Both the position numbers and the translations under genes were made by a program. From Alphaproteobacteria bacterium (GTDB lineage Bacteria > Pseudomonadota > Alphaproteobacteria > Bin95), in the NCBI GenBank assembly GCA_965202745.1, contig CBDBCB010000021.1:326295-390294 (forward strand): DNA of 64,000 nucleotides, written 5' to 3'. This document shows positions 1 through 64,000 of the stretch, piece by piece. The notes under the pieces are model-generated. The model had not been told where the DNA came from, ran no database searches, and worked only from the letters and a program-made list of their open reading frames with translations. How positions within the stretch are numbered: the first letter of the stretch is position 1; each line of letters starts with the position of its first letter.

Positions 1-7
1 AAACCCC

Positions 8-964
8 ATGACTGACACCGCGGTACGCGCCGATCTCACCATTAATTCGCTTCCAGACGCACAGTTTGGTGCGTCGATATCAGGCCTGAAACCATTGGAA
101 ATGACCAATGCGCAACGCGAGGTCATCTGGGACCTCTATCGCGAGCGGCACGGGCTGCTCTGCTTTGAGTTCGACTACATGATTGCGGAGGACGAACTGC
201 ACGCTCTGACGGCGGTGTTTGGGGAGAAGGAATTTGCGCCCGGCCTGATCAATGGCATTGGCAAGCGCCCCAAGCCAGGAGAGGAGAACCTGACCGTCGA
301 GGAACAGGAAGCGCAGGTGCGGGCCGGTGGCCGTGACCCCTATATGGCCTATATCGGCAATCTGGATTGGCGGACGCTGGAGCCGAAGAACACCAGCGAC
401 AAGTTTTATGGCGAGTGGGAATGGCATACTGACATGTCCTATATCCCGCAGCCGCCGACCTTCAGCCTGCTGCACTCCCGCGTGATCCCGCTCGAAGGGG
501 GCGATACGGCCTTTTGCAGCCAAGTGATGGCGGCGAAGGAAATGCCCACGGAAATGCGGGAGAAGGTGCGGGGAAAGCTCGCCAAGCACGATTCCACCTA
601 TGGCAGCAGCGGTGAGCTGCGCCCTGGCATGACGCCGCCGGCTTCTCCCATTGAGGCGGAAGGGCATGCACACCCCATCATCCGGATCGTGCCGACCACG
701 GGTGAGGAGGCGGTTTTCCTGGGACGGCGGACGAACAATTACATTACCGGTCTGGCGCTCGAAGAGTCCGAGAAGCTGCTGGATGAGATTTGGGCGCATT
801 CGACCCAGGAGAAATACTGCTATCGTCACCGCTGGAAAGTCGGGCAGGTCGTGGTCTGGGACAACCGGATGATGCTGCACTTCCGCCATCCGGTGCCGAG
901 TGACCAGAACCGCTTCATGTGGCGGACTCAGACCAAGGGTGAAGCCGTTGTTGCGGCAGACTAA
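8..964 (+). CDS. TauD/TfdA-family Fe(II)/2-oxoglutarate-dependent dioxygenase
   Basis: 318-aa ORF with HxD iron-binding motif (WHTDMSY), a C-terminal VVWDNRMMLH...R motif typical of taurine dioxygenase-like enzymes, and a TAA stop. Confidence 0.8.
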   Translation: MTDTAVRADLTINSLPDAQFGASISGLKPLEMTNAQREVIWDLYRERHGLLCFEFDYMIAEDELHALTAVFGEKEFAPGLINGIGKRPKPGEENLTVEEQEAQVRAGGRDPYMAYIGNLDWRTLEPKNTSDKFYGEWEWHTDMSYIPQPPTFSLLHSRVIPLEGGDTAFCSQVMAAKEMPTEMREKVRGKLAKHDSTYGSSGELRPGMTPPASPIEAEGHAHPIIRIVPTTGEEAVFLGRRTNNYITGLALEESEKLLDEIWAHSTQEKYCYRHRWKVGQVVVWDNRMMLHFRHPVPSDQNRFMWRTQTKGEAVVAAD

Positions 965-979
965 GGCGTACTGGAGGCG

Positions 980-1345
980 ATGACGATGGTAACGAGCCTT
1001 ACTGAGAGTGAGTTGGAAGACTTCTGGCGGCTAACGGGGATTATCGTGTCGGTCTCCAGCGAGTTTGCGGTGCCGGGTGCGGACGATGCGCGGATTTTTG
1101 CGGACATTGTCGCGTCGCTGGACCCTGACGAGGGCCGGGTGCGGGAAGCGCTTGCTGCCTTAAGAGAGGCTTGTGGCGGCAGCTTTGCGGACCTGGATGA
1201 CGGACGAGCCGAGGCTGAGGCGCTGGCGCTGATGGACCGCGGCGGACCGGAGATCAGGGCGCTGGAGCAGGGTGCCTTTGAACTGCTGGATGCGGTGCGG
1301 GGCAGGCCCCGGATGTGGCGCGATGTCGATGGCTTTGGATCATAG
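980..1345 (+). CDS. hypothetical protein (acidic, 121 aa)
   Basis: ORF in a coding-dense region between the dioxygenase and the GMC oxidoreductase. No recognisable domain. The opposite-strand 202-aa ORF is low-complexity. Confidence 0.4.
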   Translation: MTMVTSLTESELEDFWRLTGIIVSVSSEFAVPGADDARIFADIVASLDPDEGRVREALAALREACGGSFADLDDGRAEAEALALMDRGGPEIRALEQGAFELLDAVRGRPRMWRDVDGFGS

Positions 1346-1357
1346 GGGAAGGCTGCA

Positions 1358-2970
1358 ATGAGCATGGACATAAATGCACCCCGGCCGACTGATGAGATCG
1401 TCGATGTACTGATCATCGGCTCCGGCGCGTCGGACGCTGCGGTGGCCTGGAGCCTGGCCGATACGCGAATGCGCATCCTCTGCCTGGAGCAGGGGGACTG
1501 GCTGAAGCCGACACACTTTCCCACCAACGGCCGGGATTGGGAGGCGCAGCGATTCAGTGACTCCGCCATCCTGCCGAACAGGCGGGGCCTGCCGGCGGAC
1601 TATCCGGTCAACGACGACAATTCTCTGATGAAGCTGGCGAACTACAACGCGGTCGGCGGCGCAACCGTACACTACACCGCGCACTTCCCGCGGATGCATC
1701 CCGCCGACTTTAAAGTGAAGAGCCTGGATGGGATCGCCGACGACTGGCCGCTCGACTATTGGACGCTGGAGCCCTTTTTCGCGGAGAACGACCGGATAAT
1801 GGGTGTCGCCTGGCTGGCGGGCGACCCGTCCTATCTGGCCCATGAACCGACCATGCCGCCGGTGCCGCTGGGCAAGACCGACACACGCTATGCACAGGCG
1901 ACGAACAAGCTCGGCTGGCACTGGTGGCCATCGGAAATTGCCGTCAACACTGTCGAGTATGATGGCCGCGCTGCCTGTATCAACCTGGGCAACTGCACAT
2001 CAGGCTGCGCGCAAGGGGCCAAGGCCAGCGTGGACATCACCTATTGGCCGGCGACCATCCGTGCCGGAGTCGAACTGCGTACCAACTGCCGCGTGCGGGA
2101 AATTCTGACCAACGAAAACGGCATGGCGTCGGGCGTGGTCTATTTCGACCCGGAGGGTGTCGAGCGGTTTAAGCCTGCGGAGGTGGTGATCCTGGCGGCG
2201 AATGGCGTCGGCACACCGCGGCTACTGTTGAACTCGACGTCTGGGCGCTTTCCCAATGGGCTGGCGAATTCGTCGGGGCTGGTAGGTAAGAACCTGATGC
2301 TGCATCCCTGGCCGCAGGTCACCGGCTATGTGGATGAGGAGGTCGATGGCGACCGCGACCCCCAGACCTGCATGTGGGGCAAGGAGTTTTACGAAACCGA
2401 CCGTTCGCGGGGCTTTGTGCGTGGCTATACACTGCAATATGCCCGTGGCACTGGGCCGGTGAACGAGGCGGTACAGAGTGCGGCGGCCGGGCGGTTGCCA
2501 TGGGGCCGTGACCATCACCGGGTTTACCGCACGCTCTATCAACGGCGCTTGCAGATCGGCATTGCCTGCGAGGACCTGCCGGAGGAGTACAACCGGGTGA
2601 CATTCGACCCAGTGCTGAAAGATAGCCACGGTATTCCCGCGCCGAAGATCGACTACACGACACGAAGGCGATGATGGAGCATGGCATCGCGCGCGCGACG
2701 GAAATTCTGGAGGCGGCGGGCGCCAAGAACATCTCTAGCTCGCGTACGGAACTGAACTATCCGGGGCACCTGTTGGGTACGGCGCGGATGGGCCTGGAGC
2801 GCTCCGTCGTGAACGAGTGGGGCCGCAGCCACGACGTGAAGAATCTGTTCATCGTGGATGGCTCGATTTGGGTGACGTCCGGCGGCGTGAACCCAACGTC
2901 AACGATTCAGGCGCTGGCGCTCTATATCGCCGACCAAATGAAACAACGGCTGGCGAACCTGTTTGATTGA
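1358..2970 (+). pseudogene. GMC-family FAD oxidoreductase, single frameshift near 2665-2675
   Basis: The N-terminal FAD fold (VLIIGSGASDAAVAWSLAD) continues to 2674. The typical GMC C-terminal domain (GTARMG..., DGSIWVTSGGVNPTSTIQALA) continues in another frame from 2671. The two ORFs overlap by 4 bp. Confidence 0.8.
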
Positions 2971-2980
2971 GGGGGGGGGG
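2971..2980. repeat. G10 homopolymer tract immediately after the GMC stop codon
   Basis: gggggggggg read directly in the sequence. Confidence 0.9.
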
Positions 2981-3000
2981 TGTCGATCAAATATAGCCCT

Positions 3001-3240
3001 CATCGTGAGCCTGTCGAAGGATGCGTTCGGCCCGGGAAGGTCATCATTCGACAGGCTCACGATGAAGGAACAGGCTCAGGATATCGTCCACCGAGCGGTT
3101 GGAAGGTTCTAGCAGGTTGCTGAAAAAGTTCTTAGCTGAACTGAAACGCCATCCTTCGACAGGCTCAGGATGAAGAGGTTTTGCTGAAGCTTGTTAAAAA
3201 CCAACAAGAGTTTACCCTTCACCCTGAGCCTGTCAAATGG
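3001..3240. repeat. REP-like palindromic units: four or five copies of a ~23-bp element (CAYCSTGAGCCTGTCGAAGGATG) forming two long hairpins
   Basis: Unit at 3001-3023 and its inverted copy at 3044-3066; units at 3151-3175 and 3216-3240 in inverted orientation; a partial unit at 3068-3085. Confidence 0.7.
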
Positions 3241-3296
3241 TGATGGTAGAGGTGCAGGCGTTTTTAACAGCCTGTTAGGCCGCTTGAATTTTGAAG

Positions 3297-3415
3297 ATCC
3301 GGGCTCTCCGCCCGGCGTCCGGCCGGGAAAGGCGTACCTTTATAGCTTGATTAAACAAGCCACCTTTCCCGGCCGGATCGCCGGGCTTGACCCGGCGGGA
3401 GAGCCGGGATCCCAG
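3297..3415. repeat. GC-rich imperfect inverted repeat (~30-bp arms: ctctccgcccggcgtccggccgggaaagg / cctttcccggccggatcgccgggc...gggagag)
   Basis: Read directly. The arms are separated by about 35 bp. Confidence 0.5.
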
Positions 3416-3432
3416 TAGGGCGAGAGCTTAGT

Positions 3433-3923
3433 TGTTCCATTCCGGCTGATCAGATAGCCCCTCGTCGCTCTGCGTTTTTCATGGCACGCTGTGTTTTGAC
3501 CGAGGCGCGGGATGGGAGAGCGACATGGTGATCAAGCTTCACAGTCAGGCGACGACGCCACCGAAGATCAGGGCGGCCATACAGGCCAGTGACGACCCTG
3601 CGTGGGTTCTTGCCGAGCGTCACGGGACCACGGAACAGACCGTATGGAAATGGCACCAGCGTGCCAGCGTGGAGGATCGCAGCCACACGCCCCATCGCCT
3701 TCAGACGACGTTGACGCCAGCGCAGGAAGCTGTCGCGGTGGCCTTCCGCAAGACGCTTTTGGTCTCGCTGGATGATCTGCTGGCGGTGGTGTGCGAGTTC
3801 TTGAACCCGAAGGCCTCCCGCTCTGGCCTTGACCGCTGCTTGCGTCGGCATGGCGTGGGGCCCTGCGCACCCTGAAAGCATCATCGCCCCGGCCAAAGCA
3901 CAGCGCCTTCAAAGCCTATGAAC
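3433..3923 (+). mobile_element. IS481-family element copy 1, 5' fragment only, cut by IS256 copy A
   Basis: The left end TGTTCCATTCCGGCTGATCAGATAGCCCCTCG matches the ends at about 56530 and 63220. It carries the first ~116 codons of the transposase (3525-3875) and is preceded by CTTAGT. Confidence 0.85.
3525..3875 (+). pseudogene. IS481-family transposase N-terminal fragment
   Basis: MVIKLHSQATTPPKIRAAIQASDDPAWVLAERHGTTEQTVWKW... is identical in pattern to the ORFs at 55581-56450 and 62706-63128. Confidence 0.8.
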
Positions 3924-5296
3924 CGAGCTATGGCGAAAGTTGGTGACGGCTTGATCAGGCGGCGTTTTGCATTTGTTTGATCCCGTCGATGAATGCAATG
4001 CCCTGGATTATCCCAGGCATGCGATTTGCGCCGTCGCGCTTTCGCCATTTGCCCTGCGCTGACATCAGGAGCCTGACCGCCATGGCGAGGGCGGTCTTTC
4101 GGCTCAGACAGCCTTTGGTTTTACCTGTCCGGTGACACACCGTCGCGAAGGCGCTTTCGATGGGATGGGTGGTTCTGATGTGTTTCCACTGTTCTGCCGG
4201 GAAATCATAGAAGGCCAGCAGCACGTCACGGTCTTTGATCCATTTGGCTACCGCTTGTTCGTCTTTCACGCCGTAGGTCTCGATGAAGAAATCGCAGGCC
4301 GCCATGGCTTCGGCCTTCGTCTCTGCCTGCCAGATGTCGTGCAGGGGGCCTTTGGCTTTCGCTTGCACCGATTGGGGCATTGCCTTCAGCCCATTGCCGG
4401 TTTTATGGAACCAGCAGCGCTGTTCTGCGGTCGCGCCGAAGACCGCGCGAAGGGCGGCCCAGAAGCCCAGTGCACCGTCGCCTACCGCGAGATCGGGCGC
4501 GTGATTGAGGCCGCGCCGCTTGAGGTCGAGCAGGAGCGCGCGCCAGCTTTGGGTCCTTTCGCGATAGCCGTCGATCAGCCCCAGTATCTCCTTTCGGCCC
4601 CATTCATCCGCGCCGATCAGCACCAGAACACATTGCTTTTCTTCCATCCTTGGCTGGAAATAGACGCCATCCGCCCAGACATAGACGATGCGCCGGGCGC
4701 TGAGATCGCGCTTCTGCCAGCGGTCGTACTCCTCCCACCAATCGGACTTCAGCCGCGAGATGGTGGGGGACGACAGGCCCGCCGCGTTCGGCCCGAGCAG
4801 CGCGGCCAAGGCCGCCTGAAAATCGCCCGTGGAAATGCCGTTGAGGGAAAGCCAGGGCAGCAAGTCCTCGACGGACTTCGCCTTGCGCAGATACGGTGGC
4901 AGGATCGAAGAAGAGAACCGACCCTTCTCAGCCTGCCGATCACGATCCCGCCCGCGTGGCCCTTTCACGGGCACTGGGCCAATCCCGGTCATTCCCTCTC
5001 GTTCTGGCAGGTGAGCGTGACGAACGACCCGCGCGGGCCCCTCGGGCGTCGTCTCATTGGAAAATGGCGCAAGCCATGCGCTCCACTCAGCTTCAAGCGC
5101 TTGCTCGATCAACTGCCGCGCCCCGGAACGGATCAAATCCGTCAGCGGATCGGCGGAAAATCCCTTGGGATGGGGCAACGCGGTGATGGTATCTCTCGTC
5201 ATGGGGCATAGCCTTTTCTCAGCGAGAATTGCGGCGCGGGAACAACGCCATGATATGCCGCCCCTCAGGAAAATCACCAACTGTCAGCTGTTTCTC
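3924..5296 (-). mobile_element. IS256-family insertion sequence copy A (1373 bp), no target-site duplication
   Basis: More than 99% identical to copy B (14150-15522). Ends GAGAAACAGCTGACAGTTGGTGA... / ...CACCAACTTTCGCCATAGCTC. Flanks are CTATGAAC and GGCGCATT. Confidence 0.9.
3955..5280 (-). CDS. IS256-family (mutator-type) transposase
   Basis: 441-aa ORF with a DDE region (VWADGVYF, CWFHKTGN, HPIESAF). It differs from copy B at two residues. Confidence 0.9.
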   Translation of the reverse strand: MVIFLRGGISWRCSRAAILAEKRLCPMTRDTITALPHPKGFSADPLTDLIRSGARQLIEQALEAEWSAWLAPFSNETTPEGPARVVRHAHLPEREGMTGIGPVPVKGPRGRDRDRQAEKGRFSSSILPPYLRKAKSVEDLLPWLSLNGISTGDFQAALAALLGPNAAGLSSPTISRLKSDWWEEYDRWQKRDLSARRIVYVWADGVYFQPRMEEKQCVLVLIGADEWGRKEILGLIDGYRERTQSWRALLLDLKRRGLNHAPDLAVGDGALGFWAALRAVFGATAEQRCWFHKTGNGLKAMPQSVQAKAKGPLHDIWQAETKAEAMAACDFFIETYGVKDEQAVAKWIKDRDVLLAFYDFPAEQWKHIRTTHPIESAFATVCHRTGKTKGCLSRKTALAMAVRLLMSAQGKWRKRDGANRMPGIIQGIAFIDGIKQMQNAA

Positions 5297-7045
5297 GGCG
5301 CATTGCTGGCGACTGGTGTCGCCTATGTGCTGCCTCCGGTTTACGAGTCGACGGCCAAAATTTTGGTCGAAAGCCCTAAAATTCCAACGTCACTGGCCCA
5401 GTCAACGGTGACTGTTTCTGCGTTGGAACGGCTGCAAACAATTCAACAGCGAATTCTGGCCCGGGAAAATGTTCTGGATGTTATTGAGCGTCTGAACCTG
5501 TTTGCCGACCAGCCGGAACTCACGCCGACAGAGAAAGTCGACCGGATCCGCGCCGGTACGAGAATTGACATTATTGCCTTCAATTCGGCGGCCGGACGGC
5601 GGGCATCCAGAAACGCGCCAGTCACCGTGTCATCCTTTACGATCACCTATCGCCCGCCGACCAAAGACATCACGGCGCGGGTGGCCAATGAACTCGTCAC
5701 CCGTGTGTTGGAGCTGAACCTTCAGGCGCGGTCCGATCAAGCGCAGCAGACCCATGACTTTTTTACCCAGGAAGTGGAGCGCTATGCTGCGGATTTGATC
5801 GCGATTGAAACGGAAATCGCGAACTACAAGAACCAGAACGAAGGTTCGGCCCCGAACACGTTGCAGTCACGGCAAGGTCTGTTGCAGGGCGTGATTGCCC
5901 AATTGTTCAACAACAAGCAGCAGCAGGAACAGTTGCAACAGCAATTGGCAACGCTCAAAGAGACGTTGCGTACCCTGCGATCCCTGCCGACGCCAACGCA
6001 GAACCTGACCCAGGAAGAGCGTCAGCTGGCGGCGTTGAAGGCACAATTAACGGTTGAAGAACCACTGCTGACCGACGCTCACCCGACCGTCAAACAGCTT
6101 CGCCAGCAGATCGCTGCTATGGAGAAAGTGGTGAGTGGAAGCGGCAGCCAGACTAACTCCTCCAGTTCGGCCCAGACGCTCCAGATCACCAACCTGGAAG
6201 GGCAGATCAAGCACCTGCAAGAGCAGGAGGCGCGGGATTCAGAGCGTAAGGTTAAACTCGAAGCATCCATTGCCGACACGCCACGCGTGGAAATGGCGAT
6301 GAATGCTTTCAATCGCCGCCATGATGATCTGCGCATCCGCTATCAGGCTGCAGTGAACAAGCAGGCCGCGGCGGCGACCGGCGAGAAGTTGGAACTGGAC
6401 CAGAAGGCAGAGCGCTTTGAGCTCATTGAGCAGGCGCGCATCCCTCTGGCTCCGGTGGCGCCGAAACGGACTTTGATCGCGGCCGGCGGGGCGTTTGTGG
6501 CGCTCGGCGCCGGGTTTGCGCTGGCCCTGTTGCTGGAGATCCTCAGCTCCGCTATTCGCACGAGCGCAGACCTTCAGCGCACAGTGCAGCTGCGCCCGAT
6601 GGTGATCGTCCCCTATATTTATACGCCAGCGGAACGTCAGAAGCGCCGGTTTGTGGAGGTGTTTGCAGTGCTTCTGTTCATCGTTGTTTTGCCAAGCTCA
6701 ATCTGGCTGGTGGACCAGTACGTCCTGCCGATTGAGAAGGTGTCAGAGACAGTCATGAAAAAAAACCGCGCTTCAAAAGGTTTGGCTTTCGATCAAAGCG
6801 CGCCTGATCTGAGGAGAGTAAGGTGGTTAAACGCCTTAAGGATGCCATCAACAAAGCGCGCGAGCGACGGGAAGCCGGCGTCAGTGCGCCTGTCGAACCA
6901 CCGCCGCCGGTCGGTGAAACAACCCAGTCTGCGAATGAGTTACGGGACGCTATGCTGGCGGCCGTATCCAAGGGGCCCGGCGGGGTGCCTGGTACCACAC
7001 GGCGCGTGGCGGTGGATGAGGAATGGGCTTCGCTGCCGCAGTTGA
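5255..7045 (+). CDS. polysaccharide chain-length determinant (Wzz/GumC/ExoP N-terminal domain family), 5' end replaced by IS256-derived codons
   Basis: TM1 (LFLGALLATGVAYVLPPVYESTAKILVESP), a long coiled-coil periplasmic domain, and TM2 (LIAAGGAFVALGAGFALALLLEIL). The first 14 codons, including the ATG, lie inside IS256 copy A. The 3' 222 bp overlap the next gene in another frame. Confidence 0.7.
   Translation: MPPLRKITNCQLFLGALLATGVAYVLPPVYESTAKILVESPKIPTSLAQSTVTVSALERLQTIQQRILARENVLDVIERLNLFADQPELTPTEKVDRIRAGTRIDIIAFNSAAGRRASRNAPVTVSSFTITYRPPTKDITARVANELVTRVLELNLQARSDQAQQTHDFFTQEVERYAADLIAIETEIANYKNQNEGSAPNTLQSRQGLLQGVIAQLFNNKQQQEQLQQQLATLKETLRTLRSLPTPTQNLTQEERQLAALKAQLTVEEPLLTDAHPTVKQLRQQIAAMEKVVSGSGSQTNSSSSAQTLQITNLEGQIKHLQEQEARDSERKVKLEASIADTPRVEMAMNAFNRRHDDLRIRYQAAVNKQAAAATGEKLELDQKAERFELIEQARIPLAPVAPKRTLIAAGGAFVALGAGFALALLLEILSSAIRTSADLQRTVQLRPMVIVPYIYTPAERQKRRFVEVFAVLLFIVVLPSSIWLVDQYVLPIEKVSETVMKKNRASKGLAFDQSAPDLRRVRWLNALRMPSTKRASDGKPASVRLSNHRRRSVKQPSLRMSYGTLCWRPYPRGPAGCLVPHGAWRWMRNGLRCRS
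6758..6765. repeat. A8 homopolymer tract in the 3' region of the Wzz-like ORF
   Basis: atgaaaaaaaaccgc read directly. Confidence 0.9.
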
Positions 7046-7722
7046 CCCTCAATCCGGCGCTGCTGGACCAGCACAGGATTGTTTCGTACCGCAAGTCGCA
7101 CCCGGCTCACCTGGGCTTCGACATGTTGCGCACACGGCTGCTGAATATTCTGCGCACCAACGGATGGAACCGCCTGGCGATTACCTCGCCGACGAAAAAT
7201 TGCGGCAAGACGATGGTGGGCTTGAACTTGGCACTGTCTCTCGGCCATCAAAATGACTTGCGATCCATGTTCTTGGATATGGATATGCGTTCGCCGACAG
7301 CGGCCAAGTATCTGGATGTCCGGGAGAAAATCTCCATAGCAGACTTTCTGCAGGGCACCTTGGAACCTGACCAGTTTCTGCGGCGTGCCGACTCCAATCT
7401 GGCGTTTGGCTTGAACACAGAGTATGTTCCGGTGCCGGCGGAATTGCTCCATCACGAACGGACCAAGGCTGTGTTGGCATCGACCCTGACCCGCTACCGG
7501 CCCAATGTGGTGGTCTATGATCTGCCGCCGGTTCTGGTGAGCGACGATGTCATGGCGTTTCTGCCCCACGTTGACTGTGTGATGATGGTTGCCTCTGCAG
7601 GGCGCACCAAGCCCAAGGAAATCCGCGAAGCCGAGCAGATTCTGGGCGATCAGACGAACTTCCTGAGCGTCATGTTGAACAAGTTCAAGGAAAAGACCGG
7701 ACACGGCCACTATTACCAATAG
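6823..7722 (+). CDS. BY-kinase/ExoP C-terminal-domain-like P-loop protein (degenerate Walker A)
   Basis: ITSPTKNCGKTMVGLNLALSLG is Walker-A-like, and VVVYDLPPVL... is Walker-B-like. It sits immediately after the Wzz-like gene. Confidence 0.65.
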   Translation: MVKRLKDAINKARERREAGVSAPVEPPPPVGETTQSANELRDAMLAAVSKGPGGVPGTTRRVAVDEEWASLPQLTLNPALLDQHRIVSYRKSHPAHLGFDMLRTRLLNILRTNGWNRLAITSPTKNCGKTMVGLNLALSLGHQNDLRSMFLDMDMRSPTAAKYLDVREKISIADFLQGTLEPDQFLRRADSNLAFGLNTEYVPVPAELLHHERTKAVLASTLTRYRPNVVVYDLPPVLVSDDVMAFLPHVDCVMMVASAGRTKPKEIREAEQILGDQTNFLSVMLNKFKEKTGHGHYYQ

Positions 7723-7816
7723 CGCCTGCCGCAGTTGGTGCCTGGCCGGTTTCCCCCTTGGTTCGGTGGCCAAATGGGGCGATCATGAATACCCGCACAA
7801 TCGGGCGTTATGTTGG

Positions 7817-7868
7817 TGGTTCGATGCAAACTGATGGGCACCATCCATTTGCATCGAACCACTAGGAG
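7817..7868 (+). promoter_or_regulatory. 14-bp-stem hairpin (TGGTTCGATGCAAA ... TTTGCATCGAACCA) whose 3' arm abuts the ggt Shine-Dalgarno sequence (AGGAGG)
   Basis: Read directly. The loop is 18 nt. A related 17-mer (ATGTTGGTGGTTCGATG) recurs at 35085-35101. Confidence 0.5.
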
Positions 7869-7871
7869 GTA

Positions 7872-9563
7872 TTGATGACGCGGCTCTGTATTGCCATCGC
7901 CGGACTGATTTTCGCCGTAGTCGTCGGGCTGAGTCAGGCTGGTCTTGCCTCGCGCATGGTGGTGACCGCTCACCCATTGGCGAGCCAAGCGGGGCTGGAA
8001 GTGTTGCAACGCGGTGGTTCTGCCATTGACGCTGCAGTGGCAGCCCAGATGGTTCTGACCTTGGTTGAGCCGCAGTCCAGCGGTATTGGCGGCGGCGCTT
8101 TCCTGCTGCATTACCAATCGGCCGATAAGCGGCTGCGTGCGTTTGACGGCCGGGAAACCGCGCCGTCCGCTGCTGGGGAAGGGTTATTTCTTCGCGTCGA
8201 TGGCCAGCCGATGAAATGTCAGCAAGCGCGGCAGGGCGGCCGTTCTGTGGGCGTGCCAGGCGTCGTGCGCATGTTGGCCTCGGCGCATCAGATTTATGGG
8301 AAACTGCCGTGGAGCAGTTTGTTCCAGCAAGCTATCGCTCTGGCAGAAAGCGGATTTCCGGTCCCTCAACGCTTGCATCAGGCGATAAGTAAGGTACCGG
8401 ACTGGTCACAACTGCCGACAGCCGCAGCCTATTTTCTGGATCCGGCGGGGGAGCCCTGGCCGGTAGGGCACCTTTTGAAAAACCCGGCCCTGGCGTCAAC
8501 ATTCCGCACGCTTGCCGTCAATCCGGACGGTCTGAACACTGGGCCAATCGCCGAAGCGATCGCCGCGGCTGTCACCGGCTATTCCGCAAATCCCGGCGTC
8601 ATGTCCGTAGCGGATTTGGCCGGGTATCAGCCCAAGGAACGCTTGCCGGTGTGCGGGCCTTATCTGGCCTTAACACTCTGCGGAATGCCGCCGCCATCTT
8701 CCGGCGGGCCGACCGTTTTGATGATCCTTGGGCTGGCTGAGCGTTTGGGCCTGCATCGCCTGACGCATACGTCGCCGGAATGGGCGCATCTGTTTGCAGA
8801 GGCGGGACGGGTGGCATTCGCCGACCGGAACCAGTACATGGCTGATCCTAACTATGTGCATCAACCGATTGTCGGCCTGTTGGACAAGACCTATCTGGAT
8901 GGCCGGGCCCGGATGATTTCTGCCGACAATGCGCTCGGCAAGGTACAAGCGGGTGTACCGTCGGAAAATCGGGGCGATGTTCTGGCACCGGACGCCGGAT
9001 TGACAGAGCGCGGTACCTCTCATCTGTCGATTGTTGATGGCGATGGCAATATTGTCTCGATGACGACGACCGTTGAGGCCTCCTTGGGCTCACGGTTGAT
9101 GGTCGGCGGCTTTATGCTGAACAACGAACTGACCGACTTCTCGTTCTCCCCGGAGAAAGATGGCAAGCCGGTTGCCAATCGTGTGGAACCGGGGAAGCGT
9201 CCGCGCAGTTCCATGGCGCCGATGATTGCGTTCGGTGCCGATGGCAGGCCCGTGCTGGTAGCAGGCTCGCCCGGTGGCTCCCGTATTATTGGCTATGTCG
9301 CGGCAGCCATGGCCAGGATCCTGGGGAATGGCGTGGACCCTCAAACGGCGGTTGAGGCTGGGCACGTTATCAACCGGAACACCGCAAAAACAGAAGTTGA
9401 GGAAGGGCCAGGCAGCACGTCGTTGGCTGATTCACTGGCCGTATTCGGTCACGATGTTAAGGTGCGGGAGCTGACCAGCGGTCTGCATTTAATCCAGATT
9501 ACGCCAGAAGGCTTGGTCCCCGGCGTTGACCCCCGCCGGGAAGGCCTGGCCGCAGGAGATTAA
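7872..9563 (+). CDS. ggt: gamma-glutamyltranspeptidase
   Basis: 563 aa with a signal peptide, the autoprocessing Thr motif TSHLSIVDGDGNIVSMTTTVE, and GGxRI near the C-terminus. Confidence 0.9.
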   Translation: MMTRLCIAIAGLIFAVVVGLSQAGLASRMVVTAHPLASQAGLEVLQRGGSAIDAAVAAQMVLTLVEPQSSGIGGGAFLLHYQSADKRLRAFDGRETAPSAAGEGLFLRVDGQPMKCQQARQGGRSVGVPGVVRMLASAHQIYGKLPWSSLFQQAIALAESGFPVPQRLHQAISKVPDWSQLPTAAAYFLDPAGEPWPVGHLLKNPALASTFRTLAVNPDGLNTGPIAEAIAAAVTGYSANPGVMSVADLAGYQPKERLPVCGPYLALTLCGMPPPSSGGPTVLMILGLAERLGLHRLTHTSPEWAHLFAEAGRVAFADRNQYMADPNYVHQPIVGLLDKTYLDGRARMISADNALGKVQAGVPSENRGDVLAPDAGLTERGTSHLSIVDGDGNIVSMTTTVEASLGSRLMVGGFMLNNELTDFSFSPEKDGKPVANRVEPGKRPRSSMAPMIAFGADGRPVLVAGSPGGSRIIGYVAAAMARILGNGVDPQTAVEAGHVINRNTAKTEVEEGPGSTSLADSLAVFGHDVKVRELTSGLHLIQITPEGLVPGVDPRREGLAAGD

Positions 9564-9566
9564 TCA

Positions 9567-10631
9567 ATGAAGTTCGGTTGGCTGACGCTGGCGTTGTCTC
9601 CCTCCCCGGAAGAGGACGCGCAACGGATTGACGATCAGATTGCCCAGGTGTGCCTGGCCGAGAAGCTGGGCTTTCACGATGTCTGGCTGACGGAGCACTA
9701 TTTTACGGGCGAGAGCGTCTACAACGACGCCATTCTGTTTGCCAGCGCGCTTGCCATGCGGACGGAGCGGATACGGTTGGGGTTTGCGGTCGTGCAGATG
9801 CCGTTCCATCACCCGGTACGGCTCGCGACGCAATTGGCGCTGTTGGATAATCTGTCGAAAGGCCGGATCGATGTTGGTATCGGCAAGGGGACCGTGTTCA
9901 ACGAGTACGAATTTGTCGGCCACGGTCTGCGCTCCGATGATGGGCGGGAGCGCATGGAGGAGGGGCTCGACCTGTTGCAACGCGCCTGGACGGAAGCGCC
10001 GCTGAAGTTTGAGGGCCGGTTCCATCAGGTGGAGGTGCCGCAAATCCGCCCGCGCCCGGTGCAGCAACCGCACCCGCCGCTGTGGCGGAGTGTGATTTCG
10101 CCCGATTCGTTTGTGGAATGCGGGCGGCTGGGCATTCCCATTCTGACGGCGCGCTTGCCGGTCGATAAAATCGTGGAGCGCTGGGCTATGTATGAGCAGG
10201 GCCTGGATGAAGGCGGGCATGATCAGGCGACGCGCGAGCGTTTGCTGGCGCAGAGCGCGCTCTGGCGCAACGTGTATGTGGCGGAAAGCGATGCCCAGGC
10301 GGAGGACGAGCTGTCTGGCCTGCTGCTAGAGACACGCCATCACATGATGCATGTTCGCGATCAATATAACCCGCAGGACTTTACACCCGACCCCGTGACG
10401 ATGAATGCCTGGACCGATCCCGGCGTGAGTGACGCGGAGGCCATACCGTTTGTTCTGGAAACCGGCTCGATCTATGGCTCACCCGCGACGGTGGCCGAAC
10501 AGGTGGCGGCGTTGGGTCAGGCAGGCGTGCAGCATCTGCTTTGCCAGACGGGCTTTGGCGACATGAGCCAGGAACAGACGGTGGCATCCATGCGCCTGCT
10601 CGGTGAGCAGGTGATGCCGAAGTTTGTGTAG
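9567..10631 (+). CDS. LLM-class (luciferase-like) flavin-dependent oxidoreductase
   Basis: 354 aa. The N-terminus MKFGWLTLALSP...LGFHDVWLTEHYF is typical of the bacterial luciferase-like fold. Confidence 0.85.
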   Translation: MKFGWLTLALSPSPEEDAQRIDDQIAQVCLAEKLGFHDVWLTEHYFTGESVYNDAILFASALAMRTERIRLGFAVVQMPFHHPVRLATQLALLDNLSKGRIDVGIGKGTVFNEYEFVGHGLRSDDGRERMEEGLDLLQRAWTEAPLKFEGRFHQVEVPQIRPRPVQQPHPPLWRSVISPDSFVECGRLGIPILTARLPVDKIVERWAMYEQGLDEGGHDQATRERLLAQSALWRNVYVAESDAQAEDELSGLLLETRHHMMHVRDQYNPQDFTPDPVTMNAWTDPGVSDAEAIPFVLETGSIYGSPATVAEQVAALGQAGVQHLLCQTGFGDMSQEQTVASMRLLGEQVMPKFV

Positions 10632-10660
10632 GGCGCGCAGGTGATCCCCTGCCGTTGGTA

Positions 10661-11911
10661 TTACGCCTTCGCCATGGCTTCCCAATCGATGGGCTGGTAG
10701 CGGTCGATCTGGGCTGAAACGGCGGGCATTTCGTATTTCAGGCCTGTGGCGCAGTTGAACAATACGCAGCTTTCGTCGACCCTGATCCGGCCATCGGCGC
10801 GGGCGGCTTTGTAGGCGGCGTAGGTCGCCGCGCCTTCCGGGCAGAGCAGCAGGCCCTCATCGCGGGCAACTTCTTCCTGGCTGGCTTGGATGACGTCATC
10901 GTCCACGGCAATCGCAAAGCCGTTGCTTTCGCGGACGGCATCCAGGATGAGGAAATCGCCGACTGCCTGGGGCACGCGCACGCCATAGGCGATGGTCTTG
11001 GCGTTTTTCCAGCGGGTGGCGTGGCGCTCGCCTGCTTCATAGGCACGGACCATGGGGGCGCAGCCTGCGGCTTGCACCGCAACCATGCGCGGACGCTTCG
11101 AGCCGATCAGGCCGATGGCTTCCAGCTCGTCAAAGGCTTTCCACATGCCGATCAGGCCGGTGCCGCCGCCGGTTGGATACAGTATGACGTCGGGCACGTT
11201 CCAGCCGAGCTGTTCGGCTAGTTCGATGCCCATGGTTTTCTTGCCCTCGATCCGGTAGGGCTCCTTCAGCGTGGAGGTGTCGAACCAGCCCATGGGTTTC
11301 TTGCCTTCGCCGACGATCTTGCCGCAATCGTCGATATAGCCGTTAACCTTCCAGACTTTCGCCCCCTGAAGTGCTATTTCGCGCACGTTGATGTCGGGCG
11401 TGTCTTCCGGGCAGAAGATGTATGCCTCCATGCCCGCGCGGCGGCAGTAGGCAGCCATGGCTGCGCCGGCGTTGCCGTTGGTCGGCATGGCCAGACGTTT
11501 GATACCCAGTTCTTTGGCCATCGATACGGCCATGATCAGACCGCGTGCCTTGAATGAACCGGTCGGCAGGCGGCCTTCGTCTTTCACAATAATCGGGGCG
11601 GACGCTCCGTTGTTCCGCTCTACCGCAGGCAAGCGGACAAACGGTGTCATGACTTCGCCCAGCGTGATGACGTTCTCGGTCCGGCGCACGGGCAGCAATT
11701 CCCGGTAGCGCCACATGGTCGGTGCGCGGGTCGCCAGCACGTCCTTGGTCAGCTTTTTGGCAACGCCTTCCAGGTCATAGCGCACCAGCAGCGGCTTGCC
11801 CGCCTTCGAGATATTGTGAAGCGTGTCGGCCTCGTACCGGTCGCCCTCGTAGGCGCATTCCAGGTGTGTGACGAAGGTCTCAGTATCGGGAATGCCGTGC
11901 GGGTCGATCAT
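10661..11911 (-). CDS. thrC: threonine synthase-like PLP-dependent enzyme (ThrC family)
   Basis: 416 aa with the PLP-lysine motif PTGSFKARG, a glycine loop YPTGGGTG, and a Cys-containing N-terminal domain as in short-type threonine synthases. A housekeeping role is not proven. Confidence 0.75.
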   Translation of the reverse strand: MIDPHGIPDTETFVTHLECAYEGDRYEADTLHNISKAGKPLLVRYDLEGVAKKLTKDVLATRAPTMWRYRELLPVRRTENVITLGEVMTPFVRLPAVERNNGASAPIIVKDEGRLPTGSFKARGLIMAVSMAKELGIKRLAMPTNGNAGAAMAAYCRRAGMEAYIFCPEDTPDINVREIALQGAKVWKVNGYIDDCGKIVGEGKKPMGWFDTSTLKEPYRIEGKKTMGIELAEQLGWNVPDVILYPTGGGTGLIGMWKAFDELEAIGLIGSKRPRMVAVQAAGCAPMVRAYEAGERHATRWKNAKTIAYGVRVPQAVGDFLILDAVRESNGFAIAVDDDVIQASQEEVARDEGLLLCPEGAATYAAYKAARADGRIRVDESCVLFNCATGLKYEMPAVSAQIDRYQPIDWEAMAKA

Positions 11912-11974
11912 TGGAAGCCTCTGGGTTAGGGTGGTCGCTCAGAGCATAGACCGTTTGCCAAGAGAGACCAGCCC

Positions 11975-13447
11975 ATGCGACTCGCCATCGCCGGATTTGC
12001 GCTTGAAAGCGTTACCTTTCTGCCGGAACAGACGGATATTCCGGACTTTGAGCGCGGTGCGCAGAGAGGCGCGGCCCTGGTCAGAGTGCGAACGGGCACC
12101 AATACCTCGGTCGGCGGCTTCCTGAAGGTCTGTGCAGCGGAGGGGATTGAGCCGGTCGGGCTGGTCGATGCCGGCGCGGGCGCGGCTGCCTCTGCCAGTG
12201 AGGCGGCGTTCTACCAATATGTGGGAGAGATTGTGGCGGGCCTCGCCGCTGTCAAAGACACGGTGGACGGCCTGCTGCTGCATCTGCATGGCGCGCTGGC
12301 GACTCCGTCGCGGCGGAACGCGGATGCCCAGGTATTGCAGGCGATCCGGGTGGAGGTTGGCCCGGATTTTCCTATCGCCGTGGCCTTTGATCTGCACGGC
12401 AATATCGGGCGGGATGTGGTGGACGCAGCGACGGTGCTGGCTGGCTATCACTACTCACCACATACCGACATGGCGGTGACAGGGGAGCGGGCGGCGCGGA
12501 TGCTGGTCGCGCACATGAAGCAGGGCAGGGGGCTTGCCATGGGCTACGGACGGCCTGGCATTATCCTGCCCAGCATCTTTTCCGCTACGTGTTTGGAGCC
12601 GCTGGCAACCCTGATGCAGCACGCCCGCGACCTGGAGATGCATACGCCGGGCGTTCTTGATATCTCGATTTTCTGCGGGTTCGCTTACGCCGATGTGCCG
12701 GACTGCGGCATGAGCGTGGTGGTGGTGACCGATGGTGACGAGGGCCTGGCGCAGCGCATGGCAGAGCGGCTGGCAGGACTGGCCGCGGACTGGCGGGCGG
12801 TGCTGTTCCGGCGGGAATTGGTGCTGGATGTGGCGGCGGGGGTCGACCAGGCGTTGGCGATGGCCAAGACAGCAGACAAGCCGGTCTGCCTGCTGGATCA
12901 CGCCGACCGCCTGAACGATTCGACCTATACGCTGCGGGAGCTGCTGGCGCGGGGCAGCGGGGCGAAGGTCTTTGCACCGTTCATGTTCGACCCCGAAAGT
13001 GCGGCGGCCTGCGTTGAAGCCGGCACGGGGGCGACAGTGCTATTGCAGCTTTGCGGCAAGTCCTCGCCACAGGCAGGCGGGCCGTTGGCCGTGGCGGCGA
13101 AGGTTGTATGGGCTGGCGAAAAGGTAATTACGGTGACCGGGCCGCTCTACACTGGCGTAGAATTCAAGCTCGGCAACAGCGCGGTGCTGGACCTGGGCGG
13201 CGGGGTGATGGTCTCGCTGATTTCCATCCAATGGAGCGCCATCGACCGGGATTGCTTCGATCAGTTCGGTCTGGTGCCGGAGGATTTCGATGTGATCCTG
13301 CTGCGGAGCAAGACCCACTTCCGGCATGTCTACACGCCGATGTGCGAGGATATTCTGATTGTCGATACACCAGACTGGGGCCCGGCGGATGTCACCACCT
13401 TGCCCTATGAGTATGCAGACCGGGGCAGTTTTCCGTTTGTGCTGTAG
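11975..13447 (+). CDS. M81-family metallopeptidase (microcystinase MlrC-like; DUF1485 + MlrC_C architecture)
   Basis: 490 aa. N-terminus MRLAIAGFALESVTFLPE.... Overall match to the MlrC family from memory of the family pattern. Confidence 0.8.
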   Translation: MRLAIAGFALESVTFLPEQTDIPDFERGAQRGAALVRVRTGTNTSVGGFLKVCAAEGIEPVGLVDAGAGAAASASEAAFYQYVGEIVAGLAAVKDTVDGLLLHLHGALATPSRRNADAQVLQAIRVEVGPDFPIAVAFDLHGNIGRDVVDAATVLAGYHYSPHTDMAVTGERAARMLVAHMKQGRGLAMGYGRPGIILPSIFSATCLEPLATLMQHARDLEMHTPGVLDISIFCGFAYADVPDCGMSVVVVTDGDEGLAQRMAERLAGLAADWRAVLFRRELVLDVAAGVDQALAMAKTADKPVCLLDHADRLNDSTYTLRELLARGSGAKVFAPFMFDPESAAACVEAGTGATVLLQLCGKSSPQAGGPLAVAAKVVWAGEKVITVTGPLYTGVEFKLGNSAVLDLGGGVMVSLISIQWSAIDRDCFDQFGLVPEDFDVILLRSKTHFRHVYTPMCEDILIVDTPDWGPADVTTLPYEYADRGSFPFVL

Positions 13448-13483
13448 CCCTGCCGTATTGAACAACGCGCCTGAAAGGGAGGC

Positions 13484-14227
13484 TTGCCCATGACCTATTC
13501 CATTGTCGCCCGTGACCCGGAAACCGGCCATTTGGGGATCGCGGTGGCTAGCCGCTACTTCGCGGTCGGGGCGATTGTGCCCTATGTCCGCGGCGGTATA
13601 GGTGCGATTGCCTCACAGGCGTTTCCCAATCCCACTTTTGGAACGGACGGGCTGTGGTTGATGGAAACCAGGATGGCGCCCGAAAATATCGTAACCGCCT
13701 TCCTTGAGAGGGATAACGGCCATAATAACCGCCAGTTTCATATGATTGACGCCGCGGGCCGGGGCGCGGCTTTCACGGGCTTGAACTGTGTGGACTGGGC
13801 CGGGCACGTGAGCGCCGATGGTGTGTCGGTTGCAGGCAATATGCTGGAAGGCCCCCTGGTGGTGGAAGACACCCTTCGCGCCTACCAGGCAGCGATGGAC
13901 ACGCCCTTCATAGAACGCCTGCTGATTGCGATGCAGGCGGGCGAGGATGCGGGCGGCGACAAGCGGGGCAAACAGTCGGCGGCGCTGGTGGTCTATCGCG
14001 ACCAGAACTATCCGTGGCTGAACATCCGCTCCGATGATCATGGCGACCCGCTGTCCGAATTGCGCCGTCTCTATGCGGTGGCCCAGGAACGCTACCTGCC
14101 CATGGCAGAGATCATGCCGACACGCGAGAACCCGCACGGGCTCACCGACGAGAAACAGCTGACAGTTGGTGATTTTCCTGAGGGGCGGCATATCATGGCG
14201 TTGTTCCCGCGCCGCAATTCTCGCTGA
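13484..14227 (+). CDS. DUF1028-family (Ntn-hydrolase-fold) protein, 3' end interrupted by IS256 copy B
   Basis: MTYSIVARDPETGHLGIAVASRYFAVGA.... The last 26 codons, including the stop, are IS-derived. The native C-terminus (RSGIDAEIARLEEARLARGEASASFMRNKA*) resumes in frame at 15531. Confidence 0.7.
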   Translation: MPMTYSIVARDPETGHLGIAVASRYFAVGAIVPYVRGGIGAIASQAFPNPTFGTDGLWLMETRMAPENIVTAFLERDNGHNNRQFHMIDAAGRGAAFTGLNCVDWAGHVSADGVSVAGNMLEGPLVVEDTLRAYQAAMDTPFIERLLIAMQAGEDAGGDKRGKQSAALVVYRDQNYPWLNIRSDDHGDPLSELRRLYAVAQERYLPMAEIMPTRENPHGLTDEKQLTVGDFPEGRHIMALFPRRNSR

Positions 14228-15522
14228 GAAAAGGCTATGCCTCATGACGAGAGATACCATCACCGCGTTGCCCCATCCCAAGGGATTTTCCGCCGATCCG
14301 CTGACGGATTTGATCCGTTCCGGGGCGCGGCAGTTGATCGAGCAAGCGCTTGAAGCTGAGTGGAGCGCATGGCTTGCGCCATTTTCCAATGAGACGACGC
14401 CCGAGGGGCCCGCGCGGGTCGTTCGTCACGCTCACCTGCCAGAACGAGAGGGAATGACCGGGATTGGCCCAGTGCCCGTGAAAGGGCCACGCGGGCGGGA
14501 TCGTGATCGGCAGGCTGAGAAGGGTCGGTTCTCTTCTTCGATCCTGCCACCGTATCTGCGCAAGGCGAAGTCCGTCGAGGACTTGCTGCCCTGGCTTTCC
14601 CTCAACGGCATTTCCACGGGCGATTTTCAGGCGGCCTTGGCCGCGCTGCTCGGGCCGAACGCGGCGGGCCTGTCGTCCCCCACCATCTCGCGGCTGAAGT
14701 CCGATTGGTGGGAGGAGTACGACCGCTGGCAGAAGCGCGATCTCAGCGCCCGGCGCATCGTCTATGTCTGGGCGGATGGCGTCTATTTCCAGCCAAGGAT
14801 GGAAGAAAAGCAATGTGTTCTGGTGCTGATCGGCGCGGATGAATGGGGCCGAAAGGAGATACTGGGGCTGATCGACGGCTATCGCGAAAGGACCCAAAGC
14901 TGGCGCGCGCTCCTGCTCGACCTCAAGCGGCGCGGCCTCAATCACGCGCCCGATCTCGCGGTAGGCGACGGTGCACTGGGCTTCTGGGCCGCCCTTCGCG
15001 CGGTCTTCGGCGCGACCGCAGAACAGCGCTGCTGGTTCCATAAAACCGGCAATGGGCTGAAGGCAATGCCCCAATCGGTGCAAGCGAAAGCCAAAGGCCC
15101 CCTGCACGACATCTGGCAGGCAGAGACGAAGGCCGAAGCCATGGCGGCCTGCGATTTCTTCATCGAGACCTACGGCGTGAAAGACGAACAAGCGGTAGCC
15201 AAATGGATCAAAGACCGTGACGTGCTGCTGGCCTTCTATGATTTCCCGGCAGAACAGTGGAAACACATCAGAACCACCCATCCCATCGAAAGCGCCTTCG
15301 CGACGGTGCGCCACCGGACAGGTAAAACCAAAGGCTGTCTGAGCCGAAAGACCGCCCTCGCCATGGCGGTCAGGCTCCTGATGTCAGCGCAGGGCAAATG
15401 GCGAAAGCGCGACGGCGCAAATCGCATGCCTGGGATAATCCAGGGCATTGCATTCATCGACGGGATCAAACAAATGCAAAACGCCGCCTGATCAAGCCGT
15501 CACCAACTTTCGCCATAGCTCA
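14150..15522 (+). mobile_element. IS256-family insertion sequence copy B, flanked by an 8-bp target-site duplication TCACCGAC (14142-14149 and 15523-15530)
   Basis: Same ends as copy A. A perfect 8-bp direct repeat sits on both sides, as expected for IS256-family transposition. Confidence 0.9.
14166..15491 (+). CDS. IS256-family transposase
   Basis: 441-aa ORF, near-identical to the ORF at 3955-5280. Confidence 0.9.
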   Translation: MVIFLRGGISWRCSRAAILAEKRLCLMTRDTITALPHPKGFSADPLTDLIRSGARQLIEQALEAEWSAWLAPFSNETTPEGPARVVRHAHLPEREGMTGIGPVPVKGPRGRDRDRQAEKGRFSSSILPPYLRKAKSVEDLLPWLSLNGISTGDFQAALAALLGPNAAGLSSPTISRLKSDWWEEYDRWQKRDLSARRIVYVWADGVYFQPRMEEKQCVLVLIGADEWGRKEILGLIDGYRERTQSWRALLLDLKRRGLNHAPDLAVGDGALGFWAALRAVFGATAEQRCWFHKTGNGLKAMPQSVQAKAKGPLHDIWQAETKAEAMAACDFFIETYGVKDEQAVAKWIKDRDVLLAFYDFPAEQWKHIRTTHPIESAFATVRHRTGKTKGCLSRKTALAMAVRLLMSAQGKWRKRDGANRMPGIIQGIAFIDGIKQMQNAA

Positions 15523-15740
15523 TCACCGACCGCAGTGGCATTGACGCTGAGATCGCCCGGTTGGAGGAGGCACGGTTGGCCCGGGGGGAGGCGAGTGCTT
15601 CGTTCATGCGGAACAAGGCCTAACCGGGAGGCAAACCGGCCGCCGATGGCTTAATTTTGGTAGAATTACGACCATTTATGATTGTGGAATGGTTCGGGCG
15701 CGAACAGAGCATCAGTTGGTTAATGAATGGAGTGCCTGAC

Positions 15741-15850
15741 GCTAAACAGGCGGTCATCATTGGCTAAACTTAGCCTAAACCGCACCTAAACCGTTTGGTG
15801 CCTAAAAAGTTTAGTTTTGCGCATAAAAGTTTAGATAAGTTTATGCGTTT
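15741..15850. repeat. Block A: five 11-bp-phased NCTAAAC hexamers followed by a conserved core (AAACCGCACCTAAACCGTTTG ... TTAGTTTTGCGCATAAAAGTTTAG) and a 9-bp palindrome GCGCATAAA-N12-TTTATGCG
   Basis: Read directly. Homologous, in inverted orientation, to 24781-24920. Confidence 0.8.
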
Positions 15851-15937
15851 TCAAAAACGCGGAGTGGCGTCAACGCGCCGCCAAACCAGTAACTATTTGG
15901 TAACCTTCGTTAATGGTGAGGGTCTCCTGGCGAGGTC

Positions 15938-16896
15938 TCAGTTCTGAAGAAGCGTGTGGACGGGCTGGTCGCCGGGGCCGTGCAGAATGTCCTGTATCAG
16001 CCTGGCGGTCCGGTCTTTTCCCAGCCGGGCGCGGCGTTGGCCATTCTCACCAAAGGCGGCTACCGGCTGGATTTGGATGAGTTGCTCCAGCGCAGTGATG
16101 GCCGATCCCTGCAGCACATCGCCTTCGTAGGCGGCGGGGGTCAGGTCGCCTCGCGCAAAGGCATAGGCCAGCGTGTAGCTGAGCGAGAACTGGGCCATGA
16201 TCAGGCTGACTGGCGCGCGGTTGCCGCAATAGGTAACGGCTTCGGGGTAGATCTCCAGCGTTACGGCTGAAATGGCGGCAGTGGATGCTGGACAGCATCT
16301 GGCAGAGCGCCGCTGACGCCGCTGAGGCCAAAGCATCGCCGTCGGCGTGGGCGTACAGGCGGCGACCAGCCCCCAGGTGCCGTCTCGTGAGTGCCGGGCT
16401 TGGCGCGGAACAGGGCGCCCATGCGCCCGCCGAACTCGAAACCGGCCGAGACGGCGTCGAGCAGCGAAGCCAGGGTCGCGCCGGTGCGCATTGCAGCGCC
16501 GATGGCTGCCGCCACCGCGTGCAGGCCCGGTCTGCCATGGGCGAACGCCAGGCCCTCGCAGGCCTCGTCAGCGCAGGCGGCGAGCGCGACCACATAGGCG
16601 GCCTCCGCTGGGCCGAGTGTCGTGTCGGTGCCTAGGAAACCCGGCTGACCACTGGGCTGGCCCAGGTATTGCAGGTCGACCTTGCGCAGTCCGGCGACCG
16701 CGCAGGCCAGGGTATCCAGCAGCAATCGCCGCGCCGCGTGATCGGCGGCTGTGTCCAGTGGAGTCTGCTCTACCCACTGACCCAATGCGCGCATGCGGGT
16801 GTCGTAGAGGTCTGCCGCTTGATCGGTTGGACTGGTCATGATGATCCGAAGCGCCCGATTTCTTGGGCCTGAACGCTTCCGCACCGCGGTACGCAA
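15938..16896 (-). pseudogene. MmgE/PrpD-family protein, frameshifted and shortened
   Basis: Two overlapping ORFs in different frames (16261-16896 for the N-terminal part, 15938-16336 for the C-terminal part). The combined length is far short of the ~450 aa usual for this family. Confidence 0.7.
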
Positions 16897-16944
16897 CGGT
16901 GCGGAAGCTGCCCTTTGAGCCGCCGGATGAGGGCGGCTGTGGCT

Positions 16945-17712
16945 CTATTTGATGCCGTCTTTGTACGCATTCAGTTGCGCCTGCGCACCGGCAACCATGC
17001 AAGCCGTATCAGAGGTCAGCATGACCATGTCAAAGCCGCGCTTGATAGCGCCGGCGGCAAAGGCACCGCTGCCGCAATGCATAACCGCCTTGATGCCATG
17101 CTTGTGCGCGGTGGCCAGGATCTTGTCGCAGGTCTCTATATGCAGCGGGTCCGGGTTGTCGCCGCGCGGCGCAAGGCCCAGGGCATAGGACAGATCGGCT
17201 GGGCCGATATAGACCGCGTCAACGCCAGGGGTGGCGCAAATCTCTTCTAGGTTCTCAAGGCCTTCCTTGGTTTCGATCATCACCATCATGATGATCTCGT
17301 TATTGGCGGCTTCCTGATAGCCGGGTCCACCATATTGCGCCGCGCGGAAGGGGCCGGAGGAGCGCACGCCATCGGGCGGATAGCGGCAGGCATCAACGGC
17401 GGCTGCAGCTTCCTCGGCATTGTTCACCAGCGGCACGATGACGCCGTAGGCACCGATGTCCAGCGCCCGCATGATGGAGGCTTTGTCATTCCATTTGACA
17501 CGCACAAACGGCGCGGTGTCGGTTTGCGAGATCGCCTGCAGCAGGGGCAGAACGTGGCTCATTTCGTTGGTGCCGTGCTGCAGGTCAACGCACAGGGAAT
17601 CGAAGCCCTGACGCGCCATCATCTCGGCGGTAAAGCTGTGGGAAATGGAGATCCAACCCATGGTCGCCGGTTTGCCGTCGCGCCACATCTGCTTAATTTT
17701 GTTAGGCCGCAT
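16945..17712 (-). CDS. HpcH/HpaI-family aldolase (2-keto-3-deoxy-acid aldolase / citrate-lyase-beta-like)
   Basis: 255-aa TIM-barrel aldolase pattern (GVIVPLVNNAEEA, MIETKEGLENLEEI, AVYIGPADLS). Confidence 0.85.
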   Translation of the reverse strand: MRPNKIKQMWRDGKPATMGWISISHSFTAEMMARQGFDSLCVDLQHGTNEMSHVLPLLQAISQTDTAPFVRVKWNDKASIMRALDIGAYGVIVPLVNNAEEAAAAVDACRYPPDGVRSSGPFRAAQYGGPGYQEAANNEIIMMVMIETKEGLENLEEICATPGVDAVYIGPADLSYALGLAPRGDNPDPLHIETCDKILATAHKHGIKAVMHCGSGAFAAGAIKRGFDMVMLTSDTACMVAGAQAQLNAYKDGIK

Positions 17713-17882
17713 GGTATTACCTTCAATGGTTTATGTAGGGGATAGCGGCTCCGTTTGCGCTCTGGCAGGCAAACGGACCGCCGATCCGGCAAGATGGGTA
17801 ACTTGGCTTTTTATGGCGAAGCGGTCGAGCTCCTATCGACATGGGGCCTGACGATCGGGACCAGAGGCAGAGATACCGTAGC

Positions 17883-20030
17883 TTAGCCCTTTGCGCCGTA
17901 GCGCATCCGCAAGGCGTTTGCCGTTACCAGAATGGACGATGTCGACATGGCGATTGCTGCCAGCATCGGCGTCACGAATCCGGCAACTGCCAACGGCACG
18001 CTGACGGTGTTGTAGAAGGCGGCCAGGCCAAAATTCTCCAATACCCTCCGCTTTGCTGCCCTGGCGACGTACAGGGCCTCCGAAACGGCGTTCAGCGAGT
18101 CGCCCTGGAACACCATGTCGGCGGCATTCTGCGAAATGTCGGCAGCGGTTGCAGGAGACATGGAGGCATGAGCGGCGGCTAGCGCCGGGGCGTCGTTCAG
18201 GCCATCGCCTACCATCAGCACACGCTGCCCGCCGGCTTGCAGGGCTTCCAGGCGGACGATCTTGTCCTTTGGGCTTAGACCGGCCTCTGCGTCAGTAATG
18301 CCGAGTTTGGCCGCCACCGCTTCGACCGGGCCAGCCTCATCACCGGATAGCAGCGTCACTTGGCAGCCGTGCCGCTTGATCCAGGCAATGGCTTCGGCAG
18401 CATCTGGCCGCAGGCTGTCGTTGAAGTGGAACGCCGTTGGAGTCATGCCTGGGCCGGACAACCAGACGGTGGTTGCAGTTTGGGCTTCGGTCGTCTCAAC
18501 GCCACACCACTTGGCGGAGCCGAGCTTAAAGCCATCCGCCATAGTACCGGAGCCGGGCACTTCCTCCGCGCTGTCAGCAATGGCAGGGGCTGCGCCGAAA
18601 CGCTCCTTCGCTGCCAGCACAATGGCTTGGGAGAGCGGATGACGGTTGGCACCGGCGATGCTTGCAGCCAGGCGCAGAGTGTCATCGGCGATCCCGTCAG
18701 CGCCTTCTACCCTGGGCTTGCCGATTGTCAGTGTGCCGGTCTTGTCGAACACCACATGATTGATCTCTGCAAAACGTTCCAGGGCCGCCCCGCTCTTCAT
18801 CAGCACCCCGTTGCGCAGCAGGCGTCTGGCAGCAACAACCTGCACGGCGGGCACGGCCAAGCCCAGCGCGCAGGGGCAGGTGATGATAAGGACCGCGATG
18901 GCCGTCAGCAGTGATTGCTCGACCCCGGCCCCGGCAAGCATCCAGCCTATAAATGTCAGCGCTCCCAGACCGTGGACCAGCGGCGCATAGATCTTGGCTG
19001 CCCGGTCCGCAAGGCGCACGAAGCGATCACGGCCCTGCTGGGCATTCTCCATCAGCCGGGCGATGTCGGCCAGCAGGCTGTCGTCCGCCATGGCGATGGC
19101 GTTCAGCTCTATCGCGGAGCCGAGGTTGATGCAGCCGACATAGACGGTGTCGCCCGCGTCCACGGTGCGTGGCAGAGACTCGCCAGTGATCAGGCTGGTG
19201 TCCAGCTGGGCGCTCCGCCCAAGAATCCGGCCATCCACGGGCACTTTCTCGCCGCTGGCCACCAGGACCCGGTCGCCGACCGCGACCTCATTGGTGGAGA
19301 CACGGCGGTGGGCGCCGGAATCGGGATCGACGATAGTGGCCTCACTGGCGGCAAAGGCCAGCAGGTTTCCTGCGGCCTCTCGCGCTTTGCCCCGCATGCG
19401 GGCGTCCAGAAAGCGGCCAATCAGCAGGAAGAGCAGCAGCGAAACCGCGGCGTCGAAATAGACCTCGTCCGCATTGCTCCAGGTTTGCCAAACGCTCATG
19501 CCGGTCGCCAGCAGCACCGCCAGGCTGATCGGCACGTCCATGTTGACCCGCCAGACCTTCAGCGCGGTCCAGGCGGAGCGGAAGAAGGGGCGTCCGGCAT
19601 AGGTGACGGCGGGCAAGGCGATGGCAGCCGCCAGCCAGTGGAACAGCGAGCGCGTTTCGGCATCCATGTCCTGGACGAGCCCGGCCCACACCGCCACCAT
19701 CAACAGCATGATGTTCGCGGCTGCAAAGCCTGCCACACCAAGGCATTTCAGAAGAAAGCGCTGGTCCTGATCGGCTGCATTCAGGCTGCCATCAAAGCGG
19801 GCTGCCTCAAATCCGGCGTTGGCCAGCGCGCCGACTACTTGCGGCAGGTCAATTGTTCTGGGATCAAAGCGCACCCGGACGCGCTTGGTCGTCAGGTTCG
19901 CCCGTGCTTCCGCTATACCCTTTGTGTCGGCAAGTGCCTGCTCGATCCCCCGCACACACCCGCCGCAATGCATGTTGGAGACGGAAAGAACCGCCTCATC
20001 AAATCCATCCAGAGTTAGCGATTTGGCCAT
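17883..20030 (-). CDS. heavy-metal (Cu+)-translocating P1B-type ATPase
   Basis: N-terminal HMA domain MHCGGC, TM CPC motif (ITCPCALGLAVP), the phosphorylation site DKTGTLT, and the hinge VGDGLNDAPAL. Confidence 0.9.
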   Translation of the reverse strand: MAKSLTLDGFDEAVLSVSNMHCGGCVRGIEQALADTKGIAEARANLTTKRVRVRFDPRTIDLPQVVGALANAGFEAARFDGSLNAADQDQRFLLKCLGVAGFAAANIMLLMVAVWAGLVQDMDAETRSLFHWLAAAIALPAVTYAGRPFFRSAWTALKVWRVNMDVPISLAVLLATGMSVWQTWSNADEVYFDAAVSLLLFLLIGRFLDARMRGKAREAAGNLLAFAASEATIVDPDSGAHRRVSTNEVAVGDRVLVASGEKVPVDGRILGRSAQLDTSLITGESLPRTVDAGDTVYVGCINLGSAIELNAIAMADDSLLADIARLMENAQQGRDRFVRLADRAAKIYAPLVHGLGALTFIGWMLAGAGVEQSLLTAIAVLIITCPCALGLAVPAVQVVAARRLLRNGVLMKSGAALERFAEINHVVFDKTGTLTIGKPRVEGADGIADDTLRLAASIAGANRHPLSQAIVLAAKERFGAAPAIADSAEEVPGSGTMADGFKLGSAKWCGVETTEAQTATTVWLSGPGMTPTAFHFNDSLRPDAAEAIAWIKRHGCQVTLLSGDEAGPVEAVAAKLGITDAEAGLSPKDKIVRLEALQAGGQRVLMVGDGLNDAPALAAAHASMSPATAADISQNAADMVFQGDSLNAVSEALYVARAAKRRVLENFGLAAFYNTVSVPLAVAGFVTPMLAAIAMSTSSILVTANALRMRYGAKG

Positions 20031-20224
20031 TGTCGCGTCATCACCTCAACGGGGCCGGGCGCTGGATACATCCATCGTCTTTGCCGACGGAAGCGTGCCG
20101 TCGCAGACCGTACTGCTACACATAGTATACATATAGATATAGGTTCCCGCGCTGACCGTTAAAGGAAAGTGTGCAGGGTTCACGATATGCCGCTGCTTCA
20201 GCCGCGCTAATTTTCTGGATTCGG

Positions 20225-20300
20225 TGGTGCCGCAGAGAGGACTCGAACCTCCGACCCACGCATTACGAATGCGTTGCTCTACCGACTGAGCTACTGCGGC
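20225..20300 (-). tRNA. tRNA-Thr (anticodon CGT), CCA encoded
   Basis: Cloverleaf folded by eye: acceptor GCCGCAG/CTGCGGC, D stem GCTC/GAGC, anticodon stem ACGCA/TGCGT with loop TTCGTAA, T stem GGAGG/CCTCT with loop TTCGAGT, and a 3' ACCA. Confidence 0.9.
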
Positions 20301-20488
20301 GAACCATCAGCGTAACATAGTCAGAACGTTTGGCCGTTGCAATGGCCTCCGAGCGGTAAGGAACCGGGTGTGAGTGTCGCGACCTATGCGGTTTTTGCGG
20401 GGCTGCGTCCGGGAAATTTCTGATGTTGCTCCGCAATAAAATCCCATCTCTTGCACAAGGCCACTTCGGCCAATCAGGAGATGTAACA

Positions 20489-20704
20489 ATGACCACAGCA
20501 ACACTTCATACCCACGCACCGGTCCGGACGAATGCGGTTCTAGACTACCTGCACCGCTTGCAGGATGCCTACACCGCCTGGCGGAATGAGCAGAGCGCCC
20601 GCGCGGCGCTGAGCGCGCTGTCGGACTACGAACTGAAGGATATCGGTATCACTCGCTCGGATATCGACTATGCCTCGCGCAAATTCGGCGCGCAAACCTT
20701 CTAA
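20489..20704 (+). CDS. DUF1127-domain small protein
   Basis: C-terminal LSALSDYELKDIGITRSDIDYASRKF matches the DUF1127 signature. AGGAG lies 9 bp upstream of the ATG. Confidence 0.7.
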   Translation: MTTATLHTHAPVRTNAVLDYLHRLQDAYTAWRNEQSARAALSALSDYELKDIGITRSDIDYASRKFGAQTF

Positions 20705-20883
20705 CTTCAGCCAGTCGGTTCGATGCAATCCGGTGGATGCCTTCGTTGGCGACTGCCGGATCGCCGGCCCGGGGCAAGCCTTGCATTTTCAGCGGGGCAG
20801 GCTTGCGAACATTCGGGATGTTGCGGTGCAATAATTGTGTATCCCTGCGCCGGTCCAATTATCCGTCCAGTGGAAGAGTTCCT

Positions 20884-21096
20884 ATGACCTCGATGACAAT
20901 CAATGGCTCGTTCCTGCGGCCCACCGGCATTTTCCATGATGTGGTTGGCAAGTTGACCATTGCCTGGGCGATTTTGTAGGCCCGCAACACCGCCGACATC
21001 TTCGGCGGCCGCATGTCGGACAACCAGTTGAACGACCTCGGCCTGGTCGCTGTCGAGCGCGCGCCGGTTGCTGTCCAGGCGGTCTGGGCAGCTTAG
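20884..21096 (+). pseudogene. possible second DUF1127-like small ORF containing an in-frame TAG (20977-20979)
   Basis: MTSMTINGSFLRPTGIFHDVVGKLTIAWAIL-TAG-ARNTADIFGGRMSDNQLNDLGLVAVERAPV... The segment after the TAG resembles the DUF1127 LSDxxLxDIG motif. Weak. Confidence 0.3.
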
Positions 21097-21112
21097 GTTA
21101 ACCAGGCGCCGT

Positions 21113-22048
21113 TCAGTCCCGGCCCAGCACCGCCATCAGTTCCCGCCACTCGCGGGAGCTGAGGCCGCTGCCCTTCTGCTTGACTGCTTCGCCTGCCAGC
21201 ATCCGTTGGATGATCGCCAGGCCTGGGGCTGAAAGTTCATAGCCGCCCAGGCGGTAGTCGCTGAAAGCCTTGAAGACGGCAGGTACCCATTTCTCCACGA
21301 CCTTTAGCATCGCGTCCGCATAGACCCGGATCTCGTACTGGGCATGGGCGTCGGCGCGCAAGGCCAGGAAATGCAGCAGGTTGTGTAAATTGCACTTCCA
21401 ATACCACTGGGTATAGGTGGAAAGCGGCAAGATCATCCGCCCCAATTCCCGTGCCAGACCTTGCGCTTCCGGATCGTGACCGGGCGCATTTTCGTCCTCG
21501 TTGAGCATGGTCTCATAGTGATCGAATGCCTGCCCGGCATCGTCTTTCAGCCAACGCAGCGCCCGGGCCGCCTCTTCGCCCTCCAGGATATCCCCGCGTC
21601 CCTGGCGGTTTGCGGTTGACTGGGCGGCCAATTGCTCGGGCGCGGGCACGTAGAACTCGCGGTCCAGCAGGGAGTAGCGGGCCGAGTACTCATTCACATT
21701 GGCGGTGCGGTGCCTGATCCACTGGCGGGCGACGAACATCGGCAGTTTGACGTGGAACTTGATCTCGCACATCTCGAACGGCGTCGTGTGCCGGTGCCGC
21801 AGCAGATAGCGGATCAGGCCCTCGTCCTCCCGCACTTGCTTGGTGCCCGCGCCATAGGAAACACGGGCTGCCTGCACGATGGCGGCATCGTCGCCCATAT
21901 AATCGATCACCCGGATGAAGCCATGGTCGAGCACAGGCATCGCTTCGAACAGAATCTCTTCGACCGCCGCGACGGTCGGGCGGCGGGTTTGGGCGCTGGC
22001 GGTGCGGGCGGCTGCAAGCTCGTGGTTTTGCTCGTCGGTCAGCGCCAT
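21113..22048 (-). CDS. thyX: FAD-dependent thymidylate synthase ThyX
   Basis: ThyX signature [15 protein letters not shown] (RHRxxxxxxxS), 311 aa. Confidence 0.9.
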
Positions 22049-22094
22049 GGCAGGCTTCCTCTTTTAATTTCGCCAGTTCGTCCCTATATAGGGA

Positions 22095-22445
22095 TTGTCG
22101 GGTAGCACCCGACTATGGCGATAAACGGTGCGTGGAATAATCGTTGCGGACCCGGGGGCAGTACCCGGCGCCTCCACCAACTACCCCAGCTTCTTTGCGG
22201 AGGTTTAGAGTACACGGTGTCAGGGGGCGAACTAGGATCGACGTGCGTGGTAAAGATGTATCTTTTGCTCGGCATGGTACCACCGACATCGGGCCAATCT
22301 CTACGTGCGAATGATAATGATTACGCACTCGCTGCTTAAATAAGCAAGCGCGGTTCGGGAGGGCACCGGGCAACAGAAGCCCTCCCACTATCGCTTTCCA
22401 TCTGGCTGCGCTAAAAGAGCGGAACACCATTTACTGTACCTGCTA
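22095..22445 (+). ncRNA. ssrA: two-piece (circularly permuted) tmRNA gene ssrA
   Basis: The acceptor piece ends GCGCCTCCACCA at 22179. The coding piece starts GGGGGCGAACTAGGATCGACG at 22224, with G3-U70 pairing to the acceptor 3' strand. The tag reading frame at 22307-22339 encodes ANDNDYALAA followed by TAA. The CCA end lies upstream of the tag ORF, so the gene is permuted. The outer boundaries are approximate. Confidence 0.8.
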
Positions 22446-22459
22446 GAGACACAGCGCCC

Positions 22460-22969
22460 ATGGTCGGCCCGAACGAAGAACACAGCAGAGATACCTACGA
22501 CCGGATGGTAGAGCAGGCGCTGAAAGGCGTGATGCGGGATGCCATTGCGGAAGTTGCCGAGAAAGGGTTTCTGGGAGAGCAGCACTTCTATATCTCCTTC
22601 CGGACAGTCTATCCTGGCGTAATGATTGCCGATGTCTTGCGCGCGCAATATCAGGACCAGATGACGATTGTGCTGCAGCACCAGTTTTACAATCTGGGTG
22701 TCTCAGACGACCACTTTGAGGTGACGCTGAGCTTCAACAAAAAGCTGGAGCGGCTGTCGATTCCCTTCGACGCGATCGTCAGTTTCGCCGACCCGGCGGT
22801 GGGATTCGGCCTGCAATTCAGCTCTGCCCTGGGCGATGCAGATGTGGACGGGCTGACCGGCGACAATAGCGACCAGGACCCGGAGGACGATCCGGAAGGG
22901 GACGATCCCGCCCCGCCGGAAGGCCCGGGCGAGGTGATCAGCCTGGACGCTTTCCGCAAAAAAACCTGA
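22460..22969 (+). CDS. sspB: ClpXP specificity-enhancing adaptor SspB (alphaproteobacterial type)
   Basis: 169 aa. HFYISFRTVYPGVMIADVLRAQYQDQMTIVLQHQFYNLGV matches the SspB-alpha fold pattern, with an acidic C-terminal tail. Confidence 0.8.
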   Translation: MVGPNEEHSRDTYDRMVEQALKGVMRDAIAEVAEKGFLGEQHFYISFRTVYPGVMIADVLRAQYQDQMTIVLQHQFYNLGVSDDHFEVTLSFNKKLERLSIPFDAIVSFADPAVGFGLQFSSALGDADVDGLTGDNSDQDPEDDPEGDDPAPPEGPGEVISLDAFRKKT

Positions 22970-23013
22970 TACAAGCACCCCACGCATAACTTTTCCGAAT
23001 GGAGTGCCGTCTG

Positions 23014-24621
23014 ATGGCTGATTTCGCTTACAAACCCATGTTCGACGCCCACCACGACGACACGCCCTGGCGCAAGCTAGAAGGCGACTATGTGGAGGTC
23101 GATACCTTCCGTGGTGAGGAAGTCGTGGTCATCAAGCCCGGCGCGCTCGCCGACCTGACGCGCGAGGCGTTCAAGGACATCAGCTTCTTCCTGCGCTCCG
23201 GCCATCTGGCCCAGTTGCGCGCCATCCTCGATGACCCGGAGGCCAGCGGCAACGACCGCTTCGTGGCCCTCGACATGCTGAAGAACGCCAACATTGCGGC
23301 GGGCGGCGTGCTGCCCATGTGCCAGGACACCGGCACTGCTATCATCATGGCCAAGAAGGGCGACCGCGTCTGGACCAGCGGCACGGACGAAGAAGAACTC
23401 TCCAGCGGCGTTTTCCGCACCTACGACCAGGAGAATCTGCGCTTCAGCCAGCTCTCGCCCATCTCCATGTTCGAGGAGAAGAACACCGGCACCAACCTGC
23501 CAGTGCAGATGGACATGCTGCAGAAGCCCGGCAGCGAGTACGAGTTCCTGTTCATGGCCAAGGGCGGCGGCTCGGCCAACAAGGCGTTCCTCTACCAGGC
23601 GACGCCCTCGCAGTTGCACCCGGAGCGTCTGGTGCAGTTCCTGGACGAGAATATCCGCACCCTCGGCACCGCGGCCTGCCCGCCCTATCATCTGGCCATC
23701 GTCATCGGCGGCACCTCGGCTGAGATGAACCTGAAGACGGTGAAGCTGGCGTCTGCCCGCTACTACGACCATCTGCCGACCACCGGCGGCTTGCATGGTC
23801 AGGCAATCCGCGATGTGGAGATGGAGCAGCAGATCCTGCACATGACCCAGCAGATGGGCATCGGTGCGCAGTTCGGCGGCAAGTATTTCTGCCACGACAT
23901 CCGCGTCATCCGCCTGCCGCGGCACGGCGCATCGCTCCCCATCGGCCTGGGCGTTTCGTGCTCCGCCGACCGTCAGGCCCTGGGCAAGATCACCCGCGAC
24001 GGCGTCTTCGTCGAGCAGCTGGAGATGAACCCGGCGCAGTTCCTGCCGGAGCCTGCGGCCCAGGAACTGGGTGGCGAGGTGGTTCACATCGACCTGAACC
24101 AGCCCATGCCGAAGATCCTGGAGCAGTTGACGGCCCACCCGATCAAGACCCGCCTCGCGCTCACCGGCCCGATGATCGTCGCCCGCGATCTGGCCCACGC
24201 CCGCATCCAGCGGGAGATGGTCGAGGGCAAGCCGATGCCCGACTACTTCAAGAACCACCCGATCTACTATGCCGGCCCGGCCAAGACCCCCAAGGGCTAT
24301 ACCTCCGGCTCCTTCGGCCCGACCACGGCCGGCCGCATGGACAGCTTCGTGGACGAGTTCCAGGGCAAGGGCGGCAGCATGGTCATGCTAGCCAAGGGCA
24401 ACCGCTCGCGCCAGGTTGTGGACGCCTGCGCTAAACACCACGGCTTCTACCTCGGCTCCATTGGCGGCTCGGCGGCACGTCTGGCCCAGGACCACATCCG
24501 CAAGGTCGAATGCCTGGACTTCGAAGAGTTCGGCATGGAAGCCGTCTGGCGGATCGAGGTCGAGAACTTCCCGGCCTTCATCGTGACCGACGACAAGGGC
24601 AGCGACTTCTTCGGCACCTAA
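23014..24621 (+). CDS. fumA: class I (Fe-S) fumarate hydratase
   Basis: Near-colinear match to E. coli FumA/FumB ([44 protein letters not shown]). An in-frame ATG at 22999 is an alternative start. Confidence 0.9.
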
Positions 24622-24780
24622 GCGGCGAGGGGGCCTTACCGCTAAGCATGCCTTTCCCGGGCGCATCCCCGGCTCCGGGCCGGGGGCAGGCCCGGAACCT
24701 CTGTCCCCCCAGGGATCTCTAGCCGGGTCTGGCCTCCATCCGCTCCCAGGCCCCTCATTGCTGAACCACTACCTCGTGAC

Positions 24781-24920
24781 GCTTCCGAGTTTTACCTAAA
24801 CAAAACTAAACTTTTATGCGCAAAACTAAGCCGTTTCGGAGGCAAACGGTTTAGGTGCGGTTTATCGAAAGCGTATCGCCTGTTTATTCCCCGTTTACCG
24901 GCGGTTTACTGCCAGTTTAT
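24781..24920. repeat. Block B: inverted homologue of block A, with 11-bp-phased GTTTA(Y) repeats (tgtttattccc / cgtttaccggc / ggtttactgcc / agtttattccc) leading into CAAACGGTTTAGGTGCGGTTT
   Basis: Read directly. About 80% identical to 15770-15850 over ~75 bp on the opposite strand. Confidence 0.8.
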
Positions 24921-25198
24921 TCCCACAGAAGGCAGCCAGGCTCCATCTCACCCCGCCCGCATTCCCGGAGCGTGGCTCGCAGAGCCAGGCATCCGGGACC
25001 TGTTCACCCGCCCGCAATGGTCCGGGCTCCACCCGCCGCACAGAAACAGGTCCCGGAAAGCGCAGGGCACCTCCGGGAATTCGAGCATTGTTACTTTCGT
25101 ACAAATAAGAACATAATAGCAACATTCTCATATTTCAACCCCTAGATCCCCGAATGACGCGACGGCGTCAGCCCGGGGGCCTAAGAGCGATCCTCGGA

Positions 25199-25243
25199 AG
25201 GAGATCCCAGATAGCGCCTGCGGCGCTTCCGGGAATCGCCGCT
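25199..25243. repeat. ~45-bp repeated element GGAAGGAGATCCCAGATAGCGCCTGCGGCGCTTCCGGGAAT (second copy 57907-57950); contains a TTCC-G-GGAA palindrome that also occurs at about 24962 and 25072
   Basis: Read directly. About 85% identical between the two loci. Confidence 0.7.
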
Positions 25244-25345
25244 TTGTGGAATGGCTCCCGTCTGCCGCAGCCGCTATAAGCGCCACCAGCCCCAAAAGCC
25301 CTCCAGCCGCAGCCCTCTATCAACCGCCCCCAACGCCAAACCCCC

Positions 25346-25992
25346 ATGACCGATCCCGCCACCCTCATCGCCTATCTGCTCACCGCGGGAGCCATCGTCG
25401 TCTCTCCCGGACCTGATACCGCGCTGGTGGTCCGCCACACGCTCACCAGCGGCCTGCCCGCTGGGCTCGGCACGGTGGCGGGCACGAACCTGGGTCTTGC
25501 TCTCCATACGCTCGCGACTGTCCTCGGCCTCTCGCTCCTGATCGCTGCCAGCAAGACCGCGCTCGCCGTCATCGCCATTGCCGGCGCTGCCTACCTCGTC
25601 TTCCTGGGCTGGCAGGCATTCCGCGCCAGCGTGATCTCCTTCGGCAACGTGACGGCTTCGGTAGGCGCACCCTATGTCTCTGCCAGACGCGCGCTCCGCG
25701 ATGGCCTGATCTCCAACCTGTTCAATCCGAAGGTGATCCTGCTTTTTCTCTCGCTGATGCCCCAGTTCATCCAGCCGGCGGCAGAGCATGGCAGCGTGCC
25801 GCGGCAACTCGCCATTATGGGCGTTATCCTGATCGCCATGAGCCTTGCCTGGCAGATATACCCCTGGCGCTTGCGGCGGAGAGCGTGCGCGGCTGGCTGG
25901 CCCGGCCATCGGTGCAGCGCGGCATCAATTGGGTCACCGGTGCGATCCTGTTGGGCTTTGCCGCGCTCATGCTTTACGATCACACTCTCTGA
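25346..25992 (+). pseudogene. LysE/RhtB-family amino-acid exporter with a single frameshift near 25860 (C4 run)
   Basis: The N-terminal ~170 aa are typical of the family. The canonical C-terminus (LALAAESVRGWLARPSVQRGINWVTGAILLGFAALMLYD) continues in another frame. Confidence 0.75.
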
Positions 25993-26021
25993 GTTTCCGC
26001 TTAGCCGAAAGGCCCTTCCTC

Positions 26022-27188
26022 ATGCTGCGCTCCGATGGCCGCATCCTAACCACCCACGCGGGCAGCCTGCCCCGTCCGCTCGACCTCACCCGCCTCTATG
26101 CGGCGCGCGCGGGCGGCGATTCGGTGGACGAAGCCAAGATCGTGGAGATGGGGGAGGCCGCAACCCGCGCCAATGTCCGCCAGCAGATCGCCGCGGGCCT
26201 CGACTTCGTCAACAATGGCGAGCAGCTGCGTGAGGCCTTCTTCCTCTACCTGCAACGGCGGCTGAGCGGCTTCGGTCCTGGTGGCTATCGCGGCGTCTTC
26301 AAGGACATCAAGAACCACCCCGACTTCGCCCCCATCCGCGAGGCGATTTTCGACGGCAAGCCCGTGATCTCCAACATGACCCCGCCAAAGGTTGTGGGTG
26401 AACTGAAGTACCTGAACCCCGACGCCGTCGCCGCCGAATGCCGCCAGTTCCAGCGCGTGTTGGAGGGCATAGAGGGGCAGAAGCCGGCCGGCACCTTCTT
26501 CACCGCGCCGTCCCCCGGCATCGTCGCGACTGCCATCCCGAACGAGTATTACGACAGCTTCGACGCCTATCTGCGGGCCATCACCGATGCCGTCGCCATT
26601 GAATACCGCACCATCATCGAGCACGGCTTCGACCTTCAGATCGACGCACCCGACCTCGCGTTGGAGGGCCACGGCCACTTCGCCGACCGCCCGCGCAGTG
26701 AGTTCCTGGCCTTTGTCGAGCAGGTTATCGACGAAATCCGCCGGGTGACCGCCGACCTGCCGCAGGACCGCATCCGCCTGCACGCCTGTTGGGGCAATTA
26801 TGAGGGGCCGCACGACGCCGACGTGCCGATTGCCGAAATGTTGCCGATACTGACAAAGGCCCATGCCGGTTCCCTGCTGCTGCCCATGGGCAACCCGCGG
26901 CACCAGCACGAGTACCGGGCTTTCACGCCCGCCAATATCCCCGACAACATGGCCGTGATCGTCGGCTGCATCGATACCACTACCAACTATGTGGAGCACC
27001 CGGAGACCGTGGCAGACCGCCTGGAGCGCGTGGCCCAGACCCTGGGCGATCCCTCCCGTGTGCTGGCGGCCACCGACTGCGGCTTCGACACCTCGGCGGG
27101 TGCCGGCCGTGTCGCGCCCAGCGTGGTGTGGTCCAAGCTCGGCGCCATGGTCGAAGGCGCCAAGATCGCCAGCGAGCGGCTGTTCTAA
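26022..27188 (+). CDS. cobalamin-independent methionine synthase MetE C-terminal-domain family protein (short methionine synthase II type)
   Basis: 389 aa, Zn-binding region pattern (LHACWGNYEG...CIDTT...DCGF). It lies 29 bp after the LysE-like gene. Confidence 0.75.
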   Translation: MLRSDGRILTTHAGSLPRPLDLTRLYAARAGGDSVDEAKIVEMGEAATRANVRQQIAAGLDFVNNGEQLREAFFLYLQRRLSGFGPGGYRGVFKDIKNHPDFAPIREAIFDGKPVISNMTPPKVVGELKYLNPDAVAAECRQFQRVLEGIEGQKPAGTFFTAPSPGIVATAIPNEYYDSFDAYLRAITDAVAIEYRTIIEHGFDLQIDAPDLALEGHGHFADRPRSEFLAFVEQVIDEIRRVTADLPQDRIRLHACWGNYEGPHDADVPIAEMLPILTKAHAGSLLLPMGNPRHQHEYRAFTPANIPDNMAVIVGCIDTTTNYVEHPETVADRLERVAQTLGDPSRVLAATDCGFDTSAGAGRVAPSVVWSKLGAMVEGAKIASERLF

Positions 27189-27194
27189 CGCCCC

Positions 27195-28403
27195 ATGACA
27201 GTGGGGGCGGGGCCTATCCGCAAGCGGCACGTCTTTTTCCTGCACGGCTTCGACCCGCGCGGACCGGCGGCCTATCACAGCATGTACAGCCGCGAGGCCG
27301 CCAAGCAGGCAGCCCTCGACGGCGCAACCGTCAGCGTGAGCAAGCGTGAGAATGACGGCCCGCGCGCCTCTGCCTGGAATGTTGAGGCCAGCCATGACGG
27401 CCAGCAGACCGAAACCCGGTACGAGTTTCTGCGTTGGGACGACATTGTCCGCCGCCATTGGCCCAAGCGGAAATGGCCGCTGCTGGTCCTGATGATCGGC
27501 TACCTGCTGGCCTTCCGCGAGGCCCGCTTCCTCGGCATGCTGCGCCGCTCTGCGCGCCCCGCCTATCTGGCGATTTTCTTCCCGCCCATGCTGGTCGGCG
27601 CGTTCATCCTCGCCGGGCTGTTGCTGGCGGGGGGAGCCGCCTTCCTTGCTGTAAGCCTCGGCGCGCCTTGGTGGGGGTCGCTCCTGAGTTTCTTCGCAGT
27701 CTGTGCCGCCTGGGTCTTCGCCTGGGACCGGCTGGAGACGGCATGGAACCCCTGCTGGCTCGCCCGCGTCTTCGGCTTTCTGGTCGCCTGGGCCAAGGAC
27801 CGCATCGACGGCCTGGACGAGCGACACCGCTTCTTTGCCGAGCGCCTCGCTGCGGGCCTGGACGACCCGTCGCCGGACGAAATCCTGATCGTTGGCCATT
27901 CCATCGGCGCGCAGCACGCCATCAGCGCCCTGAACCGCCTGGAGGAAATGCGCCCGGGCTCGCTCGCCGATCCGCGCCTGAAACTCCTGACCCTCGGCCA
28001 GTGTATCCCGCTGCTGGCCCGGCTGCTGGGCGCAAAAGCATTCCGGGAAGACCTGGGCCGCCTGATCGTCGATCATCCGCTGGTCTGGGTGGATGTGACC
28101 TCGCCCGCCGACCCCGCCTCCTCCTGTGCCATCGATCCGCTGGCCGCCACCGACCGGATGCGCAGCGAGGGGCAGCCGGTGCATCCCATCCAGGTCTCGC
28201 CGCGGTTCCATCTGCTGATGCCGAAGGAGGCGTTTCAGAAGGTCCGGCGCGATCCGCTGCTGTTTCATTTCCAGTACCTGATGGCCCAGGAAATCGCCGG
28301 CCCTTACAATTTCTTCCGCCTGACCGCGGGCCCGAGGCCACTCTCCCCGCCCAGCGACCGCATCGGCTGGAGCCTGAATGCCGGGGAGGCAGACCCGCCG
28401 TGA
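27195..28403 (+). CDS. membrane protein with an alpha/beta-hydrolase-like GHSIG motif, unknown function
   Basis: HVFFLHGFDPRG at the N-terminus, four predicted TM segments, and IVGHSIGAQHA. Confidence 0.55.
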   Translation: MTVGAGPIRKRHVFFLHGFDPRGPAAYHSMYSREAAKQAALDGATVSVSKRENDGPRASAWNVEASHDGQQTETRYEFLRWDDIVRRHWPKRKWPLLVLMIGYLLAFREARFLGMLRRSARPAYLAIFFPPMLVGAFILAGLLLAGGAAFLAVSLGAPWWGSLLSFFAVCAAWVFAWDRLETAWNPCWLARVFGFLVAWAKDRIDGLDERHRFFAERLAAGLDDPSPDEILIVGHSIGAQHAISALNRLEEMRPGSLADPRLKLLTLGQCIPLLARLLGAKAFREDLGRLIVDHPLVWVDVTSPADPASSCAIDPLAATDRMRSEGQPVHPIQVSPRFHLLMPKEAFQKVRRDPLLFHFQYLMAQEIAGPYNFFRLTAGPRPLSPPSDRIGWSLNAGEADPP

Positions 28404-28432
28404 CCCGGTCCTCCGCCCCCTACATTCCGCCC

Positions 28433-29839
28433 ATGCCAAAGCCCACGCCGGGCCGCTTGCCCTTCCGCCAGCGCATCCAGAACGCGCTTCGCTCTGGCAT
28501 CGGCTTTTTCCAGGCGGGCGGCTACACGGTCCGCATCGGGCGGCACAAGATCCCGCGCCTGCCGGGCATGAAGCAGACCTACGCCTATTCCGTCCGCGAC
28601 CCAGCCGTGATGCGGGAGGTGCTGGTGGAGCGGCCCTTCGATTTCCCCAAAAGCCGCCTGATGTACAACATGCTGGCCCCGCTCACCGGCAACAGCATTT
28701 TCGTCTCCAATGGCGAGGTCTGGCGCAAGCAGCGCGCCATGATCGACTGCGCGTTCGAGCAGGCCGGCCTGCGCGACGTCTTCCCCAAGATGCGCGACGC
28801 CGCCGACGCCATGGTCCAACGCATGGATGCCGCTGTAGTCAAAGGCGGCCCGGTCGCCATCGATGCGGAGGCGACCCATGTTGCTGCCGACATCATCTTC
28901 CGCACCATTTTTTCAGAGCCCATCGCCCGCGAGACGGCGGACGATCTGTTCCAGTCGTTCGAGGAGTTCCAGGGCCTGGCCTATGCCCACGGCATGCTTT
29001 CGCTGGCCCGGCTGCCGCTCTGGCTGATGCCGGGCAGGCGCAAGGCGCGGCGGCTGGCGTTGCGGGTGCGGGCGGCGTTGGCCGTTCTGCTGGACAAACG
29101 CATTGCAGCGCGCGCTGCGGGCAAGCCGGTACCGCAGGACGATATCCTCGCGAGCCTGATCGAATCCGTCGATCCGGATACGGGCCAGCCGGTCAGCCGG
29201 GAGGAATTGCTCAACCAGATCGCCATGCTGTTCTTGGCGGGGCACGAGACCTCCGCCGCTGCGCTCGCCTGGTCGCTCTATCTGATCGCCCAATGCCCCG
29301 AAATCCAGGATCGCCTGCAAGCCGAAGCGCAAACCGTTCTGGCGAACCGTTTGGCGCAATACGGTGACATGCGCGATCTGCCCCTGACCCGTAATGTCTT
29401 CCAGGAGGCTTTAAGGCTTTATCCACCCGTCGCCATCATTGCCAGGGACGCCCGTTGCCCGGAGCACATGCGCAACCGGGAGATCGACCCCGGCTCCGTG
29501 CTCTTCGTGCAAACCTGGCTCTTGCAGCGCAACCGGGAGATTTGGCCGGAGGCCGATGCCTTTGATCCCGACCGCTGGTCCTGCCCCTATGCGAAGGAGG
29601 CCCAGCGCCAAGCCTATCTGCCTTTTAGCTTAGGCCCGCGCGTTTGTGTCGGCGCTGCCTTTGCGATGCAGGAGGCAGTGCTGGTGCTGGCGATGCTCTG
29701 CCGCCGCTACCGCTTTGCCCCAGTGCCGGATCAACCTGAGCCGGAGCCCGCTGCGCGCCTGACGCTCCGCTCCGCCAACGGCATCCGTTTGTCGGTGACC
29801 CGGCTTGATGAGCAGACCATCGGCAATCAGAAGGCGTAG
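28433..29839 (+). CDS. cytochrome P450
   Basis: Heme-thiolate loop FSLGPRVCVGAAFA, I-helix AGHETS, and EALRLYPP. An alternative GTG start at 28400 overlaps the upstream stop (GTGA). Confidence 0.9.
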   Translation: MPKPTPGRLPFRQRIQNALRSGIGFFQAGGYTVRIGRHKIPRLPGMKQTYAYSVRDPAVMREVLVERPFDFPKSRLMYNMLAPLTGNSIFVSNGEVWRKQRAMIDCAFEQAGLRDVFPKMRDAADAMVQRMDAAVVKGGPVAIDAEATHVAADIIFRTIFSEPIARETADDLFQSFEEFQGLAYAHGMLSLARLPLWLMPGRRKARRLALRVRAALAVLLDKRIAARAAGKPVPQDDILASLIESVDPDTGQPVSREELLNQIAMLFLAGHETSAAALAWSLYLIAQCPEIQDRLQAEAQTVLANRLAQYGDMRDLPLTRNVFQEALRLYPPVAIIARDARCPEHMRNREIDPGSVLFVQTWLLQRNREIWPEADAFDPDRWSCPYAKEAQRQAYLPFSLGPRVCVGAAFAMQEAVLVLAMLCRRYRFAPVPDQPEPEPAARLTLRSANGIRLSVTRLDEQTIGNQKA

Positions 29840-30462
29840 CCGAGCCGCACGCCCCACTGGTCCAGCCCCTCATTGTTATCGCACAGGTTGGCGTTGGAAA
29901 TGTGGTCACCATAGAACGACACGGAAACATCCTCCGTCACCCGGTAGCCAAAGCCAACCGACAGGTGAAACAGGGCATGGCAGCCAACCAGACGGCGCGT
30001 GTTCTTGTTCTCACCGGGTTGCAGATCGGTTTCGGTCAGCCGGTCCGCATTGTTCAGCGCGCCGCCAACGCTGGCCATCACAAACCAGTTGCCATAGACC
30101 GGCACGTCCCAGTTCAGACCGGCGTACACCACACTGATCCCATCAGCATCCGGTGCCAGATTGACGCCGATCTTGGGCCGTGGACTGAAGGCAAAGGACG
30201 GGAAATCCGGGCTGGGGAACAGCAGCTCGGCATTGACGGCATAGACATCGTTTCGCGGCCCGGCATCCAGCAGGAAGCCGGTATCGTGCCCCAGAATGCT
30301 GGCCCGGAACTCAAACCGCTCCGCCCAGGCTTCCATTTCTGACTTCTCGTCAGCGGCAAGCCCTCCGCTGGTGCTGGCGGCAATCGCCAATACCCCCAAT
30401 GCAATAGTCCGCATCAGGCCGCCGAAGCGGCCTCTGCCCCTTGTTCCAACCAGTTTTTTCAT
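29827..30462 (-). CDS. outer-membrane acyloxyacyl hydrolase / lipid A 3-O-deacylase (PagL)-like beta-barrel
   Basis: Signal peptide, HISN (HxSN) motif, and a C-terminal GVRLGYAF ending in Phe. Confidence 0.7.
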   Translation of the reverse strand: MKKLVGTRGRGRFGGLMRTIALGVLAIAASTSGGLAADEKSEMEAWAERFEFRASILGHDTGFLLDAGPRNDVYAVNAELLFPSPDFPSFAFSPRPKIGVNLAPDADGISVVYAGLNWDVPVYGNWFVMASVGGALNNADRLTETDLQPGENKNTRRLVGCHALFHLSVGFGYRVTEDVSVSFYGDHISNANLCDNNEGLDQWGVRLGYAF

Positions 30463-30681
30463 CTGAAAAGTGTCCCCTCGCGCTGCAGGTTGCACTGATC
30501 AACATGCCTTATCAGGGTGAGTGATAGCCAGGGAATTTGTCGGGGTGCAGCGCTTGATATTGGCGCATGGGGCATAAGCCGGGTCCGCCTGCCCCAAATG
30601 CATCGGGGACTTGACTCCGGCCGCCAAGTTGCTGCCTTGGTAGGTAATGTTTGTTAACAATCCCCTAAAGCTACCAGCGCC

Positions 30682-31257
30682 ATGAGCAGCCGTCTGATTA
30701 TCGGTGTGTCCGGCACCTCCGGCGTCATTTATGGCGTGCGTTTGCTGGAACTGCTGCGCAGCCAGCCGGTGGAAACCCATTTGGTGATGACGCGCTCAGC
30801 CCAGATCACCCTTGCCCACGAGACCGACTACAAGGTCTCGCAGGTGCAGGCGCTGGCAGACCGCAGTCACAGTCCGGACGACATCGCCGCCGCCATTGCC
30901 AGCGGTTCATTCCGTACCAACGGCATGATCGTGGCGCCATGTTCCATGCGTTCCCTGGCGGAGATCGCCTATGGCAACACTACTCACCTGCTGACCCGCG
31001 CTGCCGATGTTGTGTTGAAGGAACGCCGCCGCCTGGTCTTGCTGCCGCGCGAAACGCCGCTGCACCTTGGCCACTTGCGTGCCATGACGGCGGTAACCGA
31101 GGCGGGCGCGATCATCGCCCCGCCGGTCCCGGCCTTCTACGCTAAGCCCGCAAGCATTGCCGAGATGGTGGATTACACGTTGGTCCGTGCCCTGGACCTG
31201 TTCGATTTTAGCTCCGACCTCGATCTCGGCCCTGCCAATCGTTGGAAGGGCGGATGA
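30682..31257 (+). CDS. ubiX: flavin prenyltransferase UbiX
   Basis: IIGVSGTSGVIYGVRLLE...MIVAPCSMRSLAEIAYG flavoprotein pattern. Confidence 0.85.
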   Translation: MSSRLIIGVSGTSGVIYGVRLLELLRSQPVETHLVMTRSAQITLAHETDYKVSQVQALADRSHSPDDIAAAIASGSFRTNGMIVAPCSMRSLAEIAYGNTTHLLTRAADVVLKERRRLVLLPRETPLHLGHLRAMTAVTEAGAIIAPPVPAFYAKPASIAEMVDYTLVRALDLFDFSSDLDLGPANRWKGG

Positions 31258-31703
31258 GCGGCGACGTAGCGGGCACAGGCCCGAAACTGCATATTATCAA
31301 GCTGTCGGTTGGCACCGGCAGTATAGAGGATCTGGCCCGCTGGCAGGATTTCCGGCGTCAGGAAACCGGGCTGGACTACAACCGCCATCTGACCCGCAAC
31401 TTTCCCCGGCGCGGGGCAGAGATTCTGGCGTCCGGCGGCTGTATGTATTGGGTGATTAAAGGCGTGATCCTGGCTCGCCAGCGCATCATTGATTTTCAGG
31501 CCATTGAGAATGCGGAGGCTGGCCGCCGCTGCGCCATCTGTCTTGATCCGGAACTGATCCCGACGGCACCGCGCGCCCACCGCCCTTTTCAGGGCTGGCG
31601 CTACTACAAGCCCGAAGACGCCCCGCCCGACCTCGATGGCAGCGGTACCGACGTCCTGCCGCCAGAACTGGCGGAAGAGTTGCGGGTGCTGGGCTTGCTT
31701 TAA
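31254..31703 (+). CDS. conserved hypothetical protein (DUF1489-like), start overlaps the ubiX stop (ATGA)
   Basis: KLHIIKLSVGTGSIEDLARWQ.... The DUF assignment is from memory. Confidence 0.5.
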   Translation: MSGDVAGTGPKLHIIKLSVGTGSIEDLARWQDFRRQETGLDYNRHLTRNFPRRGAEILASGGCMYWVIKGVILARQRIIDFQAIENAEAGRRCAICLDPELIPTAPRAHRPFQGWRYYKPEDAPPDLDGSGTDVLPPELAEELRVLGLL

Positions 31704-31741
31704 ACAGCGGAAGGGAAGCGCTCAATGCTCCCCGCTAACCG

Positions 31742-32245
31742 CTAATTCTGGGTATTAACTTTGAAACTCGGCGCTTCAAATTTCACTTGGTGGGCGAAAT
31801 TTTTACCGTCGGAGATAGTGATCTGCTCAAAGCCCAGCATGTAGCAGAGGTCGAAAAAGGTGAACTGGTCGTCGCGGTCGAACTCGGCGAATAGCGGCGT
31901 CTGCCGGGCCAGCGAGGTGAGAGCGGCAAACAGCGCCTGGGCCCGGAACACCGTGTCGTAAAAGCCATCCTGCATCGCAACGATGATCAGCTTCTCTGCC
32001 TCACTGCCCTTGGCGAACATGGCATAGGTAGTCAGGTAAGGTTCGTCAGCGATTTCCCGGATGATGCCGGTGACGAAATCCCGCCGTCGCTTGCGGTCAT
32101 TGCCGTCCAGTATCGGCGCGCGGGCGGTGTAGGCCTCGTTTGATGTCGGCTCCGGGTAGTAGTAGCCAGCGTGCCGGTCACCGGCAGCGGCGGGCAAAGA
32201 CCAGGCCAGGGCGGCGGCAATCAGCATCAGGCGGATGACAGGCAT
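31742..32245 (-). CDS. secreted hypothetical protein
   Basis: Signal peptide MPVIRLMLIAAALAWSLPAAAG. No recognised domain. Confidence 0.5.
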   Translation of the reverse strand: MPVIRLMLIAAALAWSLPAAAGDRHAGYYYPEPTSNEAYTARAPILDGNDRKRRRDFVTGIIREIADEPYLTTYAMFAKGSEAEKLIIVAMQDGFYDTVFRAQALFAALTSLARQTPLFAEFDRDDQFTFFDLCYMLGFEQITISDGKNFAHQVKFEAPSFKVNTQN

Positions 32246-32391
32246 CGGGCGGTTCTCCTCGTTTCTGGCATAGGCAAGCCATTGCTGGACGGCTCTGTCA
32301 ATTGCCGTGGGGAAACGCGCCTTGACAGCACCTCTCTCTGGGGGTTGCTTGAGTGTCATAAATCTGAAGAATCCAAGGAAATCCGCCAGCC

Positions 32392-33570
32392 GTGTCCCGT
32401 CAAACTGTTATTGTCGGTGTCTCCGACGCGCTATTGCATGAGCGCGGCCGCGCCTTGCCGGGCACGCATGTGCTCAACATGCAGCTCGATTGTGCCAACG
32501 AAGCCCTTGCTGAAGCAGGCCTGACCATGGCCGACGTGGACGGCCCGGCCGTTGCCGGCATGTGGGGGATGCCGGGACCAGGTGCCATGCAGCCGAACCT
32601 GCTGGCCGAATATCTAGGTATCCGCTTCCCTAAGTATCTGGATGGCACCAATGTCGGCGGCTCTGCTTTCGTGCTTCATGCGGGCCATGCTTACTAGATG
32701 ATCAAGGCTGGCGTTTGTGACACGGTGCTGATCCTCTATGGCTCCATGCAGAAATCGCAGTCCGCCCGCTCGCTCGGCAGCCGTCCGGCGCTGTTCTCGA
32801 ACCAGTGGGACATGGTGGCAGGCCTTCCCTCACCAGCAGGCGCCTACGCTATGGCAGCCAACAGGCACGCGCATGTCTATGGCTCAACCCGCGAGACCCT
32901 GGCGGAAATCGCGGTGGCCACCCGCGCCTGGGCCGGGCTGAATCCCAACGCGGCCTTCCAGGACCCCATGACCTTGGACGATGTGCTGAACGCCGCCCCC
33001 ATCGTCGATCCGCTCGGCCGGTTCGACTGCTGTCTGGTGACCAATGGCGGCGGCGCTGTAATGATGACCACGGAAGAACGGGCCCGCGACCTGAAACAGA
33101 AACCCGTCTAAGTGCTGGGCCATGGCGAGAGTGCCAACCACGTCAACATCAACTACATGCCGAACATGGCGCATCTGGAAGTGGCGGAGCATTCCTCCCG
33201 CCGTGCCTATGCCCAGGCCGGACGCGGCTCCCAGGACATGGATATGGCCATGCTCTATGACAGCTTCACCATCACGGTGCTGCTGACCATGGAAGCGCTG
33301 GGCCTGTGCAAACTCGGGGAAGGCAAGGACTTCGTTAAAGGCCAGCGCACTGCGCCCGGTGGCGAGTTCCCCATGAACACCAATGGCGGCGGCCTAAGCT
33401 ACTGTCACCCCGGCATGTACGGTATTTTCCTGCTGATCGAAGCGACGCGCCAGCTGCGTGGCGAATGCGGACCCCGGCAGCTGGGCAACATCACCAACGC
33501 TGTCTGCCACGGCACCGGTGGCGTGCTTTCGTCAGGCGCTACCGTCGTTCTCTCGAACACCAAAGACTAA
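32392..33570 (+). pseudogene. SCP-x-type thiolase (acetyl-CoA acyltransferase family) interrupted by two in-frame stops (TAG 32695-32697, TAA 33109-33111)
   Basis: Three consecutive ORFs in the same frame, separated only by single stop codons, are collinear with a ~393-aa thiolase. The sites fall where Q or Y would be expected. Confidence 0.8.
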
Positions 33571-33583
33571 GGGAGCCAAAGTG

Positions 33584-33988
33584 ATGACCTACAACAAACC
33601 GGTTCCCAGCATCGATCCCGACAGCGAGCCTTACTGGGAAGCCGCGAAAGAGGGCCGCCTGATGATCCAGCGCTGCAATGCTACGGGCCAGACGTTCCTC
33701 TACAGCCGCCAGCTCACCCCCGGCGTGGTCGAGAGCGAGGTAGAATGGATTGAAGCCAGCGGCCGCGGCACCATCTATTCTTTTACTGTTGCCCGCCGTC
33801 CGGCAGGGCAGGCATTCCAGGGCGATTGCCCCTATGTCATCGTGTCCGTAGAACTGGAAGAAGGCGCGCGCGTTATGTCCAACCTGGTCACCGACGATCC
33901 GGACAGCGTCGCCATCGGCCAAGCAGTCAAGGTGGTGTTCGATGCCGTCTCGGAAGAGCTGACCATCCCGAAATTCCAGCGGGTCTAA
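33584..33988 (+). CDS. DUF35 OB-fold / Zn-ribbon protein (thiolase partner)
   Basis: 134 aa with SD AAGGGAG. DUF35 proteins typically pair with SCP-x thiolases. Confidence 0.75.
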   Translation: MTYNKPVPSIDPDSEPYWEAAKEGRLMIQRCNATGQTFLYSRQLTPGVVESEVEWIEASGRGTIYSFTVARRPAGQAFQGDCPYVIVSVELEEGARVMSNLVTDDPDSVAIGQAVKVVFDAVSEELTIPKFQRV

Positions 33989-34031
33989 AACGCCGGTATC
34001 AGTTCAAACGCGGAACAGGAAATAACGCTGA

Positions 34032-35021
34032 ATGTGGAAACGGCTTGCCCATATCGCTGGCTTGCTGATCGGCCTGGGCATCTTTTGTGCAGCCATCTGG
34101 GTGATATGGAAACAGGTCGAGGTTCTGGAGTACGATGCGGTCGTCGCGCAGATTCACGCCCTTTCGCCAGTCAACCTGTTGCTGGCGCTCATATGCACTG
34201 CGGGCGCGTATGTTACTCTATCGATCTACGACTTGACGGCCTTCCAGTATATCCGGCGGCAGATGCAATTCGTGCGCATCATGATGGTGTCGTTCATTGC
34301 TTATGCATTCAGCCACAATCTGGGCTTTGGCGCGCTGACCGGCAATTCGATCCGTTACCGCTTTTACATGCATTGGCAGATCTCGCTGATTGACATCACC
34401 AAGGTCGTGGTGTTTGGCGGCACCGCCTATGTCCTGGGTATCTTTGCCGTTGCGGGTGTGCTGATCCTGATCAACGCCGACGCTTTGGCCTTGGCGATAA
34501 AGGTGCCGAAACAGTCCGCGTATTTGATCGGGGCCGGCGCGGTGATCGGGAGCAGCGTTTACCTTTTCTGGAGCCTGTTGCAGCGGCCCACCATCAGCCT
34601 GAAGGGTGTGTCCCTGCCGCCGCCTGGTATCTGGATCGTGTTGACCCAGTTTGGCGCTGCGGCGGTGGAGTGGGGTTTTGCTGCGGGAGCGTTGTACTTC
34701 CTTCTGCCGGAACACGAGGCGCTGGGCTATTGGCATTTTATCGGCGTGTTCGTGATTGCCTATATCAGCGGCATGCTGAGCCAGGTGCCCGGTGGTCTGG
34801 GCGTGTTCGAGGCGGTTCTGCTGTTGCTCCTGCCCGAGCAGATCGGTCGGGAAACCATCGTTGCCGCCGTGATCACCTATCGCGCCGTCTATTACCTGCT
34901 GCCGCTATTGGTCGCCACTCTGTTGATGGCCAGTGCAGAAGTTACCATCCATGGCCGCCTGGCCACCCGCTGGGCCTGGTGGCGGCGCACCCGCCGCCGG
35001 CGCGACGACCCGGGCCTTTAA
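34032..35021 (+). CDS. UPF0104 / lysylphosphatidylglycerol-synthase-TM-region-like (flippase-like) membrane protein
   Basis: 329 aa, about 8 TM helices, and an Arg-rich C-terminal tail. Confidence 0.65.
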   Translation: MWKRLAHIAGLLIGLGIFCAAIWVIWKQVEVLEYDAVVAQIHALSPVNLLLALICTAGAYVTLSIYDLTAFQYIRRQMQFVRIMMVSFIAYAFSHNLGFGALTGNSIRYRFYMHWQISLIDITKVVVFGGTAYVLGIFAVAGVLILINADALALAIKVPKQSAYLIGAGAVIGSSVYLFWSLLQRPTISLKGVSLPPPGIWIVLTQFGAAAVEWGFAAGALYFLLPEHEALGYWHFIGVFVIAYISGMLSQVPGGLGVFEAVLLLLLPEQIGRETIVAAVITYRAVYYLLPLLVATLLMASAEVTIHGRLATRWAWWRRTRRRRDDPGL

Positions 35022-35213
35022 CGTTCAGCGGATCCCTCAACAGGCTCTGAGCGATGCGGTTTTGCTAGTTGGCTGATTCACTATGTTGGTGGTTCGATGG
35101 AGCCACTAAGCAGTGAACGGCGGAGCAATACTCGGCCACGGTAGCGGCAGCGTTGTGTTGTCGCGGGCGGCGTAAAAGTCGGCCACTTTTGTCCTTTCAA
35201 TTAATGGGAGGGC

Positions 35214-36727
35214 TTGGGGATATTCACCGTGGAATTGTATTTGAAGGTTCGCCACGCTCACTTTGAGGAAGGTTTGAGGGGGCGTCAGATTGCGCGGGAT
35301 TTTGGGATCAGCCGGGACAGTGTTTCAAAGATGTTGGCGTATTCTGAGCCGCCTGGTTATCGGCGTACGGCACCGATCAAACGACCAAAGCTTGATCCTT
35401 ATACCGAGCAGAGTGACCAGTGGTTGGCGGAAGACAAGGCCCGGCCTCGCAAACAGCGCCACACAGCCAACCGTATCTTTGAGCGGCTACGCGACGAATG
35501 CGCATTTGATGGTGGCTACACGATTGTCAAAGACTATGTGCGTTCGCCAAAGCGTGGCTCACGGGAGATGTTTGTGCCCTTGAGCCATCCCCCAGGGCAT
35601 GGGCAGGCGGACTTTGGCGAAGCGTTGGTTGGTATCGGCGGGGTTGAGCAGAAGGCCTACTTCTTTGCCCTTGATCTGCCGCATAGCGATGCGTGCTACA
35701 TCCGCGCGTATCCTGCGGCGAACACTGAAGCCTGGCTTGATGGGCATGTGCCCGCCTTTGCCTTCTTCGGCGCTGTACCGCGCTCAATCCTTTACGATAA
35801 GGATCGCTGCCTTGTGGCCAAGATCATGCCAGATGGCACCCGCAATCGTACGCAGCGGTTCCGTGCGATGCTATCTCACTACGTGATTGGGGAGAGGTAT
35901 GGTCGCCCCGGCAAGGGCAACGATAAAGGCAAGGGTGAGGGGCTGGTTGGTTACGGGCGTCGCAACTTCATGGTTCCAATGCCGCGGTTCGCGAACTGGG
36001 ATGCGTTCAACGACTATCTTGAAGAACAATGCCGCAAACGGCAGGCTGACATTCTGCGTGGCCACAAGATCAGCATCGGTGAACGACTGGGCGCTGATCT
36101 GGCGGCGATGCGCACCCTGCCAGCCGCGCCCTTTGAAGCTTGTGATCTGCAGAGCGGCTAGGTCACATCAACATCCCAAGGACGATTGCGTGGCAACGAT
36201 TACTCAGGGCCGGTTGCCTATGGCCACCGCGAGGGTTGGATCATTGGATCAAGGGCTTCGGTGACCGCGTCGTCATCGGGTGCGCCACCGAAGTCATCGC
36301 GGACCATCCCCGCTGCTATGACACGGGCGACATGATGTTCGATCCGGTACACTACCTGCCTCTCATCGAGCGCAAGATCATGTCCTTTGATCCAGCCACG
36401 CCATTGCAAGGCTGGGACTTGCCTGACGCGTTCCAAACCCTCCAACGATTATTGGAAGCCCGGCAGGGCAAGGCCGGAAAGCGGGAATATGTTCAGGTAC
36501 TGCGGCGGCTGGAGCGCTTTGAGCTGGAGGTTTTGCATCTGGCAATCAAAGACGCACTGCAGATGAGGGCGGTCAGCTTTGACGCAATCAAACACTTATT
36601 GCTTTGCCGGGTCGAGAGACGACCACCGAGACTGGATCTGGATGTTTACCCGTTCCTGCCCAGAACCAATATCGCAACAAGGGCGGCATCATCCTACATG
36701 AGCTTGCTGGCGGGAGATAGCGCATGA
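35214..36727 (+). pseudogene. istA: IS21-family transposase IstA, frameshifted between 36161 and 36236
   Basis: The N-terminal HTH and DDE region is at 35214-36161. The C-terminal region is at 36236-36727 in another frame. Confidence 0.8.
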
Positions 36728-37482
36728 GCGATGCTCCAGAACTGCTTTTGGCGAACCACCTCAAACCTCTGCGCTTGCCAACCTTCTTGCGCGCGCATGA
36801 TAAGCAGGCCCGCATCTGCGCCGCCGAAGGTGTAGATCATGGGCGCTATCTGGCGCGGTTGACGGAATTGGAACTGATCGACCGTGAACGGCGTATGGTT
36901 GAGCGCCGGATCAAATCGGCAAAGTTCCCGGCCGTCAAAAGCCTTGATAGCTTCGACTTCAAAGCGATCCCCAGCCTGAACAAGATGATGGTGCTGGCAC
37001 TGGCGCGCGGCGAATGGATCGAGCGCAAGGAGAACGTCATCGCTCTTGGCCCGTCAGGAACCGGCAAAACCCCCGTCGCCCTCGGGCTGGGTCTGGCCGC
37101 CTGCCAGAAGGGTATGCCGGTCAGCTTCGTCACTGCCGCCTCTCTCGTGCATGAGTTGATGGAAGCCAGAGATGAGAAACGCCTGCTGCGATTGCAACGC
37201 CAATTGGCCAAGGTCAAGCTGCTGATCATTGATGAATTGGGGTTCGTGCCGCTGAGCAAAACCGGGGCAGAACTGTTGTTCGAACTGATATCGCAGCGTT
37301 ACGAGCGCGGCTCAACACTGATCACCAGTAATCTGCCGTTCGAGGAATGGACAGAACCCTTCGGCACAGAACGCCTGACAGGTGCCTTGCTGGACCGGCT
37401 GACCCATCATGGGAATATCCTGGAGATGAATGGCGAAAGTTACCGCCTCAACCAAAGCAAATCCCGCCGCCCCAGAAGCTAA
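36724..37482 (+). CDS. istB: IS21-family helper ATPase IstB
   Basis: Walker A GPSGTGKT, Walker B LLIIDELG. Confidence 0.9.
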   Translation: MSDAPELLLANHLKPLRLPTFLRAHDKQARICAAEGVDHGRYLARLTELELIDRERRMVERRIKSAKFPAVKSLDSFDFKAIPSLNKMMVLALARGEWIERKENVIALGPSGTGKTPVALGLGLAACQKGMPVSFVTAASLVHELMEARDEKRLLRLQRQLAKVKLLIIDELGFVPLSKTGAELLFELISQRYERGSTLITSNLPFEEWTEPFGTERLTGALLDRLTHHGNILEMNGESYRLNQSKSRRPRS

Positions 37483-37618
37483 TCATCATCTGATTGGCCT
37501 AACGGCCAACGCGCCTCGGAACGTGCTTGCTATTTGAGGGCATCACGCCACAAGGCGCGGTGCCAAGGGGCCGACTTTTGCGCCGCCCCAGTGGCAGGTT
37601 TTTACGCCGCCGTTGACA

Positions 37619-38830
37619 AACCTTCCGTTCGAAAGCGACAGGACTTTTCCAGCCCAGTGCTGAGTGGCGGCGGCGCGGGTTATGGAAGCCATTAATGTCT
37701 TCGAAGATTGCCATCTCAGCTTGCCTGCGTGTTTCCCATGCCCGTCGCCAGATCATCTCTGCCTTGATGGTTTTGAAGAAGGTTTCGACAGCCGCATTAT
37801 CATAGCAGTTGCCTTTGCCACTCATGGACACCTTGAACCCGTGCTGCCGCAGGATCTTCTGATAATCGTGTGAGCAATATTGGCTGCCCCGGTCGGTATG
37901 GGGGATGCACCCCTTGGGCGGAGCGCGCAATGCGATGGCCATGTTCAGCGCCCGGATTGCCAGATCGCGCTTCATGCGATGGCTCACGGCCCAACCAATG
38001 ACACGACGGGAATGTAGGGCGAGGATCACTGCCAGATACAACCAACCCTCACGCGTCCAGATATAGCTGACGTCACCAGCCCATTTCTGATTGGGTTGGT
38101 TGACTGCGAAGGTCCGGTCCATCAGGTTTGGAGCAATGTTGAATTGGTGGTCACTGTCGGTCGTCACCTTGTGTTTGCGGGTTCTGACAACGGATATGCC
38201 GTTCTGACGCATCAATCTGCCGACGCGGCGGTGTCCGATATCCAGGCCGATCTCTTTCAGTTCTTCTGTCATCCGGGGTCTGCCGTAGCTGCCCAGGCTG
38301 AGACGGGACTGTTCTTTGATGTGGGCCAAAGTGACAAGATCAGACCGCTGCCTGCGGCTGGCTGGACGGTTGCGGAAAGCCCGCAAGCCTCGGGGACTGA
38401 CATCCATGACGTCACACAGCCGGTGGGGGGAAAGCTGTTGCGGTGTTCCTGGATAAACCTAAACCTCATGGCTTTTGGCGCGCGAAGAACTGCGTTGCCT
38501 TTTTTTAAGATGTCCCTCTCCTCCTGGAGAATGCGGTTCTCCCGTCGAAGCCGATCATTGTCTTGGGCGAGGCTCAAATCCTCTTTCGACACCACGTCTG
38601 TGTCTCTGTGTGCGGTCATCCACTTGTTCAGTGTCGACAGGCCAACACCAAGGTCATTAGCAACCTGTTTGCGCGTCAGCCTACTGGTCAGCGCTATTCG
38701 CACCGCATCCCGTCGAAATTCATCCGTCCGTTTCAGTCCCATAGTCAGTCTCCTTTGCTGCAATAAATGCTATCAAAGGGCCGGCATCAAACCGCGACTG
38801 GTCCAACGCGGGAAGCCAGGGTATTGCAGT
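37619..38830 (-). mobile_element. IS3-family element 1, 3' end truncated by the IS21 insertion; orfA-orfB arrangement with additional frame disruption
   Basis: orfB (37607-38407) has a DDE integrase core (HTDRGSQY, GNCYDNAAVETFF). Its last codons read into the IS21 end. orfA is at 38269-38742. The left boundary is approximate. Confidence 0.7.
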
Positions 38831-38906
38831 GCTCCTGTGATCATCGGTCGAGCTGCACAATTTGCGATCGCTATGAATCCGCTTCCCAAGCTCAGTCGGG
38901 GATGGT

Positions 38907-39246
38907 GTGATGGATAATCCTTTTGCTGGCCAGGACATTGTGGTCGACGATAGCTTTCGCGAGCGTATGGATGCTTTCGTTCAGCTTCGCGAAGGTAAGG
39001 GGGCCTCACCAGTTCACCAGCCGTTTCGACGCAACATCGATCTTTGGTTCTTCGCAATCATGCTTGCGGTCAAAAAAGGCATTAAGCCAAGCCCTCCTTC
39101 CGGCAAGACTTACAAGGCTGCTGAAGGCGTCGTTCTTGGTTCCGATGAATGGCGCCCTACCGCTCTTATTCTCTCTGCTCGATGAGCGCGGAGAGGACAC
39201 CGCACTGGACTATCTATGTGATGCTGTGGAGGAATTGATTGGTTAG
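38907..39246 (+). pseudogene. hypothetical protein, apparently frameshifted near 39160
   Basis: Two overlapping ORFs. The 5' part of one (MMDNPFAGQDIVVDDSFRERMDAFVQ...) and the 3' tail of the other (...LLFSLLDERGEDTALDYLCDAVEELIG) look protein-like. No domain recognised. Confidence 0.3.
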
Positions 39247-39797
39247 AAGTCATCTCGGCCATGTGCACACGCACGGGCGTTCGCCTTGGATGTAGGCGCG
39301 GCTCCCGCTAGTGTTGAACTCAAAGTTCCTCTGCTGATATCAAGGCTAAACAACTGAAATATCGAGTGGAATTGGTAAATGCGATGCCCGTTCCATCATA
39401 TCGAACGCGACCCGCTTCGAAGTGCTTGGCTGTGGCTTCCAAAAAGTTGCAAAAATATAAGTACTTGCAAAAAATTCACTGAATCGGCGCAGTCATTAGG
39501 TCCAGAGAATACGGGCCCTGAGAGACTGCTTCCGGACCTCCTAGCGCCGCGGCCGGTGAACAGCCCCACCCGCATAACCCTCGAAAATAACGGAAAAATC
39601 CGGCCGCAGCCGGATCGGGAGAACAGTTTAGCGGAGGCAAGTGGCGGTGTCGTTATGGCGCTGCCCGGCCTGCGTGAGGCGGTGCAGGTTGAGATACTCG
39701 GGTTTCAGGCCGCGCAGGAGCCAGGTTGAATTGAACCGGGGCAGGACTGGCGCGCGCCTTTGATCCCGGCTATATCGGGGATGAAAGGATCCCGCCC

Positions 39798-40181
39798 ATG
39801 CTGCCCGCCGCCGCCATTGATACCGCCAAGGCCATCGACGAGCTCGAAGCCGCCGGTCTGGACAACAAATCCGCGCGGGCCCTGGTTTCGGTCGTGAACG
39901 CCGCGTTTACTAACACGGCGGCGACCGCCGCTGATCTGCGCGAGGCGGAAGGCCGTCTCGAGAAGCAGATTATGAAACAGGGCGCGGCGCTGGACAAACG
40001 GATCACCGAGCAGGGCGCGGCGTTTGAAGGCAGGATCGCCGAGGTCCGGACGGAGATTGCCGAGAGTGTCAACAAGACCCTGCGCGGGATGGCGCTTCTG
40101 ATTGGCATGGCTCTGGCGCTCGGCGCACTCTGGATCGCCGTCGTGCCCGCCATTCGCATGGCCCTCATCGGCGCGCCCTGA
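39798..40181 (+). CDS. DUF1640-like coiled-coil protein with a C-terminal TM segment
   Basis: 127 aa, coiled-coil repeats followed by a hydrophobic tail (LLIGMALALGALWIAVV). The DUF assignment is from memory. Confidence 0.5.
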   Translation: MLPAAAIDTAKAIDELEAAGLDNKSARALVSVVNAAFTNTAATAADLREAEGRLEKQIMKQGAALDKRITEQGAAFEGRIAEVRTEIAESVNKTLRGMALLIGMALALGALWIAVVPAIRMALIGAP

Positions 40182-40204
40182 CGCTGCGTATGTCATTGCG
40201 GCAA

Positions 40205-40510
40205 TCATCGCGTCCACAGCCCCCGGCGACAGATATGCTGGAGACCCGCCCCGAGCGCGGCCCCGGTCAGGATGGACAGCGTAAGACCGACCCACCGCTC
40301 AAAGCCGGACATCTCGCCAAACGGGGTGCCCGTGAGACTGGACAGCGCCACAAACGGGGCCATGACAACCGTGCCAAGGACCGGCGAGACCTGAAGCCCC
40401 AGCACCAGCCCGAACAGGGGTGCGACAAGACCACAGACAGCTCCCGTGACCAGTCCCGTCCGAAGAGACCGAAGGGTGGCCCGAACACCAGGGTGACCCG
40501 CCCGTCTCAT
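40205..40510 (-). CDS. small membrane protein (glycine-zipper-like), translationally coupled to the upstream nuclease gene (ATGA overlap)
   Basis: Gly-rich TM segments. The start ATG at 40508-40510 overlaps the nuclease TGA. Confidence 0.45.
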   Translation of the reverse strand: MRRAGHPGVRATLRSLRTGLVTGAVCGLVAPLFGLVLGLQVSPVLGTVVMAPFVALSSLTGTPFGEMSGFERWVGLTLSILTGAALGAGLQHICRRGLWTR

Positions 40511-41151
40511 CGCCGGTCCCTCCGCCAGTCCCACGGAGCCTCGAACATGCCCTGCCAGAGACCACGCGCATCCGCGCGCGCGGTCTCCTCCTGCGCGATG
40601 TAATCCCTGCTGTACCGGCGGTACGCCAGCGCATGACCCGCGCTGACCATCCAGGCGTTCAGATCAATCCCGCCCTGATGGCAGAGCGCAATCAACCGCC
40701 CGTAACGGTCAATGTCCCGCACCGTGCAGATCACAGGCTGCCGTCCGATCCGGTCAGCCAATGCCAGCACGGCGCGCTGACCGCAGCGATATGCGGCGCC
40801 CCCCGCGTCGGCGCAGGTCTGACGGCTCTCGGGCGCATCGATCCCGTGCAGCCGGAGGCGCTGGCCGCGTATCTCCAGCGTGTCGCCATCGATCACCGAA
40901 GCTGTGCCCGCAACCGTGCCAGGCCCGTCTTTCGGGTGGCAATGCCAGGGCCGGGACCCGCCATGACATCCCCCGGCGTCTGTGCGTCCGGAATGCGCGT
41001 TCGCCGCCGGCACAAGGGTGGCCATCAGGCGGGCGGCGTCGTCCGCCATGCGCCCGACACTCACCACCGGAAGGCAGAGCGCAAGGAGCACGGAACCACG
41101 ACCGGCGGTGCGGCACAGATGTCGGAGGGTATCAGAGGGATGTCTGGTCAT
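40507..41151 (-). CDS. secreted thermonuclease (SNase-like) family nuclease
   Basis: Signal peptide, SVIDGDTLEIRGQRLRLHGIDAPE SNase motif. Confidence 0.8.
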   Translation of the reverse strand: MTRHPSDTLRHLCRTAGRGSVLLALCLPVVSVGRMADDAARLMATLVPAANAHSGRTDAGGCHGGSRPWHCHPKDGPGTVAGTASVIDGDTLEIRGQRLRLHGIDAPESRQTCADAGGAAYRCGQRAVLALADRIGRQPVICTVRDIDRYGRLIALCHQGGIDLNAWMVSAGHALAYRRYSRDYIAQEETARADARGLWQGMFEAPWDWRRDRR

Positions 41152-41217
41152 GCGGGCGTGCGCTCCTTGGGCCTGTGCTGAAACAAGGTCAGTAAGTGTT
41201 GCAACCAAGTAGAAATG

Positions 41218-41514
41218 TCACCGGTCTGGACCGTTAAACCGGCTTCCCAGTGGATGGGCGTGTGTAAATGCTGCATTGATGATCCGATAAGATGGAACAC
41301 TAAATACCAGTTCATCAACACCGATGCCGGGAAGCAGATCATTTTCCGCCAGCAACCGATCGTTGGTGGCGTGATCCAGATCGAAGATGCTTTGTAGATG
41401 ATCGTCATCATCGGCAATGCGAACCAGGACACTGTCCCCGTTCTCACTGTATTTCGAAGGAATCATCCGATGAGTATCGAGTTGATGGAAAGATCGGCTG
41501 AACTTCCCTGACAT
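41218..41514 (-). CDS. hypothetical protein (98 aa)
   Basis: ORF only. No domain recognised. Confidence 0.25.
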   Translation of the reverse strand: MSGKFSRSFHQLDTHRMIPSKYSENGDSVLVRIADDDDHLQSIFDLDHATNDRLLAENDLLPGIGVDELVFSVPSYRIINAAFTHAHPLGSRFNGPDR

Positions 41515-41657
41515 CCGAAAGTTTTGGGAAGCTCGAGGTCTCTCCCTCCCCTCCTCTGCTGAAGTTGCACAAAAAACGGCTCAAAGGAGCCGAATGCTAT
41601 TCAGGCACAGATGGAAAAGATTGAGGCTCAGCTAAAAGAAGTAGCTAGTGGCTACGA

Positions 41658-42975
41658 GAGTGTCCGATTTTCTGTGTGTGAGTAATTCAGTCCCTGCTTC
41701 ATTCACGAAGGAGCATGACGACCATGACGATTTCCCAGGAACTACTGGACGAGCTGCTGAGCGGCGTTGAACGACCGGAGGATTTGCTGGGCGATCAGGG
41801 TCTGATGAAGGAACGGAAGGTCCCGTTGATGGAGCCGATGCTGGGGGCTGAGCTAACCGAACATCTTGGCTATAAACCCGGCGAAGAGCCTGCCAACCAA
41901 AGCGACCGGCGCAATGGCCCGTCGCGCAAGACGTTGAAAGGCAAGGCTGGGGCGCTGTCAATTGATGTCCCTCGCGACCGGGAAGGCCGTTTCGAGCCTG
42001 AGCGGATCAAGAAGGGCCAGACCCGGATTGACGGGATGGACGACAAGATCATTGGGCTTTACGCGGCGGGTCTGTCGACCCGCGCCATTCGCGCCCCTCT
42101 GGAAGAGGTCTATGGGCTGAAGGGGTCGGCAGACTTGGTCAGCCGTGTCACCGACGCCGTTCTGGAGGAGGTCTCCGCTTGGCAAAACCGCGCCCTGGAG
42201 CCGATGTATCCCCTCGTTTTCCTCGACGCGCTTGGGGTCACAATCCGCGATCCAGAAAGCCGCCAGGTCAAAAACAAGGCTGTTTACGGGGCATTGGGCG
42301 TCACCCCCGAGGGCGACCGCGAGGTTCTGGGGCTTTGGATCGCCAACAATGAAGGGGCCCAATTCTGGCTCTCGGTGATGAACAACCTGTGCAATCGCGG
42401 CGTCGAAGACATCCTCATCGCCGTCGTCCATGGCCCAGATGCCATCAATGCGGCCTTTCCCGACACCACCGTGCAACCCTGTATCGTGCCTCTCGTGCCC
42501 CATTCCCTGAACTTCTGCGGCTGGAAAGACCGCAAGATCGTCGCATCGGCCCTCAAGCCGATTGATCAAGCCACAGATGACAAAGAGGCCGAGAAAGCGC
42601 GCGCGGCGGTCGAAGACGAATGGGGCCAAAAATACCCCTCAATCGCCCCGAGTTGGCGGCGGGCGTGGCAGGAAGTCATCCCGTTCTTCGCCTTCCCACC
42701 AGACGGGCGCAAAATCATCGACACGACCAACGCTATCGAAAGCCTCAACAGGGTGATCCGAAAGACCACCAAAACACGGGGCAGCTTTCCAACCGACGCC
42801 GCCGCGACAAAACTGATCTATCTGGCAATCGGCAGCTTTGAGAAGACAGGCAGGGCCGTCAGACAATGGGTTGCTGCCCGAAACCAGTTCGCTATTCTAT
42901 ACCCAGAACGGGTCAATCAATGACCTGTCAAACGCGCATGGGCTAAATCTCATACACAGAAGATCGGATACTCCC
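41658..42975 (+). mobile_element. divergent IS256-family element 2, with imperfect terminal inverted repeats GAGTRTCCGATYTTCTGTGTRTGAG
   Basis: Left repeat at about 41658 and its inverted copy ending about 42975. The boundaries are accurate to within about 3 bp. Confidence 0.65.
41715..42923 (+). CDS. IS256-family transposase, possibly inactive (VHGPDAI in place of the expected VDGLKGF around the second DDE Asp)
   Basis: 402 aa. The overall IS256 transposase pattern is present, including the conserved C-terminal IESLNRVIRK. Confidence 0.75.
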   Translation: MTTMTISQELLDELLSGVERPEDLLGDQGLMKERKVPLMEPMLGAELTEHLGYKPGEEPANQSDRRNGPSRKTLKGKAGALSIDVPRDREGRFEPERIKKGQTRIDGMDDKIIGLYAAGLSTRAIRAPLEEVYGLKGSADLVSRVTDAVLEEVSAWQNRALEPMYPLVFLDALGVTIRDPESRQVKNKAVYGALGVTPEGDREVLGLWIANNEGAQFWLSVMNNLCNRGVEDILIAVVHGPDAINAAFPDTTVQPCIVPLVPHSLNFCGWKDRKIVASALKPIDQATDDKEAEKARAAVEDEWGQKYPSIAPSWRRAWQEVIPFFAFPPDGRKIIDTTNAIESLNRVIRKTTKTRGSFPTDAAATKLIYLAIGSFEKTGRAVRQWVAARNQFAILYPERVNQ

Positions 42976-43096
42976 CAGAATTTTGCTTTCTTCCCGCTTT
43001 ACAGCAATCTCCAAGCGGGCTTTGGCCCGGTGAAAATTCGCATTTTCAGGGCTGCTTGAAAGTGCCTCGTCCATATGTTGCAAAGCGGTGGGCAGC

Positions 43097-43190
43097 AAGA
43101 CGCCCTTGCAGGCAATGAAGGGATGGCGCAAACTCAAACTAGAGCTGGTCAGGAAACAGCCATATTACCTTCCAGGATGTGATAGCTATC
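43097..43190 (+). mobile_element. IS481-family 3'-terminal remnant (~90 bp)
   Basis: GGCAGCAAGACGCCCTTGCAGGCAATGAAGGGATGGCG(C/A)AAACTCAAACTAGAGCTGGTCAGGAAACAGCCATATTACCTTCCAGGATG matches the end of copy 3 (62191-62260 plus 60920-60953). Confidence 0.7.
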
Positions 43191-43258
43191 GGCTATGGGC
43201 AGGAGCCGGTCACCGTGCTATCGCGCTGGCTGATTGACGTTCCAAAGGGAGACGCCTC

Positions 43259-43660
43259 GTGATCCGGGGACCCGTGCAATTCCTGCTCGATGCCAACGGC
43301 CGGCCGCAATATGCCGTGCTGCCGATTGAAGACTATTGGGCCATCACCGGCGAAGCTGGCCCGGAAGCAGCGCCGGCGCAGGAAGTAGAGCCGAAAGACC
43401 CGCTGGGCCGCGATGCGCCGCCCGTGGAAATGCCACCGGAAGTGGAGCAGGCCATCGAGCAGGGCTTGCATCCGATCGCCGCCTGGCGTTCGTACCGGGG
43501 CATTACACAAGAAATTTTGGCGGGCTGGATCGGCTTCGAAGAAGAAGACATCGCCTATTTCGAGGAAAATGATGCGGTGCCGACGGTCGAGATCCTGCAA
43601 ATGATCGCCAATGCTCTGGACGTGCCGATCCAGGCGCTGCTTTCGCCACAGGAAAGCTAG
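43259..43660 (+). CDS. XRE-family HTH-domain protein (GTG start; N-terminal domain of unknown type)
   Basis: The C-terminal ITQEILAGWIG...VPTVEILQMIANALDVPIQALL is an HTH_XRE pattern. AAGGGAG lies 9 bp upstream. It sits 5 bp upstream of the CofC-like gene. Confidence 0.55.
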   Translation: MIRGPVQFLLDANGRPQYAVLPIEDYWAITGEAGPEAAPAQEVEPKDPLGRDAPPVEMPPEVEQAIEQGLHPIAAWRSYRGITQEILAGWIGFEEEDIAYFEENDAVPTVEILQMIANALDVPIQALLSPQES

Positions 43661-43665
43661 GTTTC

Positions 43666-44310
43666 ATGTGGGGTGTGCTGCCGGTCAAGAATTTCGAGAA
43701 CGCCAAGACCAGACTGGCCCCGGCGCTGTCGCCTGAGCAGCGGCAGGTGTTGTTCCGCCTGATGGTGGAAGATGTGCTGGCGACCATGTGCGCCAGCGAC
43801 CTGGAGGGCGTGCTGGTGCTGACCAATGAACCGGAGGCAGCAGCACTGGCGGTGGCCTATGGAGCGCGCGTCGAAGGTGAGCCGGAGAACCTGGGCCAGT
43901 CCGAAGCCGTGATGCGTGCCATGCAGATACTGCAGGCAGAAGGCGTGGCGGCAGCGCTGCAATTGCCCGGTGATATTCCCGGCGTTTCTGCGGCGGAGAT
44001 CAATCAGCTGATCCAGGCGCATGAGGCGCGAGGCGCGCGCGCCATGACCATCGTACAGGGCCATGACGGTAAAGGCTCGAACGCCCTGGCCGTCTCTCCC
44101 CCGACACTGATGCCCTTTCACTTCGGCCATGACAGCTTTGGCCCGCATCTGGCGGAAGCCCGGTCAGCGGGTGTGGAGCCGGTCGTGCTGGACGGCCTGC
44201 CCGGTATCGCGCTGGACGTGGATACGGCCGAAGACCTGGCCAAACTGCTAATCGGCAAGTGGGGCCCGAGCCGCGCGGTCGATTGGGCTGTAAAACAACC
44301 GTTTTCCTGA
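43666..44310 (+). CDS. CofC/FbiD-family nucleotidyltransferase (2-phospho-L-lactate / 3-phosphoglycerate guanylyltransferase-like)
   Basis: VLPVKNFENAKTRLAPALSPEQRQVLFRLMVEDVLA..., ...GDIPGVSAAEINQL..., and ...LDVDTAEDLAKL match the CofC family pattern. Confidence 0.7.
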   Translation: MWGVLPVKNFENAKTRLAPALSPEQRQVLFRLMVEDVLATMCASDLEGVLVLTNEPEAAALAVAYGARVEGEPENLGQSEAVMRAMQILQAEGVAAALQLPGDIPGVSAAEINQLIQAHEARGARAMTIVQGHDGKGSNALAVSPPTLMPFHFGHDSFGPHLAEARSAGVEPVVLDGLPGIALDVDTAEDLAKLLIGKWGPSRAVDWAVKQPFS

Positions 44311-44554
44311 GGCGTAAAGCGGCGCTTTGGTCCTCGCGCCGGACTCGACTAATACCAACGGCACTTCAGTGCAGCACGGGTGTGGTGAGGGATTGGCGGT
44401 AGGACCGGTGCTCTTGGTTCTGCACGCCCCCTTCAGCCTGAGGGGTGGGCAGAGCGAGCCTCGAAGGCAGCCGCGAGAGCCTCTTCGATACGCCCGGCCT
44501 ATGGCCAGACTACACAGGATGCTGGCGATTTGCCGGCATAGACCAGCGCGCACC

Positions 44555-44953
44555 CTACAGCGCTGCTTCGTACCAGCCGCGGGCGACGTGGCTTTCGTTC
44601 AGGGTGACTTTCAGGCGCTCGATACCGGCGGCGTCTGCGCCCATGCGGCCTTCCCGAATTTCTGCGGCCATGGTGTCGAAGACATACTTGGCAAGCACTT
44701 CTGTCGTCGTGCGCTTGCCGCCGAACAGGTCCAACTCGTCCAGATTGGCATAGCCGAGCGGCTTCAGCACCCGCTTCAGCGCGTCGTGCGCCAGGCCGAT
44801 ATCCACCACGATATCATTCTCGGTCAGGCTCGGCCGGAAAAAGGCAACGTCGATGACGAAGGTTGCGCCGTGCATCTTCTGCGCCGGTCCGAACGCTTCG
44901 CCGGGCAGAGAATGGGCGATCATGATGTGGTCGCGGACTTCAACGGCAAACAT
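44555..44953 (-). CDS. 6-pyruvoyl-tetrahydropterin-synthase / QueD-like (COG0720) protein, atypical active-site residues
   Basis: MFAVEVRDHIMIAHSLPGEAFGPAQKMHGATFVIDV.... PTPS fold pattern, but the canonical CxxxHGH is not present. Confidence 0.6.
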   Translation of the reverse strand: MFAVEVRDHIMIAHSLPGEAFGPAQKMHGATFVIDVAFFRPSLTENDIVVDIGLAHDALKRVLKPLGYANLDELDLFGGKRTTTEVLAKYVFDTMAAEIREGRMGADAAGIERLKVTLNESHVARGWYEAAL

Positions 44954-44957
44954 AGGG

Positions 44958-45914
44958 CTATTCCTTTTGGGCGCCATAGCGCAGCACGATGCACAGTGCG
45001 TCGGCGGCTTGGTCGATCAGCATGGGCAAATGGTCAGGCGCATCCTCAAATGCAACCTCATGGGTAATCAACGCATCGAGAGAGGGCATCTGCGCCAGCA
45101 GTCGCAGGGCGACATCCATGCGGCGGCGGTGGCTCCAGCGCCCAGCCCGTGCTGTCGGGATATGCCCCACATGGGAAGACACGATGGACAGGCGCTTGGA
45201 GTGGAACGCCTCTCCCAGCGGCAGCGAAACCTCGTTCGCGCCATGCCAGCTTGCCTCGACCACCCGCGCCTCGTGCCCCGCCTTGGCCAGCGCCAGCCGC
45301 AATCCGCCGGCAGATGCGCTGGCGTTGATGGTGACATCGGCTTCTCCGGGCGCATCATCGGGTGCGGCATAGTGGATGCCAAGGACTTCGGCTATCGGCG
45401 CGCGGGCGGGATTGAGGTCGGAAATTGTTACCTCTGTGCCCGGTATGGCGGCGATCAGGGCTGCGATCAGCAGACCCAGAACGCCCGCACCCACCACCAG
45501 TACCCGGTCCCCCGGCCTGGCCTGAGAGTCCCATACCGCGGTCAGCGCGGTCTCCATATTGGCAGCCAGAACCGCGCGGCGCGGCGGCAGTCCGGCAGGC
45601 AGCGGAATGACCCAATCTTCCGAGATATCCGCCACATTCTGATGAGGATAGAGTGAAAAACAGGTTTGGCCGATGCGCTCCGGCGAGCCTTCTGTGACCT
45701 CTCCGACAAAGCAATAGCCGTACTTTACCGGGAACGGAAAGTCGCCTTCCTGGAAGGGACAGCGCATCCGGTTATGCTCGCTTTCGGGCACCGCGCCATT
45801 CAACACCAGCCGCTCGGTGCCCCGGCTGATGCCGGAAAACAGCGTCCGCAGCCGCATCACGCCGGGGCTCACGGCATTGTGTTGGCGCTGTAAATTCTGC
45901 GTGCGAAGGGCCAT
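44958..45914 (-). CDS. Zn-dependent medium-chain dehydrogenase, BchC-like subfamily
   Basis: LFSGISRGTERLV motif (compare SGISTGTERL in BchC-like MDRs) and a Rossmann GxGxxG (VVGAGVLGLL). An ORF-track start at 45956 is possible. Confidence 0.7.
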   Translation of the reverse strand: MALRTQNLQRQHNAVSPGVMRLRTLFSGISRGTERLVLNGAVPESEHNRMRCPFQEGDFPFPVKYGYCFVGEVTEGSPERIGQTCFSLYPHQNVADISEDWVIPLPAGLPPRRAVLAANMETALTAVWDSQARPGDRVLVVGAGVLGLLIAALIAAIPGTEVTISDLNPARAPIAEVLGIHYAAPDDAPGEADVTINASASAGGLRLALAKAGHEARVVEASWHGANEVSLPLGEAFHSKRLSIVSSHVGHIPTARAGRWSHRRRMDVALRLLAQMPSLDALITHEVAFEDAPDHLPMLIDQAADALCIVLRYGAQKE

Positions 45915-46112
45915 TACCCCCTTTGAAATTGTCCATAATTGCATAGATGTCGTCATTGGAAATTAACGGTCCGTAAAGATGGCCGCCCATTCCGGGCAAG
46001 GATCATATGGATCGGTCAAGCAATCTGTCTTGGCAAGCGGGAAGTGGAGTCGCATATCGTGACAGGAGTGGTGGTAGAGTTGCGGAAAGCGGCGTCAGCC
46101 GTCGTGGCTCCA

Positions 46113-47879
46113 ATGGTGCCTGCGCCGGCTGCCGCGCCCCGCCCTGCCAGCGCGGCGGCCATGCGCGCGCGCCGTTGGCTGTTTCTGGCCCTGAATGTGG
46201 TGACGGTTTTCGCCTTGTTTGCGGCCATGGCGGTCATGATGGCCATGGGCGGATTGGATGCTGCGGAAGCCGTCATGCTGTTCGCCTATCTGCTGACCCT
46301 GCCGTGGCTCTCCATCGGTTTTTGGAACGGCGTTATCGGTTTCGTCATCGCTTTGCGTGCGAAGAATCCGGCGGCCTATGTCAATCCGGCAGCCGCCCGC
46401 GCGTCGGAGCAGGACCCGATCACTGCCCGCACCGCCATCGCCATGGCTGTCCGGCATGAGGATATTTCCGCCGTCATCGCCCGGCTGGAAACCATGCATC
46501 TGGACATTGTCCGGTCTGGCTGGGGCAGCCAGTTCGCCTTCCATGTGCTGAGCGACAGCGCCGATCCCGCCATTGTGGCCGACGAAGAAGCGCAGATCGC
46601 CGCCTGGAAGGCCCGCGCGCCCAGTATCGTGCCAGTCCACTACCGCCGCCGTACCGACAATAAGGGCTTCAAGGCCGGCAACATCGCCGACTTTTGCGAG
46701 ATCCACCACCGCAGCTATGACTTTTTTCTGCCGCTGGATGCCGACAGCCGCATGAGCGCAAACGCTATCTTGTGCCTGGTCCGCATCATGCAGGCCTCGC
46801 CGGAGATCGGCATTTTGCAGGGCCTGGTTGTGGGCTCGCCCTCCAAGACCTTCTTCACCCGGGCATTCCAGTTCGGCATGCGCCATGGCATGCGCTCCTT
46901 TACGCTGGGCTCCGCCTGGTGGCAGGGCGATTGCGGGCCGTTCTGGGGCCACAACGCCGTCATCCGCATGGCCCCGTTCCACCAGCATTGCCGCCTGCCG
47001 GTCATTCCCGGCAAGGGACCGCTGTCCGGTCACATCATGAGCCACGACCAGGTCGAGGCCGTTATGATGCGCAGCGGCGGCTACGAGGTGCGTGTATCGG
47101 CGATGGAAGACGAAAGCTTCGAGGAAAACCCGCCCTCTCTGCCGGATTTCATCAAGCGCGAGACCCGCTGGTGCCAGGGCAACATGCAGTACCTGAAGCT
47201 GCTGGGCATGCCGGGCTTGCTGCCTACCAGCCGTGTGCAACTGCTGCTGGCCATCCTGATGTATGTGAATGGCCCAGCCTGGTTCCTGTTCATCACCGCG
47301 GGCGCTGCGATGGCGGCCTTTACCGACCAGTTCGGCAGTATCCCGCTCGCCTATGGGCTCGGCCTCTTCGCCATCATCATGTTCTTCAACTTGACTCCCA
47401 AATTCATGGGCATGGCGCAGTCCTTTGCACAACGCTCGGTCGCCGGGATTTATGGCGGCCGGACCCGCATTGTGGCCGGTCTGGTGGGTGAGTTCATCTT
47501 CTCCACCCTGATTGCGCCGTGCGTGGCGTTCGCCATCACGATCTGCTGTGCTGGGCTGGGGCTGGGCAAGCGCATTAAGTGGGATGCCCAGCAGCGCTCG
47601 CGCGAGTTCCTCAGCCTGCGCGAGGCTGCGGTGACCCTTTGGCCGCAAACCCTCTATGGCTTTGTGTTGTTGGTGACGCTGGGCACGCTCGCGCCTTGGG
47701 CACTGTTATTCGGCTGTTTGATCGTAACGCCGCTTTGTCTGGCGATCCCGATTGCCAGTGGCACGACGCTGCCCGCCCTTGGCCGCCGCAGCCGCCAAGC
47801 CGGCTTGTTCGACATCCCGGAAGACCGCGCAGCACGGCAACCGGTGCTGATCGACGCGCCGACCGCTCAAGCCGCCTGA
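46113..47879 (+). CDS. opgH: glucans biosynthesis glucosyltransferase H (OpgH/MdoH)
   Basis: GT2 catalytic region (DADSRM, QGDCGPFWGHNAVIR, RWCQGNMQY) with multiple TM segments. The start codon is uncertain (46113 or 46160). Confidence 0.85.
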   Translation: MVPAPAAAPRPASAAAMRARRWLFLALNVVTVFALFAAMAVMMAMGGLDAAEAVMLFAYLLTLPWLSIGFWNGVIGFVIALRAKNPAAYVNPAAARASEQDPITARTAIAMAVRHEDISAVIARLETMHLDIVRSGWGSQFAFHVLSDSADPAIVADEEAQIAAWKARAPSIVPVHYRRRTDNKGFKAGNIADFCEIHHRSYDFFLPLDADSRMSANAILCLVRIMQASPEIGILQGLVVGSPSKTFFTRAFQFGMRHGMRSFTLGSAWWQGDCGPFWGHNAVIRMAPFHQHCRLPVIPGKGPLSGHIMSHDQVEAVMMRSGGYEVRVSAMEDESFEENPPSLPDFIKRETRWCQGNMQYLKLLGMPGLLPTSRVQLLLAILMYVNGPAWFLFITAGAAMAAFTDQFGSIPLAYGLGLFAIIMFFNLTPKFMGMAQSFAQRSVAGIYGGRTRIVAGLVGEFIFSTLIAPCVAFAITICCAGLGLGKRIKWDAQQRSREFLSLREAAVTLWPQTLYGFVLLVTLGTLAPWALLFGCLIVTPLCLAIPIASGTTLPALGRRSRQAGLFDIPEDRAARQPVLIDAPTAQAA

Positions 47880-47945
47880 AGCAGAGCGTCTGATCCTTTG
47901 GGATCGTGTGGCGCTCAGTAGGCCCAACGGAATTGGACCCAGGAC

Positions 47946-48530
47946 ATGTACAAAGCTATCGCCGCCGCCATCGTCTTGGCCCTGGTTTCATCCCAGGCCT
48001 ATGCGGAACCCAAGCGCTACCGCTTGGACCCCGACCACACGACGGTTGCGTTCCTGGTCGATCATCTGGGGTTTTCCCGTATCCTGGGCAGTTTCATCAG
48101 AGTGGAAGGCGGTTTCACATACGATGAAGCTGCCCAGGAACTCTCCGATCTGCGGGTTACGGTTCATACCAGCAGTGTCTACAGCGCCCACAAGGCTCGG
48201 GACGAGCACGTCCGCGGGCAAGACTTTCTGGATGTGAAGCGGCATCCGGAAATGGTGTTCGTAGCCGATAGCGGCACAGCGGAAGGGCCTAATCGAGGCA
48301 CCGTTTCCGGCCAGTTGACACTGCTTGGCCAGACACACCCCCTGACCCTGGCGGTCACGTTGAACAAGAGCGGTGTCTATCCCTTTGGCCACAAGCGCCA
48401 CACGTTAGGCATTTCAGCCCGCGGCGCTATCCAGCGCAGCTTTTATGGCATGACCTATGGCGTTGCTGCCGGGATGGTCGGCGATATGGTCCATATCATC
48501 ATTGAAACCGAGGCGTTGCAGCAGAATTAA
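47946..48530 (+). CDS. YceI-family periplasmic protein
   Basis: Signal peptide, YRLDPDHTTVAFLVDHLGFSRILGSF pattern. Confidence 0.8.
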   Translation: MYKAIAAAIVLALVSSQAYAEPKRYRLDPDHTTVAFLVDHLGFSRILGSFIRVEGGFTYDEAAQELSDLRVTVHTSSVYSAHKARDEHVRGQDFLDVKRHPEMVFVADSGTAEGPNRGTVSGQLTLLGQTHPLTLAVTLNKSGVYPFGHKRHTLGISARGAIQRSFYGMTYGVAAGMVGDMVHIIIETEALQQN

Positions 48531-48713
48531 CGCCACTCCCATCAGGCTCTGCACAGGCAGATATTGGGCGCTGGCAAGGCGGAACCGTCGGGCTGCCTTT
48601 GCAGCCCTTGCCAGGGTGGGAATACGTAAAATTACCAGTTTCGCGAATGATTATCATCTGTATGCTTCTTTCCGTTACGAATCGATACTAAAAAAACAAG
48701 GTGAGCGGTCTGT

Positions 48714-49151
48714 ATGATGACCGGGCCGGCCCCTAAAGAGACTGCCGACGCTGTTTGTACCCACTATGGGAACGATCCGGCGCTGCTCATTGAAATCCTG
48801 CATGACGTGCAGGATGCCCTCGGTCATGTGCCGGAAGCCTGTCTGTCTGAAATCGCCAAAGCGTTGAACATCGCCCGGGCCGAAGTGCACGGCGTGATGA
48901 GCTTCTATCACGATTTCCGCAGCGCGCCGGTCGATGGCGTGGTGGTCAAGCTCTGCCAGGCGGAGGCTTGCCAGGCCATGGGTGCCAAGGGCCTTGCTGC
49001 GGCGCTGGAGGGTCAGTCCGGATTGACCATTCAGCCGGCCTATTGCCTCGGCAATTGCGCGCTGGCGCCTGCTGCGATGCTGGACGGCCAGCTGATCGGC
49101 CGGGCGACGCCGGATAAGCTTGCCGCATTGGCGGCGGAGGCGGAGGCATGA
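48714..49151 (+). CDS. fdsG: NAD-dependent formate dehydrogenase gamma subunit (NuoE-like 2Fe-2S)
   Basis: Cys pattern CQAEAC...CLGNC. First gene of the fds operon. Confidence 0.85.
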   Translation: MMTGPAPKETADAVCTHYGNDPALLIEILHDVQDALGHVPEACLSEIAKALNIARAEVHGVMSFYHDFRSAPVDGVVVKLCQAEACQAMGAKGLAAALEGQSGLTIQPAYCLGNCALAPAAMLDGQLIGRATPDKLAALAAEAEA

Positions 49152-50692
49152 GCATCCGCGTCTATGTTCCCAAAGACTCGGCGGCGCGTTCCATTGGAGC
49201 GGACGAGGTTGCTGCCGCCATCGCCAATGAAGCACAGGCGCGAAGCTCTGCGGTGGAGATCGTGCGCAACGGCTCCCGCGGGCTCTTCTGGCTGGAGCCG
49301 CTGGTTGAGGTGGAGACGCCGGAAGGACGCCTCGCCTATGGCCCCGTTGAGGGGGCCGATGTGGCGAGCCTGTTCGATGCCGCGTTCCTGACTAGCGGCG
49401 CACATCCGTTGGCGTTAGGACTGACCGAGGAAATCCCTTACCTGAAAAACCAGGAACGCCTGACCTTTGCACGCGCTGGCTTATCTGACCCGCTCGACCT
49501 TGCTGCCTATGAAGCCAAAGGCGGCCTTGCCGGACTGCGCGCCGCACTGGCGATGGAGCCAGCAGCCATCTGCCAGCAGGTTTTGGACTCCGGTCTGCGG
49601 GGCCGCGGCGGGGCAGGCTTCCCGGCGGGCATCAAGTGGAAAACCGTCCTCGACCAGCCTGCCCAACCCAAATACGTCGCCTGCAATGCCGATGAGGGCG
49701 ACAGCGGTACCTTCGCCGACCGTCTCCTTATGGAAGCCGACCCCTTTGCCCTGTTGGAAGGCATGGCGATCGCAGGTCTCGCCACTGGCGCGGAGGAAGG
49801 CATCCTCTACATTCGCTCCGAATACCCGAACGCCATCGCCATGATGCGGAACGCCATCGGGGTGCTGGAGAGCGCTGGCTGGCTGGGCGAGAGCGTCGGC
49901 GGTTCCGGTAAGGTTTTCCGCGCTGTGGTCCGCCGCGGGGCTGGGGCCTATATCTGTGGCGAGGAAAGCGCGATGCTCAACAGCATCGAGGGCAAACGCG
50001 GCACCGCCCGCGCCAAGCCGCCTATCCCCGCCATCGCGGGTGCTTTCGGCAAGCCGACCCTGGTTAACAACGTACTGACGCTCGCCGCCGTACCAACGAT
50101 CATCGCCAAGGGCGCGGACTTCTATAAGGGCTTCGGCCAAGGCCGGTCGCTCGGCACGCAGGCGTTCCAGCTTGCGGGCAATATCAAACGCGGTGGCTTG
50201 GTGGAGAAGGCGTTCGGCGTCAGCCTCCGCGAATTGGTCGAGGATTTTGGCGGCGGCACGGCGACGGGCAGGCCCCTCCGCGCGCTGCAACTGGGCGGGC
50301 CATTGGGTGCCTATGCGAAAGCAGACATGCTGGACCTGCCTATGGACTATGAAGCGCTTGCCGCCGCGGGCCTGATGCTCGGCCATGGTGGCATCGTTGG
50401 GTTCGACGATACCGTGAACATGGCTCACATGGCCCGCTTCGCCTTTGAATTTTGCGCAATCGAAAGTTGTGGACAGTGCACGCCCTGCCGCGTCGGCGCG
50501 GTGCGCGGGCGCGAAACCATCGAGAAAATCATGGGCGGAGAGAACGTCGCCACCAATATCAGTCTGATCGAAGATCTGGGCGAACTGATGCGCGATGGCT
50601 CGCTCTGCGCCATGGGGGGGCTGACCCCCATGCCGGTGCTCTCCGCCATCCGCCTGTTTCCAGAGGACTTCCAGCGAGGAGCCGTCGAATGA
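49148..50692 (+). CDS. fdsB: NAD-dependent formate dehydrogenase beta subunit (NuoF-like; NAD/FMN/4Fe-4S)
   Basis: GRGGAGFPAGIKW, ICGEESAMLNSIEG, and CGQCTPCR. Its start overlaps the fdsG stop. Confidence 0.9.
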   Translation: MSIRVYVPKDSAARSIGADEVAAAIANEAQARSSAVEIVRNGSRGLFWLEPLVEVETPEGRLAYGPVEGADVASLFDAAFLTSGAHPLALGLTEEIPYLKNQERLTFARAGLSDPLDLAAYEAKGGLAGLRAALAMEPAAICQQVLDSGLRGRGGAGFPAGIKWKTVLDQPAQPKYVACNADEGDSGTFADRLLMEADPFALLEGMAIAGLATGAEEGILYIRSEYPNAIAMMRNAIGVLESAGWLGESVGGSGKVFRAVVRRGAGAYICGEESAMLNSIEGKRGTARAKPPIPAIAGAFGKPTLVNNVLTLAAVPTIIAKGADFYKGFGQGRSLGTQAFQLAGNIKRGGLVEKAFGVSLRELVEDFGGGTATGRPLRALQLGGPLGAYAKADMLDLPMDYEALAAAGLMLGHGGIVGFDDTVNMAHMARFAFEFCAIESCGQCTPCRVGAVRGRETIEKIMGGENVATNISLIEDLGELMRDGSLCAMGGLTPMPVLSAIRLFPEDFQRGAVE

Positions 50693-53541
50693 CCATTCTC
50701 CGCGAACCCGACCACGGCACACCCGCCCGCGAAGGCGCGCCGGTCTCCCTCTGGATAGACGGAGCGGAAATCACCGTGCCCGCGGGTACCTCCGTCATGC
50801 ACGCGGCCTCCCTGGCGGACCGCAAGGTGCCGAAGCTCTGCTCCACCGACAGCCTGGAGGCCTGGGGCTCCTGCCGGATGTGCCTGGTGGAGATTGAGGG
50901 CATGAAGGGCACGCCCGCCTCCTGCACCACCCCCGTGGCCGAGGGTATGCGTGTCACCACCCAGAACGACCGGCTCTCCCGCCTGCGCAAGGGCGTGATG
51001 GAGCTGTATATCTCTGACCATCCGCTCGACTGCCTGACCTGCGCCGCCAACGGCGACTGCGAGTTGCAGGACACCGCGGGCGAAGTGGGCCTGCGCGATG
51101 TGCGCTATGGCATGGCGGGCGAGAACCATTTTGACGAGGCCTGCAAGGTCGAGCCGGACGTTTCCAACCCCTATTTCCAGTACGATCCGGCAAAGTGCAT
51201 TGTTTGCTCCCGCTGCGTCCGCGCCTGCGAGGAAGTGCAAGGCACCTTTGCGCTGACCATCGAAGGCCGGGGCTTTGAGAGCCGCGTGTCGCCCGGCATC
51301 GCGTCTGACGATTTCTTTTCCTCAGATTGTGTTTCCTGCGGCGCGTGCGTCCAGGCCTGCCCGACGGCGACTCTCCAAGAAAAGTCCGTTATCGAGCACG
51401 GCACCCCGCAGCGCACGGTGCTCACCACCTGCGCCTATTGCGGCGTCGGCTGCTCGTTTAAGGCGGAGTTGCAGGGCGAAAAAGTGGTCCGCATGGTACC
51501 GCACAAGGATGGCGGCGCGAACGAGGGCCATTCCTGCGTGAAGGGCCGCTTCGCCTGGGGCTATGCCACCCACGCGGACCGCATCACCACACCCATGGTG
51601 CGCGATGCGATCACTGATCCCTGGCGGCCGGTTTCCTGGGATGAGGCCATCGCTTTCGCAGCGGACCGGCTCAAGGTCATCCAGGCCGAGCATGGCGCCG
51701 GCGCCATCGGCGGCATTACTTCCAGCCGCTGCACGAACGAGGAAGTCTATGTCGTCCAAAAGATGATCCGGGCCGCCTTCGGCAACAACAACGTGGATAC
51801 CTGCGCCCGTGTCTGCCACTCGCCGACAGGCTATGGCCTGAAACAGACCTTCGGCACGTCCGCAGGCACCCAGGACTTCAAGTCGGTGGAAAAAGCCGAC
51901 GTCATTCTGCTGATCGGTGCGAACCCGACCGACGCGCATCCCGTTTTTGCCTCCCGCATGAAAAAACGCCTGCGCGAGGGTGCTCAGATCATCGTCTGCG
52001 ATCCGCGCCGCATCGACCTGGTGCGCACGCCGCACATCCAGGCGGCCCATCACCTGCAACTGCGCCCCGGCACCAACGTCGCGCTGATGAACGCCATAGG
52101 CCACACCATCGTCACCGAGGGGTTGGTGGATGAGGCGTTTGTGGCGGAGCGGTGCGATATGGCGGAGTTCGCCCGCTGGCGCGCCTTCATCGCGGAAGAG
52201 CGCAATAGCCCGGAAGCGCTTGGCCCTGCCATCGGCGTACCGGCGGAAGAGCTACGCGCGGCGGCGAGGCTCTACGCCACCAGCGGCAACACCGCGATCT
52301 ACTACGGCCTGGGCGTGACCGAGCACTCCCAAGGCTCCACCATGGTCATGGCCATGGCGAACCTGGCCATGGCGACCGGCAATATCGGGCGCGAGGGCGT
52401 CGGCATCAATCCGCTGCGCGGCCAGAACAACGTGCAGGGCTCCTGCGATATGGGCAGCTTCCCGCACGAACTGCCCGGCTACCGCCATGTCAGCGAAGAT
52501 GGCCCCCGCGCTGAGTTTGAGGCGGACTGGGGCGTCGGTCTGCTATCGGAGCCGGGCCTGCGCATCCCCAACATGTTCGCCTCCGCCATTGACGGCAGCT
52601 TCCGCGGCCTGTTCGTCCAGGGGGAAGATATTGCCCAATCCGATCCTAATACGGCGCATGTGGAAGAGGCGCTCAGGGCGCTAGATTGCCTGATCGTGCA
52701 GGATCTGTTCCTGAACGAGACAGCGGCCTATGCCCATGTCTTCCTGCCGGGCACCAGTTTCCTGGAGAAAGATGGCACCTTCACCAATGCCGAGCGGCGC
52801 ATCAACCGCGTGCGGCCGGTCATGACGGAAGCCTCCGGTCTCAGTGAGTGGAAAGCCGTCTGCCGTCTAGCGGAAGCTATGGGCTACCCCATGCACTATG
52901 CCAGCGCAGCGGAAATCATGACGGAGATCGCCCGCCTGACCCCAACGTTCGCGGGCGTCAGCCACGCAAGGCTGGATGCGGAAGGTTCCCTGCAATGGCC
53001 GGTGAACGCGCAGCACCCGGACGGCGTGCCGATCATGCATGTGGATGGCTTCGTCATCGGCAAGGGCAAGTTCGTGCTGACCGAGTACGTACCGACCGAG
53101 GAGCGTTCGAACCGCCGCTACCCGCTGATCCTGACCACGGGACGTATCCTCAGTCAATACAACGTGGGGCAGCAGACGCGCCGGACCGAGAACACGCGCT
53201 GGCACGAGCAGGACGTGCTGGAAATCCACGCCCACGATGCGGAGGAGCGGGGCATTGCCGATGGCGACGTGATCGCCATCACCAGCCGTATGGGCGCCAC
53301 TACTCTGCGAGCGGAGATCAGTGACCGCGTGCCGGAAGGCGTCGTCTATACCACCTTCCACCATCCGCTGACGGGCGCGAACGTGATCACCACCGACTAT
53401 TCCGACTGGGCCACCAACTGCCCAGAATACAAGGTGACGGCGGTGCAGGTCAGCCCGACCAACCGCCGCTCCACGTGGCAGGAAGAGCATGCGGAGCAAC
53501 AAACGAGCCACTATTTGGTAACCGCTCCGGCGGCGGAGTGA
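50689..53541 (+). CDS. fdsA: formate dehydrogenase alpha subunit (molybdopterin, Cys-type)
   Basis: 2Fe-2S and 4Fe-4S ferredoxin modules, CxxCxxxC...C, and the Mo-ligand region RVCHSPTGYGL with Cys rather than Sec. The ATG overlaps the fdsB stop (ATGA). Confidence 0.9.
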   Translation: MTILREPDHGTPAREGAPVSLWIDGAEITVPAGTSVMHAASLADRKVPKLCSTDSLEAWGSCRMCLVEIEGMKGTPASCTTPVAEGMRVTTQNDRLSRLRKGVMELYISDHPLDCLTCAANGDCELQDTAGEVGLRDVRYGMAGENHFDEACKVEPDVSNPYFQYDPAKCIVCSRCVRACEEVQGTFALTIEGRGFESRVSPGIASDDFFSSDCVSCGACVQACPTATLQEKSVIEHGTPQRTVLTTCAYCGVGCSFKAELQGEKVVRMVPHKDGGANEGHSCVKGRFAWGYATHADRITTPMVRDAITDPWRPVSWDEAIAFAADRLKVIQAEHGAGAIGGITSSRCTNEEVYVVQKMIRAAFGNNNVDTCARVCHSPTGYGLKQTFGTSAGTQDFKSVEKADVILLIGANPTDAHPVFASRMKKRLREGAQIIVCDPRRIDLVRTPHIQAAHHLQLRPGTNVALMNAIGHTIVTEGLVDEAFVAERCDMAEFARWRAFIAEERNSPEALGPAIGVPAEELRAAARLYATSGNTAIYYGLGVTEHSQGSTMVMAMANLAMATGNIGREGVGINPLRGQNNVQGSCDMGSFPHELPGYRHVSEDGPRAEFEADWGVGLLSEPGLRIPNMFASAIDGSFRGLFVQGEDIAQSDPNTAHVEEALRALDCLIVQDLFLNETAAYAHVFLPGTSFLEKDGTFTNAERRINRVRPVMTEASGLSEWKAVCRLAEAMGYPMHYASAAEIMTEIARLTPTFAGVSHARLDAEGSLQWPVNAQHPDGVPIMHVDGFVIGKGKFVLTEYVPTEERSNRRYPLILTTGRILSQYNVGQQTRRTENTRWHEQDVLEIHAHDAEERGIADGDVIAITSRMGATTLRAEISDRVPEGVVYTTFHHPLTGANVITTDYSDWATNCPEYKVTAVQVSPTNRRSTWQEEHAEQQTSHYLVTAPAAE

Positions 53542-54350
53542 CGGCTTTGGTGGAAATCCGCCGCGCACTATCAGAAGCGCCGGAAGTATCACCGCAAGCT
53601 GCCGGCCGGTTGCTGCGGGCGGGCGGGGCGGAGGCCGCGGTCTGGCACGTGGCAGAGGAAGCGCCGGTAGCCGTACTGCTCAACGGCCAGAACTTTGCCG
53701 TCATGATGATGACACCTGCCGACCTGGAAGACTTCGCCGTCGGCTTTGCGCTGACAGAGGACATCGTGCGTCATGCAAGCGAGATTGAGAGCCTGCGTGT
53801 GGGCGAGGCTTCAGACGGCCTGTTGCTGAACCTGAAAATCGCGCCGGGCCGCCTGCAAGCCGCCGAAGACCGCCGCCGGACGTTTGCCGGGCGGGCCGGT
53901 TGCGGGATTTGCGGGGCGCAGACCATCGCCGCTGCCCTGCCCCGGCCGCCGCGGGTTGCGGGCGCGCTGCCTGGGCTGGCGGCGCTGGAGGCAGCCTATG
54001 CGGCGCTCGGGCCGGCGCAGAGCATGAACCTGGCCAATCACACCACCCACGCGGCGGCGTTTTGCGGCTTGGACGGTGCAATCCGGACGATCCGGGAGGA
54101 TATCGGCCGCCACAATGCGCTCGACAAGCTGGCGGGCGCGCTGGTGCGGGGCGGCCATGATGCATCCGGCGGCTTCGTGCTGTTATCAAGCCGTGTCAGT
54201 GTGGAGATGGTGCAGAAAGCAGCTGCCATTGGCACGCCTGCCCTTGCCGCGATTTCCGCCCCCAGCGCCATGGCTTTGCGCACAGCCGCCGCAGCAGGCA
54301 TGACGGTCTATGCCCGGAGCACCAATGGCGTGATGGAGTTCGCCCCATGA
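53538..54350 (+). CDS. fdhD: formate dehydrogenase accessory sulfurtransferase FdhD
   Basis: GCGICG motif. The GTG start overlaps the fdsA stop (GTGA). Confidence 0.85.
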   Translation: MTALVEIRRALSEAPEVSPQAAGRLLRAGGAEAAVWHVAEEAPVAVLLNGQNFAVMMMTPADLEDFAVGFALTEDIVRHASEIESLRVGEASDGLLLNLKIAPGRLQAAEDRRRTFAGRAGCGICGAQTIAAALPRPPRVAGALPGLAALEAAYAALGPAQSMNLANHTTHAAAFCGLDGAIRTIREDIGRHNALDKLAGALVRGGHDASGGFVLLSSRVSVEMVQKAAAIGTPALAAISAPSAMALRTAAAAGMTVYARSTNGVMEFAP

Positions 54351-54553
54351 GCGGAAATACTATGGTACGTATGGCCAACGAGATCGCTGCCAATTTCGGC
54401 GCCTTGGATGAGGCCAAAGCGACAGCGGAAACCGCGGGCCACATACGCCGCTTTTGGGAGCCGCGTATGCGGGCAGAGCTGAAGCGGCTGACGGCTGAGG
54501 GGCAGACCAGCGGCTTGGAGCCGGTAGCGCGCAAAGCGGTGGACGATATTTAA
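54347..54553 (+). CDS. fdsD: formate dehydrogenase delta subunit FdsD
   Basis: 68 aa, MANEIAANFGAL pattern. Its start overlaps the fdhD stop. Confidence 0.7.
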   Translation: MSGNTMVRMANEIAANFGALDEAKATAETAGHIRRFWEPRMRAELKRLTAEGQTSGLEPVARKAVDDI

Positions 54554-54609
54554 TAGGTCGCTGGTTTTATTGACTTTTTAGGGCCGGTCAGTGTCCCCTA
54601 CCGATGGGT

Positions 54610-55524
54610 TCACTTGCCCCAGCGCAAGGCTACCGGGTCAAGGGACCTGGCCAGTTCCAGCAGACCTGCGCGGGTAGCAGGCGGCAGCGGGTCTAGCGGG
54701 TGGCGGACGCGGTTGGACTTGATCACACCGCCTTCCATCATCACCGTCTTGCAGGCGCGCAGGCCACACTGGCCGTTCTCGAAATTGATCAGGGGCAGGA
54801 TACGGTTGTACTGAGCCATCGCGCCCGCTCGGTCGCCCGCAGCGAAGGCGGTCAGCACCGGCTTGATCAGGTCCGGCAGAGTGGCGCTGGGCATTGTGCC
54901 GGTCGCGCCCGCGTCGAGGTCGGCCATCAGCGTGATGCTTTCTTCCCCATCGAACGGGCCGTCGATGGCGTCGCCCGCCGCCGCAATCACGGCGCGCAGC
55001 TTGTCAGCGGTCTGGGGCGTTTCGATCTTCAGGTAGGCGACGTTGGGTATTTCTCTGGCCATCCGCGCCAGGAACGGCACGGAAAGCGCCACGCCAGACA
55101 GCGGCGCATCCTGAACCATCAGTGGCAGGCCCACATCGCCCGCACGCTGGAACTGGTCGAAAGTCTGCTGCTCCGAGCCCTTCAGCAGAGTGCCATGGTA
55201 GGGCGGCATCAGCATGATCATGGCCGCGCCCAAGTCCTTGGCCCGCTGCACGCGCTGTACCACTATGCCTGTCGAAAAGTGCGAGCAGGTGGCGATAACC
55301 GGCACCCGGCCCGCCACGTGCTCCAGCGAAAGTTTCAGCAGCTGATCGCGTTCAGCGTCCGAAATCAGGAATTGCTCGGAATAATTGGCCAGCACGCAGA
55401 TTCCATCCACACCCTGGTCAATCATACAGTCGAGCACCCGCATCATGCCTTCCAAATCAAGGCTTTCGTCGTCGTGAAACGGCACAGGTGCGATGGGATA
55501 TACACCGGTATAGGGCTTGGACAT
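54610..55524 (-). CDS. dihydrodipicolinate synthase / N-acetylneuraminate lyase family (DapA-like) class I aldolase
   Basis: Pattern (GVDGICVLANYSE...) and a Schiff-base lysine region (YLKIETPQ). Confidence 0.8.
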   Translation of the reverse strand: MSKPYTGVYPIAPVPFHDDESLDLEGMMRVLDCMIDQGVDGICVLANYSEQFLISDAERDQLLKLSLEHVAGRVPVIATCSHFSTGIVVQRVQRAKDLGAAMIMLMPPYHGTLLKGSEQQTFDQFQRAGDVGLPLMVQDAPLSGVALSVPFLARMAREIPNVAYLKIETPQTADKLRAVIAAAGDAIDGPFDGEESITLMADLDAGATGTMPSATLPDLIKPVLTAFAAGDRAGAMAQYNRILPLINFENGQCGLRACKTVMMEGGVIKSNRVRHPLDPLPPATRAGLLELARSLDPVALRWGK

Positions 55525-55689
55525 CGGAGGGTACTTTCCAGCATGGGCGATAGCGGACTGGCCTAGGGGTAAGCGATATCTCATAATGGGGGAAGCCCCT
55601 GCGGTAGGCAGCTGGCGAACCCGGTTGGCCCCAACGAAAGATGCTGCCTTTGCGACTGCCACGTCCCATGTTCCTTTCCCGCTGGATCG

Positions 55690-56530
55690 CTTTCGATGCG
55701 GCCATTGAACCGTTCGACCATACCGTTGGTCTGAGGTGACCTAGGCGGCGTCAGGCGATGATCGATATCGAGGGCGGCGCCCAGCGTGTCGCATTCATGC
55801 GCGCCTGTTGCGGCGCGCTGGCGCAGACCGAAGAGGCGATCCGTGAACTCTTTTCCATTATCCGGGAGTATGGGGCGGATCCGCATCGGGCAGGCGCGCT
55901 CCAGGGCGCGCAGGAAGCGCCGGGCATTGGCCGCTGTCTTGCTGTTGTAGACCCTGACAACAACCCAACGCGTTGCCCTGTCGATGGCCACGAAGAGGGA
56001 ACGGCGGCGGCTCTCATCTGCCATCGGTGGCAGGTATTTCAGGTCGATGGGGATGGAACCGGGTTCATAGGCTTTGAAGGCGCTGTGCTTTGGCCGGGGC
56101 GATGCTGCTTTCAGGGCGCGCAGGGCCCCCACGCCATGCCGACGCAAGCAGCGGTCAAGGCCAGAGCGGGAGGCCTTCGGGTTCAAGAACTCGCGCACCA
56201 CCGCCAGCAGATCATCCAGCGAGACCAAAAGCGTCTTGCGGAGGGCCACGGCGACAGCTTCCTGCGCTGGCGTCAACGTCGTCTGAAGGCGATGGGGCGT
56301 GTGGCTGCGATCCTCCACGCTGGCACGCTGGCGCCATTTCCATACGGTCTGTTCCGTGGTCCCGTGACGCTCGGCAAGAACCCACGCAGGGTCGTCACTG
56401 GCCTGTATGGCTGCCCTGATCTTCGGTGGCGTGTGAAGCTTGATCACCATGTCGCTCTCCCATCCCGCGCCTCGGTCAAAACACAGCGTGCCATGAAAAA
56501 CGCAGAGCGACGAGGGGCTATCCGATCAGC
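55690..56530 (-). mobile_element. IS481-family element copy 2, 3'-truncated; the internal transposase (55690-56450) lacks 4 codons relative to copies 1 and 3 and loses its C-terminus
   Basis: Left end ...GCTATCCGATCAGCCGGGATGGAACA at 56530. The ORF diverges after ERFNGRIE. Confidence 0.8.
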
Positions 56531-56839
56531 CGGGATGGAACAGATAGAAGGCCAGGCCGGTTGGCAAAGCCGGCAGCCAAATGGCCAGTTGCTCGCCCCA
56601 CCCCATGACGCCAGCGGCCACACTTGGCATCATCCGGACAACATGCTGTTTGCGGTCGTCAAATTCGGCTCATCCGCAGTGAGTGGCCAGCCGCTGGAGA
56701 CCAGCATGCCCATGTTCAACGACATACTGGGCGACCAGGAGATCGCCGCAGTGCTGGCCTATATAAAAAGCACCTGGCCAACGGAAATTCGCGCAAAGCA
56801 TGACGCCTTGAATGAGCGCATGCCCCAAACGGGAAAATG
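56531..56839 (+). pseudogene. C-terminal fragment of a c-type cytochrome gene, cut by IS481 copy 2
   Basis: Ends ...MFNDILGDQEIAAVLAYIKSTWP..., the typical C-terminus of a class I cytochrome c. The reading frame continues into the IS end. Confidence 0.55.
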
Positions 56840-57361
56840 ATGCTCAGCCTCTATAATAAGCAGCCGGATGGGCGCCTGTTGACTTTGGCTGCCAGCGTGC
56901 TGGCTGTCTGGCTGATATCGATGGGCAATGCCGACGCGCATGGCGGGGCGAAGGGCATCGTCAAACAGCGCATGAATGCCATGAGCGAGATGAAAGACGC
57001 TATGAAGGCCCTGAAGGCCGCGCTGCCGGATGTGGCTGAGAGCGCTACCGCCCGCCGGCATGGTGTGTTGGCGGCAAAACTGATTCGGGACCGCGCGGGC
57101 AAGCACCTGACCCGCCTGTTTCCGGCAGGCAGCCTGGAAAAATCAAGCGAAGCCACGCCGGTAGTGTGGGAGGAGTGGCCGCGGTTTGAGACCTCAGCAC
57201 TCGAGATGCAGTCGGTGGCCGACGCCCTGGCAGCCCGGTTGGCGCGAAATGCCAATCCCGGCCGCATACCCGCAAACCTGCGCGGCCTTTCCGCCACCGC
57301 GCTTTTTGAGCGGACAGCGGGCACGTGCAAAAGCTGCCACAACGACTTTCGGCAGCGGTGA
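56837..57361 (+). CDS. class II cytochrome c (cytochrome c'/c556-like)
   Basis: Signal peptide, four-helix-bundle-like sequence, and a C-terminal CKSCH heme site. Confidence 0.7.
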   Translation: MMLSLYNKQPDGRLLTLAASVLAVWLISMGNADAHGGAKGIVKQRMNAMSEMKDAMKALKAALPDVAESATARRHGVLAAKLIRDRAGKHLTRLFPAGSLEKSSEATPVVWEEWPRFETSALEMQSVADALAARLARNANPGRIPANLRGLSATALFERTAGTCKSCHNDFRQR

Positions 57362-57488
57362 AGGCTGCATGATTACGCGGATGGCGGCTGCTGGCGGGTA
57401 GTCATTAAGAGATAGACCGGAATTCCGGCAGCAGCGGGATAAGGTCAGTGCCCCCGAAGATACCGGGAAACGCAAATAGAGGGTGCGC

Positions 57489-57923
57489 TCAGTCGGTCCG
57501 GTAGGTGATGTCGAAGCGGAAGCGGGTACGGTTCTCAACCGGGGTGGAGAGCACTTCGCCCTTGGCACCCAGGTACTTGCCGGTGCCGCCGGTGATCACG
57601 ACGCGGGAAGTGCCGGGCTCCACAACTTGTAAGCCGCTGAAGGTCATCTGGCCGTGGTCTGCATGGTTGATGATGAAGTCGCACATGAAGTTGCCCGTCG
57701 CATCCAGGCGGATGCAGAAACCGGCATTGCTGCCGTCCTCTACCTCCAGGGCGGAGTTCCAGACGATCAGGTCGCCCTTCTGGCCCGGCGCGCCATGGGC
57801 GACGAAGCCGTCTTCCGCCGCATTGCTGTAGAGAGTGAGCGGGCGGGGGCCGCGAGCAGGCCTAGAGTCAGAAATAGGACAGCGGTACGGCGCATTGGGG
57901 GTCTCCTGGAAGGAGATCCCCAA
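57489..57923 (-). CDS. hypothetical protein (possible beta-barrel DUF), TTG start lying inside the 45-bp repeat
   Basis: ORF only. The N-terminal 10 codons are encoded by the repeated element at 57907-57950, so the true start may be downstream. Confidence 0.35.
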   Translation of the reverse strand: MGISFQETPNAPYRCPISDSRPARGPRPLTLYSNAAEDGFVAHGAPGQKGDLIVWNSALEVEDGSNAGFCIRLDATGNFMCDFIINHADHGQMTFSGLQVVEPGTSRVVITGGTGKYLGAKGEVLSTPVENRTRFRFDITYRTD

Positions 57924-57962
57924 TGCGCCTGGCGGCGCTTCCGGGACAGGTGGCTGAGGGGC

Positions 57963-59150
57963 TTAGGCCGCCTTCTCGATCGCGATGGCGGTTGCTTCGC
58001 CGCCACCGATGCAGATGCCGGCAACGCCCTTCTGCACGTCATATTTATGCATGGCGTTGACGAGCGTCGTGATAATGCGGGCACCGGACGCGCCAACCGG
58101 ATGGCCGAGAGCGCAGGCCCCACCGTGGACATTGACCTTGTCCGCCGGCAGGTCGAACTCGCGCATGGCGGCCATGGGGACGACGGCGAAGGCCTCGTTG
58201 ATCTCATAGAGACCGACCTCGTCCTTGCTCCAGCCGGTCTTGTCAAACAGCTTCTGCATGGCGCCGACGGGGGCGGTGGTGAACCATTCCGGCTTTTGGG
58301 CGTGGCTGGTGTGGCCGACGATGGTGGCCAGGATGTTCAAGCCGCGCTTCTCCGCTTCGGACCGCTTCATCAGCACCAGGGCCGCTGCGCCGTCGCTAAT
58401 GGAGGAGGAGTTGGCCGGGGTCACCGTGCCGACCTTGGCGAAGGCCGGGCGCAGGCCGGGGATCTTGCCGATGTCGGCGGTAAAGGGCTGCTCGTCAGCC
58501 TTGATCTCCACATCGCCGCGGCGGGTCTTCACGGTGTGGGAGACCATCTCGCCAGCAAAGGTGCCGTCCTCGTTCGCCTTCTTCGCGCGCTGGAGGGAGC
58601 GGATGGCGTACTCATCCTGAGCCTCGCGCGTGAATTGGAAGTGCTGGGCGGTCGCCTCGGCAAAGTGACCCATCAGCGTGCCCGGCTGGTAGGCATCTTC
58701 CAGCCCGTCCAGGAACATGGCGTCCTGGAACTGACCATGGCCCATGCGCATGCCTTCGCGCGCCTTCGGCACCATGTAGGGGATGTTGGTCATGCTCTCG
58801 AAGCCGCCCGCAACCATCACGTCCTGGCTGCCGCCGGCGATCAGGTCATGGGCCAGCATGGTGGCTTTCATGCCAGAGCCGCAGAGCTTGTTGATGGTGG
58901 TCGCGCCCGCGTCGCGCGGAATGGCTGCCAGGTGAGCGGCGATACGGGCCGGCCCCTGCTTCTGGCCGTGGGGCAGCACGCAGCCCATGATGATTTCCTG
59001 CACGTCCTCCGGCTTGACGCCTGCCTTGGCGAGGGCGGCGGCCATGGCGGTGGCGCCCAGTTCCGGGCCGGTGGCGTCCTTCAGGTCGCCCTGAAACGAG
59101 CCCATGGGGGTGCGGGCCATGCCGACGATAACGATGGGATCTGGGAGCAT
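57963..59150 (-). CDS. phaA: acetyl-CoA C-acetyltransferase (thiolase II)
   Basis: 396 aa with the thiolase signatures (NKLCGSGMKA, the catalytic His region HPVGASGARI, and GICIGGGEATA). Confidence 0.9.
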   Translation of the reverse strand: MLPDPIVIVGMARTPMGSFQGDLKDATGPELGATAMAAALAKAGVKPEDVQEIIMGCVLPHGQKQGPARIAAHLAAIPRDAGATTINKLCGSGMKATMLAHDLIAGGSQDVMVAGGFESMTNIPYMVPKAREGMRMGHGQFQDAMFLDGLEDAYQPGTLMGHFAEATAQHFQFTREAQDEYAIRSLQRAKKANEDGTFAGEMVSHTVKTRRGDVEIKADEQPFTADIGKIPGLRPAFAKVGTVTPANSSSISDGAAALVLMKRSEAEKRGLNILATIVGHTSHAQKPEWFTTAPVGAMQKLFDKTGWSKDEVGLYEINEAFAVVPMAAMREFDLPADKVNVHGGACALGHPVGASGARIITTLVNAMHKYDVQKGVAGICIGGGEATAIAIEKAA

Positions 59151-59649
59151 TGGGGAGGTCTCCTGCTTGGTCGAATAGCGGTGAGTTCGGTTATTAGCGG
59201 TCACTATAGAGACGCTGCGCGCGGGCTTAAAGACGCTTGTATCATACGGCATCACTGGGGCCGGGCACAAAAAGAAGGCGGCCCTTGGGGGACCGCCTGT
59301 AGAAGTTCGTGGGAGGAAGATGGTGGGAGGAAATGGGGTCAGGCCTGGCTTAGGCTGCGTGCTGGCCCTTGTGGGCATCGTTGCTGCTGGCTTCACGTTG
59401 GCCCAACGCTTCCATCACCATGTCGGGCAGGTGATAAAGGGTTGAGGCAAACGTCCGGATTGCCTGGCCCTGAAGGCCGCGGCCGCGGGCGATGAGGGCT
59501 TGTTCCTGCTCGAAATTCAGATGGGTCATGAGGTGATCTCCTTTGGGTCTCTGCCGCGATGACTAGGAGATAAGGATTGCCAGTAAATGTTATAATAGGG
59601 GTAATTTAACCGTATTTGTTGCGTTGAACGCAAAGAACGAATGGGTCGG

Positions 59650-60153
59650 TCAGGCTGAAAGGCGCTTGGTGAAGTGGTATTCGATGGACTGGGAGAGGTC
59701 GTGCAGGTTGCGCAATTCGTCGGCCTGGCTGAAGCCCATGGCTCTGTAGAAGGCGTGAGATACGGTGAACCGTGTGTCAGATCAGAGGTCGATAGCGCCG
59801 GCCTGCCATTGCTTTGCCTGGCTTTCCGCCTGGGCGACAAGGCGGCTTGCTACCCCAAGGCTGTGGAGGCACGGATGGACATACATCTTGACCAGTTCGG
59901 CCTGGGCTTCTTGGTTTGCCGGCGTGGGAATAACGCCGACACAGCCGACAACCCACTCGGCCGTGGGGAAGGACTGGGTCGCGACCCAAAAGCGTCCTCC
60001 CCTGGCGGCATAGTGCGAGGAGACCGCGCGGAGGCCGGGCTCCTCACCTGCAATGTCGAGGATGTTGCCTGGGTAGCGCACCCAACATTACGCGATGAGT
60101 GAGACGACCTGGCCGGAGTCAGCGTTGATAGCGGGACGGATGGTGGGGGTCAT
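59650..60153 (-). pseudogene. GNAT-family N-acetyltransferase with two in-frame stops (TAA at 60088-60090, TGA at 59782-59784)
   Basis: MTPTIRPAINADSGQVVSLIA-TAA-CWVRYPGNILDIAGEEPGLRAVSSHYAARGGRFWVA...GAIDL-TGA-SDTRFTVSHAFYRAMGF...EYHF reads in one frame. The TGA sits where LW-DTRF normally has Trp. Confidence 0.7.
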
Positions 60154-60165
60154 GGTTTTGGAATG

Positions 60166-60919
60166 CTACTCGGAATTGGCGGCTACGATCTTGCGTGCGA
60201 CGTCCAGTTCCTCTTCTGATAACCCCTCCGCCCCTTCGCAATCAGTACTAAGCAGGCGACTGGCAATTTTCGCGATGAATACCAGATTTCGGTTCCAAGG
60301 CTTGCCCCAACGGAATTCTGACTCAATCCGCCTAGCGATGCCTTGGGCCACGTAGGGAGGAGCCCTGGGCTCGCACGCTAACTCTCCCAAGTAATCCGCC
60401 AATTCGTGGCTCGCAGCGCGGTCCCATTGTTTGGCCGGTAACAGGCGACTAGCACCTTGCCAAAGAGGCCACTCGTCAGACAATTTCACCGTTTCAGATA
60501 ACTCGCCAAATCTCAGCCTCGCCGGGTCCCGCTGCCTCCCTTCGGGTATCTGTTTCAACCATTGGTCCATGATCCTAGTCTGCCGCCGATCATCAGCTCC
60601 CTTAAACGGGTTGCGGTTTTTGACACCAAAAGCAGCAACCCATTTTAAGTCTGCATATTCAACGCGTGTCAGACTGAAATTGGCGTTGTTGACATAGGGT
60701 CCAATAAGAGAGGCGCGGCGCAAATCTGCAGCCCTAAGGTCGGCACGATAAAGGAATGCTCCCCTCAATTGTGCACCCCGTAAATTGGTGCTCTGCATGT
60801 TCACCTCGGTAATGTCAGCGCCATTCAAGTTCGCCCCCAACATATCTGCCCCTTGCAACTTGGCGCGCCCGAGCTCTGCTCCTTGCAGCGAAGAGTCTCT
60901 TAGATCTGCACCCCTTAGG
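60166..60919 (-). pseudogene. pentapeptide-repeat protein gene, 3' part, separated from its 5' part (63227 to at least 63963) by IS481 copy 3
   Basis: The start ATG and the next two codons are supplied by the IS481 end (CCAGGATGGGACA). Removing the IS and one CCTAAG copy restores ...INTDLRGADLRDSSLQGAELGRAKLQ... in frame. Confidence 0.8.
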
Positions 60920-63220
60920 TGTCCCATCCTGGAAGGTAATATGGCTGTTTCCTTGAAGTGCTTGGTTTAGGTGGTCCAGGTGGAGCGTTAGAATCCAGCG
61001 GCTATTTTCATATCATCACTATGGCATAGTGATGATATATTTGCAAATTCTCTCGGCGTTCGGCCTTTGTGAGCCATGTGAGGTCGGCTCTCATTGTAAT
61101 GTCGCCTCCAGACATCTGATAGGCGCTGAGCTTCCGCAACGCTCCGGAACCAATTCACATTGAGAAGTTCATTTCGGACAGTCCCATTGAACGATTCTAT
61201 GTGCGCGTTATCGGTCGGCGTCCCCGGCCGGGAGAAGTCCATCTTGACCTTGTGAGTGTAGGCCCAGAGATCGACGATCTGACCCGTAAATTCGGCACCA
61301 TTGTCACAAAATATGCGATCTGGCCGACCATGAAGATAGACGAGCTTGTTCAGCACATGAGCCACGTTCTTACCGCGAAGTCTCGGCCCAACCTCAATAG
61401 CTAAAGCTTCTCGTGTAAATATATCAATGACCGTCAAGAAGCGTATCTTTGATCTGTTAGAAAGCCGATCCGACATAAAGTCCATTGACCACGCTGCATT
61501 AGCTTTGGTTGGCAATGGTCGGGCGGATCGATGCGTTGACATCTTTCGCCTGCGAGGTCGTTTGCGCCGTAAACACAGGCCCTCTTCGCGATAAAGGCGA
61601 TATACGACGTGCTTGCCGACATCCCATCCTTCACGCTTGAGCATGATATGGATTCGGCGATAGCCATATCGAATGTGCGTCTGCTGATCTCCCGCATTCT
61701 TTGCCTGAGCGCTGTGCGAGGATCACGTGTCAGCAGCTTGCGCTGAGTGAACCGATGCTGGCGGGTCAGACGGCAGGCTCTCCGCTGGCTGTAACGGTGG
61801 GTCTGCACCACATAATCGACAACCTGTTTCATGAGCGAAGGCCGGGAAACTTTTTTGATAGAACATCTTGCAAGACGGCTTTATCTAAACTCGGCTCAGC
61901 CACCAGCTTCTTTAGCCGCGCGTTCTCGTCAGTTAGCTATTTAAGCTCTCGAACCTGATCCGATTCCAGACCAGCATACTTCTTTTTCCATCTGTAGTAA
62001 GTCTGCTCGGTAATACCCATCTGCCGAGTCAAATCCGCGACAGGCAAGCCCAAATCGACGTGCTTAAGAGCCGCAACAATCTGCTCTGTGGAATATCGTC
62101 TTCTTGTTCGTGCCATTGGGTTTTCTCCTTCTCAAGAAAACCGCTGCAAAACTAACACCAAAATGGGACCACTTTTAAGAGGGCAGGTCATCCTGACCAG
62201 CTCTAGTTTGAGTTTTCGCCATCCCTTCATTGCCTGCAAGGGCGTCTTGCTGCCCAGGGCTGATTGCAGCAGCGGCTGGGTGTAAAGCCAGACATAGCGA
62301 AGCAGCGTGGCTTCCAGAACCTCGCCGGATCGGAAGGGATGGCTCTGCAGAACCTCTTCGATGCGGCCATTGAGCCGTTCGACCATACCGTTGGTCTGAG
62401 GTGACCTAGGCGGCGTCAGGCGATGATCGATATCGAGGGCGGCGCCCCCAGCGTGTCGCATTCATGCGCGCCTGTTGCGGCGCGCTGGCGCAGACCGAAG
62501 AGGCGATCCGTGAACTCTTTTCCATTATCCGGGAGTATGGGGCGGATCCGCATCGGGCAGGCGCGCTCCAGGGCGCGCAGGAAGCGCCGGGCATTGGCCG
62601 CTGTCTTGCTGTTGTAGACCCTGACAACAACCCAACGCGTTGCCCTGTCGATGGCCACGAAGAGGGAACGGCGGCGGCTCTCATCTGCCATCGGTGGCAG
62701 GTATTTCAGGTCGATGGGGATGGAACCGGGTTCATAGGCTTTGAAGGCGCTGTGCTTTGGCCGGGCGATGCTGCTTTCAGGGCGCGCAGGGGCCCCACGC
62801 CATGCCGACGCAAGCAGCGGTCAAGGCCAGAGCGGGAGGCCTTCCGGTTCAAGAACTCGCGCACCACCGCCAGCAGATCATCCAGCGAGACCAAAAGCGT
62901 CTTGCGGAGGGCCACGGCGACAGCTTCCTGCGCTGGCGTCAACGTCGTCTGAAGGCGATGGGGCGTGTGGCTGCGATCCTCCACGCTGGCACGCTGGCGC
63001 CATTTCCATACGGTCTGTTCCGTGGTCCCGTGACGCTCGGCAAGAACCCACGCAGGGTCGTCACTGGCCTGTATGGCCGCCCTGATCTTCGGTGGCGTCG
63101 TCGCCTGACTGTGAAGCTTGATCACCATGTCGCTCTCCCATCCCGCGCCTCGGTCAAAACACAGCGTGCCATGAAAAACGCAGAGCGACGAGGGGCTATC
63201 TAATCAGCCGGGATGGAACA
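60920..63220 (-). mobile_element. IS481-family element copy 3 (~1.06 kb of its own sequence) flanked by a 6-bp target duplication CTTAGG (60914-60919 and 63221-63226), with IS3-family element 2 nested inside at 60954-62190; the IS481 transposase is split into three frames (62132-63128)
   Basis: Ends TGTCCCATCCTGG... (60920) and ...CCGGGATGGAACA (63220) are inverted repeats. ORFs 62706-63128, 62416-62691 and 62132-62461 cover the DDE transposase. Confidence 0.85.
60954..62190 (-). mobile_element. IS3-family element 2 (1237 bp) flanked by a 4-bp duplication TCCT (60950-60953 and 62191-62194); orfA has an in-frame TAG, the A6G slippery site is present, and orfB is split
   Basis: Inverted repeats TGACCTGCCCTCTTAAAAGTGGTCCCA / TGAAGTGCTTGGTTTAGGTGGTCCAGG. 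orfA starts at 62116 (ELK-TAG-LTDENARLKKL). The orfB pieces at 61434-61832 and 60988-61644 carry a DDE core. Confidence 0.8.
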
Positions 63221-63226
63221 CTTAGG

Positions 63227-64000
63227 TCGGTATTGATAAGGCGGGCTCCCATCAGGCGGGCTCCCGAGAAGTGAGCACCTGCTAGCTTTGAGTTTGACAG
63301 GTTTGCGCCGATCAGCTCCGCCGCTATAAGGGTTGAGCCAATCAAGTCCGCATTTGATAGATCGGCATTTGCCAATCTCGTACCGAGCCGCGTTTCCCTC
63401 CCGTGTGCTTTTGCAAGATTCACTGCCTCCATGTTTGACCCATCAAAGACGGTGCGATCTATGTTTGCATTCTCAAGGATAGCACCTCGAAGATTAGCGC
63501 CAACTAGGTTGGCACGCTGAAGGTCAGCACCAATAAAATCGGCACCTTCTATATTTGAGAGAAAAGCTCGAACATCTGTTAGGGTCGCCTCGACAAAATT
63601 GGCACCTTCAAATACTGCATTCTCCATATTGGCATTATTCAGAAGCGCGCCCTTTAGGATTGCCTTGGATGCGGAGGAGTTTGAAAGGTCCGCCTGTCTC
63701 AAGTCCGCTCCATCCAGGTTTGATTCTGCGAGATTCGCGAACCTCAAGTTGGCACCTTGCAAGTTCGCCTTGGACATCGTTGCGCGAGGTAGAGCCGCGA
63801 GTTCGAGATCAACAGTCTGCAAAGCTGCGCCGGCGAGATTGGCCCCATCTAAGCGTGCTTCAGTCAGAACAGCACCACCCAAGATCGCCTGGAACATATC
63901 CGCCTTGCGCATGTCTGCCCGGTCGAAGCGGGCGTAGCGGAGGTCACGACCCCGGAGGACCAATGTCCGGTCTACCTTTGCTAGCTCGTCATCGGTGAAC
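63227..64000 (-). pseudogene. pentapeptide-repeat protein gene, 5' part (continues beyond the window edge); its reading frame runs into the IS481 end and stops at 63196
   Basis: About 250 aa of A(D/N)LxGA-type repeats. The last 7 codons (VPSRLIR) are IS-derived. Confidence 0.8.

Follow-up and report, generated by a model that had tools for sequence, protein, structure and literature searches.

Two inverted copies of an IS256-family element in an alphaproteobacterial contig: a simple insertion in a DUF1028 gene and a probable deletion junction at a Wzz-like gene

The stretch of DNA analyzed here (the window, 64 kb in length) carries two copies of an IS256-family insertion sequence, A and B, which are mutually inverted and bracket an 8.85-kb segment that begins with a truncated Wzz-like gene and ends in a DUF1028 gene (Table 1). 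Copy A abuts an IS481-like fragment on its left, and the genes found to the left of that fragment are a TauD-like gene and a GMC oxidoreductase gene.

Table 1. Coordinates of the features at the locus, as positions in the window.
Feature	Position	Strand	Details
IS481-like fragment	3433..3924	+	Left end TGTTCCAT... and first ~130-133 transposase codons kept
IS256-family copy A	3925..5296	-	1372 bp; transposase CDS 3955-5202 (minus); no target duplication
Ends of copy A	3925; 5296		Right-type end (IRR) at 3925; left-type end (IRL) at 5296
XrtA-type polysaccharide chain-length determinant gene (Wzz-like), 5'-truncated	5297..6812	+	Begins at native codon 28
XrtA-associated type tyrosine autokinase-like gene (BY-kinase-like)	6823..7722	+	TIGR03018, TIGR01007
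Gamma-glutamyltransferase gene	7872-9563	+	Pfam/NCBIfam
Luciferase-like monooxygenase gene	9567-10631	+	Pfam/NCBIfam
Threonine-synthase family gene	10661-11911	-	Pfam/NCBIfam
M81/MlrC-like peptidase gene	11975-13447	+	Pfam/NCBIfam
DUF1028 gene, first 220 codons	13490..14149	+	PF06267, 233 bits
Target duplication, left copy CTCACCGAC	14141..14149	.	9-bp length inferred from related copies
IS256-family copy B	14150..15521	+	1372 bp; transposase CDS 14244-15491; simple insertion
Target duplication, right copy ATCACCGAC	15522..15530	.	First base unlike left copy
DUF1028 gene, last 30 codons and stop	15531..15623	+	Continues the frame of 13490-14149 if B and one repeat are taken out

To describe the two copies more precisely, we compared them base by base. 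Positions 14149-15521 are the reverse complement of 3925-5297 but for three mismatches (4135, 4137 and 5204), and each copy holds a single, intact 441-codon open reading frame, with the two 415-aa transposases differing by one residue. The transposase matched PF00872 (Mutator-type DDE) at 161 bits (cut-off 21) and NF033543 at 270.8 bits (cut-off 150), which bears out a preliminary description of A and B as near-identical, inverted IS256 copies. The bounds given there, 3924-5296 and 14150-15522, were each one base off: positions 5296 and 14150 hold, whereas base 3924 belongs to the IS481-like sequence, and an extra A at 15522 separates the IS end of copy B from the exact 8-bp repeat to its right. 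The length of 1372 bp falls within the ~1.2-1.5 kb range of the IS256 family, and the terminal inverted repeats are imperfect as in that family (GAGAAACAGCTGACAGTTGGTGA versus GAGCTATGGC-GAAAGTTGGTGA, 17/23 matching with one gap), the ends being backed by related copies. At its two ends the element reads GAG...CTC, and related copies finish ...GCTC. A left end placed one base further out, at the C that precedes GAGAAA in A, B and L004, was rejected, since all four bases occur at this position in ten related copies and the 9-bp duplications of related copies abut GAG directly.

The transposase of copy A is identical to a protein (P0248) present on 4 contigs of the source assembly, and at least 43 distinct transposase variants of the element were found on at least 12 contigs, apparently all from this one assembly. 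This genome has seen a recent expansion of the element, of which the window contains two copies. Its nearest relatives outside the source assembly are metagenome proteins with 84% identity, the closest named relative has 79%, and the element itself appears to be undescribed.

Copy B interrupts the DUF1028 gene. The annotated DUF1028 product enters the IS, gains a 25-aa IS-derived tail and ends at 14227, and the protein collection contains exactly this 245-aa truncated product (P0001). When B and one copy of the flanking repeat are excised, a 250-aa DUF1028 protein is rebuilt, with 100% coverage of more than 100 homologues (249-255 aa), and a homologue with 84% identity (P0002) reads ...NPHGLTDRSGIDAEIARMEE through the junction. 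The C-terminus resumes in frame after the second repeat, as had been described, and comparison of the 3' end with homologues, which had been suggested at the same time, gave a match to the rebuilt protein from end to end. Copy B is a simple insertion by paste-in, in agreement with the earlier reading. An exact 8-bp repeat, TCACCGAC, is indeed found at 14142-14149 and 15523-15530, and a duplication of 8-9 bp is that of the IS256 family. However, related elements (79% aa identity) made exact 9-bp duplications directly abutting GAG...CTC in 4/4 clean cases, so the duplication at B, first described as a perfect 8 bp, is probably one of 9 bp, CTCACCGAC/ATCACCGAC, in which 8/9 positions match. An ordinary paste-in integration, with this target duplication, severed the last 30 codons of the DUF1028 gene.

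Copy A is flanked differently. Its neighboring sequences, CTATGAACC and GGCGCATTG, match at 1/9 positions and form no target duplication, as the preliminary description had noted. An inversion between A and B was considered as the cause of this lost duplication and was rejected: the flanks of B match each other, and no cross-combination of flanks does. On the left side, the window offers two further IS481-like copies for comparison (56547->55692 and 63225->~62357), with which the fragment shares 97-98% identity. The similarity breaks off precisely at 3924, where the other two copies go on with CGGTTCCATCC, the continuation of the element beyond the cut reading CGGTTCCATCCCCATCGACC...; the cut, placed earlier after codon ~130 of the transposase, falls at codon ~130-133. 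The fragment is degenerate, with a 1-bp deletion that leads to a stop at 3875. Its best NCBIfam match was NF033577 (IS481), which scored 53 bits with the fragment and 181 bits with the longest copy (copy 1), both below the cut-off of 224 bits. These copies are degenerate, and an rve domain was found in copy 1.

On the right side of copy A, the alignment of the Wzz-like gene with TIGR03007 begins at profile position 26, and similarity to three related genomes (L001-L003) starts exactly at 5297, which corresponds to codon 28 of the orthologues. In L001-L003 the orthologues begin 81 bp further upstream, with MEQSLDIxKYIDGxRRRLWIVALVFIP/GALLATG (the slash marking the start of similarity), so the gene in the window is short of exactly 27 native codons. 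A possible hybrid start is offered by an ATG that lies in frame within the IS, at 5255, and would place 14 IS-derived codons ahead of the native part. Of the proposal that this gene had lost its native 5' end and now starts on IS codons, for which a comparison with relatives had been recommended, the loss is upheld by these data. At 153.8 bits the gene scored below the TIGR03007 cut-off of 278.85, and the intact orthologue of L001 reached only 202; it is related to TIGR03007 and lies in an XrtD locus context, yet it is no equivalog of this family. Near its 3' end, the A-run at 6758-6765 is one A too long, which puts the last ~15 codons out of frame, and the open frame extends to 7045. The BY-kinase-like gene that follows scored 93.7 bits with TIGR03018 and 70 bits with TIGR01007, each under its cut-off, and is 63-75% identical to the syntenic gene of L001-L003.

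We also considered whether the IS end might have rescued the Wzz-like gene. According to this idea, the 14 codons supplied by the IS (MPPLRKITNCQLFL) and the adjoining GALLATGVAYVL together rebuild a charged-then-hydrophobic signal anchor, read-out from the IS drives an exosortase-independent determinant-kinase-ggt operon, and the inverted pair turns the 8.85-kb block into an invertible or mobile cassette. A promoter scan of positions 5000-5400 on both strands detected no sigma-70-like site, so read-out transcription into the Wzz-like gene is unsupported, and we hold this scenario as a whole to be highly improbable.

Directly upstream of the determinant gene, L001-L003 carry an exosortase gene, assigned to XrtD (TIGR04152) at 652 bits, and a PEP-CTERM ATPase gene. 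Neither gene was found in the 64-kb window, and none of the best 120 XrtD homologues (>=54% identity) lay on a contig recognized as belonging to the source assembly; this search covered XrtD, in an assembly that may be an incomplete metagenome-assembled genome. For the source lineage, what preceded the determinant gene is deduced from relatives that are only 67-75% identical. Downstream, L001 and L003 share the order and orientation of the metabolic genes at 7872..13447, whose products are 68-91% identical (aa), and from the Wzz-like to the MlrC-like gene the order is IS-free in these two relatives, the ones whose sequence reaches that far; the contig of L002 stops after the monooxygenase gene and conserves the order up to that point. 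The TauD-like and GMC oxidoreductase genes had no related counterpart in the 10 kb that precede the locus in the relatives.

The sequences abutting copy A on both sides are truncated and no duplication is present, the pattern by which an IS-associated deletion junction is recognized. Because the duplication is lacking, the IS481-like element is cut, the Wzz-like gene has lost its 5' end and the upstream genes are absent from the window, we interpret copy A as a rearrangement junction, most likely one left by a deletion. One route to it would involve two insertions. A first IS copy would have entered the IS481-like element at CTATGAACC, and a second copy in the same orientation would have entered the determinant gene at codon 27/28, at GGCGCATTG. 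Homologous recombination between the two would then delete the intervening DNA and leave a single IS with unrelated flanks, the deleted span holding the rest of the IS481-like element, the genes for XrtD and the PEP-CTERM ATPase, and 27 codons from the start of the determinant gene. Deletions and inversions with crossovers in IS256 copies have been described (PMC5065196), and in the metagenome contig L006 a related element has its left flank from one insertion site and its right flank from another. We favor recombination, since the many variants of this IS in the source assembly would provide many partners, and we give homologous recombination with deletion a chance slightly below even.

The preliminary description had instead ascribed the junction to an IS256-mediated adjacent deletion. 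The scar, the truncated flanks and the missing upstream DNA all agree with that proposal, whereas a transpositional origin is not established. Here, the attack would have come from either a single resident copy or a tandem IS dimer whose IRL-IRR junction is active, and would have struck a nearby site in the same molecule. The DNA between would be lost, one IS end retaining its original flank and the other being joined to new sequence. Such an event would produce the same scar, starting exactly at the IS end and lacking a duplication; the element is evidently active in this genome, dimer IR-IR junctions of IS30 yield deletions from the edge of the inverted repeat (PMC9333248), and IS256 is listed among the dimer-forming elements (PMC9333248). 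However, IS256-family elements move by copy-out/paste-in (PMC7780238), with circles of abutted ends known for IS256 and ISCth4 (PMC7780238), and this mode normally spares the donor site (PMC7780238, PMC3299598), so the rarer dimer route would be needed. Neither a tandem dimer nor an IR-IR junction was found in the window, and with dozens of homologous copies recombination requires no special intermediate. We regard a deletion made by the transposase as rather unlikely, and recombination between directly oriented copies, which leaves the same scar, as at least as likely. Judged from the sequence, the scar would look identical after RecA-type recombination and after transposase action, with no feature to separate them.

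It is also conceivable that no DNA was lost at all. Copy A may have undergone recombination with an oppositely oriented copy far away (an inversion) or have taken part in a translocation, and the exosortase genes together with the 5' part of the determinant gene would then adjoin another copy outside the window. The visible stretch is just 64 kb, IS256 copies have driven megabase inversions (PMC5065196), and the TauD-like and GMC genes, being unrelated to the 10 kb upstream in the relatives, fit a long-range join. We nevertheless think such an event improbable, as no XrtD attributable to the source was present among the best 120 matches, and copy B, with its clean duplication, was not the partner when all flank combinations were tested. 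Even less probable is an assembly artefact, in which two unrelated regions were joined at a 1.37-kb repeat present in dozens of copies. The copy number of this repeat is very high, the frameshift at 6758-6765 is of the homopolymer type and hints at long reads prone to error, and the hybrid flanks in the L006 contig might themselves be such a collapse. Against this, contigs of 0.1-0.8 Mb with many internal IS copies imply reads that exceed the length of the IS, and a misjoin would leave the remaining exosortase locus elsewhere in the assembly, where it was not detected (XrtD, best 120 matches).

The loss would leave the determinant and kinase genes without their native start, promoter and partner genes, and the locus is probably decaying. 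The genome bears several signs of decay: some IS elements are nested, the IS481-like copies are degenerate and genes are frameshifted. In this uncultured alphaproteobacterium, an expanding IS is dismantling both a DUF1028 gene and a locus for surface polysaccharide and exosortase functions. For annotation, the Wzz-like and DUF1028 genes should be flagged as disrupted, and the case offers an example of how comparative synteny can be used in support of a deletion scar.

The 11.6-kb unit formed by A, the 8.85-kb segment and B had been proposed as a potential composite transposon. Its two IS copies are intact, inverted and identical at their outer ends. Tn4001 is built from inverted IS256 copies, and the present arrangement resembles a composite of that type in that two inverted intact copies flank a multi-gene segment. 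The inverted-pair structure is therefore formally present. Unlike Tn4001, however, there is no duplication around the unit (the outer flanks, CTATGAACC versus ATCACCGAC, match at 2/9 positions), and the copies arrived separately, B having its own duplication in a gene that is restored by excising B alone. The cargo is native chromosomal synteny: L001 and L003 have its genes from the determinant to the MlrC-like gene in this order without an IS, and L002 agrees up to the monooxygenase gene. When the 8.85-kb segment and the IS were searched against plasmids, distant matches only were returned (<=81% identity), and hence no sign of the unit on plasmids or elsewhere. That the unit arrived, or moves, as one piece is in our view extremely improbable. 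A and B can act as inversion substrates for the 8.85-kb segment and, in principle, as a Tn4001-like composite, although neither event is evidenced.

Together, copies A and B represent ordinary insertion-sequence biology and reveal no new mechanism. As in the dimer deletions of the IS30 model (PMC9333248), the endpoint at A lies exactly at an IS end, although, unlike in that model, no dimer or IR-IR junction is seen here. The IS256 recombination described in S. aureus OC8 (PMC5065196) shares with copy A a single copy without duplication that joins non-neighboring sequences in a many-copy genome, but differs in that one junction alone is visible here; the L006 element has the same kind of scar as copy A. 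Like IS256 of Staphylococcus, ISCth4 and the Rhodobacterales/Marinovum algicola elements (79% aa identity), the IS studied here is ~1.37 kb long and encodes a single Mutator-type DDE transposase, and it has in common with these relatives imperfect terminal inverted repeats, 8-9 bp duplications, many genomic copies and the disruption of genes. Whereas IS256 and ISCth4 use AT-rich 8-bp sites, this IS is marked by GAG...CTC ends with a AAGTTGGTGA core and by a 9-bp duplication.

Within the first 20 kb of the window, a repeat search recovered just one pair of long inverted repeats, namely copy A (minus strand) and copy B (plus strand). When compared base by base, the reverse complement of 14149-15521 matched 3925-5297 with three mismatches (4135, 4137, and 5204). 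Each copy carries an intact 441-codon open frame, and the two transposases (415 aa) differ by one residue. The transposase matched Pfam PF00872 (Mutator-family transposase; 161 bits) and NCBIfam NF033543 (IS256 family transposase; 270.8 bits, cut-off 150), in line with the preliminary description of two near-identical inverted IS256 copies. Element ends and duplication size were set by comparison with related copies from other sources, which encode transposases of 83% identity (two metagenome contigs, L004 and L005) or 79% identity (Marinovum algicola and other Rhodobacterales, L006-L015). GAG...CTC ends are conserved across these copies and are abutted by an exact 9-bp direct repeat in four clean insertions (L008, L010, L011, and L015). 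Base 3924 lies outside A and is still IS481-like. The element is apparently an undescribed member of the IS256 family. A second IS256-family element, outside the repeat pair and unrelated to A/B at the DNA level, has inverted repeats agreeing at 21/24 positions and a transposase (41715-42923) matching NF033543 at 332 bits.

Insertion sequences and target duplications in the window
Feature	Position	Length	Remark
Copy A	3925-5296	1372 bp	Ends by GAG...CTC of related copies
Copy B	14150-15521	1372 bp	Ends by GAG...CTC of related copies
B target duplication, left copy	14141-14149		CTCACCGAC
B target duplication, right copy	15522-15530		ATCACCGAC
Second IS256-family element	41656-42975
IS481-like remnant	43084-43188		3' end only
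IS481-like copy 1	55692-56547		3'-truncated
IS481-like copy 2	~60916-63225		Full length, small indels
IS3-family element in copy 2	about 60954-62190		Ends TGA...TCA; transposase 60988-61644

The exact 8-bp repeat TCACCGAC previously seen around B is present (chance of such a match at the right positions, about 1.5e-5), but the full duplication is better read as 9 bp, because the exact 9-bp repeats of related elements touch GAG...CTC; the base A at 15522 is then better read as its first, mutated base. A 250-aa DUF1028 protein was rebuilt by fusing the 220 codons of 13490-14149 with the 30 codons and stop of 15531-15623, and its entire length (100%) is aligned by over 100 homologues, themselves 249-255 aa long. 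P0002, the nearest homologue from other sources at 84% identity, runs ...TRENPHGLTDRSGIDAEIARMEE... uninterrupted over the B junction. In the disrupted gene, the product is cut short by 30 residues and ends instead in 25 residues read from the IS; this same truncated protein, tail included, is in the protein collection (P0001, from a 648,794-bp contig). With its own duplication, and with full-length DUF1028 restored on its removal, B is a simple insertion, as had been proposed.

No duplication surrounds copy A, the 9 bp on each side agreeing at one of nine positions. On the left, two further IS481-like copies in the window match 3433-3924 at 97-98% identity, and the match ends exactly at 3924, where the sister copies go on with CGGTTCCATCC..., in agreement with the cut IS481 copy reported. 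These two copies are oriented in the same direction. Copy 1 continues into a DHDPS-like ORF, and copy 2 holds a nested IS3-family element; the uninterrupted target of that insertion is seen in a fourth IS481-like remnant, separated by about 110 bp from where the second IS256-family element ends. A GMC oxidoreductase gene (1358-2970) is split into two overlapping ORFs (N-domain, 1358-2674; C-domain, 2671-2970), a split that probably reflects either a frameshift in a pseudogene or an error in sequencing.

On the right, A abuts the chain-length-determinant gene, which we compared with three uncultured Alphaproteobacteria/Rhodospirillales (L001-L003) from a scan of species-representative genomes. 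L001 and L003 share the order determinant, kinase, gamma-glutamyltransferase, luciferase-like monooxygenase, threonine-synthase family (opposite strand), and M81/MlrC-like peptidase, and L002 does so until its contig stops after the monooxygenase gene. The window has the same order at 68-91% identity, with similarity beginning exactly at 5297. L001 has an extra 423-aa ORF (16959-18230) between the last two genes. None of the relatives has DUF1028 after the MlrC-like gene, and this adjacency is therefore specific to the window's lineage. The determinant orthologues (67-75% identical) all start 81 bp ahead of the base aligned with 5297, with the N-terminus MEQSLDIxKYIDGxRRRLWIVALVFIP, then GALLATG..., and the TIGR03007 match to the window's protein begins only at profile position 26. 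Thus, 27 native codons have been lost, and the gene does not naturally begin at 5255, so the refuting case proposed beforehand does not hold. Judged from sequence, copy A joins a truncated element to a truncated gene.

The genes directly upstream of the determinant in L001 encode a VPLPA-CTERM exosortase, XrtD (TIGR04152, 652 bits; cut-off 400), and an XrtA/PEP-CTERM-associated ATPase (TIGR03015); neither was found anywhere in the 64-kb window. Real loss is favored indirectly: among the best 120 XrtD homologues, which reach down to 54% identity, none lies on a contig of a length listed, in an incomplete set, for the source assembly, where an orthologue should show about 75% identity. That assembly may itself be incomplete. 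Besides its upstream partners, the determinant gene lacks its start and a portion of the first membrane helix. With the ATG at 5255 as start, 14 codons from the IS would be added, together with a moderately hydrophobic segment; a promoter scan of 5000-5400 found no promoter-like site. Downstream, a run of eight A's (6758-6765), one more than in all three relatives, puts the final ~15 codons out of frame, so that the native stop (6810-6812) is passed and the open frame overlaps the kinase gene up to 7045. The extra A reflects either a further lesion or a sequencing error in the homopolymer.

Truncated flanks, the lack of a duplication, and the missing upstream genes make a deletion the most likely reading of A; whether IS256 itself made the deletion is not separable from recombination by sequence. 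Transposition of IS256-family elements is copy-out/paste-in by way of circles (PMC7780238; PMC3299598), a route that by itself does not delete donor-side DNA. Homologous recombination between two directly oriented IS copies, well documented for IS256 (PMC5065196), would leave the A scar. Alternatively, a tandem IS dimer might attack a nearby target through its IR-IR junction, giving a deletion that starts at the IS end, as in IS30, and IS256 forms such dimers (PMC9333248); this route is the less likely of the two, with no dimer junction in the window. We tentatively favor recombination because of that absence, at least 43 distinct transposase variants, and a hybrid-flank copy of the related element in L006. 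The variants, in 99%-identity clusters P0121 and P0122, lie on contigs of at least 12 lengths (77 kb to 822 kb) of apparently one assembly, include truncated forms (116-364 aa) and a 612-aa fusion, and indicate a large recent IS expansion. The L006 copy, on a metagenome contig, joins the L010-site left flank to the L008-site right flank; it represents a collapse in assembly or else a recombinant lacking a duplication. For A itself, an assembly misjoin through the repeat is very improbable. No combination of A flanks with B flanks matched, excluding an A-B inversion as the origin of the junction; inversion or translocation with an IS copy outside the window is a rather improbable source.

Together, A and B represent a well-understood kind of event. 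The suggested composite transposon, taken as a past event, is contradicted: B has a duplication of its own, in a gene that is made whole again when only B is taken out, the outer flanks of the whole A-B unit agree at only 2/9, and the intervening segment is native, conserved synteny. Inversion of this 8.85-kb segment by A-B recombination is the more likely future event. In arrangement, the pair resembles Tn4001, being inverted with the right-type ends outermost.

Follow-up and report, generated by a model that had tools for sequence, protein, structure and literature searches.

Helically phased TAAAC arrays in a small, dispersed family of intergenic DNA elements from uncultured marine alphaproteobacteria

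The 64-kb stretch of alphaproteobacterial DNA analysed here (the window) contains two homologous blocks, A and B, which stand in opposite orientation 9 kb apart. Do they delimit a unit, and what kind of site are they? The earlier note described them as an inverted pair with hexamer arrays at exact 11-bp spacing bracketing the 9-kb segment between them. The inverted homology was confirmed: a repeat search returned an ungapped 104-nt inverted repeat (arms 15740-15843 and 24797-24900) that is 74% complementary, and blastn aligned a 59-nt core of A and B at 88% identity. Two exact stretches, TAAACCGCACCTAAACCGTTTG and TTAGTTTTGCGCATAAAAGTTTAG, are common to both blocks. The helix phasing of the arrays also proved real, as TAAAC-N6-TAAAC has six exact matches in the 64 kb, all within the blocks, against 0.00 expected from 100 shuffles. 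Even with one mismatch allowed, no further pair was found outside the blocks in the 64-kb window, so the motif is confined to these composite elements. Their parts are as follows.

Block A, 15741-15844, plus strand: homologous to block B
Block A long arm, 15741-15791, plus strand: five G(A/C)TAAAC-N4 units at exactly 11 bp, unit 2 degenerate (GTCATC)
Block A centre, 15792-15808, plus strand: 17-bp spacer
Block A short arm, 15809-15844, plus strand: four units exactly 10 bp apart, inverted relative to the long arm
Block B, 24796-24921, minus strand: homologous to block A
Block B long arm, 24849-24921, minus strand: seven units at exactly 11 bp, unit 5 degenerate (TACGC)
Block B centre, 24832-24848, minus strand: 17-bp spacer carrying the dyad CCGTTTGcctccgAAACGG
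Block B short arm, 24796-24831, minus strand: four units at 10 bp

The TAAAC cores of block A start at 15743, 15765, 15776 and 15787, with the degenerate TCATC at 15754; in block B, where the long arm lies on the minus strand, GTTTA is read at 24849, 24860, 24882, 24893, 24904 and 24915, and the degenerate unit is at 24871. The second array in each block, four GTTTAG-type units on the opposite strand at exactly 10 bp, had been overlooked. It reads GTTTAG tttt GCGCAT aaaa GTTTAG ataa GTTTAT in block A (starts 15809, 15819, 15829 and 15839) and GCTTAG tttt GCGCAT aaaa GTTTAG tttt GTTTAG in block B. The innermost TAAAC and GTTTAG of block A form an imperfect dyad, 22 bp from centre to centre. The centres of the two blocks are unlike (GGTGCCT in A, GCCTCCG in B).

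Blocks A and B are copies of a small, hitherto undescribed family of intergenic DNA elements of about 105-135 bp. Seven further copies (L144, L159, L164, L175, L199, L180 and L188) were found in related uncultured marine alphaproteobacteria; L199 is a strain variant of L175 at the same locus, and L188, from the closest relative, is orthologous to block A. The nine copies are spread over seven unrelated intergenic loci in several genomes. All of them follow one polar design, in which two arrays converge: a long arm of 5-7 G(A/C)TAAAC units with a period of exactly 11 bp, a centre, and an inverted short arm of four GTTTAG units (two in one copy), always in a 10-bp register. Six copies have a centre of 16-17 bp; in two others it is longer by one helical turn (27-28 bp). 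In the unit table, which covers eight copies (L199 left out), the long arm counts 45 units, none of them out of the 11-bp register, and TAAAC is intact in 42. Conservation is strict at TAAAC (1.6-2.0 bits, as against at most 0.8 bits in the spacers), that of the inner two units appearing inflated since seven of the nine copies were ascertained with an exact 18-mer. Loss of phasing, which the earlier note would have counted against its view, was seen in none of the homologous copies, and this persistence supports a protein-binding array as the general class. The copies are about 75-88% alike and homologous as whole blocks between loci, spacers included, while their central spacers vary from copy to copy. 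When the family profile was run with nhmmer, the 64-kb window yielded just its two copies, and related loci totalling about 210 kb (partly redundant) added none to those already known.

The view of the blocks as ends of a mobile or invertible segment of 9 kb, one of them (block A) containing a dif-like Xer site, drew on their inverted orientation, their 9-kb distance and the tRNA gene between them. The interval is a mosaic whose parts meet at 20031-20224, and the bracket arises from a rearrangement at this junction that is private to this genome, as judged by comparison with its relatives. In the closest relative, the block A region (L188) runs on from fixI into fixH-fixG-ccoPQON, and that copy has no partner within 10 kb. 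The tRNA-Thr/thyX/fumA region of this relative (L181) has different left neighbours. The orientation of thyX-tmRNA-sspB-fumA against the right flank is unchanged in relatives that carry no blocks, and the segment with block B differs among close relatives, the synteny breaking there. Occurrence at unrelated sites had been named beforehand as evidence against a bracket, and blocks were found at seven unrelated loci in several genomes. The gene content had been listed broadly correctly, except that the "Cu-ATPase" is fixI of a fixGHIS cluster. As for dif, the palindrome GCGCATAAA-N12-TTTATGCG is present in block A and missing from block B and from L188, and its resemblance to a XerC arm is accidental: within the 10-bp arm GCGCAT stands as a degenerate second unit, replaced by GCTTAT in L188 and by GTTTAG in L159, L164 and L180. 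With up to seven mismatches allowed, E. coli dif has no match in the window, nor does a XerD arm or CATAA-N6-TTATG with one or two. A paired boundary of a 9-kb unit is contradicted by these data and scarcely credible.

Other known classes of sites were compared with the element. No dif/XerCD site, which would be expected once per chromosome and would have an 11-bp XerC arm, a 6-bp centre and a conserved TTATGTTAAAT-like XerD arm, occurs in the window. Iteron, integrase-arm, transposase and ParB-type sites had been named as typical bearers of such arrays; none of the copies has a rep, par, integrase or transposase gene linked to it. A plasmid or phage replication origin of the iteron type was rejected on the missing rep gene and on the lack of any match in collections of 72,556 plasmids and 50,697 phages; viral contigs gave no match either. 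A type II/Ib partition centromere (parC-like) or StbA site was set aside because the arms are inverted, not direct, and no par or stb genes adjoin them. The window copies have no tyrosine recombinase beside them, their centres differ and the interval is not an island, which excludes attP, attL or attR. With two copies in 64 kb and none new in the related loci, a high-copy repeat of the REP/BIME type does not fit. A known structured RNA was rejected as well, because Rfam gave no match to the blocks even at E values up to 5, the single-strand folding z-scores are inconsistent (+0.36 to -3.7) and the arm spacers are not complementary. The element holds no conserved ORF, and an 11-nt period is incompatible with coding. 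What survives of the earlier interpretation is the class of a phased, putatively protein-binding array; the bracket and the dif site do not.

Our best reading is that the element is a helically phased docking site for a putative cooperative DNA-binding protein. That each block is a copy of a low-copy, dispersed, polar cis-acting element of an uncultured marine alphaproteobacterial clade, serving as such a platform, has in our judgement about an even chance of being right. A sequence-specific protein would recognize TAAAC as its core within the wider motif G(A/C)TAAAC and would bind cooperatively head to tail, one protomer per helical turn on each arm: at the 5-7 sites of the long arm (11 bp) and the four sites of the short arm (10 bp, with A/T-only spacers). 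Two filaments would then face each other across a dyad held in helical register, 22 or 32-33 bp from centre to centre, and the predicted intrinsic curvature would help the DNA wrap into a single asymmetric nucleoprotein complex. Such head-to-tail binding would be analogous to that of winged-helix response regulators, excisionases, integrase arm domains and centromere binders of the ParR/StbA type. At gene ends, the complex might act as an architectural element or a barrier and not as an ordinary promoter operator. No gene for a binding protein lies next to any copy, which counts against a docking site. Two periods, 11 and 10 bp, would be unusual for one protein, and only nine copies have been seen.

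The curvature prediction which the earlier note had called for ranks blocks A and B within the top 0.1-0.4% of the window (an approximate wedge-model calculation). It would also suit a purely structural element, with phased A-tracts that are intrinsically bent and have no specific binding partner, and so would repeat periods of 10 and 11 bp. The invariant T before and C after AAA and the G bias two bases upstream are needless for curvature, and argue for base-specific reading rather than A-tract curvature alone. Besides, the A3 tract is short, and the T and A runs of the short arm alternate every 5 bp, which would partly cancel the bend. We regard mere bending as very improbable.

The geometry of the long arm raises the possibility of an oversized operator or enhancer of a response regulator of the OmpR/PhoB/CtrA type, with an adjacent gene or a small RNA not yet annotated as its target. 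A 7-bp site with a 4-bp spacer and an 11-bp period corresponds to tandem winged-helix geometry, the unit reading xGTTTAxC on the opposite strand. Proteins of the OmpR/PhoB family typically bind direct tandem repeats (PMC11328730), and ArcA sites consist of 2-5 direct repeats at 11 bp (PMC3798270). The likeness extends to the putative head-to-tail binding and to the core itself, since GTTTA/TAAAC resembles the half-sites of PhoP (box (T/G)GTTTA-N5) and CtrA (TTAA-N7-TTAA), and the pho box has 7+4 bp. Placement at about -35 to -100 of a promoter, as expected of such an operator, fits only L175/L199, where the short arm ends about 90 nt before the crotonase start codon, and L180, where it ends about 35 nt before that of methylmalonyl-CoA mutase. 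About 190 bp away from block B, a promoter-like motif is conserved. However, four distinct loci (block A/L188, L159, L144 and block B) lie between convergent gene 3' ends; both ends face the element at block A/L188, L159 and L144 (there beyond an IS200 insertion), and the short arm of block B faces the 3' end of fumA, so that an operator position is absent at the first three and on the fumA side of block B. No σ70-like promoter was found around block A. The neighbouring genes (DUF1028, PrpD, fumA, LysE, crotonase, MFS, MCM, SMP-30 and similar ones) share no function. Unlike OmpR/PhoB sites, the element has up to 7+4 sites, an opposed 10-bp arm and homology over its whole length, including the spacers, which members of a regulon would not have, and no simple two-site box stands at any promoter in the 64 kb. 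An operator is therefore rather unlikely.

Block A and L188 occupy the same convergent spacer between the DUF1028 and PrpD genes, and the long-arm register is present in both. The block is 79% identical (82/104), as against 39% in the left flank (53/137) and 55% in the right (53/97). Within the block, TAAAC core positions are identical at 41 of 45 sites and spacer positions at 41 of 58 (Fisher p=0.009). The cores were kept while the spacers drifted, which shows selection on the TAAAC cores in place. The DUF1028-PrpD spacer measures about 315-338 bp in the window and L188 and 42 bp in L191 and L193-198. Judging from this comparison, the element here is an insertion relative to the more distant relatives; the edges of the extra DNA, about 290 bp, are not alignable to the 42-bp state (L191, L193).

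This insertion, together with the position of block B in a variable segment where synteny with relatives breaks, means that a mobile origin also fits. The element could be the cis-site of a mobile-element system, either a MITE-like non-autonomous transposon or an att- or res-like recombination site served in trans by an integrase or transposase whose gene lies elsewhere in the genome. As a transposon it would have a left and a right end with multiple subterminal transposase sites. The scatter over unrelated loci and the asymmetric inverted arms, comparable to Tn7/Mu-type ends or to the P and P' arms of attP, agree with this. Furthermore, an unrelated gut element (L150) has three CCTAAACC repeats at 11 bp about 175 bp past its integrase, which carries an arm-DNA-binding domain, so such arrays can act as arm-type sites. 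The integrase gave no tblastn match in the window or the alphaproteobacterial loci, and neither an integrase nor a transposase accompanies any copy. Judged as a MITE, the element has an empty-site-like counterpart in the 42-bp spacer of L191 and L193, and its copies are about 75-88% alike, but the block edges show neither a target-site duplication nor terminal inverted repeats. A dead insertion would not be expected to keep its cores under selection amid change-saturated flanks, as one orthologous copy does; the differing central spacers make site-specific recombination from copy to copy unlikely, and the plasmid, phage and viral collections gave no match. We consider a mobile cis-site a doubtful alternative, yet the first to be kept in mind beside the docking platform.

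A docking platform of this kind has partial counterparts among known systems. ParR and StbA sites span 100-150 bp, with repeats bound cooperatively into a wrapped filament; R1 parC has 5+5 repeats of 11 bp, and the R388 stbDRs have 2x5 repeats of 9 bp with 2-bp spacers. The element similarly has two clusters of about five short repeats, one per helical turn. In ParR/StbA sites, however, all repeats are direct and flank a promoter beside par or stb genes on plasmids, whereas the element has inverted arms with different periods and lies on the chromosome at several loci with no such adjacent genes. Tyrosine integrases bind arm-type arrays such as P'1-P'3 of lambda. Tandem repeats at 10-11 bp, asymmetric opposed arms and a central dyad recall these integrase and excisionase arrays (lambda; the gut element), but no integrase or excisionase is near, core-type and arm-type motifs are identical, the centres differ and vary by a whole helical turn, and one copy is conserved in place between species. 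The low-affinity DnaA arrays of E. coli oriC are two opposed arrays of 9-mers with 2-bp spacing. They share with the element two opposed 11-bp-period arrays, which in oriC guide filament growth from each side, yet the element shows no similarity to DnaA boxes, does not lie at an origin and is found at several loci per genome. Like REP/BIME, Correia, Bru-RS and RIME repeats, it is non-coding, intergenic, often at gene 3' ends, present in several copies and hit by an IS (the L144 region was struck by IS200). Those families consist of short palindromes or MITEs, number tens to hundreds of copies and have no helically phased arrays, while the density of the element is low and phasing is its defining feature.

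Helically phased arrays mark cooperative nucleoprotein machines, among them origins, centromeres, recombination sites and response-regulator enhancers, and nearly all known arrays adjoin the gene of their reader protein. The element is unlike those: it is scattered over chromosomal intergenic spacers with no linked gene, is kept by selection between species, and has strict 11/10-bp polarity and a centre in helical register. Finding its reader protein would reveal either a new system by which hosts of this uncultured marine alphaproteobacterial clade organize DNA or set barriers, or a new type of trans-mobilized element. The family profile is a direct handle for locating copies and the putative binder.

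The polarity itself would suit a chromosomal site read in replication or DNA translocation, be it a fork barrier similar to Tus/Ter or RTP or a station orienting a translocase or SMC complex. We know of no such system in this clade and hold this role to be improbable; the change of skew in the window coincides with the rearrangement junction, and the window has no dif site. The evidence is a trend, three loci being ambiguous. Where the loci are better sampled, it is the TAAAC strand that is G-rich at third codon positions regardless of gene orientation (L188 over 16 genes, L199 over 12 and L144 over three), and the two window copies point at each other across a sign change of the third-position G skew.

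The two blocks were found where the earlier note had placed them, as an inverted repeat of 104 nt (arms 15740-15843 and 24797-24900, 74% complementary) with a 59-nt core at 88% identity by blastn. Block A is flanked on both sides by the 3' ends of convergent genes, block B by the 3' end of fumA on one side and the 5' side of lysE on the other. All six matches to TAAAC-N6-TAAAC in the 64-kb window fall within the blocks, none being expected from shuffled sequences, and tolerating one mismatch added no site in the window. TAAAC/GTTTA is scarce there (42 occurrences), the top three 200-bp bins being the blocks, and a family profile search of the window revealed no third copy. The long-arm repeats had already been noticed, whereas the regular short arm, which faces them across the centre, had been missed:

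15741-15791, plus strand: long arm of block A, five units G(A/C)TAAAC-N4 at exactly 11 bp, one degenerate
24921-24849, minus strand: long arm of block B, seven units G(A/C)TAAAC-N4 at exactly 11 bp, one degenerate
Centres of blocks A and B: 17 bp each
15809-15844: short arm of block A, four GTTTAG-type units on the strand opposite the long arm, at exactly 10 bp, with A/T-only spacers
24831-24796: short arm of block B, four GTTTAG-type units on the strand opposite the long arm, at exactly 10 bp, with A/T-only spacers

A metagenome scan with the 18-mer TAAACCGCACCTAAACCG, common to both blocks, yielded five true homologs (loci L144, L159, L164, L175 and L180); the other matches were singletons without further TAAAC or unrelated tandem 11-mers. 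The ortholog of block A was reached by a protein-guided walk from the DUF1028 gene and occupies the same DUF1028-PrpD spacer in the closest relative (L188, L189), and L199 is a strain variant of L175. Scanning genome contigs with TTGCGCATAAAAGTTTAG, a lineage-specific variant, gave 13 chance matches and no homolog, and degenerate four-repeat patterns detected only simple tandem repeats in viral contigs. The element is carried by uncultured alphaproteobacteria from marine or saline settings, with a G+C content of 58-62%. The closest FumA to that of the window in the collections searched was 95.5% identical, and the named neighbours of the L175 crotonase were Minwuia species and "Rhizobiales bacterium NRL2" (78-80%).

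The phasing, to whose preservation in homologous copies the earlier note had attached weight, is kept in all copies at 11 bp in the long arm and 10 bp in the short arm, the latter having only two units in L144. Tabulation of the long-arm units of eight copies (L199 left out) showed 5-7 units per copy, always in the 11-bp register, with an intact TAAAC in 42 of 45. The T-A-A-A-C positions carry 1.6-2.0 bits and the G two bases upstream 0.8 bits; elsewhere the information content is at most 0.7 bits. In six copies the centre spans 16-17 bp; L175 and L180 have 27-28 bp, exactly one helical turn more, which keeps all sites of an element on one helix face. In L144, an IS200/IS605-type element (870-1460), with a Y1-transposase-like ORF at 1010-1426 recognised by eye from the protein sequence, interrupts the short arm precisely behind its first GTTTAG; the remainder of the arm, TTTCGTTTAGGTGG, picks up at the far end of the insertion.

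Phased 11-mers in the actinobacterial lsr2-clpC spacer (L161), in L151 and L153 and at a gut integrase locus were set aside because their contexts are unrelated. The last of these (L139-L179 cluster, about 22 human-gut metagenome contigs) contains the exact 18-mer of the window blocks and is otherwise unrelated. Its three CCTAAACC repeats at 11 bp (e.g. L150:9429-9470) lie about 175 bp past the 3' end of a gene for a tyrosine integrase bearing an Arm-DNA-bind_3 domain and are therefore probably the arm-type sites of that enzyme.

Block A and L188 are orthologous, and the DUF1028 protein next to the block is 84% identical between them. The block itself is identical at 82 of 104 positions, the remaining spacer at 53 of 137 on the left and 53 of 97 on the right, and the adjacent coding ends at 46 of 64 and 37 of 55. 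Within the block, the cores (41/45) are more often identical than the spacers (41/58; Fisher p=0.009). The TAAAC cores have thus been maintained in place by selection as the DNA around them drifted, which is not what a dead insertion would be expected to show. In more distant relatives (L191, L193-198; DUF1028 78-82% identical) the stop-to-stop distance is just 42 bp, so that either the common ancestor of L188 and the window acquired the block, together with the extra DNA (about 290 bp) that contains it, or the others lost it.

The best-supported reading, to which we give about an even chance, is that the element serves as a docking site on which a sequence-specific DNA-binding protein assembles cooperatively. 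Each helical turn would hold one protomer, and two opposed filaments of unlike pitch would come together, on curved DNA, at a phased dyad, the sites being kept in place by selection. This geometry is akin to that of tandem winged-helix binding (pho, PhoP, CtrA and ArcA boxes), of integrase arm or excisionase arrays and of ParR/StbA centromeres; none of the tests run revealed membership in a known family. The Irr ICE box, LacI-type AAACGTTT cores and DnaA boxes, the patterns of which served for comparison, were rejected for misfits in orientation or spacing. The same applied to CenR, whose sites follow TGA-N8-TGA (PMC11328730). Both blocks rank among the top 0.1-0.4% of the window in curvature predicted with the dinucleotide parameters of a wedge model, at approximate values of 45-51 degrees per 31 bp where the median is 14. 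The curvature is real in the model and leaves the invariant T and C and the upstream G unexplained. A hairpin substrate or an RNA seems unlikely, since the single-strand folding z-scores were inconsistent (+0.36 to -3.7) and the arm spacers are mutually non-complementary, and single-strand hairpins of the attC, REP or IS200-like type were rejected on the same grounds.

The main rival, a trans-mobilised element or a recombination site, is favoured by the presence/absence pattern and by the position of block B in a variable segment, but the conservation in place and the lack of an associated recombinase make it rather improbable. None of the copies is linked to a rep, par, integrase, excisionase or transposase gene, and a P4-type integrase used as a tblastn query found no match in the element loci. 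The element matched nothing in the plasmid collection, the phage collection or the viral contigs, nor in Rfam even with E up to 5. A conserved small ORF or sRNA was looked for in and beside the blocks and none was found.

The genes flanking the copies are unrelated in function (DUF1028/PrpD, fumA/LysE, secreted beta-propeller protein/SMP-30, Rieske oxygenase, MFS/crotonase, methylmalonyl-CoA mutase and dienelactone hydrolase/LolD). Relative to the element these genes point in varying directions, and 8 of the 12 flanks are gene 3' ends. The occurrence of copies in convergent spacers and the absence of simple boxes elsewhere argue against an ordinary regulon operator, which we regard as less probable still than mobilisation in trans.

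Close relatives without block B have a different phased array after fumA, equivalent to window 24780-24920 and the sole phased array in those loci (L014:11857-11990, L015:2916-3050, L182:5885-6015). In it, three ATCTACA/ATCGACA units at 10 bp, whose spacers alternate between TTC and AAA, are followed across about 50 bp of A/T-rich DNA by an inverted TGTAGA(T/C) and then by two further direct units. A lone TGTAGAG stands at the start of L205 where L199 carries the TAAAC element.

The genes around the blocks are arranged as follows:

3925-5300: IS256-family element, inverted and 100% identical to the next
14146-15521: IS256-family element (Mutator-type transposase) splitting the DUF1028 gene, 8-bp target duplication TCACCGAC
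Right of block A, in order: frameshifted PrpD/MmgE (minus), HpcH aldolase (minus), P-type ATPase (minus)
Then, up to block B: tRNA-Thr (minus), two DUF1127 genes, thyX (minus), permuted tmRNA, sspB, fumA
Beyond block B: LysE-type gene

The idea that the blocks bracket a 9-kb segment had to be abandoned, since the interval is a mosaic produced by a rearrangement private to this genome and the bracket is biologically meaningless. Window 5296-20030 is colinear with L188, where fixI runs on into fixH-fixG-ccoPQON, whereas in the window the fix segment ends at the fixI start codon, adjoining tRNA-Thr. Window 20225-24635 is colinear with L181, whose left neighbours are formamidase and an ABC transporter and which comes from the same metagenome sample as L188; the two matches together identify the mosaic. 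The orientation of thyX-tmRNA-sspB-fumA relative to the right flank is unchanged in relatives without the blocks. The IS256-family copy at 3925-5300 forms the left limit of the segment colinear with L188. The rearrangement junction is window 20031-20224, where fixI (17883-20030) abuts the 3' end of tRNA-Thr, fixH, fixG and ccoPQON are absent from this part of the window, and the third-codon-position GC skew flips sign nearby. A genomic island at tRNA-Thr was rejected, the tRNA 3'-end repeat being absent and the DNA on the left being a translocated fix-cluster segment colinear with L188.

The XerC-like arm of dif proposed in block A, GCGCATAA, is a degenerate form of the short arm's second unit, which reads GCTTAT in L188 and GTTTAG in L159, L164 and L180. 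The palindrome GCGCATAAA-N12-TTTATGCG does exist in block A and is private to it; its resemblance to dif did not hold, and the window contains no dif-like sequence. A terminus, suggested by a cumulative GC-skew peak near 18-22 kb, was likewise rejected, as dif is missing from the window, plus-strand genes left of tRNA-Thr in L181 (closest relative) also have negative GC3 skew, and the skew switch coincides with the fixI/tRNA-Thr junction. It survives merely as a low-probability lead. The TAAAC strand is G-rich at third codon positions in both gene orientations in L188 (16 genes), L199 (12 genes) and L144. The skew of L164 is concordant, but its two genes share a strand, and L159, L180 and block B are ambiguous. 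This association is a lead, not a finding; should it hold throughout the genome, the orientation of the element would follow that of replication, and a role connected with forks or translocases would be suggested.

The PrpD/MmgE-family gene (15938-16896) consists of two overlapping frames (132 and 211 aa) and is probably a pseudogene here, because its relatives in L188, L191 and L193 are intact (442-448 aa). Right of block A, window 15889-15914 reads GTAAC-N6-GTAAC-N5-TTAAT, and its ortholog L188:11030-11085 has three CtrA half-site-like TTAACC 21-22 bp apart. Beyond block B, the conserved motif AGAACATAATAGCAACATTCTCATATTTCAAC (25088-25140) is common to L182 and L014 despite different downstream genes, LysE in the window and a YflT-like protein in L182 and L014. 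Both of its strands score as sigma-70-like promoters, with the minus-strand version, TTGAAA-17-TATGTT, directed at block B; the motif is also similar to a GAAC-N7-GAAC SOS box. In the LysE-type ORF (25346-26233, 295 aa) the domain match is limited to residues 17-170. Homology to L014 and L182 places the start of the following conserved gene at 26022, so that it and the ORF overlap; the 3' part of the ORF is probably spurious or read in the wrong frame. Insertion sequences are abundant in the window (3433-3863, 35214-38407, 41715-42923, 55692-56547 and 62357-63225) and include IS21-type (IstA fragments and IstB) and IS3-type elements, another Mutator-family transposase (the second) and one more repeat, which occurs at three sites. 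Pentapeptide-repeat proteins are encoded by two genes, at 60166-60927 and 63196-63963.

Follow-up and report, generated by a model that had tools for sequence, protein, structure and literature searches.

Modules that combine a thiolase with DUF35, described as its partner protein, are well known from several systems, namely, the archaeal thiolase/HMG-CoA synthase complex, the Ltp2-ChsH2 and Sal-Shy aldolases, and BbsAB (PMC12960953, PMC12329534, PMC2954200). A locus of similar architecture lies in the window analyzed here (by which we mean the whole stretch of DNA, 64 kb in length, chromosomal DNA from an uncultured alphaproteobacterium): a thiolase-like gene with a Thiolase_C_1 domain adjoins a DUF35 gene encoding an OB_ChsH2_C domain and a zinc ribbon. 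Judged by this adjacency of thiolase-fold and OB-fold/zinc-ribbon genes, the thiolase would belong to the SCP-x thiolase/DUF35 module, and the synteny of the two genes is kept in more than 14 relatives. The window differs from the described modules in that the thiolase member is inactivated (Table 1). Among relatives of the thiolase in the PDB, the closest solved structure is 4u4e, and others are the lipid-transfer proteins 9myr and 6ok1 and BbsB (7pxp). In the alignment, we also observe that all members of this thiolase subfamily have NVGGSAF at the place of the nucleophilic Cys of canonical thiolases, which hints at non-thiolytic, perhaps aldolase-like, chemistry as in Ltp2 and Sal.

The thiolase gene is preceded by a ribosome-binding site 10 nt upstream of its start codon, and its read-through product is a thiolase-like protein of 392 residues. 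An earlier, sequence-only reading of this DNA had reported two in-frame stops in the thiolase next to an intact DUF35 gene, and re-reading the frames bears this out, with all orthologues examined being open. A genome scan with the thiolase returned 80 loci, the closest from uncultured Alphaproteobacteria (94% amino acid and approximately 77% nucleotide identity to orthologue L001 over a 392-codon colinear alignment), and a protein-guided metagenome scan added contigs with up to 81% nucleotide identity. No interruption was found among the 15 codon-aligned orthologues (15 of 15 without a stop), in the metagenome relative L086 (open over its full length), or in the metagenome relative L087 (open from codon 109). 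The site of the first stop is Glu in all 15 aligned orthologues, encoded by GAG in 10 and by GAA in 1 of the 11 close ones checked. The site of the second is Tyr in 11 close orthologues as well as in L086 and L087, with TAC in L087, the closest relative, and TAT or TAC in the others, and two more distant homologues carry Phe or His there. Since the stops fall at conserved residues and every orthologue examined is intact, the thiolase interruptions are specific to this lineage. Such a combination of intact full-length homologues and disabling lesions at conserved residues would identify the thiolase as a unitary pseudogene. A same-species strain was sought by exact-protein look-ups with DUF35, a thiolase fragment, and UbiX, none of which gave a match; the protein-guided metagenome scan for a conspecific copy yielded nothing nearer than the 81% already mentioned, and no metagenome contig matched a 41-mer that extends across the first stop and carries N in place of the mutated base.

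Table 1. Genes, lesions, and insertion sequences of the window, in order of position
Feature	Position	Strand	Description
GMC oxidoreductase pseudogene	1358..2970	+	frameshift by 5-bp tandem duplication (ACACG, ACACG) at 2655-2664
IS481 copy A	3433..3924	+	5' fragment, cut off by IS256 insertion; 1-nt deletion
IS256-family copy 1	3925..5300	-	ORF open; family by plasmid hits
IS256-family copy 2	14146..15521	+	inverted relative to copy 1
MmgE/PrpD-family pseudogene	15800..16896	-	several frameshifts; approximately 80 codons missing
DUF1127-like ORF, 70 codons	20884..21096	+	in-frame TAG at 20977-20979
LysE-family exporter pseudogene	25346..26000 (end approximate)	+	frameshift at C4 run within 25856-25869
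SCP-x-type thiolase pseudogene	32392..33570	+	GTG start, TAA end, two in-frame stops; Pfam Thiolase_C_1, 1.7e-57
Thiolase stop 1	32695..32697	+	in-frame TAG at conserved Glu102; G>T transversion
Thiolase stop 2	33109..33111	+	in-frame TAA at conserved Tyr240; transversion
DUF35/ChsH2-like OB-fold partner gene, intact	33584..33988	+	Pfam OB_ChsH2_C and zf-ChsH2; 14 nt downstream of thiolase
IS21 element	35205..37482	+	istA with TAG at 36159-36161 and 8-bp tandem duplication (TTGGATCA twice) at 36236-36251; istB open
IS3 element a	37499..38800	-	A7 at slippery site 38498-38508; C6 run 38422-38433 shifts orfB
Third IS256-like transposase ORF	41715-42923		open; Pfam Transposase_mut positions 13-369 of 379
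IS481 copy B	55692..56542	-	12-bp in-frame deletion, 3' end deleted, no frameshift
GNAT acetyltransferase pseudogene	59650..60153	-	TAA at 60088-60090; TGA at 59782-59784
IS3 element b	60988..62130	-	orfA TAG at 61937-61939; orfB frameshifted, with a further stop
IS481 copy C	62132..63220	-	two frameshifts; IS3 element b inserted near 3' end

In-frame stops could also be read through or recoded, by a suppressor tRNA, by insertion of selenocysteine or pyrrolysine, or by programmed readthrough, in which case the interrupted genes would be functional. This explanation has no positive support, and it is in keeping with the thiolase being otherwise well conserved; against it, TAG, TAA, and TGA all occur in frame, and the same codons terminate neighboring genes. 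In addition, the codons replaced by stops are ordinary ones for Glu, Tyr, Trp, and Gln, and the only tRNA gene in the window is a normal tRNA-Thr(CGU) (positions 20225 to 20300), 100% identical to the copy in relative L081. Interruptions shared by distant relatives, which the sequence-only reading had named as a sign of recoding, were looked for, and not one is common to any relative. We thus see neither an interruption conserved in relatives nor the reassignment of one specific stop codon, and because the interruptions are lineage specific, conserved recoding is excluded. With all three stop codons involved and no relative with the same interruption, recoding was rejected, and we consider functional readthrough of these genes extremely improbable.

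How long ago the thiolase was lost can be gauged from its substitutions. The dN/dS ratio against L001 is 0.04 at a dS of approximately 1.1, within the range of 0.03 to 0.14 seen between pairs of intact orthologues, and because the ratio is the same as between intact genes, the inactivation is probably recent. Strong purifying selection would have acted on the thiolase until shortly before its loss; a long-standing relaxation was rejected, as dN/dS is not raised on the window's lineage. Six private changes fall at sites invariant in 15 relatives (P5T, P14L, R32L, E102*, G130S, and D218N), that is, 6 of 392 positions, a modest excess over the 0 to 5 of the 11 closest relatives, with 3 to 19 in more distant ones. 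Enumeration of single-base changes shows that about 3% of random substitutions in the thiolase produce a stop; given this probability, the chance of a second stop within approximately 10 neutral substitutions is about 0.26 to 0.3. Two stops amid so little decay are therefore somewhat lucky, yet unremarkable.

Point mutations have also disabled other genes of the window, and most of what had been listed from the sequence alone holds. Both stops described for the GNAT acetyltransferase are present: the TGA falls on the invariant Trp of DLWSDTRF (TGG>TGA), and the TAA lies where homologues have Ala or Gln. Its acetyl-CoA motif is degenerate, with RRQGLARR replaced by LHSLGVAS and many further radical substitutions in the cofactor motif, and 6 of its 167 residues are private changes at invariant sites. 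These changes, together with the destroyed motif A, clearly speak for relaxed constraint after inactivation. The gene is intact in L083, from the closest complete relative, where it overlaps the end of a pentapeptide-repeat gene by 4 nt. The frameshift claimed for the GMC oxidoreductase proves to be a short tandem duplication; GMC_oxred_N lies in the first fragment and GMC_oxred_C in the second, in different frames, and deleting one ACACG unit restores ...KIDYTKAMMEHG... In the LysE exporter, the two frames on either side of the reported frameshift join into a near-complete protein spanning positions 3 to 192 of 193 of Pfam LysE; an orthologue that would polarize the lesion was sought in the relatives' loci, and none is present there.

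One further case turned out differently from its first description. The MmgE/PrpD gene, read as carrying a single frameshift, is indeed frameshifted, with its N domain in frame -2 and its C domain in frame -1, but it contains several frameshifts plus missing sequence rather than one. A DUF1127-like ORF with a TAG had been listed as a possible further case. The stop is there, and L081 has an intact ORF of the same length (70 amino acids) at the equivalent position (7718 to 7930), adjoining a DUF1127 gene, but Pfam does not recognize the ORF, and this positional homologue in L081 is its only support. Finally, we observe a 68-nt element in two inverted copies of 85% identity (positions 15776 to 15843 and 24797 to 24864), each adjoining a pseudogene (MmgE/PrpD and LysE, respectively). 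The element has no Rfam match at the gathering threshold and may be a small dispersed repeat.

The window is rich in insertion sequences, comprising an IS256 pair, a third IS256-like copy, four IS481 pieces, one IS21, and two IS3 elements, most of them defective. IS256 copies 1 and 2 (1,376 bp each) are 99.7% identical, differing by 4 substitutions and 0 indels, and bracket 8.8 kb encoding a Wzz-like protein, ggt, a luciferase-like monooxygenase, a PALP enzyme, an MlrC peptidase, and DUF1028. Copy 2 replaces the last codons of the DUF1028 gene, and the pair probably clips the 5' end of the Wzz-like gene. Target-site duplications were sought on the four flanks of the pair and found on none, an absence suggesting that recombination or deletion took place later and that the pair does not form a simple composite transposon. 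In the third IS256-like ORF, visual inspection shows that residues around the DDE region are missing (e.g., ...VVHGPDAIN...), and its decay may have come about by missense changes together with a short in-frame deletion instead of stops.

The claim that all IS481 copies are frameshifted holds for A and C; copy B instead carries an in-frame deletion and a 3' truncation. Abutting the 5' end of copy B is a cytochrome c gene (positions 56541 to 56819) without its first 69 codons, which is intact in the closest complete relative. Insertions are nested between positions 60166 and 64000, with IS3-b lying within the 3' end of IS481-C and IS481-C within a pentapeptide-repeat gene. The latter is thereby split into a C-terminal part (60166 to 60927) and an N-terminal part (63238 to 64000), and its copy in L083 is intact (797 amino acids). 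The istA gene of the IS21 element had been credited with a single frameshift; the frameshift is real, in the form of an 8-bp duplication, but an in-frame TAG is present as well. A Sulfitobacter homologue has CAG at the site of this TAG and lacks the TTGGATCA duplication. Two frameshifts in the window thus stem from independent short tandem duplications, of ACACG in the GMC oxidoreductase and of TTGGATCA in istA, a slippage-type mutation class that is distinct from homopolymer indels.

Members of the IS3 family use programmed -1 frameshifting at an A AAA AAG slippery site between orfA and orfB. IS3-a resembles them in its orfA/orfB arrangement and in having an A-run at the expected place. It differs in that A7 replaces the canonical A6G, so that orfA runs in frame into the start of orfB, the equivalent of a constitutive frameshift product, after which the C6 shift breaks orfB; these are mutations and not a programmed event. 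IS3-b differs further in having a TAG in orfA, as had been pointed out, at a site that is Gln in a Shinella homologue (CAG>TAG).

An obvious concern is that the genome was assembled from long metagenomic reads and that errors of sequencing or assembly introduced the stops and frameshifts into genes that are intact in the organism. The contig runs through near-identical 1.4-kb IS copies, which implies long-read assembly, and the lesions were called on the assembled sequence. Some of the frameshifts lie in C4 to C7 or A7 runs, where long-read errors also occur, three or four of them (LysE, IS3-a twice, and the IS481 copies) in short homopolymer runs. However, homopolymer runs of at least 4 bases occur 290 times in the 36.6 kb of open coding sequence (61 runs have at least 5 bases and 9 at least 6), with 0 frameshifts, and the IS256 pair is likewise free of indels. 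The 5- and 8-bp tandem duplications and the 12-bp deletion are not error types, nor would errors readily produce the multiple lesions of MmgE/PrpD or the many additional radical substitutions in the GNAT cofactor motif.

The distribution of the lesions points in the same direction. The 19 point lesions are confined to 11 of 61 coding units, where a clustering simulation expects 15.8 (P = 0.002), and IS units hold 10 of the 19 on 19% of the coding length (P = 0.001). This clustering and IS enrichment are as neutral decay of already dead sequence predicts, unlike random error. Decay is also graded by gene: private changes at invariant sites number 6 of 167 in GNAT, 6 of 392 in the thiolase, 3 of 540 in the FumA control, which is thus clean, and 0 of 134 in DUF35 (sites invariant in 11 orthologues). 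Such grading fits neither a uniform error process nor a strong uniform mutator, and uniform error or uniform hypermutation was rejected on the basis of the FumA and DUF35 controls, the clustering simulation, and the homopolymer count. From this indirect but consistent evidence, we infer that the lesions are real mutations, present in the living organism rather than in the assembly alone, and regard wholesale sequencing error as quite unlikely.

Whether these mutations share a distinctive cause is a separate matter. The window could reflect a genome-wide process, either a mutator (a mutY, mutS, or ung defect) or host-restricted reductive evolution, with a GC-to-AT signature, and the sequence-only reading had proposed such a signature, taking the nonsense changes to be transitions of the CAG/CAA/TGG type. 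Neither part of that proposal survives. Of the five stops that could be polarized, three are transitions (GNAT TGG>TGA, IS21 CAG>TAG, and IS3-b CAG>TAG) and two, both in the thiolase, are transversions (GAG>TAG and TAC/TAT>TAA). When all single-base changes in the thiolase are enumerated, 21 to 36% of the nonsense paths are transitions at a kappa of 1 to 2, and 60 to 63% run from GC to AT by construction, because stop codons are AT-rich. The observed spectrum is the default for any GC-rich gene and carries no information on repair. The skew that a mutator would leave is absent, the polarized changes matching expectation (no repair gene lies in the window), and this removes a tempting over-reading, as the genetic code itself gives GC-rich genes a GC-to-AT nonsense bias, which is silent on repair defects.

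Other features of the window are more in line with a genome-wide process. Roughly 6 to 10 of approximately 50 non-IS genes are dead, a high density of pseudogenes (approximately 12 to 20%), and IS copies or fragments number at least nine, some of them nested in others. Gene order is altered as well: the blocks at positions 21113 to 24673 and 54610 to 60153, 30 kb apart here, are separated by 2.9 Mb in the closest complete relative, a 5.16-Mb circular genome (at 1.26 and 4.18 Mb; L081 and L083), and the window lacks the MarR-RND efflux cluster found after fumA in L081 and L082. FumA, with its three private changes, stands slightly above the median of about 1; since it is near baseline, this speaks against a strong uniform excess of mutations. 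Also against a genome-wide cause, the window has a G+C content of 61% with no AT drift, the thiolase shows no rise in dN/dS on this lineage, and the long core genes are intact. The last point had been made from the sequence alone and stands, as ggt, fumA, thyX, phaA, and the fds genes are open; together with copA, opgH, fdsGBA, fdhD, a P450 gene, and others, they are open and complete against profiles or relatives. The tmRNA (positions 22058 to 22389) is of the permuted two-piece alphaproteobacterial type, with the tag ANDNDYALAA. One 64-kb window is, moreover, as compatible with a plastic, IS-rich region, which may belong to the large genome of a free-living organism, as with a genome-wide trend. 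We consider a process acting across the genome from a distinctive cause possible but doubtful.

The reading that we prefer is that the thiolase is a genuine, recent pseudogene, one of at least six point-mutated genes in the window, with at least two more genes (up to four) disrupted by IS elements, and we assign it a probability of roughly 0.82. Real lineage-specific pseudogenes of different ages among mostly defective IS copies are supported by the evidence above, and the original description of the window as undergoing ongoing pseudogenisation fits it, given the lineage-specific lesions, the graded decay, and the IS load. Under this explanation, selection on a set of accessory genes would have lapsed at different times. 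Each gene may first have been disabled by a nonsense substitution, by a short tandem duplication, by slippage in a homopolymer, or by insertion of an IS element, and further lesions would then have gathered neutrally in the same gene. Elements of the IS256, IS481, IS21, and IS3 families would have inserted, nested, and recombined, and then decayed likewise. We infer this order of events from the present state of the genes. What the window holds is ordinary ongoing gene decay in transposon-rich sequence, with no special mutational signature or recoding. Automated annotation would fragment the thiolase, GNAT, GMC, LysE, and MmgE/PrpD genes, and metabolic reconstructions should count them as lost.

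More tentatively, and with rather low confidence, the window could be read as early genome-wide degradation, in which the spread of insertion sequences, the rearrangements that they mediate, and the loss, step by step, of accessory functions, the thiolase-DUF35 module included, might follow a recent shift to host association or a small population. In that case, the window would capture a lifestyle transition in a clade known only from metagenomes. Should the same density of pseudogenes hold across the genome, the organism would serve well to illustrate early genome decay in a marine or sediment alphaproteobacterial clade about which little is known.

The phenomenon itself is already known. Pseudogenes and insertion sequences build up under relaxed selection in Shigella, Bordetella pertussis, Mycobacterium leprae, and Sodalis. 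The window resembles these genomes in that nonsense mutations, small indels, and IS elements disable accessory genes and core genes remain intact. The likeness extends to the dead genes, which carry multiple lesions, to the IS copies, which are defective and nested, and to gene order, which is rearranged compared with relatives. It differs from them in that its G+C content is still 61%, that 64 kb are seen, that the closest complete relative has a genome of 5.16 Mb, and that the window bears no sign of host association.
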